This document shows positions 1 to 64,000 of a stretch of DNA of 64,000 bases, in pieces (the stretch's first letter is position 1; the number at the start of each line of letters is the position of its first letter). The DNA comes from Dendrobates tinctorius. Taxonomy: Eukaryota. Below the pieces are notes generated by a model. That model saw only the letters and a program-made list of their open reading frames with translations. It was not told the DNA's origin and made no database searches. The stretch is taken from assembly GCF_039654945.1 (NCBI RefSeq), contig NW_027361722.1:1426001-1490000 (forward strand). Reading direction: 5' to 3'. A program made the translations under genes and the position numbers.

Positions 1-417
1 GGGGACCTCAATTGGAGAGGCCTACACTTTCTCCAGACCTGAATCCCAGAGAAAACTTCTGGGATCAGCTGAGTCACAGTGTAAAGGCTCGTAAATCTGT
101 ACTCCAGAATCCCAACGACCTGAGGGTCGCCCTTCAAGATGAGTGTGACGCCATGTCTCGGCAGACAATAACTCGACTTGATAATAGCATGCGACGTTGT
201 CAGCTGTAATTGATGCTCAAGTTATTGAGCCATTGACATATTGTGTTGGGGGGTTACTCCCCACTGTTGTTGGCTTTTGTTTCAGTAAATTGAGATGATG
301 AAACCACCATTACTGCTTCTACTTAAATGCCCTACTTTCATGATAAAATATCACTGTAGTGTGAACTTTATAAATTTCGCTGGAAAGCCAAATATCTGTA
401 ACTTTTTGTGAGTAGTG
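1..417 (+). mobile_element. Tc1/mariner transposon, 3' part (degenerate transposase C-terminus and right TIR)
   Basis: Translation ..PTLSPDLNPRENFWDQL.. matches the Tc1 WPxxSPDLNPIE motif; ends ...TTTTTGTGAGTAGTG followed by TA (418-419). Confidence 0.8.
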
Positions 418-1089
418 TATAATCGTAAAATATAACAAATTGCATATAAGACCCAATATAAAATATAGGAAGAAAATAAGAAAAATTGTATTACAGAGAA
501 TTATTAGCAATTGTAGGGCTTGTGTTGGTGCCCACTGCAGTACCTTACTTACAATAAACGATAAAGCATTAAAGAAGTATAAACTCAAAAGTAGTTTCAC
601 TGGGAAGTTGGGATTAAAAAAATAATTTCTCTAGTAAATGTAGTTATGTCATAGTGATAGTCTGTTGGGTTGATTGGGGAAAATGTACCCATCACAGTAC
701 CAGAAAATAATAATGACAAAGTAAAGGGTGTTGAAAGGTGATACAGTAAAGACATTGTTTCTCTGTTATGTCCCCTCAGACACTGTTATAGTCCAATCAT
801 GGTGACTGATTAATCAGGTTGTTTTGAGTTGCTTCAGTATGTTTGATAGCATCTCACAGATTAGTTGGGGTTGTTTCTGTACCCATCACAGTATTTGTTA
901 CTTCATATTTTGCAGTGTTGCCATACCCATGGCTGTACCTTCCTACTTAAAAAATGGATCATTTTTTAAAACTTGTGTAGAATGAAATGAAAATGCTTAA
1001 AAGTTAAATACAAAAATCTGTCAGAAGTGTATTTACATAGGGCAGAACATTGGCCCTTTAGCCATAATCAGAGAAACAAACGGAAAGAC

Positions 1090-1214
1090 CTGCTGTGCGG
1101 AGAAGAGCTTCCCCTGGTACTTGCTGATCACAGTGTAGCCACCAGCTACTGTCCTGTCTTCATACCAGGCCACAGGGGTCAGAAAATCCCGAGGATTGGC
1201 CAGGCCATTGGCTC
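1090..1214 (-). CDS. HGD: Homogentisate 1,2-dioxygenase, coding exon 10 (125 nt); gene continues beyond left edge
   Basis: (G)[41 protein letters not shown]; tag acceptor, gtcttt donor. Confidence 0.96.
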
Positions 1215-1319
1215 CTACAATAAAGTCCAATCATTCTAGTTATCATTGGTAACAGTTTTCAGTCTTGAACATGAAGGATATTCTATGTCCTTAATTCTAT
1301 ATCACTCTCAGGCTCTTAC

Positions 1320-1419
1320 CTATTGGTCCCAGGTCAGGGAGCTCAAAGTGGACCCCGAAGACCTCTAAGATGTAACCTCTGGAGTTACCAAAGACCTCAA
1401 TGCTGAATCTCATCCCTTG
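1320..1419 (-). CDS. HGD: HGD coding exon 9 (100 nt)
   Basis: [33 protein letters not shown](G); cag acceptor, gtaaga donor. Confidence 0.97.
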
Positions 1420-1513
1420 CTGCCAAATAGAGATCCATGCAAGAGACATACAGTATTATAACCGCCATATATAATATCTTGTACTGCTGTGTTCTCATAG
1501 GACCTCATATCAC

Positions 1514-1593
1514 CTGAATAACACAGATCTCATTGGGTTCTACCAAGACCTTCCCAAATTCAGTGAGAATTAGGAGATTTCCCTGCTGCGGAA
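1514..1593 (-). CDS. HGD: HGD coding exon 8 (80 nt)
   Basis: (V)[26 protein letters not shown]; cag acceptor, gtgata donor. Confidence 0.97.
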
Positions 1594-1646
1594 CTGTGAA
1601 AAGAAAACCAAACATCACAGGAGACTTGATGTAACGTCATCCAATA

Positions 1647-1680
1647 CTGCAATTCCCACCACTGACACTAGGTGGCAGCA
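1647..1680 (+). promoter_or_regulatory. Candidate CTCF site with upstream (U) motif, in HGD intron 7
   Basis: CTGCAATTCC-N8-ACACTAGGTGGCAGCA resembles the extended CTCF motif (CTGCAGTTCC-N8-CCACTAGGTGGCAG). Confidence 0.55.
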
Positions 1681-1778
1681 CACAGACATTTGTTTACACA
1701 ACCAAGTTCCAACTTTTCAGCAACTTTCCGCAAAACTTTTATCAAAGAAAGTGACAAAATGGAGAAATCTGAACTCAC

Positions 1779-1813
1779 CGATAAGAAAATCTCCGTCAGA
1801 GTTATATAAGCAC
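1779..1813 (-). CDS. HGD: HGD coding exon 7 (35 nt)
   Basis: (R)CLYNSDGDFLI(V); cag acceptor, gtgagt donor. Confidence 0.97.
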
Positions 1814-1934
1814 CTGGTGGGAAGAAGCGATAAATCACACATCATGGAGACAAAGAGGAAAGAGACCTCACCCACATGTGCAAAAATCCCCTGTGAAAAA
1901 TATGATAAAACTGTAACATGTGAACCAGGCCTTA

Positions 1935-4703
1935 GGATGGTTTTGCACATCCTGATACTTCCGGTACCGGAGATATCAGAGTCCGTGTTTGTAATAGTTG
2001 TGGCATACGTGTGCCGCCCGTGCGCTGCATCGGTACTACACGTATCAGCGCCTGGGAATCAGCGATACTATTCCCCAGCGCCGGGTGCTGCAGATGGCTC
2101 TCATCATTCTCCCCTGCCCTGCCAGTGATCAATGCTAGCAGGGGAGGATGTTGAGAGTTGTATTCAGCTGATAACAGTGAGAGCATTCGGCGGCGGATGG
2201 GAGTATTCATCAGCCACCGCCACAGTTGTCAGGCAAAACTGACAACTGTGGGCTGCAACCCTCAGCTGTCAGCTTCACCAAGGCTGATTGTCAAGAATAG
2301 AGGGGTCCCCACGCTGTTTTTTTTAAAAAAATGATTTAAATAATTTAAAAACGGAATGGGGTCTCCCCCATTTTTGACAACCAGCAAAGATAAAGCTGAC
2401 AACTAGGGGCTGGTATTATCAGGCTGGTAAGGGGCCATGGATATTGACCCCCAGCCTAAAAATAGCAGCATGCAGTTCCCCAGAAAAGGCGCACCGATTA
2501 GATAAAACAAAAATGAAAAACAACAATATCCCTCACCTGTCCGCCATTCTGTCCCACACCGTAATCCATGTCTGGGGATTAATAGTTTTCAAGCTGGACA
2601 GTGCCAAGATGTGACTGTCCAGGCTGAGAACCATTGGTGACTTAGTGACCAGAGGTGACGTCATCAAGGTTACTGCTGGTCACTGAGGCTACATTCCCAG
2701 CCGGGCTGAACTGCGGTGACCTCAGCACCATGTGAAAAAGTCACCGCAGTTCAGCCTGTCTGGGAACACTACCTGGATCTCTCCAGCTGCATGTGTCGCG
2801 GGTGTGTGACAGTCACAACAAATGCATGAGGAGCCTGTCTGTTGGGCTCTCCATACATGTGTTGTGACAGTGAAACAGCCGCAACTCATGCAGCTGTGGA
2901 GCCGGACAGCTGATCAGCAGGAGCCATACAGGAAGCCGGATTCCATCTGCAGCTTACTCGGTAAGTGCTATAGCTTGCTGAATAAGGAGGGAGCCGAACA
3001 TATTTGCTCATCTCTAGTCACTGACTCTGCGCTTGCAGTAATTCCCTAGTGGTTCTCAGCCTGGACGGTCGCATCTTGGCACCGTTCAGGTTACACACTA
3101 TTGATCCCCAGACATGGATTACAGCGTGGGAACAGAACGACGGACAGGTGAGGGATATTGTTTTTTATTTTAGTTGTATTACAGGAGACAAGGGCTTCAG
3201 TGGAATTAGGCGTTGGTGAGTATAACTGTTTGTTATTTTTAAAGGGAACCTGTCACCCCCTCCAGGCGTTTTTAAGTAAAAGAGCCACCTTGTGCAGCAC
3301 TAATGCTGCGTTCTGTAGTTCAGAGAACTACTGCGCATGCCCAAGATTCCCAGCCCCGCAGTGTGAATAAATCATAAGCGACTGCGGGGCGGGATCTCTG
3401 GCCGCGCAATAGGAAGGCCAGGATGTGATGTGAGAGTACGGGCAGCGCTAACTGCGCATGCCCAAGAAGATATAGTACAGCGCAGGCGCCACGATTTCAA
3501 AAGAAGCTGAGGAGGCGGCGCCAAATACTGAAGAAAGAAATGATTGATGTATGAGAGGCGTCTGTCAGAGGGGGAAAGACCTGCCCCACTGTCAAAATTC
3601 AGGTATTTTTTACCAATTTTAAAAACGAATATCTCTGCGGTGGAAGGGAAGCTAAGTAAAAGAGCCACATTGACAGAATGCAGCATTAGTGCTGCACAAG
3701 GTGGCTCTTTTATTTAAAACCGCCTGGGGGGAGTGACAGGTTCCCTTTAAATAAAAATGGAAAAGTGTTTTGCTTTATTTCTAATAAAAGGCTTTATTCT
3801 GGCTGTGTTTATTTACCATATAACTATAGGATTAGTAATGGATGGGTGTCTTATAGACACCTCTCCATTACTAACCCGTGGCCTTGATGTCACCAGACAA
3901 TACAAAGGTGACATCAACTCCACAAATATGAACCCCATTTGCCACCGCTACAGGGCAAGTGGGAAGAGTCGGGAAAAATGCCAGAATTTACGCATCTAAT
4001 AGATGTGCCTTTTGTGGGCGGCTGCGGGCTGCTATTTTTAGGCTGGAGAGGGTCAATATCTATGGCCCCTTACCAGCCTGAGATTACCAGCCCCCAGCTG
4101 TCTGCTTTAGCTAGGCTGGTTTTCAAAAAATGTGGGGACCCGTCTATTCTTGATAACCAGCCTTACTGAAGCTGACAGCTGAGGGTTGCAGCCGCCAGCT
4201 GTCAGTTTTGCCTGGCTGGTTATCAAAGATATAGGGGAACCCATGTTATTTAAAAAATATATTTGATAGCTCAGGCTGCGGGTGATGAGTACTCCCATCA
4301 GCCGCTCCGGCTCTCAAATGTTATTAGCGGCAGCAGGTGTAGGCTGATGGGAGTAATAGTCCCATCAGCCACTGCCTGCTGTCGCTGTTATGAGTTGAAT
4401 ACAGCTCTCATCATTTTCCCCTGCTTGCACTGATCGCCGACACAGCAGAGGACCATGATGAGAGCAGTTTTCAGCAACCGGCACCAGGTAACATCGTGAA
4501 CAGTACCGCTGCTTTCCAGGCAACATCCCTGTGTATCATCCATGTGCACGTATGCGGGACACTTTGCGGCCTGTACGGTCCGTGGAAACACACTGACATG
4601 TGCATAGACTCATTCACTTGAATAGGTCTATGTGTGTAAGTGTCTCCGGTAGGTGTGAAAACTGTCACCACACGTACCGGAGACACTGATGTGAAAAGGG
4701 GGC
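1935..4703. mobile_element. Large foldback non-autonomous DNA element (Harbinger-like ends) filling HGD intron 6
   Basis: Diverged inverted segments: ~2245-2500 versus ~3990-4220, and ~2530-2640 versus ~3050-3160. Degenerate ends TTA|GG..GCACATC.. and ..GATGTGAAA..; boundaries approximate. Confidence 0.6.
3243..3746. mobile_element. TTAA-target MITE (T2/Kolobok-like) nested in the foldback element
   Basis: TTAA|AGGGAACCTGTCA... and ...TGACAGGTTCCCT|TTAA, with ~75-bp TIRs including AAGAGCCACCTTGTGCAGCACTAATGCTGC. Confidence 0.88.
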
Positions 4704-4713
4704 ACTAACTTAC

Positions 4714-4805
4714 CTGTCAATCATGGACACATTACAGGTGTAAATATGGATGGCGATCCCATTGCGCGACTTGGTGTCTCCAGCTCCACAGAGCGTGTAC
4801 AGTCC
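4714..4805 (-). CDS. HGD: HGD coding exon 6 (92 nt)
   Basis: [30 protein letters not shown](R); cag acceptor, gtaagt donor. Confidence 0.97.
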
Positions 4806-4944
4806 CTGAACAGATAATGGCAGAGATATCATAATAGTTTCTAAAACATAATTTGTTTATATATTTGCAAAAGTATAAGTATTGGCACCTGTGTTTGGTA
4901 TTGAGGCAACCTTTTATAAGGACTTTGTGCTTCTGTAATAAGAA

Positions 4945-5734
4945 GGCCGGCATTGATTTTTAGAACCGGACGCGCACACTATGGCTTTAACGCCTGTTGT
5001 GTATTTTGGGCGGTGGAAATGACCTGGGACAGATCTGATGACGCTGAGGGTATGTGACTGCATGAACGTATCACTATCATGTGGACATATGGGGGTTACT
5101 ATTATCGCCTTCTCGTGTGTGATTTAACCACCGGATGGTAGGTGGGGCCGATCTGTGGCAGTGCATCATGGGGGTTATTTAAATCCGCCCCTCTACGACC
5201 TCCGGTACCATCAAGCGTCATCTGGGTCTCGGTTATGGACATCAATAACAATGATTATTCCTCCTGATGAACCGCCACAGGCGGTGAAACGCGTCGGGGC
5301 ATACCTGCACATGATAAGTGAGCCTCTTTTACTTGGATTGATTATATACCCCTGAGGGGGGCTGATCTTTATCAGTTGGTCATGGGTGATCATGATGCGG
5401 AGGTATTATAGTTTTTATGTATTTTTGATATTAGTCTGGGGTCCTGCATTATTCATTTCTGCACTATCTGATTATTGTTTTCCCTCCTGTCTTATCAGGG
5501 ACTGGTAGGGGAGTGAGGGATAGTCCTCGTTGAGTGGGGGCGCCAAGATTTGTACTTTTAGGGTGCCAACCTCCACGGTCAGGAAGGTATCAGAAAGCCT
5601 TATTGTAGGGCTGTGCAGCATCCCAGAACAGGTCTTTTTTTCATTTGTGGCATTTGCCAATGATTCACTGGGAAAGGTGTTTTTTAATGTATTTTTGAAT
5701 AAATTTGGCTTTTAGGGGATTTACATGTTCGCAC
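4945..5734 (+). mobile_element. Probable Penelope-like element fragment (pLTR) with 17-bp target-site duplication
   Basis: Flanked by identical TGCTTCTGTAATAAGAA (4928-4944 and 5735-5751); contains a minimal hammerhead motif; AT-rich 3' end with AATAAA. Confidence 0.7.
5260..5299 (+). ncRNA. Minimal type I hammerhead ribozyme motif
   Basis: CCTC-CTGATGA-ACCGCC(ACA)GGCGGT-GAAA-CGCGTC^GGGG: intact core, 6-bp stem II, palindromic ACGCGT stem III, GUC cleavage triplet, 4-bp stem I. Confidence 0.8.
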
Positions 5735-5837
5735 TGCTTCTGTAATAAGAACCATTAAATGCATATGTTTGTGCCCCCCGACTTCACTGCAGATAGGACG
5801 CTATGGTGTCATCCACACGGCTCATCTTATGACTCAC

Positions 5838-5888
5838 ATCCACAAAGTCCTGCTTCTTCTCCCCGACCACAAATGGCTTCCACCTCAG
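5838..5888 (-). CDS. HGD: HGD coding exon 5 (51 nt)
   Basis: LRWKPFVVGEKKQDFVD; cag acceptor, gtgagt donor. Confidence 0.95.
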
Positions 5889-6102
5889 CTGCAAAAAGAC
5901 CACAAGAAAGTGATTAGCGCCCCACATAGTAATGGCTGATGTTACTGGATCCCGTTGTATAAGGATCTGTGAGGAGCAGAACAAAGTCTGGTGATCATTC
6001 ACTCGCTGTGCAAAATTCAGCACCCGTTCAATTCTTAATATATTTTTACAGTTATCAAAACTTCATGTGCCAAACATCACTAAAGACTCAGGACGTCGCT
6101 TT

Positions 6103-6642
6103 TGCGGTCTTGGTTCAGCTTTAGCTCAGCTTGGTCTCTGGTCGGCTCGGCCTCAGGTCAGTTCGGTCTTGGGTCAGTTCGGACTCGGATCGGGTCAACT
6201 CGTTCTTGGGTCAGTTCAGTCTCAAGTCTGGTTGGCTCGGTCTCGGATCTGCTATGTCTCGGGTCAGTTCAGTCTCTGGTCAGTTCGGTCTCGGGTGGGG
6301 TCGGCTTGGCTTCGGGTCGGCTCAGTCTTGGGTTGCCTTGGTCTTGGGTCAGGTTGGTCTCAGGACGGCTCAGTCTTGGGTCGGTTCGGTCTCGGGTTGG
6401 CTCAGTTTTGGATTGGTTCGGTCTCGGGTCAGTTCGGTCTCGGGTTGGTTTAGTCTCAGGTCGGTTCAGTCTCAGGTCGGTTCGGTCTCAGGTTGGCTTA
6501 GTCTCGTGTCGGCTCTGCCTTGGGTTGGGTCGGCTTGGCTTCGGGTCAGCTCAGTCTCAGGACGGCTCAGTCTCGGGTCGGCTCTGCCTTGGCTTCGGGT
6601 CAGCTCGGTCTCGGGTCAGCTCGGTGTTGGGTCGCTCAGCTC
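6103..6642. repeat. Degenerate ~16-bp minisatellite (GGTCTCGGGTCAGTTC)
   Basis: Direct inspection; accounts for the three stop-free low-complexity ORFs at 6067-6682. Confidence 0.85.
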
Positions 6643-6899
6643 TCTGAATAAGAACAGGTCATTCATTTTTGTATTTCCTTAGATAATGCACACTTGGGAT
6701 TTTTTTCCTTGACAGAAGGGGGTAATAAAGAATCACAGGTGGTCGGTAAGGTGGGCGACAAATAACTGAAGACTTAGTAAATGCAATGAGCACTTAAGCG
6801 TTAAAGTGATCCAGTCAGGACCCCCGAGCCCCCCGTGCTGCCAGCAGTTGTCTGCGTCTATAAATCCCTTTATTACACATGAGCAGATCTTTACAAACA

Positions 6900-7421
6900 G
6901 TAAATGAGGCCTGGACTAGTCAGAAATTTGCCCCACAATATTTTTGGGGGGGTTGTGCGCCATTTTCCAAGACCCGTAGCATGTTTATTTTTCGGCCGAT
7001 GGAGCTGAGTGGCGGGTTTATTATTTGCGGGGCGAGACGACGTGTTTATTACTACCACTTTGGGATACGTGTGACTTTATGATCGCTTGTTGCAGCCTTT
7101 TGTGAAGAAATGCAGTGAGCAAAAAAAGTAATTTTTTCCCATTTACAGATGGGGTTAATCGTTTTTATATTTTAATAGATCGGACTTTTATGAAAAGGAG
7201 GCGATTTGAACTTTTAGGATTTTTTTTAGTTTTTTTCATCTTTTAAAACTGTTTTCACTACTCGCCTTTCTTGTCAGCCCCTCGGGGGCTCGTAGCTGCG
7301 ACCGTCCGCTCGCTCATGCTATATACAGTACAGTGATGCTGTGGGCGGGATACAGGTGAGCTCCCGTCCACAGCTGCCAACACGCGCCGTACATGTACGG
7401 CAGATGTCATAAAGGGGTTAA
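6900..7421. mobile_element. Partial non-autonomous DNA transposon ending in AAGGGGTTAA
   Basis: Right end ...GCCGTACATGTACGGC...AAAGGGGTTAA is typical of TTAA-target elements; left end not identified. Confidence 0.45.
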
Positions 7422-7944
7422 TATTAATAGCCAATAATGTCTATAAGACATCAGTCCTAGTGTTCGATTGGTCAGATGCGTATACACAGGGAATATCTCA
7501 TCTCATCAACCAGAGCTGATGGAAGATATATAAGGGCAGATTCAGAATCAGTGACGAAAACGGACGGAAAATCGGGTTCAAAATCTCCGGCACAATCTGC
7601 TTGTCCCAAGCGACTCAGTGTGCTCCCTCTAGTGGTGGCTGCTGGTAGTGACGACTTCTGCTGGGGTTTTGGATTATGGAGAATTGAACCAGTGCAGAAT
7701 TTTAGACCAGTTGTGTGAACCCGGCCTAAGCCGCCCCTCAGGCGAGTGCCCCCGTAGTGACACGTGGTGCTTTGCTGCACTACCCTTAGTTGTGTTATTA
7801 CGTACACTAGATAGTATAATCTATATGATATGGCGGGACTAATGGCGTCATATACAGTATATGTATGTGTAAGAGGGGAGCTGAATAAGTCATCACACCT
7901 CCTGCACTACAGGTGCCAGATGGGAGTAGCTCAGCCCTATGGAC

Positions 7945-8372
7945 GGCAGTCTCACCTTTGAGGTGGGCTGTTACACCTTATTGGGGGCCGTCTCACCTGG
8001 TTTGGGGGGCTGTCTCGTCTGATTATGGGTCTCACCTGGTTGGGTTCTGGCTCACCAGATTGGGGGCCGTCTCACCGGTTAGGGGCTGTCTCACTTGGTT
8101 GGGGGCCGTCTCATCTGACTGGAGGCCATCTCACCTGGTTGGGGGCCGTCTCACCGGTTGGTGGCTTGCTCACCTGGTTGGGGGCCGTCTCACCTGGTTG
8201 GGGGCCGTCGTCTCACCTGGTTGGGGTCTGGCTCACCTGGTTGGGGTCTGGCTCACCTGGTTGGGGTCTGGCTCACCTGGTTGGGGTCCATCTCACTGGT
8301 TGGGGGCTGTCTCACCTGGTTGGGGGCTGTCTCACCTGGTTGGGGGCCGTCTCACCTGGTTGGGGTCTGGCT
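7945..8372 (-). repeat. 20-bp minisatellite derived from the HGD exon 4 / intron 4 junction
   Basis: Minus-strand unit (CAGA/GGC)CCCCAACCAG|GTGAG(A/C) is the same as the exon 4 end GAGCCAGACCCCAACCAG|gtgagac; ~20 copies that decay away from the exon. Confidence 0.92.
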
Positions 8373-8461
8373 CCACTTCATCCCAGTTATGAGTCAGGTG
8401 TTTTTGCTCATAAGCCTGATAGGGTTTATGGCGGACAGACGGCAGAATACGGTAAAGCCAA
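8356..8461 (-). CDS. HGD: HGD coding exon 4 (106 nt)
   Basis: (S)[35 protein letters not shown]; cag acceptor, gtgaga donor. Confidence 0.96.
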
Positions 8462-8731
8462 CTGAAAAGGTAAAATATGATAACTCCCATCATCCGGACG
8501 AGCAGTTTTTACATAATGCATTAGTGATCGGGGGGGGGCAGCTTTACCAAGCAGGACTGTAGGAAAGATGGATGCCAGCCTTTGTGGGTCAACAGCCGCC
8601 ATGTTGGTTGTAACCCAAATTTCCCAGGGCCAGATATAAAAAAAGCAATGACTGAATAGAAGAGGCGATTCATAGTTATTGGGGTCTTACTCCTCTTAAA
8701 GGGGCAGTGCCCACTGGATTCCATTTCCTTA

Positions 8732-8860
<129 letters not shown>

Positions 8861-9034
8861 CTACCGCTCTGTTCTTGTTGTCAGTGAATAGGAACATTCA
8901 GTTCTATATCCTGCGAGGGGAAGGATCTGGGGCTGAAGACACAATTCCCATCACTGAGAGCAAGAAAAGAGCTTTCAAAATGAAAAGCTTCAGTAAGAAA
9001 TGACATCTGCCAGAGACGTAAATCAGCCGCTCAC

Positions 9035-9106
9035 CTGTCCCTCCGGTAAAGATCCCGGACAGCGAGGATCCTCCGAGGAGAATTCATTGCCAAATCCAGG
9101 CATATA
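9035..9106 (-). CDS. HGD: HGD coding exon 2 (72 nt)
   Basis: [24 protein letters not shown]; cag acceptor, gtgagc donor. Confidence 0.97.
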
Positions 9107-9215
9107 CTGAAAAGCAGAGAGAGAAAAGTTACACGTGAGACGGCAAATGCTCCAAATCCCTGAGACCTGTCACAAAGCCATAGCGCTATATAATGATATT
9201 CTGTCCGCCTGCAGG

Positions 9216-12200
9216 CACCACTAGAGGGAGCTCACTACATACAGATTTATACAGCCACCACTAGAGGGAGCTCTCTACATACAGATTTATACAGCCACCA
9301 CTAGAGGGAGCTCACTGCATACAGATTTATACAGTCACCACTAGAGGGAGCTCACTACATACATATTTATACAGTCACCACTAGAGGGAGCTCACTACAT
9401 ACAGATTTATACAGTCACCACTAGAGGGAGCTCACTACATACAGATTTATACAGTCACCACTAGAGGGAGCTCACTACATACAGATTTATACAGTCTCCA
9501 CTAGGGGGAGCTCACTACATACAGATTTATACAGCCACCACTAGAGGGAGCTCACTACATACAGATTTATACAGCCACAACTAGAGGGAGCTCACTGCAT
9601 ACAGATTTATACAGTCACCACTAGAGGGAGCTCACTACATACAGATTTATACAGCCACCACTAGAGGGAGCTCACTGCGTACAGATTTATACAGTCTCCA
9701 CTAGGGGGAGCTCACTACATACAGATTTATACAGTCACCACTAGGGGGAGCTCACTATATACAGATTTATACAGTCACCACTAGGGGGAGCTAACTATAT
9801 ACAGATTTATACAGTCACCACTAGGGGGAGCTCACTACATAAAGATTTATACAGTCTCCACTAGGGGAGCTCAGCACATACAGATTTATACAGTCTCCAC
9901 TAGGGGGAGCTCACTACATACAGATTTATATAGTCACCACTAGGGGGAGCTTACTACATACAGATTTATACAGCCACCACTAGAGGGAGCTCACTACGTA
10001 CAGATTTATACAGCCACCACTAGAGGGAGCTCACTGCGTACAGATTTATACAGTCTCCACTAGGGGGAGCTCACTACATACAGATTTATACAGTCACCAC
10101 TAGAGGGAGCTCACTACATACAGATTTATATAGTCACCACTAGGGGGAGCTTACTACATACAGATTTATACAGCCACCACTAGAGGGAGCTCACTACATA
10201 CAGATTTATACAGTCTCCACTAGGGGGAGCTCACTACATACAGATTTATATAGTCACCACTAGGGGGAGCTTACTACATACAGATTTATACAGCCACCAC
10301 TAGAGGGAGCTCACTACGTACAGATTTATACAGCCACCACTAGAGGGAGCTCACTGCATACAGATTTATACAGTCACCACTAGGGGGAGCTCACTACATA
10401 GATTTATACAGTCGCCACTAGAGGGAGCTCACTGCATACAGATTTATACAGTCACCACTAGAGGGAGCTCACTACATACAGATTTATACAGTCACCACTA
10501 AGGGAACCTCACTACATACAGATTTATACAGTCACCACTAGAGGGAGCTCACTACATACAGATTTATACAGTCATCACTAGGGGGAGCTCACTACATACA
10601 GACTTATACAGTCACCACTAGGGGGAGCTCACTATATACAGATTTATACAGTCTCCACTAGGGGGAGCTCACTACATACAGATTTATATAGTCACCACTA
10701 GAGGGAGCTCACTACATAGATTTATATAGTCACCACTAGGGGGAGCTCACTACATACAGATTTATACAGCCACGACTAGAGGGAGCTCACTACATACAGA
10801 TTTAAACAGTCACCACACGAGGGAGCTCACTACATACAGATTTATACAGCCACCACTAGAGGGAGCTCACTGCATACAGATTTATACAGTCACCACTAGA
10901 GGGAGCTCACTACATACAGATTTATACAGCCACCACAAGGGAGAGCTCACTACATACAGATTTATACATCCACCACTAGGGAGAGCTCACTACAGATTTA
11001 TACAGTCACCACTAGAGGGAGCTCACTACATACATATTTATACAGCCACCACTAGAGGGAGCTCACTACATACAGATTTATACAGCCACCACTAGAGGGA
11101 GCTCACTACATACAGATTTATACAGCCACCACTAGGGGGAGCTCACTACATACAGATTTATGCAGCCACCACTAGAGGGAGCTCTCTACATAGATTTATA
11201 CAGCCACCACTAGGGGAAGATCACTACATACAGATTTATACAGCCACCACTAGAGGGAGCGCTCTACATACAGATTTATACAGCCACCACTAGAGGGAGC
11301 GCTCTACATACAGATTTATACAGCCACCGCTAGAGGGAGCTCTCTACATACAGATTTATACTGCCACCACTAGTGGGAGCTCTCTACATACAGATTTATA
11401 CAGCCACCACTAGAGGGAGCTCACTACATACAGATTTATACATCCACCACTAGGGAGAGCTCACTACATACAGATTTATACAGTCACCACTAGAGGGAGC
11501 TCACTACATACATATTTATACAGCCACCACCAGAGGGAGCTCACTACATACAGATTTATACAGCCACCACTAGGGGGAGCTCACTACATACAGATTTATA
11601 CAGTCACCACTAGGGGGAACTCACTGCATACAGATTTATACAGCCACCTCTAGAGGGAGCTCACTATATACAGTTACACAGCCACCACTAGGGGGAGCTC
11701 ACGACATACAGAGTTATACAGCCATCACTAGGGGGAGCTCACTACATACATATTTATACAGCCACCACTAGGGGGAGCTCACTACATAAAGATTTATACA
11801 GCCACCTCTAGAGGGAGCTCACTACATAGAGTTATACAGCCACCACTAGGGGGAGCTCACTACATACAGATTTATGCAGCCACCACTAGAGGGAGCTCTC
11901 TACATACAGATTTATACAGCCACTAGGGGAAGATCACTACATACAGATTTATACAGCCACCACTAGGGGGAGCTCACTACATACAGATTTATACAGCCAC
12001 CACTAGAGGGAGCGCTCTACATACAGATTTATACAGCCACCTCTAGAGGGAGCACTCTACATACAGATTTATACAGCCACCGCTAGAGGGAGCTCTCTAC
12101 ATACAGATTTATACATCCACCACTAGGGAGAGCTCACTACATACAGATTTATACAGTCACCACTAGAGGGAGCTCACTACATACATATTTATACAGCCAC

Positions 12201-13262
12201 CACCAGAGGGAGCTCACTACATACAGATTTATACAGCCACCACTAGGGGGAGCTCACTACATACAGATTTATACAGTCACCACTAGGGGGAACTCACTGC
12301 ATACAGATTTATACAGCCACCTCTAGAGGGAGCTCACTATATACAGTTACACAGCCACCACTAGGGGGAGCTCACGACATACAGAGTTATACAGCCATCA
12401 CTAGGGGGAGCTCACTACATACATATTTATACAGCCACCACTAGGGGGAGCTCACTACATAAAGATTTATACAGCCACCTCTAGAGGGAGCTCACTACAT
12501 AGTTATACAGCCACCACTAGGGGGAGCTCACTACATACAGATTTATGCAGCCACCACTAGAGGGAGCTCTCTACATACAGATTTATACAGCCACCACTAG
12601 GGGAAGATCACTACATACAGATTTATACAGCCACCACTAGGGGGAGCTCACTACATACAGATTTATACAGCCACCACTAGAGGGAGCGCTCTACATACAG
12701 ATTTATACAGCCACCTCTAGAGGGAGCACGCTACATACAGATTTATACAGCCACCGCTAGAGGGAGCTCTCTACATACAGATTTATACTGCCACCACTAG
12801 GGGGAGGTCTCTACATACAGATTTATACAGCCACCAATAGAGGGAGCTCTCTACATACAGATTTATACAGCGACCACTAGAGGGAGCTCTCTACATACAG
12901 ATTTATACAGCCACCACTAGGGGAAGATCACTACATACAGATTTATACAGCCACCACTAGGGGGAGCTCACTACATACAGATTTATACAGCCACCACTAG
13001 GGGGAGCTCACTACATACAGATTTATACAGCCACCACTAGGGGGAGCTCACTACATACAGATTTATACAGCCACCACTAGGGGAGCTCACTACAGATTTA
13101 TACAGCCACCACTAGGGGAAGATCACTACATACAGATTTATACAGCCACCACTAGGGGAAGATCACTACATACAGATTTATACAGCCACCACTAGGGGGA
13201 GCTCACTACATACAGATTTATACAGCCACCACTAGGGGAGCTCACTACATACAGATTTATAC
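9216..13262 (+). repeat. 40-bp satellite (~100 copies), unit CACCACTAG(A/G)GGGAGCTCACTACATACAGATTTATACAG(C/T), containing a CTCF-like core
   Basis: Clear 40-bp periodicity; higher-order duplication of 673 bp within the array. Confidence 0.97.
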
Positions 13263-14967
13263 AACCAGGTCGCTGATTGCTGTCATGTGTCTGCTGCAGC
13301 CAATATCACTTAATTTATTAATGACCTTGGATAGCGGCAATGATGACAATGCTGGAACGGTGTCGTTGTGGGAGGTATTGATTGTTTTTACTGTAATTGG
13401 GGTCCTGAATTGATGAAGCCGGACGCCTTCTCGGTTCGGCATGTTGTCCTCCAGCTTCACAAATAAATCCCCCCATAGTAACCCATGAGGTGCTGGGTGC
13501 AGTGTCTGCCAGATAAAGCTGCTGAGTCACCATGTGTCAGGACCACCACATGTGGGAGAAGTTACTGAAACTGCAGGGAAGGGGGTACACGAAACTAGGA
13601 AAGGGGATAGAGATCAGGCAGGGGGCTTTGGATGTACACACGGGGTCTACACTGCAGGTTTACATCTACATGAGACACTTGCTATTCCAGATCCTGAGAT
13701 GTGGCTCATCCCCCAGGAATCCCAGAAACTGATAGTAGAAATGTCAGAGATTTCTGGACTGGCTGATAACAGGGAGCGATAGTTGCGTGCACCTGAGCTG
13801 TAAATGGAGAGAGTAGAAGCCGGTGATGCTTTTCTAGCTCGGGTCGTCCTGCATGCCCATTGGTGGTCCAACAGATCATGGAGTATCAGGTGGAGGGACA
13901 CTATAGCCACCCATTGCACTCGGTCTTTATGCTGCCGTTATTGTCCTGCCCCTTTAATAGTCCCGGGATGCCGCTTTCTCCACCATCCTTAGTGGCGGTG
14001 ACATTTGCCTCGCACACACTGGGGGGCTGGGAAATATTTAGCAGCGTCTTGCCCTCCCCCGGAGGTTCATCTGTTCTCCCCTGCAGTCGCACCCGTGTCC
14101 CCCACCCATGACCTTTCCACATTTCGCACCAATGAAGGGTCTGGAGCCTCGGGGTCCGCACCAACCCATTTCTTCATATAGGGCGGATGCTGGCGGGGGT
14201 CGCTCTCCTGGTGCGCGGTAATCCTGTCTATGTTTATGGAAGAAAGAAATGATGCAGAATAAACGCCGGTGCCAGCGGCAAGAGGCACAAAGAGCCGGTA
14301 GATGGCGGCGCGCCCGCGGCAAATGGTCTAGTATAGTACTGTGGACGGACGGAGCGGAGTCAGGAATGCTCGGTGTAGCCGTGGTACGTCATCTCAGAGG
14401 TCTCCTCTCGCTGCTCTTCCTCCCCTCTCACAGCAGCCAGTCTCAGGGACACGCTGGAGACATTTACTAAACGATTTGCTGGAGCAGAATAAAGTTGCAC
14501 ATTTTGTTGCAGAGACGAGACGCATCCACTCCACCCCACGGCGTACGGGCTCACACCCCACGGCGTACAGGCTCACAGGCCCAGTTATTCATCAGGAAAT
14601 TGCAGACTGAACCTTTATTAACCCCTTAACTTCTTTCCTTGACCCACTGGGTGGAGCTTAGTTATCACATGCCAACTGGTGACACTGGGCCACACATCTC
14701 CTGGTTTGGGAATAGATGTCAGCAGAACAGTCAGGAGCCGCGGGATGAGGAAAACTCTGGAATACGACCCTGACTGTGGGCGGCGGCGGCAGACGATCCA
14801 GCACCGATGCTCCATATAAACCCGGCCCTCATACAGTAGGAAGTATTGGTGCTCAAGTAGGGGATCCAGCCCGCCTTACTGGTGACTGATCGATGCACAC
14901 CGCTACTTACAGTCATTGATGCGGACCCATGAATCTCAGAGCACCTTGAATCCATTTGTAGCACTGT

Positions 14968-14970
<3 letters not shown>

Positions 14971-15023
<53 letters not shown>
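14971..15023. repeat. (TA)n(CA)n microsatellite
   Basis: Direct inspection. Confidence 0.95.
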
Positions 15024-15024
<1 letters not shown>

Positions 15025-15806
15025 GTAAGGCCTTTTATCAGGCCCTCCCTTACTACACTATCTGTGGGGTTACACTCATTTCTTTTGCACCCGATTTCTG
15101 TGGTAAATGCTTCTGACATTGATCTGATCTTTTATTCTGGATTGCTTTGTATATTAAAATATAATTGGCATTTTGTTCTTTCCTCTGGATCTTATACTCC
15201 GTTCTGGGAGAAATCCAGGGCTAGTGCCTATGACGGTCCGGATATATGGGCTTGGGACTGTTCCTTATATTAGGGTTTCTGTCTTGGTGATATTATATTA
15301 CTATATCAAGGTGAGCATTATATCAGAGTATTATATCGGGGTAATCATTATATGGGGGTGAGCACTGTATAGCATTATTACATCATCGCACCCCGAGCTC
15401 TGCGATCGGCTGCACCTCCTTGCAATGACCCATTTATCCTCCTGCCAGCGGTGATGGGGTTAATGGTGACAGGAAGTGCCTGGAGTCTGAACTGTCCATG
15501 TAGTGGAACATCTGGGCAGATGTCACAGCGCCGGCTGTGATTGGCTGAGCCGGGAACACCCCTGCCCCATCCACAGACGCCCACAGCAGGAGGCAGCAAA
15601 GGTCACAGCGAGAGGACTGCAGGGGAACTACAACTCTCAGCAGCCCCAACAGCTGCAGCTAACTCTACAGCTTTTCTCAGCTGTTGTGAAACTACAACTC
15701 CCAGCATTTGTACAGAACTGTATTTACAATTCCTGGCTATGAGGATAAAGCGTCCCCCAAAGATGTGGTCTGACCAATGGGTGTAAAGAAACTCTGTGTT
15801 GTCACT

Positions 15807-15958
15807 GGTGTTACATAGGACTGCAGGTGACATCTTCCACATTATCTGAGCTGTTACACAGGACTGCAGGTGACATCTACTACGTTATCTGTGGTGCTAC
15901 ACAGGACTGCAGGTGACATCTACTACTTTATCTGTGGTGTTACATAGGACTGCAGGTA
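15807..15958. repeat. Short ~43-bp tandem repeat (GTTACATAGGACTGCAGGTGACATCTACTAC..)
   Basis: About 4 copies of AGGACTGCAGGT. Confidence 0.8.
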
Positions 15959-16179
15959 TCTGTAGTTGGAGTTCTCGCTTCTGTTGTCAGTCCCGATACT
16001 ACAGAGGTGGACAATCATCACGCTTGTAAATATAAGCGCCTCACAGACCCAACGTCACCGTATAACATCCATAGTGCACATATAATACTGCCGCCACCAG
16101 GTTCCTGGGAATGTAGTAAACCTGTGATTGGTCGGAGTAAAGAACCTCCCGCACATTGCAACAAACCCTGACCTGCGAG

Positions 16180-17750
16180 CAGTGGCGGATTAAGTGGACT
16201 ATGGGCCCGGGGCTGTTCATAAAACCTGGGCCCCTGTACCCCCCTTCCCACCTGAGCGCTGCGGTCCCCGTGCGGGAATTGACAGCCGTACGGACCGCAG
16301 CACTTGGTTTGCTGCGGGTCCATACGGAAAACCCGCCACCATTCCACCATGTGAAGCCCCCACTCATCCCCCCTTCATCCTGTGAAGCCCCCACTCACCC
16401 CCTTCATCCTGTACAACTCCAGTCACCCCCCGTCATCATATACAGCCCCCAGTCACCCCCCGTCATCATATACAGCCCCCAGTCACCCCCCCGTCATCAT
16501 ATACAGCCCCCAGTCACCCCCCTTCAGCATATACAGCCCCCAGTCACCCCCCTTCAGCATATACAGCCCCCAGTCACCCCCCTTCAGCATATACAGCCCC
16601 CAGTCACCCCCCCGTCATCATATACAGCCCCCAGTCACCCCCCTTCATCATATACAGGCCCCAATCACCCCCCTTCATCATATACAGGCCCCAGTCACCC
16701 CCCTTCATCATATACAGCCCCCAGTCACCCCCCTTCATCATATACAGCCCCAGTCACCCCCCTTCATCATATACAGGCCCCAGTCACCCCCCTTCATCAT
16801 ATACAGGCCCCAGTCACCCCTCCGTCATCATATACAGCCCCAGTCACCCCCCTTCATCATATACATCCCCCAGTCACCCCCCTTCATCATATACAGGCCC
16901 AGTCACCCCCCTTCATCATATACAGCCCCCAGTCACCCCCCGTCATCATATACAGGCCCCAGTCACCCCTCCGTCATCATATACAGCCCCAGTCACCCCC
17001 CTTCATCATATACAGCCCCCAGTCACCCCCCCGTCATCATATACAGCCCCCAGTCACCCCCCTTCAGCATATACAGGCCCCAGTCACCCCCCCTTCAGCA
17101 TATACAGGCCCCAGTCACCCCCCCTTCAGCATATACAGGCCCCAGTCACCCCCCCTTCATCATATACAGGCCCCAGTCACCCCCCCTTCATCATATACAG
17201 GCCCCAGTCACCCCCCTTCATCATATACAGCCCCCAGTCACCCCCCTTCATCATATACAGCCCCCAGTCACCCCCCGTCATCATATACAGGCCCCAGTCA
17301 CTCCCCCTTCATTGTGTACAGCCCCCACTCACCCCCTCCCCCATTTAATTCATTTTATAAATAAAAAAAAATAAAAAAAGTTCCCCATACTTACCTCACA
17401 GCCGGCTCGCTCCCCAGCAGCGCCTCTGCTTTCAGCATCCTCCGGGACATGTCATCACGCACGCCCGACATCTGACCCGGAAGTACAGCCGGAGGGAGCC
17501 GGAGCTGAGCAGCCGTCAAGGTGACGGCCGTGCACAGCTCCTGGCCCCTCATAGAATGTGACGCGGGCGGCTGTCTGCTGCCGGCGGCGTCACAGGCAGC
17601 ACAGGGCACGGCCGGCCCTGTACAGGTGCTGGGGGAGCGGTCCGGGGGGCATTTGCCTCTCTGCCACCCGGCCCAGCCCGCCCCTGCGCCCCCAAAAAAC
17701 CTTGGGCCCGGGGCGACCGCCCCATCCGCCCCTATTAGGATCCGCCATTG
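16180..17750. mobile_element. Non-autonomous hAT element with an internal minisatellite
   Basis: TIRs CAGTGGCGGAT / ATCCGCCATTG; perfect 8-bp TSD CCTGCGAG (16172-16179 and 17751-17758). Confidence 0.9.
16420..17335. repeat. ~30-bp C-rich minisatellite (CAGTCACCCCCCTTCATCATATACAGCCCC)
   Basis: Direct inspection; produces the spurious 402-aa and 330-aa ORFs. Confidence 0.95.
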
Positions 17751-18014
17751 CCTGCGAGGAGTACGACCTATGCACAGATTTCAGCCTCTGGCTATAAATA
17801 GCAATGATCCCGGACCGGACACTGACAGTAAGCAGAGATCCAGAATTTGGGCAAAACAAACATTTTTTGGGGGAAGTTGCAGAACTACTGACATTAATGA
17901 TGAAGCGTCATGTACATATGACAAAACCAGGCTGTAACTCTGCACATCCGTCACACGCAGCCTGCAATGCACTTCTATGTGGACGCAGAACATCGCACCA
18001 AACGAATCACACTC

Positions 18015-21000
18015 ATATCGCTCATGTATCAGTCCATAGCACACCTGTATCCGCCGCGTATCAGTCCATAGCACACCTGTATCCGCCGCGTATCAGTCCA
18101 TAGCACACCTGTATCCGCCACGTATCAGTCCATAGCACACATGTATCGCTCATGTATCAGTCCATAGCACACATGTATCCACCGCGTATCAGTCCATAAC
18201 ACACATGTATCCACCGAGTATCAGTCCATAGCACACATGTATCGCTCGTGTATCAGTCCATAGCACACATGTATCGCTCGTGTATCAGTCCATAGCACAC
18301 ATGTATCCACCGAGTATCAGTCCATAGCACACATGTATCGCTCGTGTATCAGTCCATAGCACACATGTATCGCTCGTGTATCAGTCCATATCACACATGT
18401 ATCCGCCGCGTATCAGTCCATAACACACATGTATCGCTCATGTATCAGTCCATAGCACACATGTATCCGCCGCGTATCAGTCCATAACACACATGTATCG
18501 CTCGTGTATCAGTCCATATCACACATGTATCCACCGCGTATCAGTCCATAACACACATGTATCGCTCGTGTATCAGTCCATAGCACACATGTATCCGCCG
18601 CGTATCAGTCCATAGCACACATGTATCCGCCGCGTATCAGTCCATAGCACACATGTATCGCTCGTGTATCAGTCCATATCACACACATCGCTCATGTATC
18701 CGCCGCGTATCAGTCCATAGAACACATGTATCCGCCGCGTATCAGTCCATAGCACAGATGTATCCGCCACGTATCAGTCCATATCACACATGTATCCGCC
18801 GCGTATCAGTCCATAGCACACATGTATCCGCCACGTATCAGTCCATAACACACATGTATCGCTCATGTATCCGCCGTGTATCAGTCCATAGCACACATGT
18901 ATCTGCCGCGTATCAGTCCATAGCACACATGTATCCGCCGCGTATCAGTCCATATCACACATGTAGCCGCCGCGTATCAGTCCATAACACACATGTATCG
19001 CTCGTGTATCAGTCCATAGCACACATGTATCCGCCGCGTATCAGTCCATATCACACACATCGCTCATGTATCAGTCCATATCACACATGTATCCGCCGCG
19101 TATCAGTCCATATCACACACATCGCTCATGTATCAGTCCATATCACACATGTATCCGCCACGTATCAGTCCATATCACACATGTATCCACCGCGTATCAG
19201 TCCATAACACACATGTATCGCTCGTGTATCAGTCCATAGCACACATGTATCCGCCGCGTATCAGTCCATAGCACACATGTATCCGCCGCGTATCAGTCCA
19301 TAGCACACATGTATCGCTCGTGTATCAGTCCATATCACACACATCGCTCATGTATCCGCCGCGTATCAGTCCATAGAACACATGTATCCGCCGCGTATCA
19401 GTCCATAGCACACATGTATCCGCCACGTATCAGTCCATATCACACATGTATCCGCCGCGTATCAGTCCATAGCACACATGTATCCGCCACGTATCAGTCC
19501 ATAACACACATGTATCGCTCATGTATCCGCCGCGTATCAGTCCATAGCACACATGTATCCGCCGCGTATCAGTCCATAGCACACATGTATCCGCCGCGTA
19601 TCAGTCCATATCACACACATCGCTCATGTATCAGTCCATATCACACATGTATCCGCCGCGTATCAGTCCATAGCACACATGTATCCGCCACGTATCAGTC
19701 CATATCACACATGTAGCCGCCGCGTATCAGTCCATACCACACATGTATCCACCGTGTATCAGTCCATATCACACATGTATCGCTCGTGTATCCTCCGCGT
19801 ATCAGTCCATATCACACATGTATCCACCGCGTATCAGTCCATATCACACATGTATCGCTCATGTATCAGTCCATATCACACATGTATCCGCCGCGTATCA
19901 GTCCATAGCACACATGTATCCGCCACGTATCAGTCCATATCACACATGTAGCCGCCGCGTATCAGTCCATACCACACATGTATCCACCGTGTATCAGTCC
20001 ATATCACACATGTATCGCTCGTGTATCCTCCGCGTATCAGTCCATATCACACATGTATCCACCGCGTATCAGTCCATATCACACATGTATCGCTCGCGTA
20101 TCAGTCCATAGCACACATGTATCGCTCGTGTATCAGTCCATAGCACACATGTATCCGCCGCGTATCAGTCCATAGCACACATGTATCGCTCGTGTATCAG
20201 TCCATATCACACACATCGCTCATGTATCCGCCACGTATCAGTCCATAGAACACATGTATCCGCCGCGTATCAGTCCATATCACACGTTTCCGCCGCGTAT
20301 CAGTCCATATCACACATATCGCTCATGTATCCACCATGTATCAGTCCATATCACACACATCGCTCATGTATCCACCGCGTATCAGTCCATATCACACACA
20401 TCGCTCATGTATCCGCCGCGTATCAGTCCATAGCACACATGTATCCGCCGCGTATCAGTCCATAGCACACATGTATCCGCCGCGTATCAGTCCACAGCAC
20501 ACACGTATCGCTCGTATATCAGTCCATATCACACACATATAGCTCATGTATCCGCCGTGTATCAGTCCATATCACGCATGTATCCGCCGCGTATCAGTCC
20601 ATATCACACATGTATCGCTCGAGTATCAGTCCATAGCACACATGTATCGCTCGCGTATCAGTCCATAGCACACATGTATCCGCCGCGTATCAGTCCAAAG
20701 CACACATGTATCCGCCGCGTATCAGTCCATAGCACACATGTATCGCTCGTGTATCAGTCCATATCACACACATCGCTCATGTATCCGCCGCGTATCAGTC
20801 CATAGCACACATGTATCCGCCGTGTATCAGTCCATAGCACACATGTATCCGCCGCGTATCAGTCCATAGCACACATGTATCCGCCGCGTATCAGTCCATA
20901 GCACACATGTATCCGCCGCGTATCAGTCCATAGCACACCTGTATCCGCCGCGTATCAGTCCATAGCACACCTGTATCCGCCACGTATCAGTCCATAGCAC

Positions 21001-21810
21001 ACCTGTATCCGCCACGTATCAGTCCATAGCACACCTGTATCCGCCACATATCAGTCCATAGCACACCTGTATCCGCCGCGTATCAGTCCGTATCACACCT
21101 GTATCCGCCGTGTATCAGTCCATATCACACATGTATCCGCCGCGTATCCGTCCATATCACAAATGCATCCGCCGCGTATCCGCATCCGCCGCGTATCCGT
21201 CCATATCACAAATGCATCCGCCGCGTATCTATCCATCCATAGCACTCATGTATCCGCCGTGTATCAGTCCATATCACACATGTATCCGCCGCGTATCCGT
21301 CCATATCACAAATGCATCCGCCGCGTATCTATCCATCCATAGCACTCATGTATCCACCGTGTATCAGTCCATATCACACACATCGCTCATGTATCCGCCG
21401 CGTATCAGTCCATATCACACACATATCGCTCATGTATCCGCCGCGTATCAGTCCATAGCACACATGTATCCGCCACGTATCAGTCCATAGCACACATGTA
21501 TCCGCCGCGTATCAGTCCATAGCACACATGTATCGCTCGTATATCAGTCCATATCACACACATATAGCTCATGTATCCGCCGTGTATCAGTCCATATCAC
21601 ACGTATCCGCCGCGTATCAGTCCGTATTACACATGTATCCGCCGTGTATCAGTCCATATCACACATGTATCCGCCGCGTATCCGTCCATATCACAAATGC
21701 ATCCGCCGCGTATCCATCCATCCATAGCACACATGTATCCACCGTGTATCAGTCCATATCACACACGTATCGCTCATGTATCCGCCGTGTATCCGTCCAT
21801 ATCACACACG
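18015..21810. repeat. 31/32-bp CpG-containing satellite (GTATCAGTCCATAGCACACATGTATCCGCCGC), ~3.8 kb
   Basis: Direct inspection; two main variants (CCGCCGC versus CGCTCGT/CGCTCAT). Confidence 0.97.
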
Positions 21811-21989
21811 AATTGTCAAATATATCAGGAGTTTGTGTCAGTTTAAACTCAACCTCCAATATAACGGACCCGTAGCAGATTGTGTCTCCCGGTGACAGTA
21901 AGAACGGCGGCTCGTTATCGATGATCGCTAGGATACATTCCCTTCCTTCCCAGCTCCAGGCTCCACTTTTCGGCCGGCTCAGGACTTAC

Positions 21990-22004
21990 CTTGAGCTCTG
22001 CCAT
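21990..22004 (-). CDS. HGD: HGD coding exon 1 (15 nt, MAELK)
   Basis: ATG GCA GAG CTC AAG|gtaagt; same N-terminus and exon size as human HGD. Confidence 0.93.
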
Positions 22005-22365
22005 GTCCAGGTCCCTGTTCCTCCGCTCTGTGCTGCAGATTTCTGCTCTGCCAAGATTAAACACGCAGCTCAATGTGGATTTGATTAAACACAGGCCGGT
22101 TGCACAATTCTGCAGTGTGACTGGTGGAGGGGGAGGGATGGACCGCTCGGGTCACTGACAACAGAACGCAACATTACAGGTGTCTTCTCTTACAAGGACT
22201 CCGACCTCCCACCGTCCACCGCTGAGCACCAGGTCCGCACATCACACGGAGAAACCTTCATTTACTTGTGTACGTGTGTACAGTCAGAGCTGTAATCACA
22301 ATTCTACTGTTATCCCATGGCTCAAACATCAGTTCCCTCCAGAGCTGCATTCATGGTTCTTATTA

Positions 22366-24758
22366 CAGTGCCTTGTGAAAGTATTCGGACCCCTGGAACT
22401 TTTCAACCTTTTCCCACATATCATGCTTCAAACAAAGATACCAAATGTAAATTTTTAGTGAAGAATCAACAACAAGTGGGACACAATTGTGAAGTTGAAC
22501 AAAATTTATTGGTTATTTTAAATTTTTGAGGAAATTCAAAAACTGAAAAGTGGGGTGTGCAATATTATTCGTCCCCTTTACTTTCAGTGCAGCAAACTCA
22601 CTCCAGAAGTTCATTGTGGATCTCTGAATAATCCAATGTTGTCCTCAATGACTAATGATGATAAATATAATCCACCTGTGTGTAATCAGGTCTCCGTATA
22701 AATGCACCTGCTCTGTGATAGTCTCAGGGTTCTGTCTGAATCACAGAGAGCATCATGAAGGCCAAGGAACACAACAGGCAGGTCCGTGATACTGTTGTGG
22801 AGAAGTTTAAAGCCGGATTTGGATACAAAATAATTTCCAAAACTTTAAACATCCCAAGGAGCACTGTGCAAGCAATCATATTGAAATGGAAGGAGTATCT
22901 TACCACTGCCAATCTACCAAGACCCAGCCGTCCCTCTAAACTTTCATCTCAAACAAGGAGAAGACTGATCAGAGATGCAGCCAAGAGGCCCATGATCACT
23001 CTGGATGAACTGCAGAGATCTACAGCTGAGGTGGGACAGTCTGTCCATAGGACAACAATCAGTCGTACACTGCACAAATCTGGCCTTTATGGAATAGTGG
23101 CAAAAAGAAAGCCATTGCTCAAAGATATCCATAAAAAGTGTTGTTTAAAATTTGCAACAAGCCACCTGGGAGACACACCAAACATGTGGAAGAAGGTGCT
23201 CTGGTCTGATGAAACCAAAATAGAACTTTTTGGCAACAATGCCAAACGATATGTTTGGTGTTAAGGCAACACAGCTCATCACCCTGAACACCATCCCCAC
23301 TGTCAAACGTGGTGGCAGCATCATGGTTTGGGCCTACTTTTCTTCAGCAGGGACAGGGAATATGGATGGATTCAAATACAGGACCATTCTTGAAGAAAAC
23401 CTGTTGTGAGTTCATTTTCCCCTTCGTCACTGGGGTCTGGTGAACTCCCTATTCTGGTAAAGGAAGGTAATGAGCCTGATTATCAGGCACCTGAGTCTAA
23501 TGAGGATGACTGGCTGAGTGGAGTCACGGACTGGATATAAGGCTGCCGACGCCCTTCTGCCCTGCGGGTGATTTCTCTGTGGACTTCTAGGACACCAGTC
23601 TGATTCCTACTCCTCTAAAGCTAAGTTTCTGTTTTGCCTGTTAGCTTTTTGTTTTGTTTTCCTTGCTTTTCAGTATTCTGCCATTCCCTGCTGGGGTGAG
23701 CTGAATCTCCTTTTGCCTGTAGCTCTGTCTTCAGTATATTCCGGAGTACTGACATAGCTTTTTTGAAGCCTAGCGTCTTCAGGGCCTTTTTCACTGCCAG
23801 TCTGTTGGCTCTGATTTTCATAGGGTTTTTCACGGATTGCAGACAGCAGCCTTCCTGTCCTTTTCTATTTAGTTAGCTTGGGCCCTTCTTTGCTCAGTCT
23901 ATCTTTCTGTGTTAGTATTTTCATCTTGCTTCACCGTCATATGTTGGGGGCTGCCTATTGCTTTGGGGTCTGCTCTGGGGCAGTTTAGATTTCCCCTTTC
24001 TTTCGGCCTATTTAATTCTCCGGCTGTGATCGAGGGGTCTAGGGCATAGTAGGAACCCCCCACGGCTACTGCTAGTTGTGTTGATAGGTTCAGGGGTCTG
24101 CAATCCGATAGCTGCCAACTTCTCTGGTTTTCTGGACTTAGCTAGCATTTCTGTTTTTGCCTCCTACGGTGACTCAATCATAACAAAAACCTGTTGGAGT
24201 CTGCAAAAGACCAGAGACTGGGACGGAGATTTGTCTTCCAACAAGACAATAATTCCAAACATAAAGCAGAATCTACAATGGAATGGTTCACAAATAAACA
24301 CATATTCAGGTGTTAGAATGGCCAAGTCACAGTCCAGACCTGAATCCAATCGAGTCTCTGTGGAAAGAGCTGAAAACTGCTGTTAATAAACCATCTCCAT
24401 CCAACCTCACTGAGCTCGAGCTGTTTGCCAAGGAAGAATGGGCGAGAATTTCAGTCTCTCGATGTACAAAACTGATAGAGACATACCCCAAGCGACTGCA
24501 GCTGTAATCGCAGCAAAAGGTGGTGCAACAAAGTATTAAGTTACAGGGGCCGAATAATATTGCACGCCCCACTTTTCAGTTTTTGTATTTCCACAAAAAA
24601 TTAAAATAACCAATAAATTTCGCTCAACTTCACAATTGTGTCCCACTTGTTGTTGATTCTTCACCAAAAATTTTCATTTGATATCTTTATGTTTCAACCA
24701 TGAAATGTGGGAGAAGGTTGAAAAGTTCCAGGGGGCCGAATACTTTCGCAAGGCACTG
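22366..24758 (+). mobile_element. Tc1-like transposon (Passport-like, long TIRs) with disrupted transposase
   Basis: TA|CAGTGCCTTG..AAAGTATTCGG and CCGAATACTTTCGCAAGGCACTG|TA; ~210-bp TIRs; [33 protein letters not shown] and WPSHSPDLNPIE; stops plus an LTR insertion. Confidence 0.93.
23402..24185 (+). mobile_element. Solo LTR inserted in the Tc1 transposase
   Basis: TGTTGTGA...TCATAACA termini; AAAACC duplicated on both sides; the transposase sequence resumes after it. Orientation inferred from an internal TATAA. Confidence 0.85.
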
Positions 24759-24877
24759 TAGATGCCATGTTGGAACATATGCAATTGTCAGCATGCATCA
24801 TGAATTATTTTATACTTTTGGACAATGCACAGTAAAAGTTATGTGTCCCATAATGTTCCACAGCTAAGGACTGAATA

Positions 24878-25045
24878 TATACAGATTTATACAGCCACCA
24901 CTAGGGGGAGCTCACTACATACAGATTTATACAGCCACCACTAGGGGGAGCTCACTACATACAGATTTATACATCCACCACTAGAGGGAGCTCACTACAT
25001 GCAGATTTATACAGCCACCACTAGGGGGAGCCCACTGCATACATA
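24878..25045 (+). repeat. Short array (~4 units) of the 40-bp CTCF-like satellite
   Basis: Same unit as 9216-13262. Confidence 0.92.
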
Positions 25046-25197
25046 TATGTATGGACATGTGCTGGACATTTGTTTATCTGACTACAACATTTATTGGGTC
25101 CTGCTGTCTCAACTTAGTTTGATTGATTAACGAGAAGAGAGAGCAATAAAAAAAAAAAAGAAAAAAAAAAAAGGAGATCTAAGCCTTAGCCTCCTAT

Positions 25198-25513
25198 ATC
25201 ATAGAATCATAGAATCGTAGAGTTGGAAGGGACCTCCTGGGCCATCTGGTCCAACCCCCTGCTCAAAGCAGGATTCGCTAAATCATCCCAGTTAGATGTC
25301 TGTCCAGCCTCTGTTTGAAGACTTCCATTGAAGGAGAACTCACCACTTCTCGTGGCAGCCTGTTCCACTCATTGATCACTCTAACTGTCAAAAAGTTTTT
25401 TCTAATATCTAATCTGTGTCTCCTCCCATTCAGCTTCATCCCATTGCTTCTAGTCTTTCCTTGTGCAAATGAGAATAAGGAGGTCCCTTCCAACTCTACG
25501 ATTCTATGATTCT
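25198..25513 (-). mobile_element. CR1 LINE 3' fragment capped by an inverted copy of its own 3' end
   Basis: Minus-strand ..TRSNGMKL..RKNFLTVRVINEWNRLPREVVSSPSMEVFKQRLDRHL with an (ATTCTATG)n tail; 25479-25513 is the reverse complement of the tail end. Confidence 0.88.
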
Positions 25514-25519
25514 TAAGTC

Positions 25520-26365
25520 TGCGGTTTTAAGGGGCGCGGGCCCTTTAAAAACGCAGGCCGCCGCTATGTGCAGGGACGCGCGCTCCCAGCGTTAATGTGA
25601 CGTCCGTCCGCGGATCTGGACTGCAGTAGGGACAGCACCCTAAGACCCTTAACCCCTAATACAGGGATCTGGAATTGTTGCAAGGCCCAGGTGGTGGCTG
25701 CCTGGTGGAGCAGTGCGCCAGAGCAGGACGGTCGCCAATAGGGAAGAAGGCGGGGAACCAAAACGTAGTCAGAAGCCGGGAGAGCAGCGGAGGTACAGAA
25801 ACGGCAGGCAATGGCAGAGTTGACAGTCCAGGCCACAAAACGGGAGAGCAGCAAGGTACAAAAACGGCAGGCAGTAGCAGAGTCGAATATCCAGGCCAAG
25901 GTCACAAACCGGGAGAATGGCAGAAGTACAAAATCGTCAGGCAGTAGAGGGGTCAGAAATCCAGGCTGACGTCAGAGTCAAACAATAGCAAATCACACAG
26001 TAGCACATAGGGGAACCAAGAATATATCCGGCGGCTTGCAAGTCCAGTCCCAAGGTATTTGAGAGATCAGGTCATCCCTCACAGGCTCCCGGACTGATGA
26101 TGTCATCAGGACCGCCCCCAGGACCAGGCCAGATGGTGATGCACCAAACCCTTCATGATTGACAGAGGAGCGGAGCCTGCATCCATCAGATGCCTGCGCA
26201 GGAGCCCCTTCTTTGTCACCGCCATCACTCGGGAGCGAACCACGGCGCCTCCTAGTGGCCGAGGCCGGGACAGCAGGCCCCGAGTCTGACGGCGACATGA
26301 CCATCCGGCGCCTCTTAGTGGCCGAGGCCGGGACAGCAGGCCCCGAGTCTGACGGCAATGTGACA
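25520..26365 (-). mobile_element. Probable LTR-retrotransposon LTR remnant, with an internal 60-bp direct repeat (26245-26357)
   Basis: Ends ...TGTGACA (TGTCACA on the minus strand); composition typical of frog Gypsy LTRs; the other end is unclear. Confidence 0.45.
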
Positions 26366-26410
26366 GTTCATTACTTGAACCACTGCGGCGCACGTCCCGA
26401 TCGATACTAA

Positions 26411-26911
26411 GGCTAGTTTCACATTAGCGTTTTTTTGAGCAGTGCATCAAGCGCATTAAAAAAAAAAAAGAAAAACGCAAAGCAAACACGCTTTTTTTAG
26501 CGTCATGCGTACGCTGATGTGTCAAAAAACGCAGCGTTGCTTGCATTTTACATACGTTTGTGTTTTTTATGCGCATGCGTTTTTAGGTGTGACGTTTTTT
26601 CCATTGTCTAGACCACATTCCAGACTTGTTTACCTCAAAAACGCATGTGCAAAAAAAACGCAAGCGCGCAAGACCATGCGCACGCATGCGTTTCCATAGA
26701 CTTCAATGTGTTTTTGCGCATTCCGTGCGCATGCGTTTTTTTGATGAGACAGAGCAGACCAAAAGATGCAACATGTTGCGTCTGGCGCGAAAGACAAAAA
26801 CGCATGCGCACGAAAATGCAAGTGTGCGCAAGACCATGCGCACGTCATGTTAAACATAGGTGCGCATGCGCAGGATGCGCTACGGATAAAAGCGCTAATG
26901 TGAAACCAGCC
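26411..26911. mobile_element. PIF/Harbinger-type MITE
   Basis: TAA|GGCTAGTTTCACATTAGCG ... CGCTAATGTGAAACCAGCC|TAT; internal palindromic ACGCATGCG motifs. Confidence 0.85.
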
Positions 26912-27132
26912 TATCAGCGTATGACGTCAGTGTCATGAGCCGGGCGCACACATTCACTGGCCTCTGCTATGTCGGCGACCATTTTAGTATGAGTGCACCG
27001 ACATGAGCAGGAGGAGGAGGAGGAGGACGCTGCTGGGAGCGCAGGCAGGTCAGAGCAATGGTTTTGTTTTTTTTTGTTTTTTTAATTCTCTCTCTCTCAT
27101 AAGGGGAAGGGGCCAGGATGGATAGATATATA

Positions 27133-28667
27133 CACTGTGTTCCAAATTATTATGCAAATTGGATTTAAGTGTCATAAAGATGTTATTTTTTGTATATCAA
27201 ATAAACTCATAGATGCTATTGTGTATCAAGGCTCTTTGGATCACTGAAATCAATCTCAAATGCCTGTGATAATTAGTTTACCAGGTGAGCTCAATTAAAG
27301 AAAAGCTACTTAAGAATGATGTTCCACATTATTAAGCAGGGCACAGGTTTCAAGGAATTTAGGAAATAAAAAGGATCTCTCTGCTGCTGAAAAGCATCAA
27401 ATAGTGCAATGCCTTGGTCAAGAGATGAAAACATTAGATATTTCCCAAAAACTTAAACGTGATCATTGTACTGTTAAGAGATTGTGGTTGATTCTGAGCA
27501 CAGACATGTTTGTGCTGATAAAGGCAGAATGAGGAAGGTTTCTCCCAGGCAAGTTCATCGGATTAAGAGAGCAGCTGCTAAAAAGCCATTACAAACCAGC
27601 AAACAGATATTTAAAGCTGCTGGTGCCTCTGGAGTCCCTCGAACCTCAAGGTGTAGGATCCTTCAAAGGCTTGCTGTGGTGCATAAATCTACTATTCAGC
27701 TACCCCTAAACAGTGTTCACAAGCAGAAATGGTAGCAGTGGCCCCAGACATACATGAAGACTAATTTTCAAACAGTCTTGCTTACTGATGAGTGTCGAGC
27801 AACCCTGGATGGTCCAGATGGATGGAGTAGTGGATGGCCACTATGTCCCAACAAGGCTGCGACGTCAGCATGGAGGTGGAGGAGTCATGTTTTGGGCCGG
27901 AATCATGGGGAAACAGCTGGTAGGGCTCTTTAAGGTTCCTGAAGGTGTGAAAATGACCTCTGCAAAGTATATAGTTTCTGACTGACAGCTGTCTTCCATG
28001 GTATAAAAAGCAGAAACGTGCCTTCAGGAGCAAAATCATCTTCATGCATGACAATGCACCATCTCATGCTGCAAAGAAGACCTCCGAGTCATTGACTGCT
28101 ATGGGCATAAAAGGAGATAAACTCATGGTGTGGCCACCATCTTTCCCTGACCTCAACCCTATAGAGAACCTTTGGAGTATCATCAAGCAAAAGATCTATG
28201 AGGGTGGGAGGCCGGTCACATCAGAACAGCAGCTCTGGGAGGCGAAGAAATCCAAGCAGAAACTCTCCAACAACTCACAAGGTCAATGGAGGCCAGAATT
28301 GTGAAGGTGATATCAAAGAAGGGTTCCTATGTTAACATGTAACTTGGCCTGTTAAGCTATTTAACTCCAAAATATCCTTTTTGCTCAGTGAGTGTGACCT
28401 CCTAATGCTGCAAATTCCACAAATGAGCATTTTCAGTTCTTTAAAACATATCAAATGTTAAGAAATTCTACTGTGCCTAATAATTTGGAACAGTGCAATT
28501 TGAGTTTTTATTCATTTTGGAGATTATACTGTTATTATTGTGAAGTTTCTTCTATAAAATATGATGTATACTCTAACCGGTGATGACTTTTATTAGACTG
28601 ACTGTCATTTGTACCGACTATTTAGGAAAATCAGAGAAAAATATCATTTGCATAATTTGGAACAGTG
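27133..28667 (+). mobile_element. Tc1-like transposon of the DD37E (TRT) type, degenerate
   Basis: TA|CACTGTGTTCCAAATTATTATGCAAA ... TTTGCATAATTTGGAACAGTG|TA; HDNAPSH...WPPSFPDLNPIE with 37 residues between D and E. Confidence 0.88.
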
Positions 28668-28688
28668 TATACAGGGGGGCCCAGGACA

Positions 28689-28690
<2 letters not shown>

Positions 28691-28770
<80 letters not shown>

Positions 28771-28866
28771 TACGGGGGGCCCAGGATGGGGAGAGATCCA
28801 TATATATATATATATACACATACACATACACACACACACACGGGGGGGCCAGGATGGATATATATA
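28691..28866. repeat. (TA)n/(CA)n microsatellites interleaved with GGGGGCCAGGATGG units
   Basis: Direct inspection; a similar unit lies left of the Tc1 (27108-27132). Confidence 0.8.
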
Positions 28867-28867
28867 C

Positions 28868-30897
28868 TATGCTGATGACACCCAATTATACGCTTCTTCT
28901 CCTGACATCACGCCAGCCTTTCTAGAAAACACCGGCGATTGTCTAAACGCTGCGTCTAACATCATGTCCTCACTATATCTGAAACTGAACCTGTCAAAGA
29001 CTGAACTCCTTGTGTTTCCTCCCGCTACTAATGTACCTATACCCGACATTGCCATTTCCGTGTGTGGTTCCACTACTACTCCCCAGCAACATGCCCGCTG
29101 TCTTGGGGTCATACTTGACTCCGAGCTTTCCTTTGCCCCCACATTCGATCACTGGCTCGCTCTTGTCATCTGCACCTCAAAAACATTTCTAGAATTTGAC
29201 CTTTTCTTACTTTTGACTCTGCAAAAACTCTTACTGTTTCTCTTATTCATTCTCGTCTGGACTATTGTAACTCTCTTCTAATCGGTCTCCCTCTTACCAA
29301 ACTCTCCCCCCTCCAATCTGTCCTGAATGCTGCAGCCAGGGTCATATTCCTCGCCAATCGTTACACCGATGCCTCTACCTTGTGCCAGTCATTACACTGG
29401 CTACCCATCCACTCCAGAATCCAGTACAGATTTATTGCCCTCACCCACAAAGCTCTCCATGGCTTAGCATCACCCTACATCTCCTCCCTTGTTTCAGTAT
29501 ACCACCCTACCCGCGCCCTCCGTTCTGCTGATGACCTGAGGTTAGCATCCTCAATCAGAACCTCCCACTCCAGTCTCCAAGACTTTACATGTGCTGCGCC
29601 AATTCTTTGGAATGCACTTCCCAGGTCAATACGATTAGTCCCCAACCCCCACAATTTTAAGCGTGCCCTGAAAACGCATTTATTCAGACTGGCCTACCGC
29701 CTCAACACATTAACCTAATCTATCCCTGTGTGGCACAGCCAAAAGTTTTACCATAACCTGGTTCCCCGCATCATGTTCCCACATGCTTTATGCATCCATT
29801 AGCCCTCTGTGTCTGTACTGTTACACACGTAACATGTGTTATGAATGAGTCACCGGAGGAGGAAAAAACAAAAATACAAGCTAAGTCCAGAAAACCGGAG
29901 AGGTTGGTAGCTAGCGGATTACAGACTCCTGATCCTATTCACAACAACTAACAGTAGCCGTGGGGTGTTCCTACGGTGGTCCTAGACACCTCGTTCACAG
30001 CCGGAGAACTAAATAAACGTAAAGAAAGAAAAGGGGAAATCTAAACTGCCCCAGAGCAGACCCCAAAGCAATAGACAGCCCCCAACATGTATTGACGGTG
30101 AAAACAGATGAAAACACGAACACAGACAGAAAGACAGGCTGAGCAAACGATGGGGCCCTCACTAACTAGATAGGACAGGAAAGAAAAGCAACTGTCTGCA
30201 ATCACGCAAAAACCCTGCCAAAAATAATGTCCAACACGTCTGATAGAAAAGGCCCTGAAGTCACTAGACTTCAAAATCACTATATCAGCACTCAGGTATA
30301 TTCTGAAAACAGAGCAAAGAGATCAACTGATCAGAGACAAAAATGGAGTTCAGCCAGTCCCAACCAGGGCTGGCTGAACACAAACACTAAATAAACAGAC
30401 AAAATCTCATGGAACAATAGCAGAGCAAAAACTTAGCTTTAGTAGACAGGACTAAACTGGAGGCCAGAGCTCAGAGCAGAGAGGATCACCAGCAACCCAG
30501 CAGGGCGTCGGCGCCTTATATCCACTCAGAGATTCCGGATGTCCAATCACACTCCACCTGTTCAGATGACAGGTTTTTCCCATCCAAATCAATTTCACTA
30601 CCTCCTTTCACCAGCAGAGGGAGTTCATCGGACAACAAAGGTGAAGGAGAAAATGAGCTCATAACAATTATGGCTGGTCCATACAATCAGGGCAATTGTT
30701 ACCACCCACCTTTCGTGTCTACCTCTTTTCTCCTAGATTGTAAGCTTGCGAGCAGGGCCCTCATTCCTCTTGGTATCTGTTATGATCTATGTGATTATTG
30801 TTATGCTGTAAATGTCTATTGTCTGTACAAGTCCCCTCTGAAATTTAAAGTGCTGCGGAATATGTCAGCGCTATAAAAATAAAATTTATTATTATTA
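28868..30897 (+). mobile_element. 5'-truncated L2 LINE, interrupted by a solo LTR
   Basis: YADDTQLY..LKLNLSKTELL..ARCLGVILDS..LHWLPI..RIQY..APILWNALP..FKRALKTHLF; 3' tail AATAAAATTTATTATTATTA. Confidence 0.9.
29837..30666 (-). mobile_element. Solo LTR of the same family as 23402-24185, opposite orientation
   Basis: TGTTATGAA...TCATAACA; its start TGTTATGAATGAGTCACCG matches the reverse complement of the other LTR's end; imperfect 6-bp TSD AACATG/ATTATG. Confidence 0.8.
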
Positions 30898-30902
30898 CAT
30901 AT

Positions 30903-30964
30903 ATATACAGCCACCACTAGAGGGAGCTCACTACATACAGATTTATACAGTCAGCACTAGGAGC
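30903..30964 (+). repeat. ~1.5 units of the 40-bp CTCF-like satellite at the 5' junction of Tx1 element 1
   Basis: ATACAGCCACCACTAGAGGGAGCTCACTACATACAGATTTATACAGTC. Confidence 0.9.
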
Positions 30965-32849
30965 CTGTAGTCTGTGGAGGAAGGTGTGCTGGTGTGTTTG
31001 CTCCAGGAGAGTCCGTTTTTTTTTTTTTGTTTTTTTTTTTTTTACACCCAGGAATCTCTACCCCCCCCCCCCCCCCCCGACCCAAAAAAGAGAGGGGTGT
31101 AGTGTAAGAGCTGTGTCCCCATCTCCCACCTATTGGTCTAAGCCGGTGAGGGGTGGGAGCTCATTGCTACCGGCAAACAGGGTCACCAGATCCGGCAAGG
31201 CCCGAAACATGGAGGAGCCCAGGAAGACCCAGGAGGGCTGCAAAGCCCCTAAGGCTGAGGCGAGGGCCACTGCGGTGCCTCCTCCCGGAGGTGAGCTGAG
31301 TTCTCGCAGAGGTGCAGCGGCGGCGGTGCAGAAGGATTGAGGCACTAGGGCCGCACGGGAGCTGGTTACCAGCTATGGCTCCAACATCCTTGCGTACCTC
31401 TGCGAGTATGAGGAGGCTGGGAAGACCCTGAGGAGGCTCCAGGAGGAGATGAAGGAGGCAAGGCAGGCTGCAGACAGAGCCTCCCGCACAGAGAAGTCTT
31501 CCCTAACAGCCAGGATATCCAGCCTGGGGATCTGCATTGAGGGCATTGAAGCCCGGAGAGCGGCCATATTGGACAACATCGGGCCTTTTTGGGAAAAATT
31601 GGAAGATGAGGACCGATTCCACAACATGGCTGCTGAAAAGGAGCCAGAGAGGTCTCAGCGTCTGACCCAGGTGGAGGAGGTGGACCATGTGGAGATGGAG
31701 GAGGCACCGTAACCACCTGGGAGCTTGGTAAGTGATCTCCAGGCCACACACAGTGGGATAGATCCAGTGCAGGTCCCACTCCCATCAGACAATAGTATTT
31801 CAGAGGATGATGGGGGTGATGCGGATGATAGCAGCAGCGATACCAGCAGTAGTGAGGGTTGCCTCGTCCTGCAGCAGATCCATCAGCTAGAGTCCCCAGT
31901 AAATTATGCCCACCTGAAATTTGGGATGTCTGCGGGGACGAGGCAACCAGGAGGGGGAAAAAGAAACGGAAAAAAGGAAAACATCGGAGGAGAGGTTGGT
32001 GTTTGTCCCCTTTCCTGGGACCCCCCGGTCCCGCTGTGTGGAGCCCGCTACCCACCCCGGCCCGGGACCTGCAGTGGGTCCAGTGCGAGGAAGCGGGGAG
32101 AGTACAAATCACGTGGTGCAGGTCGCCGTCTCTGCTGACGGTAGCAGAGGGGGCGAGAGTGGGCAAGCGGCTGCCGAGCCGGACAGTCTGCATGGTCTGG
32201 AGTGTGGCCCTGTGGCGGGCGGAAGTAACACCTGTGGAGGTGTCCAGGCCCGATCCTCGGTGAAAACAGGGGACAGCCTGGCGCCTGCTCCACCCGCTGA
32301 CGCTCGGGAGGTGGAGACTGTGGGTACCTTGCCGGTGGTCGCCGCTCCCCGCAGTGTTCGCGGTGGGCTAGCGGCGTGTGCAGTGGTGTCGGGGCCCCCC
32401 ACATGTAGATCCGATAATGGGTCAAAGCCAGGGACCCCGGCACCGGTTATCTCGGATGTAGCTGTAATGGCTGCGGTAATGCCGGCCCGGACTGTCGCGC
32501 CACTGGGGTCCTCTGCATGTGTGTCACCTGTATCTGCGGGGGACCCAGCAGTGAAATGCACACAGGAGCGTGGAGATGGTCTGCAGGAGAGGCTGGAGCA
32601 ATAGTCTGCAGCTGCCAGCACATGCACTGCTGGAAAGCAGGGTGTGGTAATTAAACCCTGCAGTATCATTCTTAAAGGGGCAGCTGCACTGCAAATAGCA
32701 ACCCCCCCAGCAGAAAGCAGTGTAAAAAACACAAATGTAAATAAGAATGGAAGTGGTGTGAATAGTGTCTGTGACAATGGTGAAGGGTCAGGTGCTGGAG
32801 GGGCGGATTCTGCTGGAGGTATGGTTGGTGCGAATTCTGCAAAAAAAAA

Positions 32850-35706
32850 ACAGGGGAAGAGTCTTGAGGAGATCATTTGCATATTCCCAGTGCCTTCTGG
32901 GATAAGTGAAGAGTCTCCGCGAGCTCAACGATCACTGGGTTTTGGCCGTTGCAGCTGAAAAGAGGAAATCGGAAAACCAGGGGAAGAGTCTTGAGGAGAT
33001 CATTTGCATATTCCCAGTGCCTTCTGGGATAAGTGAAGAGTCTCCGCGAGCTCAACGATCACTGGGTTTTGGCCGTTGCAGCTGAAAAGAGGAAAATGTA
33101 AAAACCGCGCGCCGACAGGCTCGCGAAATTTGGCTCATCTTTCATCGTTTTTAAGAAATCTCAAGATGGAAGAGGCCAGGAGCCATTTGGTGAGCTGCAT
33201 TTCTTGCTACATGTTCACAGATTTACCAGTGGAAAAACCAAACTTCACATGCCACAAATGCAGCTTGTGTCCCTGTTGGAGGAAAAGTTGCAAAATCTCG
33301 AAGAGAGGTTAGCTACGTTGAAGATCATTAAGGAAGGTGAAGAGTTCTTGGACAGAGCAGAATTATCTCTTCATGTTACAGAAAGAGAAGAAATTCGAAG
33401 TGCACCTGAAGAAACAGAGGAATGGAGACATGTGACCCAGAGAAGCAGGAGGATCAGGAGGCAGTCAGCACCCATACTGCTCAGAAACCAGTACCAGGCT
33501 CTCACGCAGGAAAACGATGAAGAAATACATCAGGATAAGACTTTGCCAACAAGCAGCAACCTTGTACGCCCTCAGAGTCCTCCTGGATGGAGAAAGAAAA
33601 ATGTTGTGAAGAAGAAACGGAGAGTGGTGGTCATGGGGGATTCCCTGCTGAGAGGAACAGAGGCCGCTATCTGCAGACCGGATATAACTTCAAGAGAAAT
33701 GTGCTGTCTTCCAGGTGCAAAAATTAAAGATGTGTCTGACAGGATATCAGGACTCTTCAGACCTACAGATGACCACCCATTCCTGCTACTACATGTGGGG
33801 ACAAATGACACCGCAAGAAACGACCTGGAAACCATCTGCAGAGACTTTGAAGACTTAGGCAAGAAAGTGAAAGAACTGGGAGCGCAGGTGGTCTTCTCTT
33901 CCATCCTCCCAGTGGATGGCCATGGAACAAGGAGGTGGAATAAGATTCTGCAGGTGAACAACTGGCTACGTCGATGGTGCCGTCAGCAACGATTTGGATT
34001 TCTGGATCACGGAGTGAACTACTTATACGATGGACTACTTGCTAGAGATGGGGTGCACCTTACGAAGACTGGAAAGCATGTATTTGGAAGTCGCCTTGCT
34101 ACACTTGTAAGGAGAGCTTTAAACTAGAACAACATGGGAAGGGAAGCAAAAGACCAGAAAAAGCCATACACCTGACAAATGCTATTGAGAACTCTGCTAT
34201 TAGAAGTGGAAAGGAAGAACAAAGACGAAAGAATCTAATAAATAAAAATATTGGAGAAAGAGAAACCAATCACAAACTAAAATGTTTCTATACTAATGCA
34301 CAAAGCATGGGCAACAAACAAGGAGAATTGGAACTACTAACACAGGAACAGAAATATGATGTCATTGGAATCACTGAAACTTGGTGGGACAATACACATG
34401 ATTGGAATACAAGACTAGAAGGATACAACTTATTTGCAAGAAACAGACTTGATAAACGAGGAGGGGGTGTCGCATTGTATGTTAGAAACGCGTATATCTG
34501 CACAGAGATTGAAGCTTCAGAGACTGGGAGTTCTGTGGAAACTGTTTGGGTAAGAATACAAGGACAGAACAATGGAAAGGACACCATTGTAGGCATTTAC
34601 TACAGGCCGCCTGTGCAAGCCGAAGATATAGATGAACTCTTTATGCATCAGATGGCCAAGTTCTCCAAAAAATATGACATAGTTGTCATGGGAGATTTCA
34701 ACTATCCAGACATTTGTTGGGAATCTCTCTCAGGCAAAACTAACAGGTCAAGGAAATTCTTATCCTCTCTTGCTGACAACTTTATCTTCCAAAAGGTAAG
34801 GGAGAAAACAAGGGGAACTGCTACCTTGGATCTAATCCTTATAAACAGGGAGGAAATGGTTGAGGAGGTAAAAGTGGCTGGGACCCTAGGAGGTAGCGAC
34901 CATGCTATTTTAGAATTTTGGATTACTAGAGGTGGAAGACCTGTGAAGACTCAGACGTCAAGGTTAGATTTCAGAAAGGCAGATTTTAAGGGATTCAGAA
35001 AGAGAATTGGAGGGATCCAATGGCTGGATATCCTTAAAGACAAAAATGTCCAGGAAGGATGGGAAATCTTGAAAAATGAAATTCTCAAAGCACAGTTGTT
35101 AACAATTCCGAAAAGAGGGAAGAATAGGAAGCATTTAAGGAAACCAGGATGGATGAACACAGAACTTAAGCACATGCTAAAAAGGAAGAAAAAAAATGTT
35201 TATAAAATGGAAAGAGGGAGGCATATCTAAAGAAGAATATAATGCTGTCTGCAGAACCTGCAGGGCACAAATCAGATTAGCTAAAGCTGAAAATGAACTG
35301 AGGCTTGCAAGAGATGTCAAAAGCAATAATAAAGGATTTTGGGGATATGTCAAAAGTAAAAGAAAAGTCAAAGATGCTATAGGATTTTTACAGGATGAAA
35401 ATGATGAAATGGTAAGACAGGATGTTGAGAAGGCTGAACTTTTAAATTCCTATTTTGCATCTGTTTTCTCTCAGAAAGGAAATGCAACATCAACTGTTAT
35501 TCACTGTCCTATTAAGGGAATAGAAGAATCCAGGATATCTATAAACAGAAAGATAGTGAGGAAACACTTAGCTAACCTAAATGAATTCAAGTCTCCAGGT
35601 CCAGATGAATTACACCCCAGAGTACTGAAGGAGATAGCAGAAGAAATTTTTGAACCCCTCTCCATAATCTTTGAAAATTCTTGGAGAACAGGAGAAGTGC
35701 CAGAAA
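32850..35706 (+). mobile_element. CR1 LINE with intact 5' end, 3'-truncated; ORF1 esterase plus APE endonuclease
   Basis: ORF1 has CxxC..CxxC, coiled coil and SGNH motifs GDSLL/HVGTND/DGVHL (to 34127). ORF2 has YTNAQS..GITETWW..YRPP..MGDFNYPDICW..GSDH and ends at SWRTGEVPE, before the RT core. Confidence 0.92.
32851..33095 (+). repeat. Two 127-bp tandem monomers in the CR1 5' UTR
   Basis: CAGGGGAAGAGTCTTGAGGAGATCATTTGCATATTCCCAGTGCCTTCTGGGA.. starts at 32851 and again at 32978. Confidence 0.92.
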
Positions 35707-37018
35707 TGAAAATGCTAGTGAAAATGGTGAGGCTGAGGTCAGTGAGGTGGAGATGGTTGACTGAGGTTGAGGGTTCAGGGAATTTAGGGGCTGGTCCATC
35801 GCCCCCCTCACCTGCAGGCACCATTAGTTATGCGGCTGCTGCCGGTGGGATTCTGCGAGGGTCTTCCTCATCTCTGGACCCAGGGAATAATGCTTTTTGC
35901 AGTTTCCTGGAGGCCCTCAAAAAAAGGGGAGCAGACAATCAATGTAGAGGGAAGAGAGGTGGAGTTGTCCTACTGCCTAGATAAGTTTGGTCTACCTGTC
36001 TTCCAAGAGAAAAGGGGGGGGGGGGGCGGGACTGTGTGGTCCCTCCCGACAGCCGGGCAGGAGGTCTCCAGGAGAAATGTGGTTCGTCTTCACTGGAGGG
36101 GCGATGTCCATCCAGGACAAATGTGGTGAAGCTCCTCATGAAGATGGACTTCAGGGCTATTGATATCTTTGCTCTGATACATCCTTTTGGGACCTCCACC
36201 TTTGATATCAGCTTTGTTCGGCCGGAGGGCTTGGAGCTCTTTTGGTCGAATTATGAGCTGGTAAAAGAGGAGCCCGGCTGGCGAGGGTTTGCCAAAGTGG
36301 GCCGAAGAAAGTGACCGTTTTAATGTGTAATGAGTCAGGACGAACCAGGACGATTTTGGCATCTGGTCAGGAGGCTGGACCTTCATGGTAAAGTTGAAGC
36401 GTTCAGGGGGCACTGTCACCCACATCCCTTCCTCGGCTTTCCTGGGAAGGGATTGTATTCTGGTCTTCTACCAGGGGCAGCCGAAGGTCTGCCACAGGTG
36501 CGGTGATCCTCACCACTTCTGCACGGGCTGCAAGGTGCAGAAATGAGGCTTGTGTGGCGGGGTAGGCCATCTTGCCGCGTCCTGTGGTGTCATTCGATGT
36601 CACCTGTGTGGTAATCTAAGTCACCCGTTCAGCAGCTACCCCCGTTCCTTCTCTAATGCCATGGCTAGCCGGGCAGAGGGGAGCCGCGAGGCGGTTCTTG
36701 GCAATGCAACTTCTGCATCCGTTGGAGGTGGCAGCGGGAAAGGAGCTGAGGGGCAGATGAGGAATGGCAGGGCTAGGGGCCCCTATTACCAGCGGAGGCA
36801 GGAAGAGCCTCAGGAAACTGGGGTAATAGCTGCCCCCTCTTCCGAGGCGACGGCCCATGTCACTGAGGCCCTGGGGGAGGAAGCAGTGAATGAGGATATC
36901 AGACGGATGGAGAATGAGGAGGTGGCTGATCTCTCAGATGCCTCCCAATATTAAAGTTTTGATGAGGATGGAGGGGGAACAGCCAAAAGAAATGGGTGAC
37001 AAGGGTACCAAGAGTGAC

Positions 37019-37058
<40 letters not shown>

Positions 37059-40000
37059 GAAGGGAGGTGGAAAAATCTTCTCCCTCCCTGACCAAGGTGC
37101 CTAAGGAAGGTCCCACTGACTCCCCCCTCTGATCCCCCTCTCCACCAGTTCCAAGTCCTTGACGCCCCTGCTGAGACGGTGGTCAGGGGTGAGGTTCCGG
37201 AGGTAATATTGGGAGGGTCTTTGGAAGGGGGCGGAGTCCCTTCTCCAGAGGCGTGTCTTCCTTGGGAGGTGGATTTTATCACCCAACTTGAGGCTGAAGT
37301 TTTGCTGTTGCAGGAGACCAGACTTACGGATATGGGGGCCATATGTAAGGCGGAGAGCAAGTGGAGGTGCGGGTCCTCATACTGGTCTCTTGCGGCCGAG
37401 CTGTGTAGCGGGGCGGCAGTCCTTTTTAAGACTGCATCGGTTGAATGCCGGAGAGTTATCTAGGTAGAAATGGGGAGGTGCCTGGTCTTAGACGTCTTCA
37501 TGAGGGGACAGGAGCTTCGGCTCATTAACATCTATGGTCCACAGTCAAAGTGGGACTGTAAATGTCCCTTCCTGAAGATTAAGCCCTATCTTTTTACGAG
37601 CCGGCAGGTGGTCTTTGGAGGTGACTTTAATACTGTCACAAGGCTTCGTGATAAGGGGAGGCTCCAATGACCGGCTGGCTTATGATAATACTACTCTTAA
37701 TAGCATAGCTAGTGACGCTCGCCTGGTGGATGTCCACATCCGGCACACCCCAGGTCACAGTGGTTTCACCTTTCATAGAGGTAGTTTCAGGTCTAGGATA
37801 GACAGGTTTTTTTTTTTGAAGGAGGAAGCCATCTCTTCAGCAGTGTCCGTTGTGGAGGTGGAGTACTCCGATCACTGTCTGATTTCTGTTTCAGAAACCA
37901 CTCGGATGGGAAAGGGACTATGGAAGCTGAATTTGTCCCTCTTGGAAGAAGCAGAGATAAGACAATCCTTTGAGGACATTCTTCAGAGCCAGGTACCGCT
38001 TTTGGATCTCTGTAGCGATAAGACAGAGTGGAGGGAGATGTTCAAGGAACGGGTTGAGAGTTTCTTCCGCCAGCTCTCGAGCCTCAGGAGCCTGAGCAGG
38101 TACCGCCTGTATCAGGAACTGAGGAGGAAACTTGAACAGCTCGTCTCGACTGGGGTGACCGTGAGGAAATCTCCAGAGGAAAGTCTTTACTTAAGAGGTG
38201 TCAGTACGATAGGCACACATCTTTGGTTTTTGAGAGGTATTTCGGGAGGTACCGCTCGCCCGACCCCTACAGAAACTGTAAGATGTCAGTGAGTTGTAAG
38301 GTGGTGACAGGTTTGGTCGACACTACGGGGTCCCTGAATAGATCCAAATCAGGGATCCTGGAGGTGACCAGATCTTTCTACTCACACCTTTTGGGGAAGA
38401 GGGATCTGGATCAGAACGCGATGTTGGCTTTCCTGGCCGAAGCCATCCCTGAGCCAGGGGGATGTCCTCTCGCTTCACGTTTTGACAGAGGCAATGAGGG
38501 AAGAGGAAGTGCGACTGGCCATTGATGGGATTCAGCCTAAGAAATCGCCAGGTCCGGATGGCTTATCATCCGAGTTTTATAAGACCTTCAGGGACTCCTT
38601 GGTCCCCCTCTTGACTGAGGTGTTTAACGAGTGTCTCTCCTCGGGCACTCTTTCCCGGTCAATGAGGCAGTCAGCCCTGATTATCCTGTCAAAGGGTAAG
38701 GACTCGTCCCGTATTGAGCATTGGCGTCCCATAGCGCTTCTCAATATGGACCGGAAGGTTCTAGCAAAGGTGCTGTTCAAACGGCTGAAGTTGGGACCCA
38801 GCATTGCTCTGTTCCAGGCCGCAGCACTTTTAGTGCTGTGCTCGATGTCCGGGAGGCAGTGGAGCAGGGTAGGACTGGTCACTGGAAGGGGTATTTGCTG
38901 TCTTTAGACCAGGCGAAGGCTTTTGAACAGGTGAATCAACTTCTGGTCCGTCCTTCTGAAGTACGGTCTGCCTGGGAGGGGGGGGGGTGGTTTGTGAATT
39001 GGCTAAAACATCTTGTATGTGGGGGCAGAGACCTTCCCGCTCGTGAATGGTTGGTCTGGCCTCCCTTTTGAGGTTGGGTCTGGGGTCCGCCAGGGCTGTC
39101 CGTTGAGCCCACTGTTATACGTGTTCGCGATAGATACCCTTTTAAGGAGGATTGAGCGCGGGCCGTTGGCGGGAGTCAGGATGGACCAGGCGGCCCCAGA
39201 AGCCACTCTGAGGGTGGTAGCGTATCCCTATGACGTCTCCCTTTTCGTGTCCTTGGGTGTGGAGGCGGAGTGGGTCATGTCTGAGGTTGGTCGCTACTCG
39301 GAGGCTTTTGGGTCCAGAATCAGGAAAAGTGTGAGAGTCTCTGGCTGGGAGGGGGAGACCCTAGTTTTGCTCTCCCGGACACCCTTCCAGAGACCCAGGC
39401 ATCGTCAAAAATTCTAGGCATCAAATTTGGACCGGGGGACTACCCCCAGCAAAATTGGGAGAGCAGACTTAAGATCGCCACCCAGAAGGTGGACCAATGG
39501 AAGGGTTGGTCTTTGACCCTGAGGGAAAGGGTTAGCCTGGTCAAGGGTTTTTTTGCTACCCTTGTTAATATACCTAGGCAGTGTCTGTATGTTGCCAGAG
39601 CCGCTCTTGACACGGGTCTACAACCTGTTTTCCCAGATGTTATGGGGAAATAGGCTAAACCTAGTCAAGCGAGAGGTCACATATCGCACAAGGAGACTAG
39701 GAGGGTTGGGTATGGTCAACCCAGTGGTTTTTCTAGTAAACACTTTTGTCAAGACTAACATCGCCAACCTCTGGTCAGAGAGGGCTCCTCCATGGGTATT
39801 CTCCTGCAGGGGAAGGCTTCGGCCCTTCTTCCAGGAATGGGACACAGGAGGGCAAGTGAAGGACCTATGCACAACGCATGGACATCTCCCGGCTTACGCT
39901 ACCCCGGTTCTGAAGGTAATCCGGTGGGGTCTGGGAATGTGGGAGATAAGGACCATGTCGAGGAGGGTCCTGCTGACCCATTTCTAGAAGCCTCTGGTGC

Positions 40001-41365
40001 TCAAATATTGCCCAAGTTGGGATCTGGAGGGCAGGCTGAGGTTATTGAATTCTACACGGGTCCCCTTGAAGTTTTGGGACTTGGCGCTGCTTCCATGGGA
40101 AACTGTATGTAAGGGACAACCTGAAGTGTTGGAACGCCGAAGATCGGGGTTGTCCCAGTGAGGAGTGTTGCGACACGCTGGAAAGCATGGAGCACTTCCT
40201 CCTTCAGTGTCCTTTTAATACAGGGGTCTACAACAGGGTGGGTGCTTCCATTGGCTGGCACACCTTTCCTATGCGCAGTGGGCGTATGGGGCATTCAGAT
40301 CCCTGGGTGGCCGAGATCGGGGCACTTTATTTCTAGTCAGTTTAGTCGTCAGGTTTTACATGTGGAATGCACGGTGCTTAATATAAATTCAGCAGAAAAT
40401 CCTCCCTAGGGACGAGGTTGTTAGGAGCATTCTGGGTGCCCTGGTGAAGGTGCGCTCTCTGGAGTATGACAGGCTGGGTGCAGCGAGGGCCTCTCTGCTC
40501 TGGAGAGGGTTCTCATTTAATGTACCCTAGGGCTTAGATAAGCAGGTAAGTGGGACAGGTAGATGTCTTCAGTAGGGACAGGTAGATAGGGGCAGGACAG
40601 GGACAGCCGAGGGACAGTTAGGCAGGCACGTGGTGAGTTAGGTAGGGCAGTAGGGGCAGGCAGGGAGAGACAGGGAAAGGTAGGTAGATAAATAGAGGCA
40701 GATGTCTAGACAGGTAGGGACGGCTGGTAGAGTAAGGATTGTTAGGATAGAAGCCGGTCATCTCCGGTTTCCTGGTGGCGGGCTGGCGGCTTTTCACTAT
40801 CAGATTTTTGTTTTGCAGAAGTGAAATACTATGCATGTGTCTTGTAATTTTATCTCTTGTATATGTTAAGAGACTACATTTCATTCTAAAAACTCCTGTG
40901 GTTCTCTGGCTCTCTAATATTTCACAGTGGAGTGGTTAAATGCACATATAGGGTGTGTGTATACCCGGTGTTAATGTTACGATGAATCTGGTATTGGTTG
41001 TACTAATTGGTGTGAAGTGTGTATGTGCACGTGTATTAAAAAAATGTTTCTTCTCTCCTCGGGTGAGGTAACCTGGGGAGGAGGAGATCTGGAGAAATCA
41101 AAAGTCAAAAGTGAAAAAACGAGTGAAGGACACAAAACAGCATAAGAGAGAAAGATGAAGGAGGAAGCTTCTCTGAGAGAGAAGACAGAGTTTGATTCTT
41201 GTTTGGTTTTTTTTTTGGGGGGGGGGGTTGCTTTGGCTGGGGGCAGTTATGCTGGACTCGGACTTTGCTTTGGACTGGGGGGTAATGTTGGACTCGGACG
41301 GTTGCTTTCGCTGGGGTTTTGATTTTTTGCTATTTATTGATTGTAAGCTTTGTATTCTTATAAAT

Positions 41366-42470
41366 GAGTTCACTACAGACAGATTTATACACCCATCACC
41401 TGGGGAAGCTCACTACATACACAACATATACAGATGGCACTAGGGGGAGCTCACTATATACAGATTTATACATCCACCACTAGAGGGAGCTCACTACATA
41501 CAGATTTATACAGCCACCACCAGAGGGAGCTCACTACATACAGATTTATACAGCCACCACCAGAGGGAGCTCACTACAGACAGATTTATACACCCATCAC
41601 CTGGGGAAGCTCACTACATACACAACATATACAGATGGCACTAGGGGGAGCTCACTACATACAGATTTATACATCCACCACTAGGGGGGACTCACTACAT
41701 ACAGATTTATACAGCCACCACCAGAGGGAGCTCACTACATGCAGATTTATACAGATGCCACTAGGGGGAACTCACTACATACAGATGCCACTAGGGGGAG
41801 CTCACTACATACAGCCGCCACTAGAGGGAGCTCACTACATACAGATTTATACAGCCACCACTAGAGGAAGCTCACTACATACAGATTTATACAGCCACCA
41901 CCAGAGGGAGCTCACTACAGACAGATTTATACACCCATCACCTGGGGAAGCTCACTACATACACAACATATACAGATGGCACTAGGGGGAGCTCACTACA
42001 TACAGATTTATACATCCACCACTAGAGGGAGCTCACTACATACAGATTTATACAGCCACCACCAGAGGGAGCTCACTACATACAGATTTATACAGCCACC
42101 ACCAGAGGGAGCTCACTACATACAGATTTATACAGCCACCACCAGAGGGAGCTCACTACAGACAGATTTATACACCCATCACCTGGGGAAGCTCACTACA
42201 TACACAACATATACAGATGGCACTAGGGGGAGCTCACTACATACAGATTTATACATCCACCACTAGAGGGAGCTCACTACATACAGATTTATACAGATGC
42301 CACTAGGGGGAACTCACTACATACAGATGCCACTAGGGGGAGCTCACTACATACAGCCGCCACTAGAGGGAGCTCACTACATACAGATTTATACAGCCGC
42401 CACTAGAGGGAGCTCACTACATACAGATTTATACAGCCGCCGCTAGGCGGAGATCACTACATACAGACTT
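41366..42470 (+). repeat. Array of the 40-bp CTCF-like satellite with variant units
   Basis: Same core unit, plus a recurring CACCCATCACCTGGGGAAGCTC..CACAACATATACAGATGGCAC variant. Confidence 0.95.
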
Positions 42471-43087
42471 ATGTACAATGAGAATGTCACATGCAGACAT
42501 GGCTGACCTGAGTTGCCACTGGAGGTTATTCTGCTACTTTGGCAGTGCCATCTATGCTTATCATTGCCCTACAAGTCACCATCCAGATGTCAGAGTCTGG
42601 GGCTGAAAAAATCCTGAACATCCACAGATGTTGGAAACAAAGTAAACAGGACACTGGGGGTGTTAGCATCAGGCGGCTGCTGTGAAAGCGTCATGTAATT
42701 GTAGGATTCACAGATGACGGAGTAATCACCAACATAAAGGAGTTAATGCCCATCTCTATGTGGGAACTTCTGGCAATAAAGGAGCAGGGATCCACTATTC
42801 ACAAGGCAATCGCCCTGGTTTATGGCCCCGTACATACGCGCTGCCACAGTCCAGTTCTGTAAGATTATAAGACATACGGTAGATAATCCTGTCCGGCAAA
42901 ACTTTACTAGTCCCGAGGTCCTGGACGGACCCTGCAGTCTCATTTTTTACTTGTATAACAATGGACCAGTGACATCAACCTGTTCATTACAAGAAGGCAG
43001 TGACGAGGCGCCACTGATGCGCTCACGTGGCTGATCCATGGGACGTGGATATCGTTTATGTCCCTATTGGTCCTTCGAGTCAGCTCC

Positions 43088-43147
43088 TCAGTCATAATGT
43101 AAACTCTTAAAGGAGCCAAACCGCTTCCGATCAGAGAATCCCGGCAT
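43088..43147 (-). CDS. RABL3: RABL3 coding exon 8 (last; 60 nt including stop)
   Basis: cag|MPGFSDRKRFGSFKSLHYD*; matches the RABL3 C-terminus ..KSLHYD. Confidence 0.95.
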   Translation of the reverse strand: MPGFSDRKRFGSFKSLHYD

Positions 43148-43664
43148 CTGAGGAAAAAGAAGAAAACAGATCAGAGGCCTGGAGGGGACGGGGTTAACAA
43201 GGACTGAGCAGGAAATCCACAAGTGACAAAAACCACCCCGATCAGCACGGGAACAATCCACAGGAATCTGCAGGGCCCAGCATCACACCAATAACGTGGC
43301 CCGTTTCACTACTAGATGGAGGATATATGGATGGTATCGGAGTGCGAGAAGATGCGGCAAAATCAACTGGAGTCTCTTAGAATCAGATACAGGGGAGATG
43401 AAAGTGTCTGGTCACACAGCGCAACATCAGGACACAGCTCCAAGGAGAAGACGTGAAGATCCCAGAAAATGGATGGAAACATCATCACAAGCTCCGGAGT
43501 CAGAGCCTCGTGCAGAAATCCCAGCACCTCCAGCCCTGGCAACGCTTTATATCACCACATCCGCAGATGGCATGGTCCTCACAGCACTGAGAGATCCTGC
43601 GTGGCCTGAACGTGCTCCCGTGGCTGCACTGTCCCTGGACTTGACTTCATCAGGCACATCGAGG

Positions 43665-43975
43665 GCGTCATTGGGGATTACACAGGTGCTGCCGGCAGCG
43701 GGGCGTCATTGGTCGGTGATTACACAGGTGCTGCCGGCAGCGGGGACGTCATTGGTCGGTGATTACACAGGTGCTGCCGGCAGAGCCTCCGGTCTTGTCT
43801 CCATCAGGCACAACGGGGACGTCATTGGTCGGTGATTACACAGGAGCTGCTGGCAGAGCCTCCGGTCTTGTCCCCATCGAGCACATCGGGGATGTCATTG
43901 GTCGGTGATTACACAGGAGCTGCCAGCAGTGGGGGCGTCATTGGTCGGTGATTACACAGGAGCTGCCGGCAGCAG
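43665..43975. repeat. Short tandem repeat GTCATTGGTCGGTGATTACACAGG(T/A)GCTGCCGGCAG
   Basis: About 6 copies with two spacer types. Confidence 0.85.
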
Positions 43976-44571
43976 ATACTGATGATTTGTACACTCAGCG
44001 GCAGAACTTTCCTCAGACAACCATTAATGATCTCAGTGACAGCAGACGAGGCCGGAGGTGCCGGGATTTCTGCTCGAGGCTCAGACTCCGGCCTGGAGAA
44101 TCAGGAGGTTGTGTCCATGTCTCCATTATCCCCATCAGTAACTTGTCTCCAGTTTTCCTTCCTGTTACACCTCGAGTACTGAGCACTGCGACGTGATATA
44201 AATACATGTATTTGATGACCTCTTATATACACTTCACCAGGGCGATAGCAGGGTCCCCCAGGGGCCACATTATAGCCGCACAGCAGCAGATTCCGGGAGG
44301 AGCAGAGATGGCAATGGATTGTGTCCGCGGTGATCAGCTTGCTCTCTGCCACATTTACAGATACATTACTATATCAGTCTTCAGTATTCTGGAATTTTCC
44401 TGATACAAATAACTAAAGCAAATTGTAAAAAAAAAAAAAAACCCTGAACAAAACATTTGCTGTAGATTCATCTCCAAATAATCTGCACATCCACAGAGTT
44501 TATATCAGAAGGCCCAAAACTCCCTGCTGGTTCAGGGTCTTCATGTGAAAGTGAGAATCTAGAGTCTCAAT

Positions 44572-46359
44572 AGAATAGTGAGTGCAGCTCTGGGGTATAA
44601 TACAGGATGTAACTGAGGATCAGTAATGTAATGTATGTACACAGTGACTGCACCAGCAGAATAGTGAGTGCAGCTCTGGAGTATTATACAGGATGTAACT
44701 CAGCATCAGTAATGTATGTACACAGTGACTGCACCAGCAGAATAGTGAGTGCAGCTCTGGAGTATAATACAGGATGTAACTCAGCATCAGTAATGTATGT
44801 ACACAGTGACTGCACCAGCAGAATAGTGAGTGCAGCTCTGGAGTATAATACAGGATGTAACTGAGGATCAGTAATGTAATGTATGTACACAGTGACTGCA
44901 CCAGCAGAATAGTGAGTGCAGCTCTGGAGTATTATACAGGATGTAACTGAGGATCAGTAATGTAATGTATATACACAGTGACTGCACCAGCAGAATAGTG
45001 AGTGCAGCTCTGGAGTATAATACAGGATGTAACTCAGCATCAGTAATGTATGTACACAGTGACTGCACCAGCAGAATAGTGAGTGCAGCTCTGGAGTATA
45101 GCACAGGATGTAACTCAGGATCAGTAATGTATGTACCCAGTGACTGCACCAGCAGAATAGTGAGTGCAGCTCTGGAGTATAATACAGGATGTAACTCAGG
45201 ATCAGTAATGTAATGTATGTACACAGTGACTGCACCAGCAGAATAGTGAGTGCAGCTCTGGAGTATAATACAGGATGTAACTGAGGATCAGTAATGTAAT
45301 GTATATACACAGTGACTGCACCAGCAGAATAGTGAGTGCAGCTCTGGAGTATAATACAGGATGTAACTCAGCATCAGTAATGTATGTACACAGTGACTGC
45401 ACCAGCAGAATAGTGAGTGCAGCTCTGGAGTATAATACAGGATGTAACTGAGGATCAGTAATGTAATGTATATACACAGTGACTGCACCAGCAGAATAGT
45501 GAGTGCAGCTCTGGAGTATAATACAGGATGTAACTCAGCATCAGTAATGTATGTACACAGCGACTGCACCAGCAGAATAGTGAGTGCAGCTCTGGAGTAT
45601 AATGCAGGATGTAACTCAGGATCAGTAATGTAATGTATGTACACAGTGACTGCACCAGCAGAATAGTGAGTGCAGCTCTGGAGTATAATACAGGATGTAA
45701 CTGAGGATCAGTAATGTAATGTATATACACAGTGACTGCACCAGCAGAATAGTGAGTGCAGCTCTGGAGTATAATACAGGATGTAACTCAGCATCAGTAA
45801 TGTATGTACACAGTGACTGCACCAGCAGAATAGTGAGTGCAGCTCTGGAGTATAATACAGGATGTAACTGAGGATCAGTAATGTAATGTATATACACAGT
45901 GACTGCACCAGCAGAATAGTGAGTGCAGCTCTGGAGTATAATACAGGATGTAACTCAGCATCAGTAATGTATGTACACAGCGACTGCACCAGCAGAATAG
46001 TGAGTGCAGCTCTGGAGTATAATACAGGATGTAACTCAGGATCAGTAATGTAATGTATGTACACAAATACAGGATGTAACTGAGGATCAGTAATGTAATG
46101 TATGTACACAGTGACTGCACCAGCAGAATAGTGAGTGCAACTCTGGGGTATAATACAGGAGGTAACTCAGGATCAGTAATGTAATGTATGTACACAGTGA
46201 CTGCACCAGCAGAATAGTGAGTGCAGCTCTGGAGTATAATACATTACTGATCCTGAGTTACATCCTGTATGTATACAGTGACTGTACCAGCAGAATAGTG
46301 AGTGCAACTCTGGCGTATAATACAGGAGGTAACTCAGGATCAGTAATGTAATGTATGTA
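44572..46359. repeat. 81/86-bp satellite (GAATAGTGAGTGCAGCTCTGGAGTATAATACAGGATGTAACTCAGGATCAGTAATG(TAATG)TATGTACACAGTGACTGCACCAGCA); resumes at 47974-48014
   Basis: Direct inspection; the array is split by a Tc1 and ends at Tx1 element 2. Confidence 0.96.
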
Positions 46360-47973
46360 CAGTTAGGTCCATATATATTTGGACACAGACAAAATTTTTC
46401 TAATTTTGGTTCAAGATATTACCACAATGAATTTTAAGCCAAACACTTCAGATACAGTTGAAGTTCAGACTTTCAGCTTTCATTTGAGGGTATCCACATT
46501 AAAATTGGATGAAGGGTTTAGGAGTTTCCGCTCCTTAACATGTGCCACCCTGTTTTTAAAAGGGACCAAAGGTAATTGGACAGATTAAATAATTGTAAAT
46601 AAAATGTTCATTTCTAGTACTTGGTTGACAACCCTTTGTTGGCAATGACTGCCTGAAGTCTTGGACTCATGGACATCACCAGACGCTGTGTTTCCTCCTT
46701 TTTGATGCTCTGCCAGGCCTTCACTGCGGTGGTTTTCAGTTGCTGTTTGTTTGTGGGCCTTTCTGTCTCAAGTTTAGTCTTTAACAAGTGAAATGCATGC
46801 TCAATTGGGTTGAGATCAGGTGACTGACTTGGCCATTCAAGAATATTCCACGTCTTTGCTTTAATAAACTCCTGGGTTGCTTTGGCTTTATGTTTTGGGT
46901 CATTGTCCATCTGTAGTATGAAACGACGACCAATCAGTTTGGCTGCATTTGGCTGGATCTGAGCACACAGTCTGGCTCTGAATAGCTCAGAATTCATTCA
47001 GCTGCTTCTGTCCTGTGTCACATCATCAATAAACACTAGTGACCCAGTGCCACTGGCAGCCATGCATGCCCAAGCCATCACACTGCCTCCACCGTGCTTT
47101 ACAGATGATGTGGTATGATTTGGATCATGAGCTGTACCACGCCTTCGCCATACTTTTCTCTTTCCATCATTCTGGTAGAGGTTGATCTTGGTTTCATCTC
47201 TCCATAGAATGTTCCTCCAGAACTGTGCTGGCTTTTTTTTTTTTTTTTAGATGTTTTATAGAAAAGTCCAGTCCAGCCTTTTGATTCTTGATGCTTATGA
47301 GTGGCTTGCACCGTGCAGTGAACCCTCTGCATTTACTTTCATGCAGTCTTCTCTTTATGGTAGATTTGGATATTGATGCGCCTACCTCCTGGAGAGTGTT
47401 GGTCACTTGGTTGGCTGTGCTGAAGGGGTTTCTCTTCACCATGGAGACTATTCTGCGATCATCCACCACTGTTGTCTTTCTTTCTTTCTCAGGATGTACC
47501 AAACTGTAGATTTTGCCCCTCCTAATGTTGTAGCAATTTCTCGGATGGGTTTTTCTGTTTTTGCGGCTTAAGGATGGCTTGTTTCACCTGCATGGAGAGC
47601 TCCTTTGACCGCATTTTTCCTTCACAGCAAAACCTTCCAAATGCCAGCACCACACCTCAAATCAACTCCAGGCCTTTTATCTGCTTAACTGAGAATGACA
47701 TAACGAAGGGATTGCCCACACCTGTCCATGAAATAGCCTTGGAGTCGATTGTCCAATTACTTTTGGTCCCATTAAAAACAGGGTGGCACATGTTAAGGAG
47801 CTGAAACTCCTAAACCCTTCATCCAATGTTAATGAGGAGACCCTCAAATGAAAGCTGAAAGTCTGAACTTCAACTGCATCTGAATAGTTTTGTTTAAAAT
47901 TCATTGTGGTAATGTCTAGAACCAAAATTAGAATAGTGTTGTCTTTGTCCAAATATATATGGACATAACTATG
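46360..47973 (-). mobile_element. Tc1-like DD34E transposon inserted at a TA within the satellite
   Basis: TA|CAGTTAGGTCCATATATATTTGGACA.. with ~215-bp TIRs; QMDNDPKH..WPSQSPDLNPIEH on the minus strand; frameshifted. Confidence 0.93.
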
Positions 47974-48014
47974 TACACAGTGACTGCACCAGCAGAATAG
48001 TGAGTGCAGCTCTG

Positions 48015-51000
48015 TTCAGCTGCTGCTCATTGTGCCAATTGTGGTGCGGTCGACACTGATCCTGCGAATCAAAACCTCACTACCCAGGGACCTGCTCTCT
48101 CTCCTACCCAGGGAGGGAGAGGGTTTCCTGGGACGAGTGAAGGAGCCAAGTCCCAGGGTTCTGTTTCCCAGACCAGGCTGGCGGGGAGCAGAAGAAACCA
48201 GCAACCGGCCTGCACATCAGAGAACACAGGGGTGAGACGCTCCACCAGGACTCGCAGCAATGTGGCTCCTACTCCCCCCGGGTCTGCAGTGTCCCAGAGA
48301 AGCCGCAAGGCTTCCAACATGGAGGAGAAGCCTGCGAGCAGCGATCAAGATGGCGGTCCTTCCGGAGGAAAGCTGAGTGCTCATGGAGGTGAGGCCGACC
48401 TCACTGAAAAAGGTTAGGGGCTGCAGAGACTCCAGGAGTCTGTGTCCACCTATGCCTCCCGGGTCACGAGCCACCTCCGTGAGTATGAGGATGCAAGCAA
48501 GACCATCAGGAGGCTCCGGGAGGAGCTACGCTGCCCAAGCGCCAAAGCTGCAGGTGCCTCCAAACCGGGGAAGAATCAGCTGCAGGCGGAGGTAAAGAGA
48601 CTAAAAGTTGAAATCAATGAGCTTGAAGTCAGAAAAGCTTTCATCAGAGAAAGAAAGTGGACAGTTTAAGGAAAAGCTTATAAATGAAGACAGATTCAGA
48701 GCCGTGGCTGATACCACAGAGCAAAGGCAGATGGGGCTGCAGCCTGAGAGCCAGGTGGATGATGATGATGATGATGACGACGACCAGCAGAAAGCCCCAC
48801 CTGGCAGCCTGCAAAGTCACCCGCAGGCCTCGTGCAGCGAGCTCCCTAATGGACAGGCGACATTGGCAGCTGGTCGGAGTTCTGCTGGCTCTGGGGAGGA
48901 CAGTGACAACAGCGGCCAGGGAGGGGCTCTAATGGCGGAGATAAAGCTCCTGGAGTCCCCAGTGTGCCTTCAGAACTTCCATCTTGGTGGCAATTTACAA
49001 GAGGAGGCACCTGGGGGCCAGAAGACAAAGGGAAAAAGGAAAGACCACCAAGCCAAAGCTCCAGGAAGCGGTAAGCTATGTATATGCCCCCCTCCCTGTA
49101 CCCCCAGGGTCAGCTAGCTGTATAAGCCCCGTTGCCCAGCCCAGCCCGGGTTATGCTGTGGATCTGGTGCAAAGGCGCGGGGAGAGTACAGAGCACGGTA
49201 GTGAGGCGCAGAGCTCCGTCTCTGCTTGTAGTAGCAGGGACGTAGCAGGAGGTGCATCAGCCGAGAGGCTGGACAGTGAGGGAGGCCTGACAGCAGGCAT
49301 ACGGTTAGGCCACAATACTGTGGTGCACTGGGAGGGGGGAGCGGCCCAGTGTCGGGGGTAGCTCCGGTAGCCTCGGCGCCCCTGAATGCTGTTGCCGCTG
49401 ATCACTTAGTTGAGAATTGGCCGCAGTGTGAGGGGGCTGTTGGGGCTGGGCGTTCTGATCCTCCCAAAGTCCTATTCTGCGTTGGCGCTGCTGGTCAGCA
49501 AGATCCTGATATAAAGGATCAGCGGCAAGAGATCAGTGGTGTCTGATGTCAACTGAAACAGTGGAAATTACCAGCTGATAATGCGGAGGGCACACGCGAG
49601 ACCAGGAGTGAGTTCGCCTCCAGTTCTGTGGAGGAGACTGAGCCCCTTGTGCCTGAAGATGCGGAGGTCAAAATGTCACCCCCTGTTGTCACTGGTCCAG
49701 CAGGAGAGAATGTGGTGGGAGGCGTGGATGAGGAAATTTCTTTGTCTAGTGGTGTGGTTGCTGGTTTGGTGGAGAGTGAGGGAGTTATGGAGGGGGGTAA
49801 TAGTGATACTGTTGGTGTTGATGTGGTCACTGGTCCGGTTGCCCCCCCGGTGGTGGCAGTACCCGCTAGTAGTTATGCCGCTGTCACCTCCAGGAGAAAT
49901 AGGGCGTCCTCATCTCCAGGGACGGCATGTTGCAGCGGCGTCTCCTGGAGGCTTTAAAGAAGGGGGAGAGATCACTAATGGTAGAGGGTCGAGAGGTTGA
50001 TCTATCCTTCTGGATAGAGAGGCATGGCCTCAGGGCCTTCCAAGAGCAAAATGGGGGAAATACAGTGTGGTTCCTTCCAACAGCCGGGCCAGGTAGTGTG
50101 CGTAGGAATGTGGTCCGTCTTCGGTGGAGGGGCAGTGATGCGTGTCCTCCAAGGTCTAAGGTTGTGGAGCTCCTGCTGAAGATGGGCTTAAAGGCTATTG
50201 ACATCTACGCCTTGATACATCCCTATTCCACGCCTGAGTTTGATGTCAGCTTTGTTCGGCCAGAGGGGCTTGAGCTCTTCTGGTGGAATTAGGAGTTGGC
50301 AAAAATTGAGCCCGGCTGGCGAGACTTTGCCATCCAGGCGGTGTCTCGCCAAAATCAAGTCAAGAAAGTGACCGTGATGACTTGTAACGAGTCGCTTTTT
50401 TGTTATGACATCACGACATGGCTTGGCAGATATGGAGAGGTGGTGGAGATGCCGAAGAAGAACCGTGACGAGTTTGATATGTGGTCAGGGGCCTGGACGC
50501 TTATTGTAAAACTTAAGCGTTCAGGTGGTACGGTTGCCCACATTCCATCATCTGCCTTCCTGGGTAGGGATCGTGTCCAGGTCTTCTACCAGCGCAACCG
50601 AAGCTCTGTCACAGGTGCGGCGACCCCACACACTTCAGTGCAAACTGCACTGTGCAGAAATGTGCATTGTGTGGGGATATCGGCCATCTAGTTGCATCTT
50701 GTGTGAAGATTAGGTGCCACCTGTGTGGTGACTTAGGTCACCCATTCAACCGTTGTCCTCACTCCTTCGCTAATGCAGTCGTGACCCCGGTGGGAGAAAG
50801 CAGTGAGGCTGATTCTGCTGGGGAAGGGACTAGCAGGGGTGAGGGAGCTGAGGGGCCAAGGAGGAAAAGCAATAAAAAGACGCCTGCCCAGCTAAGGCGT
50901 CTAGACAAGCGCAGACAGGAGAGGGAGCGGGGCGAGCCCCGTGCTACTGCGGTGACCCCTGTCCTGGACGCCAGTCTTGCTGCTGAGGCCCCGAGGGATG

Positions 51001-54000
51001 ATAAGTTGGATGAGGAGATCAGGAGGATCCACAGGGAGGAAACTGCCACTGCCTCCAAATCCTCCCATTATGAAAGTATGGATGAGGATAATAGGCAGTG
51101 GCTAGAGGACAAGCGTAAGCTCGGCACCAAAAGGAAGAGAAAGAAGGGAGATAAAACATCTCCCGTACTCTGGTTGGTCTTTCTAACTGGTTCCAAGCCC
51201 TTGAGAACATCTCTTCCTCTGAGGAGGAGGCTGAGATTCCAGCTTCGGCGGAGCTTACAGGGGGTGCCAAGTCTCCTTCTTCTGGGAATGTAAGGTCCCT
51301 GGAGGGAGGGACTGGCCAGGAGTCCGGAGACGAGGACGACAAAAAGAAAAAACACGTGGGAATGGACACCTCTGTGTCGTTCAAGAGGGGGAAGGATTCC
51401 TCCTCTGAGGCAGAGGATAAGGGGAGTGGGAAGAAAGCCATCTATCTCAATCACCAATGATGGCAGTACCCACTCTGTTGACGCTGGCATCCATTAATGT
51501 CGCCAGCATAAAGTCAAATACAGCTAGATATGCAGCCTTTGATTTTCTCAGCCGTGTTGAAGCTGACATTTTCTTTTTGCAAGAGACCAGACTGCCAAAC
51601 ATGGCAGACGTGTTTAAAGCCAAGAGGGAGTGGAGACTCGGGCCCTCCTATTGGTCTCTTGTGGCCGAGCCGTATAGCGGAGTGGCGGTCCTTTTTACCG
51701 CACCGGTGGAATGCCGACGGGTTATTGAGTTAGAAATGGGGAGGTGCCTGATCTTAGATGTCCTCATGAAGGGACAAGAGCTCCGGCTTATTAACATCTA
51801 TGGTCCCCAAACTAAATGGGACCGGAAGTGTCTCTTTATGAGGATCAAGCCCTACCTTTTTACAAGTCGAATCAAATAGCCAGGGTGTATCAACCAATGT
51901 CAAATTTGTCTAGATAGCAAATTGGTATGCTTAAGATAAAACGTAACTTTTAATTACCCATTAAAAAGTAGAAAAGTGCCAAAATAGTGCAAAAAGTGCT
52001 TGTGCAAAGTGCATAAAATCACAAACCGTACTATGTCGCCTCAATATTCTATATGTAAGGATGAAGAAATGCAGGCGCGAAAGTATCTTATTGCACCTTA
52101 ATGTATATTCAGGTGTTCCTATTGTATGAACACAACTGAAAAAAATCCTAGACAAAGGACCTATTAATTGGTGCAACCAAAATACAGCCTTAGGTCTCTA
52201 GTGGCAGCAAATATGTCTTTCATACATGCGACATAAATCTTCTAATATTCAACATGTTTAGACATAGATACAAATGCGCTAATGGATTAAACAGTGTGAT
52301 TTGCACATCTCTCATAGAACACTGTGTGTAGGAGTTGATTCCTCCACAAAACACTGCAGTACTATTATTCTTATGGTAGACTTAAAAGCAGATCCACTGT
52401 ACTTATCTTCTTATAGTACACTCATAATGGAAGGGATACCAGGTTCAGCATATTTCCATGCCCGCAAAGGTGGCCTAGTTCCCTGCATTTATTGGGTGAT
52501 AAATGCAGGGAACTAGGCCACTTTTGCGGGCATGGAAATATGCTGAACCTGGTATCCCTTCCATTATGAGTGTACTATAAGAAGATAAAAGCAGATCCAC
52601 TGTACTTATCTTAAGTCTACCATAAGAATAATAGTACTGCAGTGTTTTGTGGAGGAATCAACTCCTACACACAGTGTTCTATGAGAGATATGGAAATCAC
52701 ACTGTTTAATCCATTAGTGCATTTGTATCTATGTCTAAACATGTTGAATATTTGAAGATTTATGTCGCATGTATGAAAGACATATTTGCTGCCACTAGAG
52801 ACCTAAGGCTGTATTTTGGTTGCAGCAATTAATAGGTCCTTTGTCTAGGATTTTTCAGTTGTGTTCATACAATAGGAACACCTGAATATACATTAAGGTG
52901 CAATAAGATACTTGCGCACCTGCATTTCTTCGTCCTTACATATAGAATATTGAGGCGACACAGTACGGTTTGTGATTTTATGCACTTTGCACAAGCACTT
53001 TTTCCACTATTTTGGTACTTTTCTACTTTTTAATGGGTAATTAAAAGTTACGTTTTATCTTAAGCATACCAATTTGCTATCTAGACTTTTTACAAGTCGG
53101 CAGGTTGTCTTTGGAGGGGACTTCAATACTGTCATGAGGCCCCGAGATAGGAGGTTCCAGAGACAAGCTGACTTATGATAGCGTTGCCCCTAATTGTATA
53201 GCTAGTGAGGCTCGCCTGGTGGATGTCCACATTCGGCACACCCCAGGCCACGAGGGGTTCACCTATCAGAGGTAACTGGAGGTCCAGAATAGATAGCTTC
53301 CTCCTTTAAATAAAACCTGTCTCTTCAGCAGTGTCTGATGTTGAGGTGGAGTTCTCCAACCACTGTTTAATTTTGTTTTCTCTGAATGTTACAGAGACCC
53401 TCCGGATGGGAAGAGGCTTTTGGAGGCTCAATTCATCTCTCTTGGAAGAAGCAGACACAAGAGCCAGGTACCCTTACTGAATCTTTGTAGTAGTACGTCA
53501 GAGTGGTGGGAGATGTTCAAGAAAACGGTGGCGAGATTCTTCCTCCAGCTCCCGAGCCTCAGGAGTATGAACAGGTACCGCCTGTATCAGGGTCTGAGGA
53601 GGAGACTCAAGCATCTGAACTGGAGGTAGCCGCGAGGAGATCTCCAGAGTGAAATCTTTGCTCATGAGGTGTCAGTACGATAGACACGCATCTTTGGTTT
53701 TTGAGAGGGATTATGGAAAGTACCGCTCGCCCGACCCTTACAGAAACTGCAAGAATAGTCGGTGAATAGTAAAGTGGTTACAGGACTGGTCGACACTACA
53801 GGGTTCCTGAGGCGATCCAGATCAGGATCCTTCTACTCGCACCTCTTGGGGGGGGGGGGGGAAGAGGGATCTTGATTGGGATGAGATGTCGGCTTTCCTG
53901 GCTGAAGCCGTTCCTGAACCAGGGGGTAGACCCCTCTCTTGACGTTTTGACAGAGACGATCAGGGAAGAAGAAGTTAAGTCGGCGATTGAAGGGCTTGCC

Positions 54001-54262
54001 CCAAAAAAAAAAAAAAGTCACCCGGTCCAGATGGCTTAACATCTGAGTTCTATAAGACCTTTATGGACGCTTTGGTTCCCCTCTTGACTGAGGTATTCAA
54101 TGAGTGTCTTTCCTCGGGCACTGTGCCAGAGTCAATGAGGAGGTCTGCCCTGATAATCTTGTCAAAGGGTAAGGACCCATCCTGCATTGAGAATTGGCGT
54201 CCCATAGCGCTTCTCAATGCAGACAGGAAGGTTCTGGCAAAGGTGCTGTTTAATCGGCTGGT
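48015..54262 (+). mobile_element. Tx1-clade non-LTR retrotransposon 2, 3'-truncated in early RT
   Basis: ORF1 paralogous to element 1 (YASRVTSHLREYE.., RRNVVRLRWRG.., CCHC knuckles). ORF2 MMAVPTLLTLASINVASIK..LQETRL.. to WRPIALLNADRKVLAKVLFNRL. Confidence 0.9.
51870..53085. mobile_element. 1.2-kb palindromic insertion (probable inverted Penelope-like fragment) with 14-bp TSD
   Basis: Arms 51908-52492 and 52499-53086 are reverse complements around a 6-nt loop; CTTTTTACAAGTCG is duplicated at 51856-51869 and 53086-53099; Tx1 ORF2 (..LFTSR|QVVFGGDFN) resumes after it. Confidence 0.85.
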
Positions 54263-54630
54263 TATGTCATAGCTGAGGTGTACGGTATGGCAGGAGATGG
54301 ATGTTATACACTGGTCGGGGATTGGACTAAAAGGGAAAACCTGAGCTCAATAATTAAGGCATTTGGCTCAATGCTTCTCCCCATATCGTGTGAGGGCGCA
54401 CCGACTCTGCACGGTGGGCGCACTCATTGTACATGTACTGCCAACCAGCAAAGGGTTTCCTGCTCGTCTTTCGTCTCTTACATATGGATTAAACACGAGA
54501 AAACATTAAGTGTGAGAATAAATACAATATCGGACCTCAGGTGGTGAATGTTCCCGCTCACTGTGGTGGTCACCATAAGCCTCATGTTACTCCCCTATAT
54601 ACTGTACAGGAGAATGAGCCGTGCACTTAC

Positions 54631-54669
54631 CGCGTTTCCATCCCGTGAGAAGTATCTTTTCTCTATTAC
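54631..54669 (-). CDS. RABL3: RABL3 coding exon 7 (39 nt)
   Basis: VIEKRYFSRDGNA; cag acceptor, gtaagt donor. Confidence 0.95.
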
Positions 54670-54898
54670 CTGAAATGGAAGGAGATCCTGTGAGGTCAAT
54701 CAGGCATGACAGCGCAGATACGGGAGAGCGACAAACAAAGCGTGGCACCATCGTGCGATACACTGCTTCACCCAGGAAGACAAGAGCTGCACGCAAGATA
54801 TTCTCCCTGTTATCAGCCATTGCAGGCAGTGAAGAGATTGATGGTAGTGATCATCAATAGGATCACTGCCTCTTCATCATTGCGTTATATCCAGCACC

Positions 54899-55268
54899 GA
54901 TATCAGCCCCTCTTATAACGCTCCAGTACTGATATATCCTCCAGACATTACACCATATGTGACTGATATCAGCCCCTCTTATAACGCTCCAGTCCTGATA
55001 TATCCTCCAGACATTACACCATATGTGACTGATATCAGCCCCTCTTAAAACGCTACAGCACTGATCTAACCCCCAGACATTACACCATATGTGACTGATA
55101 TCAGCCCCTCTTATAACGCTCCAGTACTGATATAACCCCCAGACATTACACCATATGTGACTGATATCAGCCCCTCTTATAACGCTCCAGTGCTGATATA
55201 ACCTCCAGACATTACACCATATGTGACTGATATCAGCCCCTCTTATAACGCTCCAGCGCTGATATAAG
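54899..55268. repeat. 66-bp minisatellite, ~5.5 copies
   Basis: TATCAGCCCCTCTTATAACGCTCCAG.. recurs at 54901, 54967, 55033 and onward. Confidence 0.93.
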
Positions 55269-55301
55269 CGGTGGATTTTGGCTGAGCTGACAATCTGTTA
55301 C

Positions 55302-55373
55302 CTTATCGAAGAATCTGCTGACTTTGACAGCGTTGGATGACCCGGCGGCGAGGTACCGTGTGTTAGTGCAGTC
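55302..55373 (-). CDS. RABL3: RABL3 coding exon 6 (72 nt)
   Basis: [24 protein letters not shown]; cag acceptor, gtaaca donor. Confidence 0.97.
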
Positions 55374-55402
55374 CTGTATAGAGGGAGGACATCACAGCAT
55401 TA

Positions 55403-55420
55403 TACTGCCCCCTGCTGGGT
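55403..55420 (-). promoter_or_regulatory. Candidate CTCF site in RABL3 intron 5
   Basis: Minus strand reads CCCAGCAGGGGGCAGTA, a consensus CTCF core. Confidence 0.55.
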
Positions 55421-55667
55421 AAATAACCCATATTTTTTGCATAGTGAACGTTATAATTACATTAGACCCCCAATTCCTCAGCACTTGCTGTTATGATTGT
55501 GTACGCTGCCCGGTAAAAACACTGCATCTCTCACACGGCCTCACACGATGAAGCAGCGTCATGGTGAGGCTCTGTGGCCTGAGAGCAGCAGAATTGGGAT
55601 TTCAGCTCTAGCTGAATCCAGAATACAATGAGGACAATATAACAAGACCTTTCAGTGTCTTCCTTAC

Positions 55668-55818
55668 CAGATTTATCTCCTCTGCATTGAAATCCTCGGC
55701 CAGGAACGCCGTGCGGGTGAGAACCTCGTTACGCTTCGCCTCTGGGATCTGGTCTAGCTTGGTGCCGATCACTAGAAGTGGGATCTGGTTATCTGCAAAG
55801 TTCTCCCGGTCGTAATCC
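55668..55818 (-). CDS. RABL3: RABL3 coding exon 5 (151 nt)
   Basis: (G)[50 protein letters not shown]; tag acceptor, gtaagg donor. Confidence 0.97.
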
Positions 55819-56271
55819 CTACAGGAGCAGTGAGAGGGAGGTCAGCACGGGATCACTGAAAAGCATCTGACAACAAAGATGGCCGACATTATAGCGCCCC
55901 CAGAGGGTGCTCAGACTTCTCATGTAATCTGCTCATGGGGAAGGAAAGTTGGGCGTCAGTAGGCGATATAATGGCACCGTGTGCAGAATTAAATGCAAAT
56001 TTTCCCTCTCACTTGATTTTCCCCATCTGATACAGAGACAGAATAAAAACCGAACATCAAATGTACAAAATCCATTTCTGACATTTCCATAAATCACAGT
56101 GCGATATACTAATACAGTGGCAGGTAAAAGTTTGTGCACCCCTGCTCTAAATTACTGTTATTGTGAACAGTTAAGCAAGTTGAAGATTAATTGATCTCTA
56201 AAAGGGATAAAGATGACACTGCCTTTATTTTATTTTTATTTTTTTTTCGGAGAAGAAAAATAAAAAATATA

Positions 56272-56360
56272 CACTGCTCAAAGAAAATAAACAGTTTGAT
56301 TTCACAGAAGTTTGATTTCCTTGGAGTTATAAAGTGTTCCCTTTATTTTTTTGAGCAGTG
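56272..56360. mobile_element. 89-bp internally deleted Tc1 (TIR-only)
   Basis: TA|CACTGCTCAAAGAAAATAAA ... TTTATTTTTTTGAGCAGTG|TA. Confidence 0.8.
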
Positions 56361-56401
56361 TATATATTTTTTCATTTTTAAAAACTACAAAAAAGGAAAG
56401 T

Positions 56402-59400
56402 GGGGGGCGTGGCTATGCCGTGAGAGGGAGAGGACGCTAGTGGAGAGAGCTCCTCATAATCCTGCCATGTCCTGGTCCCGAGACCTTTTCTGGCGGCTCA
56501 CCTGCTGCTGGCTGGACCTCCCTCGGACGCTGGGACCCCTTGGGCGCTTTGTGGCAGGTCGGGAGACGGATCCTGAGAGCGGGCGACGGGGGGAGATAAG
56601 AGCGGGCGGGTGGTTCTCCCACGAGGCGGCGGCCATCTTGGGCGCGCAGCTCAACTGCTGAGAGCTGCAGCGCCGGCTTCCCACTGCTGCACCGCCACCG
56701 GGCAGAGAAGAAATCTGACTGACAATCCGGGGGGAGCGCGAGGCGAGTGCCCTGGGAAACGGGCCCCTGCGCGGTATCCCTCTCTGCCCATCTACTCACT
56801 ACCGGCTGGCGCCATCATTAAGGGAGGCTTTGTGCACCCTCCCTCACTGCAGCTGCCTCTGCGGGACCCCCTCCCCGTGCCATAAAGATCATCTGGACTG
56901 TGCCTAGCTGCTGCCCTGGTAATCCCTCAAACGTCCCTCTGTAGCTTGATTCACAAGTAACTGTTACCAGCCCGCTGTGATACCCATCTGTAGTGGGCAA
57001 TACCTGGATTGCACACCTTAATTTGTTTTATCAGCCGCACTGCAGACAATCATGAGCCGACTTAAGGGGTCGGGAGCGGCGGAGAAATTAAAGGAGTTTG
57101 CTAGACCTGACCCCGCTGAAAGTGCGCGGCACAATAGGAGCACATCCTCTCAAGTTCAGCGCAAAAATCGCCCTTCTGGGGGTGAGGAGGAGACGGATCA
57201 GGAAGAATTGACCCTTAAACAAGTTTATACGGAGGTGGGGAGACTCCGTCAGGATATGCAGGCCATGAGGGGATGCATTACGGAGGTGGAGACGAGGGTG
57301 TCCAGGGTGGAAGATACCATTACACCTATGGAGGCTAAATTAACGAAGGTGGCGGACTCCATGAATGCCTGGAAGCAAAAGGCGGATAATTTAGAAAACA
57401 GAATGCGCAGGAATAATATACGTATTGTTGGACTGCCTGAGCGCTCGGAGGGTCAGCATCCTGAGCAGTTTCTGGAGGATTGGCTTAAGACCTCCTTAGG
57501 GGACGAATTCTCCTCAATGTTCGCCGTTAAAAGAGCTCATGGGGTCCCTACCAGACCCCTGCCTCCGGGGGCCCCACCTCGACCATTCCTGGCACACCTG
57601 CTCAACTGCAAGGACAGAGACACCATCTTACGTCTGGCGCGCCTGAAAAGTCCTATTAAATTCAATAACGTTGTCGTTTCCATCTTTCCGGACTTCTCCG
57701 TGGAGCTGCAGAAACAGCGGGCGCAGTTCTTCGAGGTCAAGATGCGACTCAGAGACAGGAACATTGTATATTCTATGATATATCCAGCCCGGCTCCGAGT
57801 TGTCCACGAGGGTTCTTCTGTATTTTTTACGGATCCGGCGGAAGCGACTAAATGGCTGCGGTCCCATGGGGGATCCCCTGCGAGGGAGTCCTAATGCGGC
57901 GACTGTTACTTCGGATCCTTTCAACCAAAGGTCTAATTGGAGCTCTCCCGGCGAGTTCCCAGATACCAGCTATACCGGTCACGTGCTCAGTGATGGTATC
58001 CCCTTATTCATTTTCTGTTGGGGGCGTAAGACTGTACGCCTATGTTACTAGGTTCCTGCATTGCTTTTGCTTTTTTAAAAGTTTTTTTTATGTTTGTCGT
58101 TGTTTAGATAGAGGATGCAGCCGACGTCAAATTCTGCTATCTGAGTGGACTCTCTGCACCTGGCTCGGGCACCATTATACACCATATTTGAATGGATGGT
58201 AATGGGCTCTGAGCTGATTTGTATGACCTGGAATGTGAGGGGCATAAAAACCCCTCACAAGAAAATTAAGGTATTCTCACAGGTCAGACATTGCCGTCCT
58301 CACATATTGGCCCTAGTGGAGACGCACCTGACCAGGGATACAGTTCGGTGGGTGCAGAAGCCGTGGGTGCAATGGTTTATGCATTCTTTTCACACCAGCT
58401 ACTCAAGGGGAGTTTCTCTGTTAATTCATAAGGATGTTCGGTGGGAGGTCAGGGAAGCCCGGAGAGACCACGAGGGACGATTTGTGTTTGTTCATGTGCT
58501 GATTGACTCTCGGAAATACGTCATCCTTTGTATTTACAATCCCCATCCGGCCAATATATCAATTCTCCAGAAGGCATTGAGCTTCGCTTTAAGTTACCCA
58601 GACGCACATGTCATCTGTATGGGAGATTTTAATCTGGTCATGCATAGCCATCTTGATAAATTGAGACTGGGCGATGGAATACAGGGTGGGGTCCCCCCCC
58701 GGGCTCATCCCAGCTGTCACAATTCATGGCGGGTAGTGGGTGGCTAGATCTATGGAGAGTGCACCATCCAAAGACAAGGGAATATACTTGCCATTCCTCC
58801 ACAAAACGCTCTCTTTCTCGCATAGACTACATTTTTGGATCCAGCGGTCAGGCGGCGTGGGTGGAGGACATTAAACACGGGAACAGGGGAGTTTCGGATC
58901 ATAGTCAGGATAAACTGGCGCCACTTTTGTTGACAGTGTTTCGTGGGATTTGGGAGGGGGAATGCATGCCGGAGTCTTTTTATGAGGCCAATAGTTCTAA
59001 AAAAGGAGGGGGAAGGACCCTTTAGATTGTGGATCTTATAGGTCTATATCACTAGTAAATGTGGATTATAAAATTTTTACAAAAATTTATTTTAGCCAAA
59101 AGAGTAAATACAGTTATATTGGATCTTGTACACCCGGGTTTTATGCCGGGTAAGAGCACTTCCACAAATATCAGACGTGTCCATTCAGTGGCCCCATATA
59201 GTTCTCTGGTACCGGATAATGAATGGGCATTGGCATCACTAGATGCGGCCAAGGCCTTTGACTCACTTGAATGGCCTTTTCTCCGTGCATGTTTGCAGAG
59301 ATATGGATTTGGCGAAAGATTCCAAAACTGGGTCAATGTCTTATACATGAAGCCCAAGGCCCGGGTCATCGTAAATAGCTCCATATCTGAATCATTTTCA

Positions 59401-59646
59401 TTGCATAGGGGAACCCGTCAGGGGTGTCCTCTTTCCCCGGCCCTTTTTGCTCTCGCTATTGAGGCGCTGGCAATTCGCATAAGATTATCCCCTGATATCG
59501 CTGGTATAGAGAGAGCGGGTCGGACGGATACCATAGGCCTATACGCTGATGATATGGTGATATTTATGGACAAAGCAGAGGAAACCCTAACAAGAGTGAT
59601 TACTACCATAAATATAGTAAATATTCTGGCCTTTACATAAATTGGG
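56402..59646 (+). mobile_element. L1-clade LINE: intact 5' UTR and ORF1, internally deleted and 3'-truncated ORF2, flanked by a TSD
   Basis: GGGGGCGTGGC start; ORF1 57052-57894 with LENRMRRNNIRIVGLPE and IFPDFS..YPARL; ORF2 TWNVRG..ETHL..GDFN..SRIDY..SDH, then LDAAKAFD, RGTRQGCPLSP, YADD; ACAAAAAAGGAAAGTGGG on both sides. Confidence 0.93.
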
Positions 59647-60919
59647 ACAAAAAAGGAAAGTGGGCCTATGTAAAAGTTTGTGCACCCTGCATGGTTAGTA
59701 CCTAGTAGCGCCCCCTTTTGCAGGTATCACAGTTTATAAACATATTGTAGCCAGACAAGAGTCTTCCTATTCTTCTCTGGGGGATTTTCCTCCTTTCTTC
59801 CTTGGAGAATTCCTCCGGTTCTGCGAGATTCCTGGGGCGTCTTGCATCCTCTGCTATTTTGAGGTCTCGCCACAGATTGTCAATGATCTACAGATCAGGG
59901 GACTGTGAGGCCATTGTAAAACCTTCATCTTGCGCCTTCTGAGGTCATCTATTGAGGATTGTGACGTGTGTTTAGTATCATTCTCCATGTGTAGAAGCAA
60001 TCCTCTTCCTCATCCTCTTCTCACCTTCAGATTTTTTTTTTTAAAGATGTTTTATGTTTGCATCAAGAATTTGTTGAAATTTCATTGAATCCATTCTTCC
60101 CTGATGTGTCTCTATATTACTTTTCCTCTGATTGTAAGGCAAATTCAGGAGAGGAACAAATACTGATGTAAAATACTGAGTGTGTGACCGTGGCCAAAGG
60201 ATAAGTGATAAGTTATAGATTGTTGGGGGTCTGACTGCTGGGACCTGCACCGATCGGCAGAATGTGACGTCTTATCCCCATTAGTATGGAGCGGCATGTA
60301 CGGCTCGACCACTGATCCAATCATTCCCTAAGGGGCTGCACTTGGCTTTCTCTGGGGGCCCCCAGAGAGGATGAATGAATCTGCGGACAGACATCCCACC
60401 TGCCGCTGCATTTTAAGATGGGGATTCAAGTTCCCCATTTTCCTGATCATTGCAGTTTCCAATGGTCGGATTCCACCGATCAGCAAGTTCTCACGGACTT
60501 AACCTGTGGATCGGTGACGTGTTTTCAGCAAACAAACATTAGTGTAAACTACCGTAATTGTACATCACAGTTATGGGGGCGCACAGCAGATGTGCAGGAG
60601 CCGCCGATGTTTTACAGTCGACCCTCCACTATATCGGGAAGAGCGGCTAACAGATACTTGCATATAGCTGTAGGGAGGGGGTGTCTAGGGTCAATTCCCC
60701 CTGTGACCCCAAACACCTCAGTCCAACCTTGGCAGCGCCAATTTGCACCTCACTTGTGTCTGAGGGTAAGAAGAGATCTATGGCCGGCACTGATCCAGCC
60801 ACGGCCCATCCACATGCTTCGTCTAGATTCACACTCATCTCATCCGTCCATAAAAGCTGGAAACATTCTGTACCAGATATTTCTTGATTCAGTCCTGACA
60901 TGTCCACTTTGTCTTGCTC

Positions 60920-61470
60920 ATTGATGCTCGGACTCTGCCTCCTCAGCTTGGCCGTGTCTCTGAGCACCTTGTACTTCTGTGACTTGCTCAGTGGTGTTTG
61001 GGCTCGGCCTCCTCACCTCGGCCGTGTCTGAGCACTGAACTCCTTGTACTTCTGTGACTTGCTCAGTGGTGGTCGGGCTCAGCCTCCTCACCTCGGCCGT
61101 GTCTGAGCACTGACCTCCTTGTACTTCTGTGACTTGCTCAGTGGTGGTCGGGCTCAGCCTCCTCACCTCGGCCCTGTCTCTGAGCACCTTATACTTCTGT
61201 GTCTTCCTCAGTGGTGGTCTGGCTCAGCCTCCCCACCTCGGCCGTGTCTCTGAGCAGCTTGTACTTCTGTGTCTTGTTCAGTGGCGGTCGGGCTCAGCCT
61301 CCTTACCTCGGCCGTGTTTCTCAGCACTGAACACCTTGTACTTGTGTCTTGCTCAGTGGCGGTCGGGCTCGGCCTCCTCACCTCGACCGTGTCTCTGAGC
61401 ACCTTGTACTTCTGTGTCTTGCTCAGTGGTAGTCGAGCTCGGCCTCCCCACCTCGGCCGTGTCTCTGTGG
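60920..61470. repeat. ~70-78-bp tandem repeat (CTCGGCCTCCTCACCTCGGCCGTGTCTCTGAGCACCTTGTACTTCTGTG..), possibly inside a minus-strand L1 ORF1 remnant
   Basis: About 7-8 copies; the L1 link rests only on a flanking GELTL-like peptide. Confidence 0.8.
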
Positions 61471-61866
61471 TGCTGGTTCTACGTCCTCTATAGGTGGAAA
61501 CAATTTGGGACGTCTCAGACTCTGGAAATCTCATTTTAGCCATATTGCCTAAGGAGAATGGGCTGCTAGTAATTTAGTACACCACGATAGAGGGTGTGGC
61601 ATCCTGAGGACACACCCCCTCATTACACAAATATACGTCACCTACCCTATTTCATCCAATCAGCGTTCATAATTATACATGTGTAGAAATCTGAAGAAAA
61701 TAATGATCTGGTGACATCCGCACTGCTGAGAATTCTGCACAGTGTATACAGGAGTATATACCGTAGTGATATACACAGTATAGCTACATATATACTATAA
61801 ACACACAGTACATGATCCTCAGTGCTGGTCATTCTGCACAGTGTACAATGGGTGCAGAGTACTCAC

Positions 61867-61981
61867 CCGTTGGTCACCAGCACACCCGTCGGCTGCAGGT
61901 CTCGGTTCAGAGCCTCCAGGGACCAGCGGTATAAATTCTGAGATGACTTCTTGTTTGTGAGATCGTGAACAAGGACAATAC
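61867..61981 (-). CDS. RABL3: RABL3 coding exon 4 (115 nt)
   Basis: (G)[37 protein letters not shown](G); cag acceptor, gtgagt donor. Confidence 0.97.
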
Positions 61982-62397
61982 CTGAAAAATACAGAAAAGG
62001 AGCAATGAGAGCCAGGAACGAGAGACCATATGACTTACAGGCCTCAGAAAAACCGAAGATCCCATTTACTTGTCTACGAGGTGAAAAAGTGACACGTGCA
62101 CAAGTCACATCTAGAGCTGCAGCCACAAATCAATACCTGTGGATTATACATAGAGCTGCAGGGAAATGCAGCAGAGTCAGATGTGTGCTCATCATCAAAG
62201 TGGATGGCAGGAAAAAGCTAAAAGAACGAGTATAAGACATGATGTAGCTGCAGAACAATGAGTGCAGCTCTGGAGGTGACAGGAGGATAACACATGATGT
62301 AACATTAGAATACTGACTGGAGATGAATGGAGGATAACACATGGTGCAACGGATAGTAAGTGCAGCTCTGGAGGATTTATAAATCAGCTCTTCTCAC

Positions 62398-62527
62398 CGT
62401 TGACGCTGTTGTAGAATACGGCTCTAGTGCTCTTCACGCTGCTGGTGCTGCCCACCGATCCGCCGACATCCCACAGCTCTATGTAGAATGTCTTCTCCTC
62501 CGGAGTGCCCTCCCGATACTCGTGCAG
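62398..62527 (-). CDS. RABL3: RABL3 coding exon 3 (130 nt)
   Basis: [43 protein letters not shown](G); cag acceptor, gtgaga donor. Confidence 0.97.
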
Positions 62528-62596
62528 CTGATGACAAAAATAGATTGACTGACCGGGATGCCCTCTGCCCACCCCCAGCAGCACTGACAGCACTGG

Positions 62597-63402
62597 CCCC
62601 CCCCTCTTCCCCTCGGCGGCACGCACCGACCGGGCCCCCTCTTCCCCTCGGCGGCACGCACCGACCGGGCCCCCTCTTCCCCTCGGCGGCACGCACCGAC
62701 CGGGCCCCCTCTTCCCCTCGGCGGCACGCACCGACCGGGCCCCCTCTTCCCCTCGGCGGCACGCACCGACCGGGCCCCCTCTTCCCCTCGGCGGCACGCA
62801 CCGACCGGGCCCCCTCTTCCCCTCGGCGGCACCGACCGGGCCCCCTCTTCCCCTCGGCGGCACCGACCGGGCCCCCTCTTCCCCTCGGCGGCACCGACCG
62901 GGCCCCCTCTTCCCCTCGGCGGCACCGACCGGGCCCCCTCTTCCCCTCGGCGGCACCGACCGGGCCCCCTCTTCCCCTCGGCGGCACCGACCGGGCCCCC
63001 TCTTCCCCTCGGCGGCACCGACCGGGCCCCCTCTTCCCCTCGGCGGCACCGACCGGGCCCCCTCTTCCCCTCGGCGGCACCGACCGGGCCCCCTCTTCCC
63101 CTCGGCGGCACCGACCGGGCCCCCTCTTCCCCTCGGCGGCACCGACCGGGCCCCCTCTTCCCCTCGGCGGCACCGACCGGGCCCCCTCTTCCCCTCGGCG
63201 GCACCGACCGGGCCCCCTCTTCCCCTCGGCGGCACCGACCGGGCCCCCTCTTCCCCTCGGCGGCACCGACCGGGTCCCCTCTTCCCCTCGGCGGCACCGA
63301 CCGGGCCCCCTCTTCCCCTCGGCGGCACCGACCGGGTCCCCTCTTCCCCTCGGCGGCACTGACCGGGCCCCCTCTTCCCCTCGGCGGCACTGACCGGGCC
63401 CC
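62597..63402. repeat. GC-rich 31/35-bp minisatellite (~25 copies) filling RABL3 intron 2
   Basis: Unit ACCGACCGGGCCCCCTCTTCCCCTCGGCGGC, plus ACGC in the six leftmost copies. Confidence 0.96.
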
Positions 63403-63411
63403 AACACTCAC

Positions 63412-63503
63412 CCTGACGTCCACCGAGCAGCCCACGGTCCAGGACGGGTTCCCCAGCACTTGGTTCTGGCACAGGAGATGGACCAACGACGACTTCCCGA
63501 CTC
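63412..63503 (-). CDS. RABL3: RABL3 coding exon 2 (92 nt)
   Basis: (G)[30 protein letters not shown]; cag acceptor, gtgagt donor; completes the P-loop GDSGVGKS. Confidence 0.97.
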
Positions 63504-63698
63504 CTGCAGGCAGAGGGCAGTGTGAGGACGGCCGCCACCCTGCTAGGACACAACCGCTCACACCTGACACTCAGCACTAAAGGAAAGCTGCCTGACGCCC
63601 CGCCGCCATATTGGTTGTCATCTTTCTTAGGAGCAGATGAAACTAAGGAAAACTCATATCATTTGTGACACTTGGGCCGCCGCCATACTACGCCTCAC

Positions 63699-63744
63699 CG
63701 GAATCCCCAAGCACCAGCACCTTCACCCGGTCCAGCGCCGCCAT
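63699..63744 (-). CDS. RABL3: RABL3 coding exon 1 (46 nt)
   Basis: MAALDRVKVLVLGDS(G)|gtgagg. Confidence 0.97.
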
Positions 63745-63829
63745 GTCACCAGCAGGTCCAGCACATCCCGCCTCCGTGCTGCTCACCAAGACAACCAACA
63801 CCTGATGCTAACTGGTCACTTCACAGACC

Positions 63830-63925
63830 CATCCACCAATCAGAAGAGACAACATCCGGAAATTGGCCGGAAGTACGTCACCGAGCGTTTCAAGACGCTT
63901 TGAAGCGTTTCAGCGGCCATTGTTA
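63830..63925. promoter_or_regulatory. RABL3 housekeeping-type promoter, possibly bidirectional
   Basis: CCAATCAG (63836), tandem ETS motifs CCGGAAA/CCGGAAGT (63856-63874), half-CRE TACGTCA; YY1-like GCCGCCATATTG in intron 1 (63602). Confidence 0.6.
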
Positions 63926-64000
63926 CTACTGGCAGATCCATACCGTAGGAATACGTAGGGAATATTGTATATCTCCCTGTCGGCCGCTCTCGGGGCTTGC

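Follow-up and report, generated by a model that had tools for sequence, protein, structure and literature searches.

Minisatellites whose first monomer lies over an exon-intron boundary have been described in the human genes F7, IFI6, CBS, LMNB2 and PDGFA (PMC1557585). In intron 7 of F7, where the repeat is a 37-bp VNTR, the most upstream donor is used alone, and every pseudo-site proves functional when those before it are destroyed (Borensztajn et al. 2006, PMC1557585). Raising the strength of pseudo-sites to as much as a consensus value of 91 did not make them compete, and the authors concluded that the most upstream site is selected by 5'-to-3' oriented scanning (PMC1557585). For IFI6 and CBS, the older work as relayed in that paper has the first two pseudo-sites also used, constitutively (Turri 1995; Yang 2000; Lievers 2001, via PMC1557585). 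Moreover, intron 18 of ABCA7 carries a C-rich 25-bp VNTR that opens with the donor of exon 18 (De Roeck et al. 2018, PMC5954066). Retention of one unit in that gene concerns 2 +/- 1% of transcripts, is out of frame, is raised by cycloheximide and is unrelated to VNTR length, and the skipping of the next exon is affected by that length (PMC5954066).

We describe here an array at the border of exon 4 and intron 4 of HGD in a frog. The array is real, its architecture has already been described, and it belongs to the known splice-donor minisatellites of the F7 and ABCA7 type.

The HGD gene and its donor array

HGD is encoded on the minus strand of the window, by which we mean the whole 64-kb stretch of DNA that was analysed. 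The translation of exon 4 matched residues 85-120 of the human homogentisate 1,2-dioxygenase chain 1EY2 (E 2.9e-15), and the encoded protein is plainly HGD. RNA evidence was taken from Logan contigs of four runs from four studies (of 23 runs found), mapped to 4700-9110, with the reporting share for joints set at 1%; runs X1 and X18 are from organism A, and runs X2 and X3 from organism B. The exons and the intron that matter for the present analysis are the following:

Near 21992-22015, minus strand: HGD coding exon 1, ATG GCA GAG CTC AAG and then GTAAGT.
9035 to about 9106, minus strand: HGD exon 2, from motif searches and RNA contig joints.
8733-8821, minus strand: HGD exon 3, from motif searches and RNA contig joints.
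8356-8461, minus strand: HGD exon 4, 106 nt and 36 residues, from the 1EY2 match and the joints 8461/8733 and 5888/8356 in four runs.
5889-8355, minus strand: HGD intron 4, 2467 nt, GT..AG; the contig joint reads "skips 2467, CT..AC" in X1, X2, X3 and X18.
5838-5888, minus strand: HGD exon 5, 51 nt, LRWKPFVVGEKKQDFVD, preceded by the acceptor AG (5889-5890).
4712-4805, minus strand: HGD exon 6, from motif searches and RNA contig joints.

The exons after exon 6 extend to about 1100. An earlier note on this DNA had labelled the exon as exon 4 and had placed the acceptor at 5888, and both assignments are right by the 1EY2 match, the motif searches and the contig joints. The last codon of exon 4 is complete, which makes intron 4 a phase 0 intron. 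At its other end, the gene has two alternative first exons, at 17395-17440 and 21992-22015, both on the minus strand. Exon 2 was joined to coding exon 1 in the contigs of X3 and X18, and in the contig of X1 it was joined to the other exon, which ends in ...GCCGGCTGTGAG/GTAAGT at about 17395 and is apparently without an in-frame HGD start (here and below, the slash marks the cut site).

The array itself and the donor from which it departs comprise four features:

8356-8376, minus strand: exon tail or "unit 0", GTGGAGCCAGACCCCAACCAG, row 0 of the unit alignment as set against rows 5-7.
8350-8358, minus strand: authentic 5' splice site CAG/GTGAGA, with 8356 as the final exon base; this is the donor of every spliced contig.
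7956-8355, minus strand: intronic minisatellite of 20 units, 16-23 nt long and mostly 20, when cut at each GTGAG.
8217-8276, minus strand: three identical C-type units, each an exact copy of the exon's final 15 nt with GTGAG attached, which provide the decoys at +99, +119 and +139.

Tandem Repeats Finder reported a 20-bp unit in 19.3 copies at 7981-8365 (79% matches, score 424). The 15-mer CCCCAACCAGGTGAG occurred 13 times with at most one mismatch, always within 7992-8365 on the minus strand, where shuffles lead one to expect 0.03 occurrences. Together with the table of units, these counts confirm what had been noticed at the outset, namely that GTGAG and the ~15 nt of exon 4 before it have been tandemly amplified. 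The array begins at the exon 4 donor, its unit being the last 15 nt of the exon followed by GTGAG, and an extra GTGAG (7951-7955) comes after the 20th intronic unit. Two unit types were distinguished, A-type (GTGAGACGGCCCCCAACCAG) and C-type (GTGAGCCAGACCCCAACCAG), the exon-proximal units being almost perfect and the distal ones degenerate. As the last 21 nt of exon 4 equal a C-type unit with one extra G, the array in effect has its start at 8376, within the exon. We also considered, and set aside, selection on the core GTGAG; this core is the best-kept part of the unit, but the shared ancestry of the units makes this uninformative on function.

With the authentic donor as +0, the donor scan found 11 perfect CAG/GTGAG(A/C) decoys, at +20, +40, +79, +99, +119, +139, +162, +182, +221, +320 and +359, the first six of which had been given correctly in the earlier note. 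Weakened copies of the donor lie between these perfect sites. Seven of the eleven decoy 9-mers read CAGGTGAGA, exactly as the authentic site does, and the remaining four read CAGGTGAGC; the decoy at +139 is the same as the authentic site from -15 to +8, that is, over 23 nt. The locus therefore displays what defines a splice-donor minisatellite: head-to-tail units in the range of about 10-100 bp, a first unit that takes in both the exon end and the authentic donor, and pseudo-sites that are identical or nearly so to the authentic 9-mer.

The unit, CCCCCAACCAG/GTGAG, offers a C-rich tract and CAG followed by GTGAG, and so resembles a recursive splice site. This resemblance is the one point in favor of a self-healing ratchet, in which the authentic donor would be spliced to the AG of an internal unit and would thereby restore the same donor, the array being removed stepwise with the product unchanged. 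The tract is without U, however, the match to a branch point is poor, and the steps would be shorter than usual vertebrate introns. Moreover, the intermediates would have the same sequence as a shorter array, which makes them invisible to RNA-seq. We regard such stepwise removal as extremely unlikely.

The coding consequences of decoy use can be read directly. Translation continued from exon 4 into the intron gives GTG AGA CGG CCC CCA ACC AGG TGA, and for every decoy a TGA stands at the eighth codon past exon 4. It had been claimed that the +20 donor shifts the frame and that all the farther donors include a stop; both statements hold, but the +20 donor makes a stop too, as it produces ACC AGC TGA over the junction, with the AGC TGA ending at the same eighth codon. 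The accompanying claim that enzyme is obtained only from the first donor follows directly from the sequence, as all decoys reach a TGA. The stops lie more than about 50 nt before a later junction and well upstream of many exon junctions, with at least six exons downstream. By the usual rule, an early stop upstream of exon junctions leads to nonsense-mediated decay (NMD), which is therefore predicted for the products of every decoy.

Donor choice in the transcripts

Each of the four runs provided one spliced contig, with exons 2-3-4-5(-6), and the joint 5888-8356 was present in four of four at the depth of the main mRNA contig (38.7, 7.0, 42.1 and 232). A joint from any decoy to 5888 was assembled in none of the four runs, at a contig level that a leak of a few percent, or forms removed by NMD, would escape. 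Contigs drop rare variants and cannot show absence, and NMD would also hide decoy products; from the depths, we roughly bound steady-state decoy use at a few percent. At this level, then, the mature mRNA is spliced from the donor lying farthest upstream, although minor use of others may exist. The earlier note had offered, as its alternative, that the cell strongly selects the first site, and it is with this alternative that the four contigs agree.

The depth over the border itself was also examined. In X1, the mean depth of 11.5 in bin 8252-8399 equals 38.7 x 44/148, so that the exon 4 contig explains all of it and nothing extends past the authentic donor in this run. In X3, the depth of the same bin is explained by the exon 4 contig together with a 50-nt contig at 8225-8274 (record 18), whose length is what a perfect 20-mer repeat should give at k = 31 when its cycle collapses. 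For X2, a collapsed contig of C-type units at ~8225-8274 is implied by the depth arithmetic; its depth would be 47.5, versus 7.0 for the mRNA and 0 over the remainder of the intron. This excess could come from a much longer perfect C-type run in that animal, or from the same 20-mer repeat at another locus.

The absence of decoy joints from these contigs bears on a regulatory reading of the array, according to which a sizeable share of transcripts would be spliced at decoys, chiefly +20 and +40, and degraded by NMD, so that the length or composition of the array would set HGD output and tyrosine catabolism. This reading can draw on decoys that equal the authentic site at all nine positions, one of them from -15 to +8, and on the early stop that every decoy gives with many exon junctions downstream. 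It can also draw on the short-period arrays of IFI6, CBS and ABCA7, which do use their first decoys, and on the lower enzyme activity that is reported with the CBS VNTR. Nevertheless, no decoy junction was recovered in the four runs, including the one with an mRNA depth of 232, which was deep enough to assemble an intron contig of depth 10. In addition, one-unit retention in ABCA7 is independent of VNTR length (PMC5954066), the decoys of F7 are unused (PMC1557585), and the array is missing from the other vertebrates found. We consider an attenuating function of this kind unlikely. The proposal that repeat number acts as a dial on HGD output through an NMD leak is thus left unsupported, though not refuted: contigs contain no decoy joint, the leak in ABCA7 is ~2% and independent of length, and the decoys of F7 are silent by virtue of position.

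What distinguishes the first donor from its copies was sought in structure and in sequence. Masking of the decoys by RNA structure was rejected, as the array shows no gain in folding over shuffles (z = +0.78). The probability that the 9-mer is unpaired is 0.004 for the first donor, a value that those of the perfect decoys bracket (0.0003-0.019), and a search of 4700-9200 against Rfam gave no match at the gathering score. As the 9-mers are identical, models of site strength cannot separate the donors. Position is what differs between them; moreover, only the first donor has a purine-rich stretch, GGGATGAAGTGGAG, directly before it, which may act as an enhancer.

Intron 4 was also met in unspliced form. 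A long contig of X18 (record 8) covers 6021-8191 at a depth of 10.4, versus 232 for the mRNA, and X1 has patches at a depth of 3-4, whereas introns 2 and 3 (8822-9034 and 8462-8732) had zero depth in four of four runs. Among introns 2-5, a long unspliced contig of X18 was found in intron 4 only. It could hint at slowed removal of this intron, but intron length alone may explain the extra unspliced signal. These observations are relevant to the possibility that the array works as a binding platform, its ~20 U1-complementary sites and C5 tracts recruiting U1 snRNP and poly(C)-binding proteins, and could in this way aid the definition of exon 4, suppress premature intronic cleavage or slow the removal of intron 4 as a detained intron. 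U1 snRNP and the poly(C)-binding proteins have roles of this kind, GGUGAG and CCCCC motifs are dense in the array, and the unspliced signal in X18 and, patchily, in X1 is what a detained intron might leave. On the other hand, intron 4 is about ten times as long as introns 2 and 3, which is enough for more unspliced signal, and contig depth is a poor measure. Among the vertebrates found, the array is not conserved outside this lineage, and mutagenesis of F7 is reported to have found no autonomous regulating element in the adjacent intron (PMC1557585). A platform function therefore seems very unlikely to us.

The same X18 contig bears on whether the array could be an assembly artefact, either a collapsed or an expanded repeat. 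Short-unit arrays are prone to mis-assembly, and another X18 contig (record 9) shows several small gaps relative to the window at 8207-8232, a point that also concerns the number of units between individuals, for which no contig spans the whole array. However, record 8 has its own substitutions (five in the stretch 7346-8191), and it is without 371 bp (6975-7345) and 6 bp at 7418 of the window, which are indels between individuals. Its own substitutions and the 371-bp deletion indicate that the array is present in another individual, and its unit count over the 12 distal units equals that of the window. The repeat contigs of organism B, in turn, match C-type units exactly. We find it scarcely credible that the array is an artefact. 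In intron 5, 808 bp of 4935-5744 are missing from an unspliced contig of organism B (X3 record 16), which has 66 other letters in their place; a roughly 790-bp intron-5 insertion of the window seems absent from organism B.

Origin of the array and its most probable meaning

In the exon-4 ORFs of nine other vertebrates (55-73% identity), eight read EPDPNQ followed by GT, and the ninth reads GPDPNQ. The array was found at this junction in none of the nine, all of them distant relatives, and their introns are unrelated and non-repeated. The conserved exon tail and the array-free introns indicate that the array is a later addition to an ancestral exon. The conservation across species that goes with regulated unproductive splicing was thus not seen in these nine distant vertebrates. 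One of the nine exon-4 fragments (P0001) looks mammalian. The 159-aa plus-strand ORF that runs over the array had no protein match at E 0.001.

The exon end itself probably provided the seed. It reads GTGGAG-CCAGACCCCAACCAG and then GTGAG, so that a 15-nt block lies between near-identical short repeats, and this microhomology is a probable starting point for slippage. The 20-bp unit was probably duplicated by replication slippage or unequal exchange and then amplified. Amplification would have been confined to the intron side, as growth into the exon would destroy the enzyme, and selection on the enzyme, by permitting intron-side growth only, would explain why the array starts exactly at the junction.

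Arrays of other kinds surround the locus. The window contains 19 tandem-repeat loci, amounting to about 15.6 kb or 24% of its length, and new minisatellites clearly arise often in this genome. With about a quarter of the sequence in tandem repeats, arrays that take in a donor might, on a rough estimate, arise by chance at tens per 50 Mb. Much of HGD intron 1 is occupied by arrays whose units measure 40, 30 and 32 bp. Intron 4 has a second and unrelated minisatellite at 6140-6634, with a unit of about 16 bp (GGTCGGCTCGGTCTCG, plus strand) in ~24 copies and 68% matches.

Altogether, we favor the view that an intronic minisatellite was born at the junction of HGD exon 4 and intron 4, that its decoys are silent or nearly so, and that it is a tolerated by-product, and we give this reading a probability of roughly three in four. 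At contig level, the array forms the first 400 nt of the intron 4 transcript and leaves with that intron. Among the identical donors, the spliceosome would take the one lying farthest upstream because of its position, and not because of sequence or RNA structure. By analogy with human F7 intron 7, from whose mutagenesis the rule comes, this would reflect either 5'-to-3' oriented scanning or exon definition. Any leak would probably go to the first one or two decoys (+20, +40), reach the TGA eight codons on and end in degradation by NMD; judging from the described systems, it would represent a small constant tax that is independent of array length, and not a copy-number dial. Most likely, the array arose by slippage in a genome with many tandem repeats and has been tolerated.

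Several points speak against this by-product view. Firstly, the short-period arrays of IFI6 (12 bp), CBS (31 bp) and ABCA7 (25 bp) use their first one or two decoys, and an array with a 20-bp period may therefore well leak. Secondly, earlier work on duplicated 5' sites, as far as it is recounted in PMC1557585, conflicts on which copy wins. Thirdly, the RNA support comes from assembled contigs, in which rare variants drop out. The long unspliced intron-4 contig of X18 and the lower enzyme activity reported with the CBS VNTR also weigh on this side. A broader proposal, and in our judgment a decidedly unlikely one, is that many minisatellites have been seeded at donors by a lineage-specific bias at 5' splice sites, with the +20/+40 leak of HGD as a heritable attenuator of tyrosine breakdown. 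If that were true, the number or the type of units would heritably attenuate this pathway.

Comparison with described donor minisatellites

The biology of HGD itself is most likely unchanged by the array. Its value lies in the natural test that it offers of the choice made by the spliceosome, as twelve perfect sites stand at a 20-nt spacing, one decoy agrees with the authentic site at 23 consecutive nt, and the first site is used. In addition, the positional rule of the F7 type would be extended from mammals to an amphibian, with a stronger donor and a shorter period.

F7 and the frog HGD array have in common a first monomer that spans the boundary, identical pseudo-sites, use of the upstream donor, and secondary structure not being the explanation. 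They differ in that F7 has a 37-bp unit, 5-9 copies and the weak donor UGG/GUGGGU, whereas the frog array has a 20-bp unit, about 20 copies and the strong donor CAG/GUGAGA. Moreover, 50 minigene constructs established for F7 that the decoys can function and that the scanning rule holds; for frog HGD, both would apply by analogy.

IFI6 and CBS resemble the frog gene in that donors are reiterated at the exon-intron border, and CBS is also an enzyme of amino-acid catabolism, whose repeat length is reported to be linked to activity (via PMC1557585). The 12-nt units of IFI6 are likewise reported to be in frame and to give stable isoforms, unlike the decoys of the frog array, each of which gives a stop.

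ABCA7 is like frog HGD in having a short C-rich unit whose first bases are the donor. In both, use of the donor in the next unit retains one unit, shifts the frame and makes a substrate for NMD, an outcome that is predicted in the frog. Unlike the frog array, which is known from sequence and contigs, that of ABCA7 has a measured leak, and its alleles reach about 10 kb.

Follow-up and report, generated by a model that had tools for sequence, protein, structure and literature searches.

A 40-bp satellite with CTCF-like cores beside an HGD exon of Dendrobates tinctorius, abundant under four organism labels

Satellites and macrosatellites that carry CTCF sites (DXZ4, D4Z4, ICCE, gamma-satellite and rDNA) are already known, as is the multiplication of CTCF motifs by transposons. 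The CTCF-binding macrosatellites (human DXZ4, D4Z4, ICCE and FIRRE; mouse Dxz4) are tandem arrays with a CTCF site in each unit, and their binding was demonstrated by ChIP. The units are 3-5 kb long and GC- and CpG-rich, and the arrays occupy one or a few loci. Macrosatellite copy number varies, and the binding of CTCF depends on chromatin state (PMC3491370, PMC6125249). Several human satellites, namely gamma-satellite, the rDNA spacer and some alpha-satellite higher-order repeats, are also enriched in CTCF motifs (up to ~1,200 sites per Mb) and have centromeric or acrocentric positions. Gamma-satellite was proposed as a barrier, and a DiMeLo-seq signal was seen on rDNA and gamma-satellite while alpha-satellite arrays were without it (bioRxiv 10.64898/2026.07.18.739380).

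Rodent SINE B2 is a single motif-bearing sequence that has reached a very high, lineage-specific copy number and is common to related species. Only a minority of the copies are bound by CTCF, and the remainder are repressed (PMC3368268, PMC9067402 and PMC10982698). In Xenopus tropicalis and other frogs, the extended subtelomeres contain minisatellites with units of less than 100 bp, which lie in repeat-dense regions and are enriched in the words AGGG and ACAG (PMC10794172). These units derive partly from pieces of mobile elements and were multiplied by recombination; the same paper reports no CTCF motifs in them, and a position within the terminal ~30 Mb is one of the criteria for the kind (PMC10794172).

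The window analysed here is a stretch of 64,000 nucleotides of Dendrobates tinctorius DNA, and its main tandem array resembles each of these systems in part. In contrast to the macrosatellites, the unit is 40 bp long and CpG-free, predicted sites (25 per kb, from sequence) are packed closely, and the family is dispersed in huge numbers. Thus, neither the kilobase unit nor the restriction to one or a few loci of the DXZ4 type was found. Compared with the motif-rich human satellites, the density in the frog array is ~25,000 sites per Mb and the setting appears to be intronic and euchromatin-like. SINE B2 consists of single, dispersed, retrotransposed copies, whereas the frog satellite is tandem and was duplicated in blocks, and no transposon hallmarks were found around its arrays. 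The properties of a satellite, that is head-to-tail units, higher-order structure and many loci, were all observed (three loci in the window and thousands of contigs). The window is also dense in tandem repeats, of which at least eleven families cover 24.5%, and the unit contains AGGG once, ACAG twice and TGGG zero times, which agrees with the repeat density and the words (AGGG, ACAG or TGGG) of the subtelomeric minisatellites. Judged by its sequence, the 40-bp satellite most likely fits the frog extended-subtelomere kind, from which a very good CTCF core sets it apart.

No published description of a 40-bp CTCF-like satellite or of its sequence was found in the literature searched, and searches with the core strings of the satellite returned only an unrelated mouse probe. 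The searched text of frog satellite papers, including those on Rana temporaria and satellitome studies, mentions neither CTCF nor a 40-bp unit. The frog case seems to differ in scale and form: almost all units of this 40-bp minisatellite are predicted sites, and it is CpG-free, dispersed in genes and present across species.

When the window was analysed using Tandem Repeats Finder (TRF), the main array was placed at 9212-13267 with a period of 40, 102.2 copies and a score of 6409 (91% matches and 1% indels), so the coordinates of the earlier note, 9216-13262, were essentially right. The array was then cut into units by wrap-around alignment against the consensus CAGCCACCACTAGAGGGAGCTCACTACATACAGATTTATA, which yielded 102 full units that fall into 49 distinct types. 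The ~100 tandem units described before were recovered by both procedures. The consensus contains no CpG, as had been noted, and this holds across the unit junction too. In the whole array, 18 CpG were observed against 201 expected from base composition. The earlier statement that every unit has CCACTAG(A/G)GGGAGCTC was too strong, since 58 of the 102 units have the exact string and 71 have a relaxed core. The variant units with CCACCAGAGGGAGC do exist (11521 and 12194), and the 41366-42472 array has many others. Table 1 lists the features of the window.

Table 1 The 40-bp satellite, its internal blocks and neighbouring features in the window
Feature	Position	Strand	Basis or remark
Solo copy of the GC-rich, motif-bearing unit half (24/25 bases), without the AT-rich half	7617..7641	-	otherwise unique sequence
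HGD coding exon, human exon 2 equivalent, 24 residues	9035..9106	-	phmmer vs PDB 1ey2, E=1.4e-8
Left edge of main array, ATTCTGTCCGCCTGCAG, near-identical to AAATTCTGTCTGCCTG	9198..9214	+	sole window match to AAATTCTGTCTGCCTG
Main array, 102 units x 40 bp, CTCF-like core at unit positions 4-22	9212..13267	+	TRF, unit segmentation, PWM scan
Higher-order block 1, 17 units	11441..12113	+	99.1% identical to block 2
Higher-order block 2, 17 units	12114..12787	+	99.1% identical to block 1
Second small array, four units of the 40-bp satellite	24879..25043	+	TRF, segmentation, PWM
Left part of third array, 1.3 units, cut by insertion	30903..30955	+	junction sequence, PWM
Decayed non-LTR retrotransposon, ~10.4 kb, within a unit	30956..41365	+	junctions; AP endonuclease and GDSL-type ORF1 domains
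Right part of third array, ~28 units, more diverged, 161-341 bp higher-order periods	41366..42472	+	TRF, segmentation, PWM

For the CTCF comparison we used a hand-entered version of the JASPAR MA0139.1 counts, with self-consistent column sums of 908-914, and all matrix values given here refer to this hand-entered matrix. The consensus unit reached 18.1 of 26.1 bits (p ~4e-7) at unit positions 4-22. Among the 102 units, p<1e-4 was passed by 97, p<1e-5 by 85 and p<1e-6 by 66. The unit therefore carries the significant core PWM match of a vertebrate CTCF site. Every match in the main array was on the + strand and the minus strand had no match, which bears out the co-orientation claimed previously. 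Two controls were applied. Ten other tandem repeats of the window had consensus units that reached 4.6 bits or less, compared with 18.1 for the satellite. When the unit was shuffled 20,000 times, 16.8 bits was never reached, and 12.95 bits was reached in 0.01% of the shuffles. Chance resemblance to the CTCF core was ruled out by these shuffles and by the ten other repeats, and the likeness first seen by reading the sequence can be restated as a high-scoring, co-oriented and non-chance PWM match. At one position the unit has A where the matrix has C in 81% of sites; A, found in ~11% (104/909), is the second commonest base there, as the earlier note had stated. In summary of the scan, the GC-rich half of each 40-bp unit is a predicted CTCF core match that is CpG-free, co-oriented and high-scoring.

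Mouse beta-globin HS5 is a CTCF site. The 13-mer CACCACTAGAGGG is common to the 40-bp unit and the published probe of this element (PMC3950710). The domain borders of Xenopus tropicalis carry the usual vertebrate CTCF motif in convergent orientation, and CTCF/Rad21 ChIP follows the borders (bioRxiv 10.1101/2020.04.02.021378, a preprint), so the motif should apply to frogs.

ACAGAT has only a weak likeness to an upstream CTCF module of the TGCAGT type. A REST/NRSE-like reading of CAGCCACC...GGGAGC was made by eye and has mismatches in both half-sites.

A good motif may still be empty. The array could be an inert, silenced satellite, or its GC-rich half could be the target of another zinc-finger protein (e.g. 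a repressor directed against the parent element), with CTCF not binding in vivo. Human alpha-satellite higher-order repeats offer a precedent, as they are motif-enriched yet without DiMeLo-seq signal (bioRxiv 10.64898/2026.07.18.739380); silenced repeats typically have very high copy numbers such as that of this satellite, the motif is without sign of constraint (see below), and the unit has A where most known sites have C. However, bound sites have scores in a range that includes 18.1 bits, A does occur at that position in a part of the matrix sites, and the mouse HS5 probe shares the 13-mer. In addition, the motif has no CpG, so DNA methylation cannot directly block binding. We consider this silent or CTCF-free state rather unlikely. 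Whether the satellite binds CTCF in some tissue appears nearly balanced from its sequence, and we lean slightly towards doubt.

Contigs of four runs were mapped onto 13143-14500, which comprises 125 bases of the satellite (about three units) and 1.2 kb of flank. On the satellite part, run X12 (organism label A) had 225 contigs with a peak summed depth of ~14,000, run X7 (label B) 3,111 contigs and ~386,000, run X13 (label C) 3,841 contigs and ~700,000, and run X18 (label D) 501 contigs and ~160,000. In X7 the single-copy flank was covered at a depth of 5.9 and was ~95% identical, which makes organism B a close relative. By the summed depths, which are not copy numbers and show only relative abundance, the 40-bp unit exceeds single-copy DNA by four to five orders of magnitude. 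When public metagenome contigs were searched for copies of the satellite, zero matches were obtained.

The contigs also showed what lies next to the unit. In the loose-end consensus, AAATTCTGTCTGCCTG was found upstream of the unit in 72 contigs of X7 and 85 of X13. Other contigs run past ...ACATACAGA into GATACATGATAAGATCCTGTCTGCC, which returns to the motif. These shared upstream and downstream continuations suggest that the 40-bp unit is part of a wider family, either of longer units or of a parent element.

In each of the four runs, unit positions 4, 14, 23, 26 and 27 were polymorphic with a frequency of at least 10%, and variants shared in this way should predate these species. None of the five falls on a high-information position of the motif (P ~0.3, our own calculation from the four runs). 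Within the main array, the variant rate per position per unit was 0.031 at the eight high-information motif positions and 0.032 at the 21 positions outside the motif. The sparing of the motif relative to the AT-rich half, which the earlier note proposed as a test, was thus not seen, and concerted evolution weakens this test either way. The low-information motif positions had a higher rate (0.104), owing to C/T at position 4 and A/G at position 14, both of them old polymorphisms. These are the commonest motif variants and both are tolerated by the matrix. The observed substitution types tended to be cheaper for the matrix than random ones with the same transition/transversion mix (P=0.054). At most, this is a weak hint that the common variants are those which the matrix tolerates, and some weak selection for CTCF binding is conceivable. 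Variants that damage the motif were copied along as well, GGGGAAGATC being present in 5-6 copies, CCTCTAG in 6 and GGGAGAG in 4. Informative positions that are more conserved than their surroundings, as in a vertebrate CTCF site, were not observed.

The way in which such variants are copied can be read from the 3' half of the main array, where the distance between units falls sharply at a lag of 17 units. Two adjoining blocks of 17 units are 99.1% identical, compared with ~88% in any other register, which points to recent unequal exchange. Whole blocks of the main array are thus gained and lost through unequal exchange or slippage.

All three loci of the satellite in the window share the + orientation. 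The third array, of ~29 units in total, is split into two parts by the 10.4 kb insertion. The insertion point lies between CACTAGG and GAGTTCAC, inside the CTCF-like motif, and the AP endonuclease and GDSL-type ORF1 of the inserted element are in broken frames. The three arrays have flanks without homology to one another, and a search across 8900-13800 gave no terminal inverted repeats around the main array. On these two grounds, the array is probably not the cargo of a common transposon. For a motif inside a mobile element with recognisable ends or target-site duplications, as in SINE B2, the observations point both ways: the flanks are unrelated and inverted termini were not found, yet many contigs elsewhere share the 5' flank and a solo 25-mer is present (7617-7641).

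The position of the retrotransposon, exactly inside the motif of one unit, raises the question of whether the motif-bearing half serves the spread of the repeat itself, either as a recombination or break hotspot that seeds amplification or as a landing site of site-specific retrotransposons. The likeness to CTCF would then be a cause (breaks at bound sites) or a coincidence. Frog minisatellites do track recombination and the words AGGG and ACAG (PMC10794172), but only one insertion is present among the ~135 units of the window, and we regard this explanation as very improbable. A related proposal is that, in this frog lineage, CTCF sites themselves seed tandem amplification: bound sites would break or stall replication and duplicate in place, giving rise to a class of occupied minisatellites of co-oriented CTCF sites that act as very strong, one-sided, copy-number-dependent barriers to loop extrusion. 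This we hold to be quite improbable.

The main array begins 105 bases upstream of the start of the HGD exon (Table 1), on its acceptor side in the sense of the gene. The product of this exon matches residues of human homogentisate dioxygenase just after the start (PDB 1ey2), and a polypyrimidine tract and AG precede the exon. An array upstream of the equivalent of human exon 2 would lie in intron 1, and a position inside HGD intron 1 fits the sequence. HGD exon 1 and the promoter were sought and neither was located.

With moderate confidence, we explain the array as part of a selfish or neutral, recombination-driven and abundant frog satellite, of which some units may bind CTCF and most are probably unoccupied. 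The main array would be one local copy of a very abundant 40-bp family that is common to several related frog genomes, and the spread and expansion of this family would have been selfish or neutral, not a response to a need of the locus for a boundary. The great abundance of the unit under four organism labels argues for such amplification rather than for a locus-specific device. Some units would bind CTCF where chromatin allows, and a bound array could form, within HGD intron 1, a one-sided barrier against loop extrusion by cohesin. Most units would probably be unoccupied or in silent chromatin, like most of the mouse SINE B2 copies and the motif-bearing alpha-satellite of humans. The footprint of CTCF is ~40-50 bp and the pitch of the array is 40 bp, so full simultaneous occupancy is unlikely.

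The array could instead be, along the lines of the earlier note, a selected, copy-number-tunable and methylation-insensitive CTCF/cohesin platform that keeps HGD and its promoter insulated from neighbours (e.g. RABL3). A strong co-oriented motif in 85-97 of the 102 units and a CpG-free consensus would suit such a platform, as would the further arrays of the same orientation (24879-25043 and 30903/41366-42472) beyond the expected promoter region and the tolerance of the matrix for the commonest motif variants. Clustered tandem CTCF sites are also reported to out-insulate single ones (PMC7087399 and PMC7200164). Against this, the informative positions of the motif are conserved no better than the rest of the unit, block duplication made five to six copies of damaging variants such as GGGGAAGATC and CCTCTAG, and one unit of the third array tolerates the retrotransposon insertion. 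Unit numbers under the four organism labels far exceed what boundaries need, and the 40-bp spacing hardly permits all units to be filled at once. From the sequence evidence, a selected insulator is improbable.

The answer matters in either case. If CTCF binds, the satellite would provide natural arrays of ~100 identical sites in the same direction with a 40-bp pitch, many times per genome, and thus a natural counterpart of the synthetic multi-site insulators that probe barrier strength against site number and orientation. CTCF sites would then have spread in the form of tandem satellites instead of single copies of a transposon. Without binding, the satellite would be a clean case of tolerance by a genome for motifs that look perfect and number tens of thousands, a point relevant to the poor prediction of occupancy by motif strength.

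Other roles for the main array were considered and rejected. No known RNA families were found when 8000-26000 was searched against Rfam, and a structured transcript was rejected because the z-score of a four-unit fold was only -1.9. A coding role was rejected too: every unit has TAG on the + strand and several stops on the minus strand, so the array is non-coding. The GC-rich half of the unit forms a partial palindrome around CTAG, which was judged not significant.

One satellite unit is interrupted by the non-LTR element at 30956-41365: CACTAGG lies on one side of the insertion and GAGTTCAC on the other, and some 2 bases of the unit are missing at the insertion point. The 40-bp satellite may be a favoured landing site for retrotransposons.

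The GC-rich half of the unit (positions 3-22; array 9212-13267) forms a partial palindrome centred on CTAG, AGCCACCACTAGAGGGAGCT, with 14 of 20 bases symmetric. A fully symmetric 10-mer, CCTCTAGAGG, is present in the unit variant AGCCACCTCTAGAGGGAGCT. This symmetry is possibly due to chance. A solo copy of the motif-bearing half-unit, which may be a relic of the satellite's parent sequence, is preceded by CCAGCAG, comparable to the CCTGCAG ahead of the array edge.

Five strong single matches to the CTCF matrix (JASPAR MA0139.1; 13.5-20.9 bits) are unrelated to the satellite. The three on the minus strand are oriented toward the plus-strand satellite arrays and could act as their loop partners.

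Tandem repeats of at least 11 unrelated families make up 24.5 % of the window (1-64000), a density similar to that of frog extended subtelomeres. In the array flank, depth was raised at 14385-14476 in all four runs (up to a summed contig depth of about 486 in contig set X13), and this stretch is therefore a further repeat common to these species.

Coordinates of features in the window (tandem repeats are examples; other families exist)
Feature	Position	Strand	Remarks
Solo half-unit, 25 bases (CAGCCACCACTAGAGGGAGCACACT)	7617-7641	-	motif-bearing; surroundings otherwise unique, intronic
CTCF-matrix match	14292	+	
CTCF-matrix match	26243	-	in a 63-bp repeat
CTCF-matrix match	26306	-	in the 63-bp repeat of the match at 26243
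CTCF-matrix match	30608	+	
CTCF-matrix match	55403	-	
Decayed non-LTR retrotransposon	30956-41365	+	GDSL-type ORF1 and AP endonuclease, frames broken
Tandem repeat, 30 bp	16355-17336		
Tandem repeat, 32 bp	18026-21771		CpG-rich
Tandem repeat, 167/420 bp	44572-46361		
Tandem repeat, 31 bp	62600-63402
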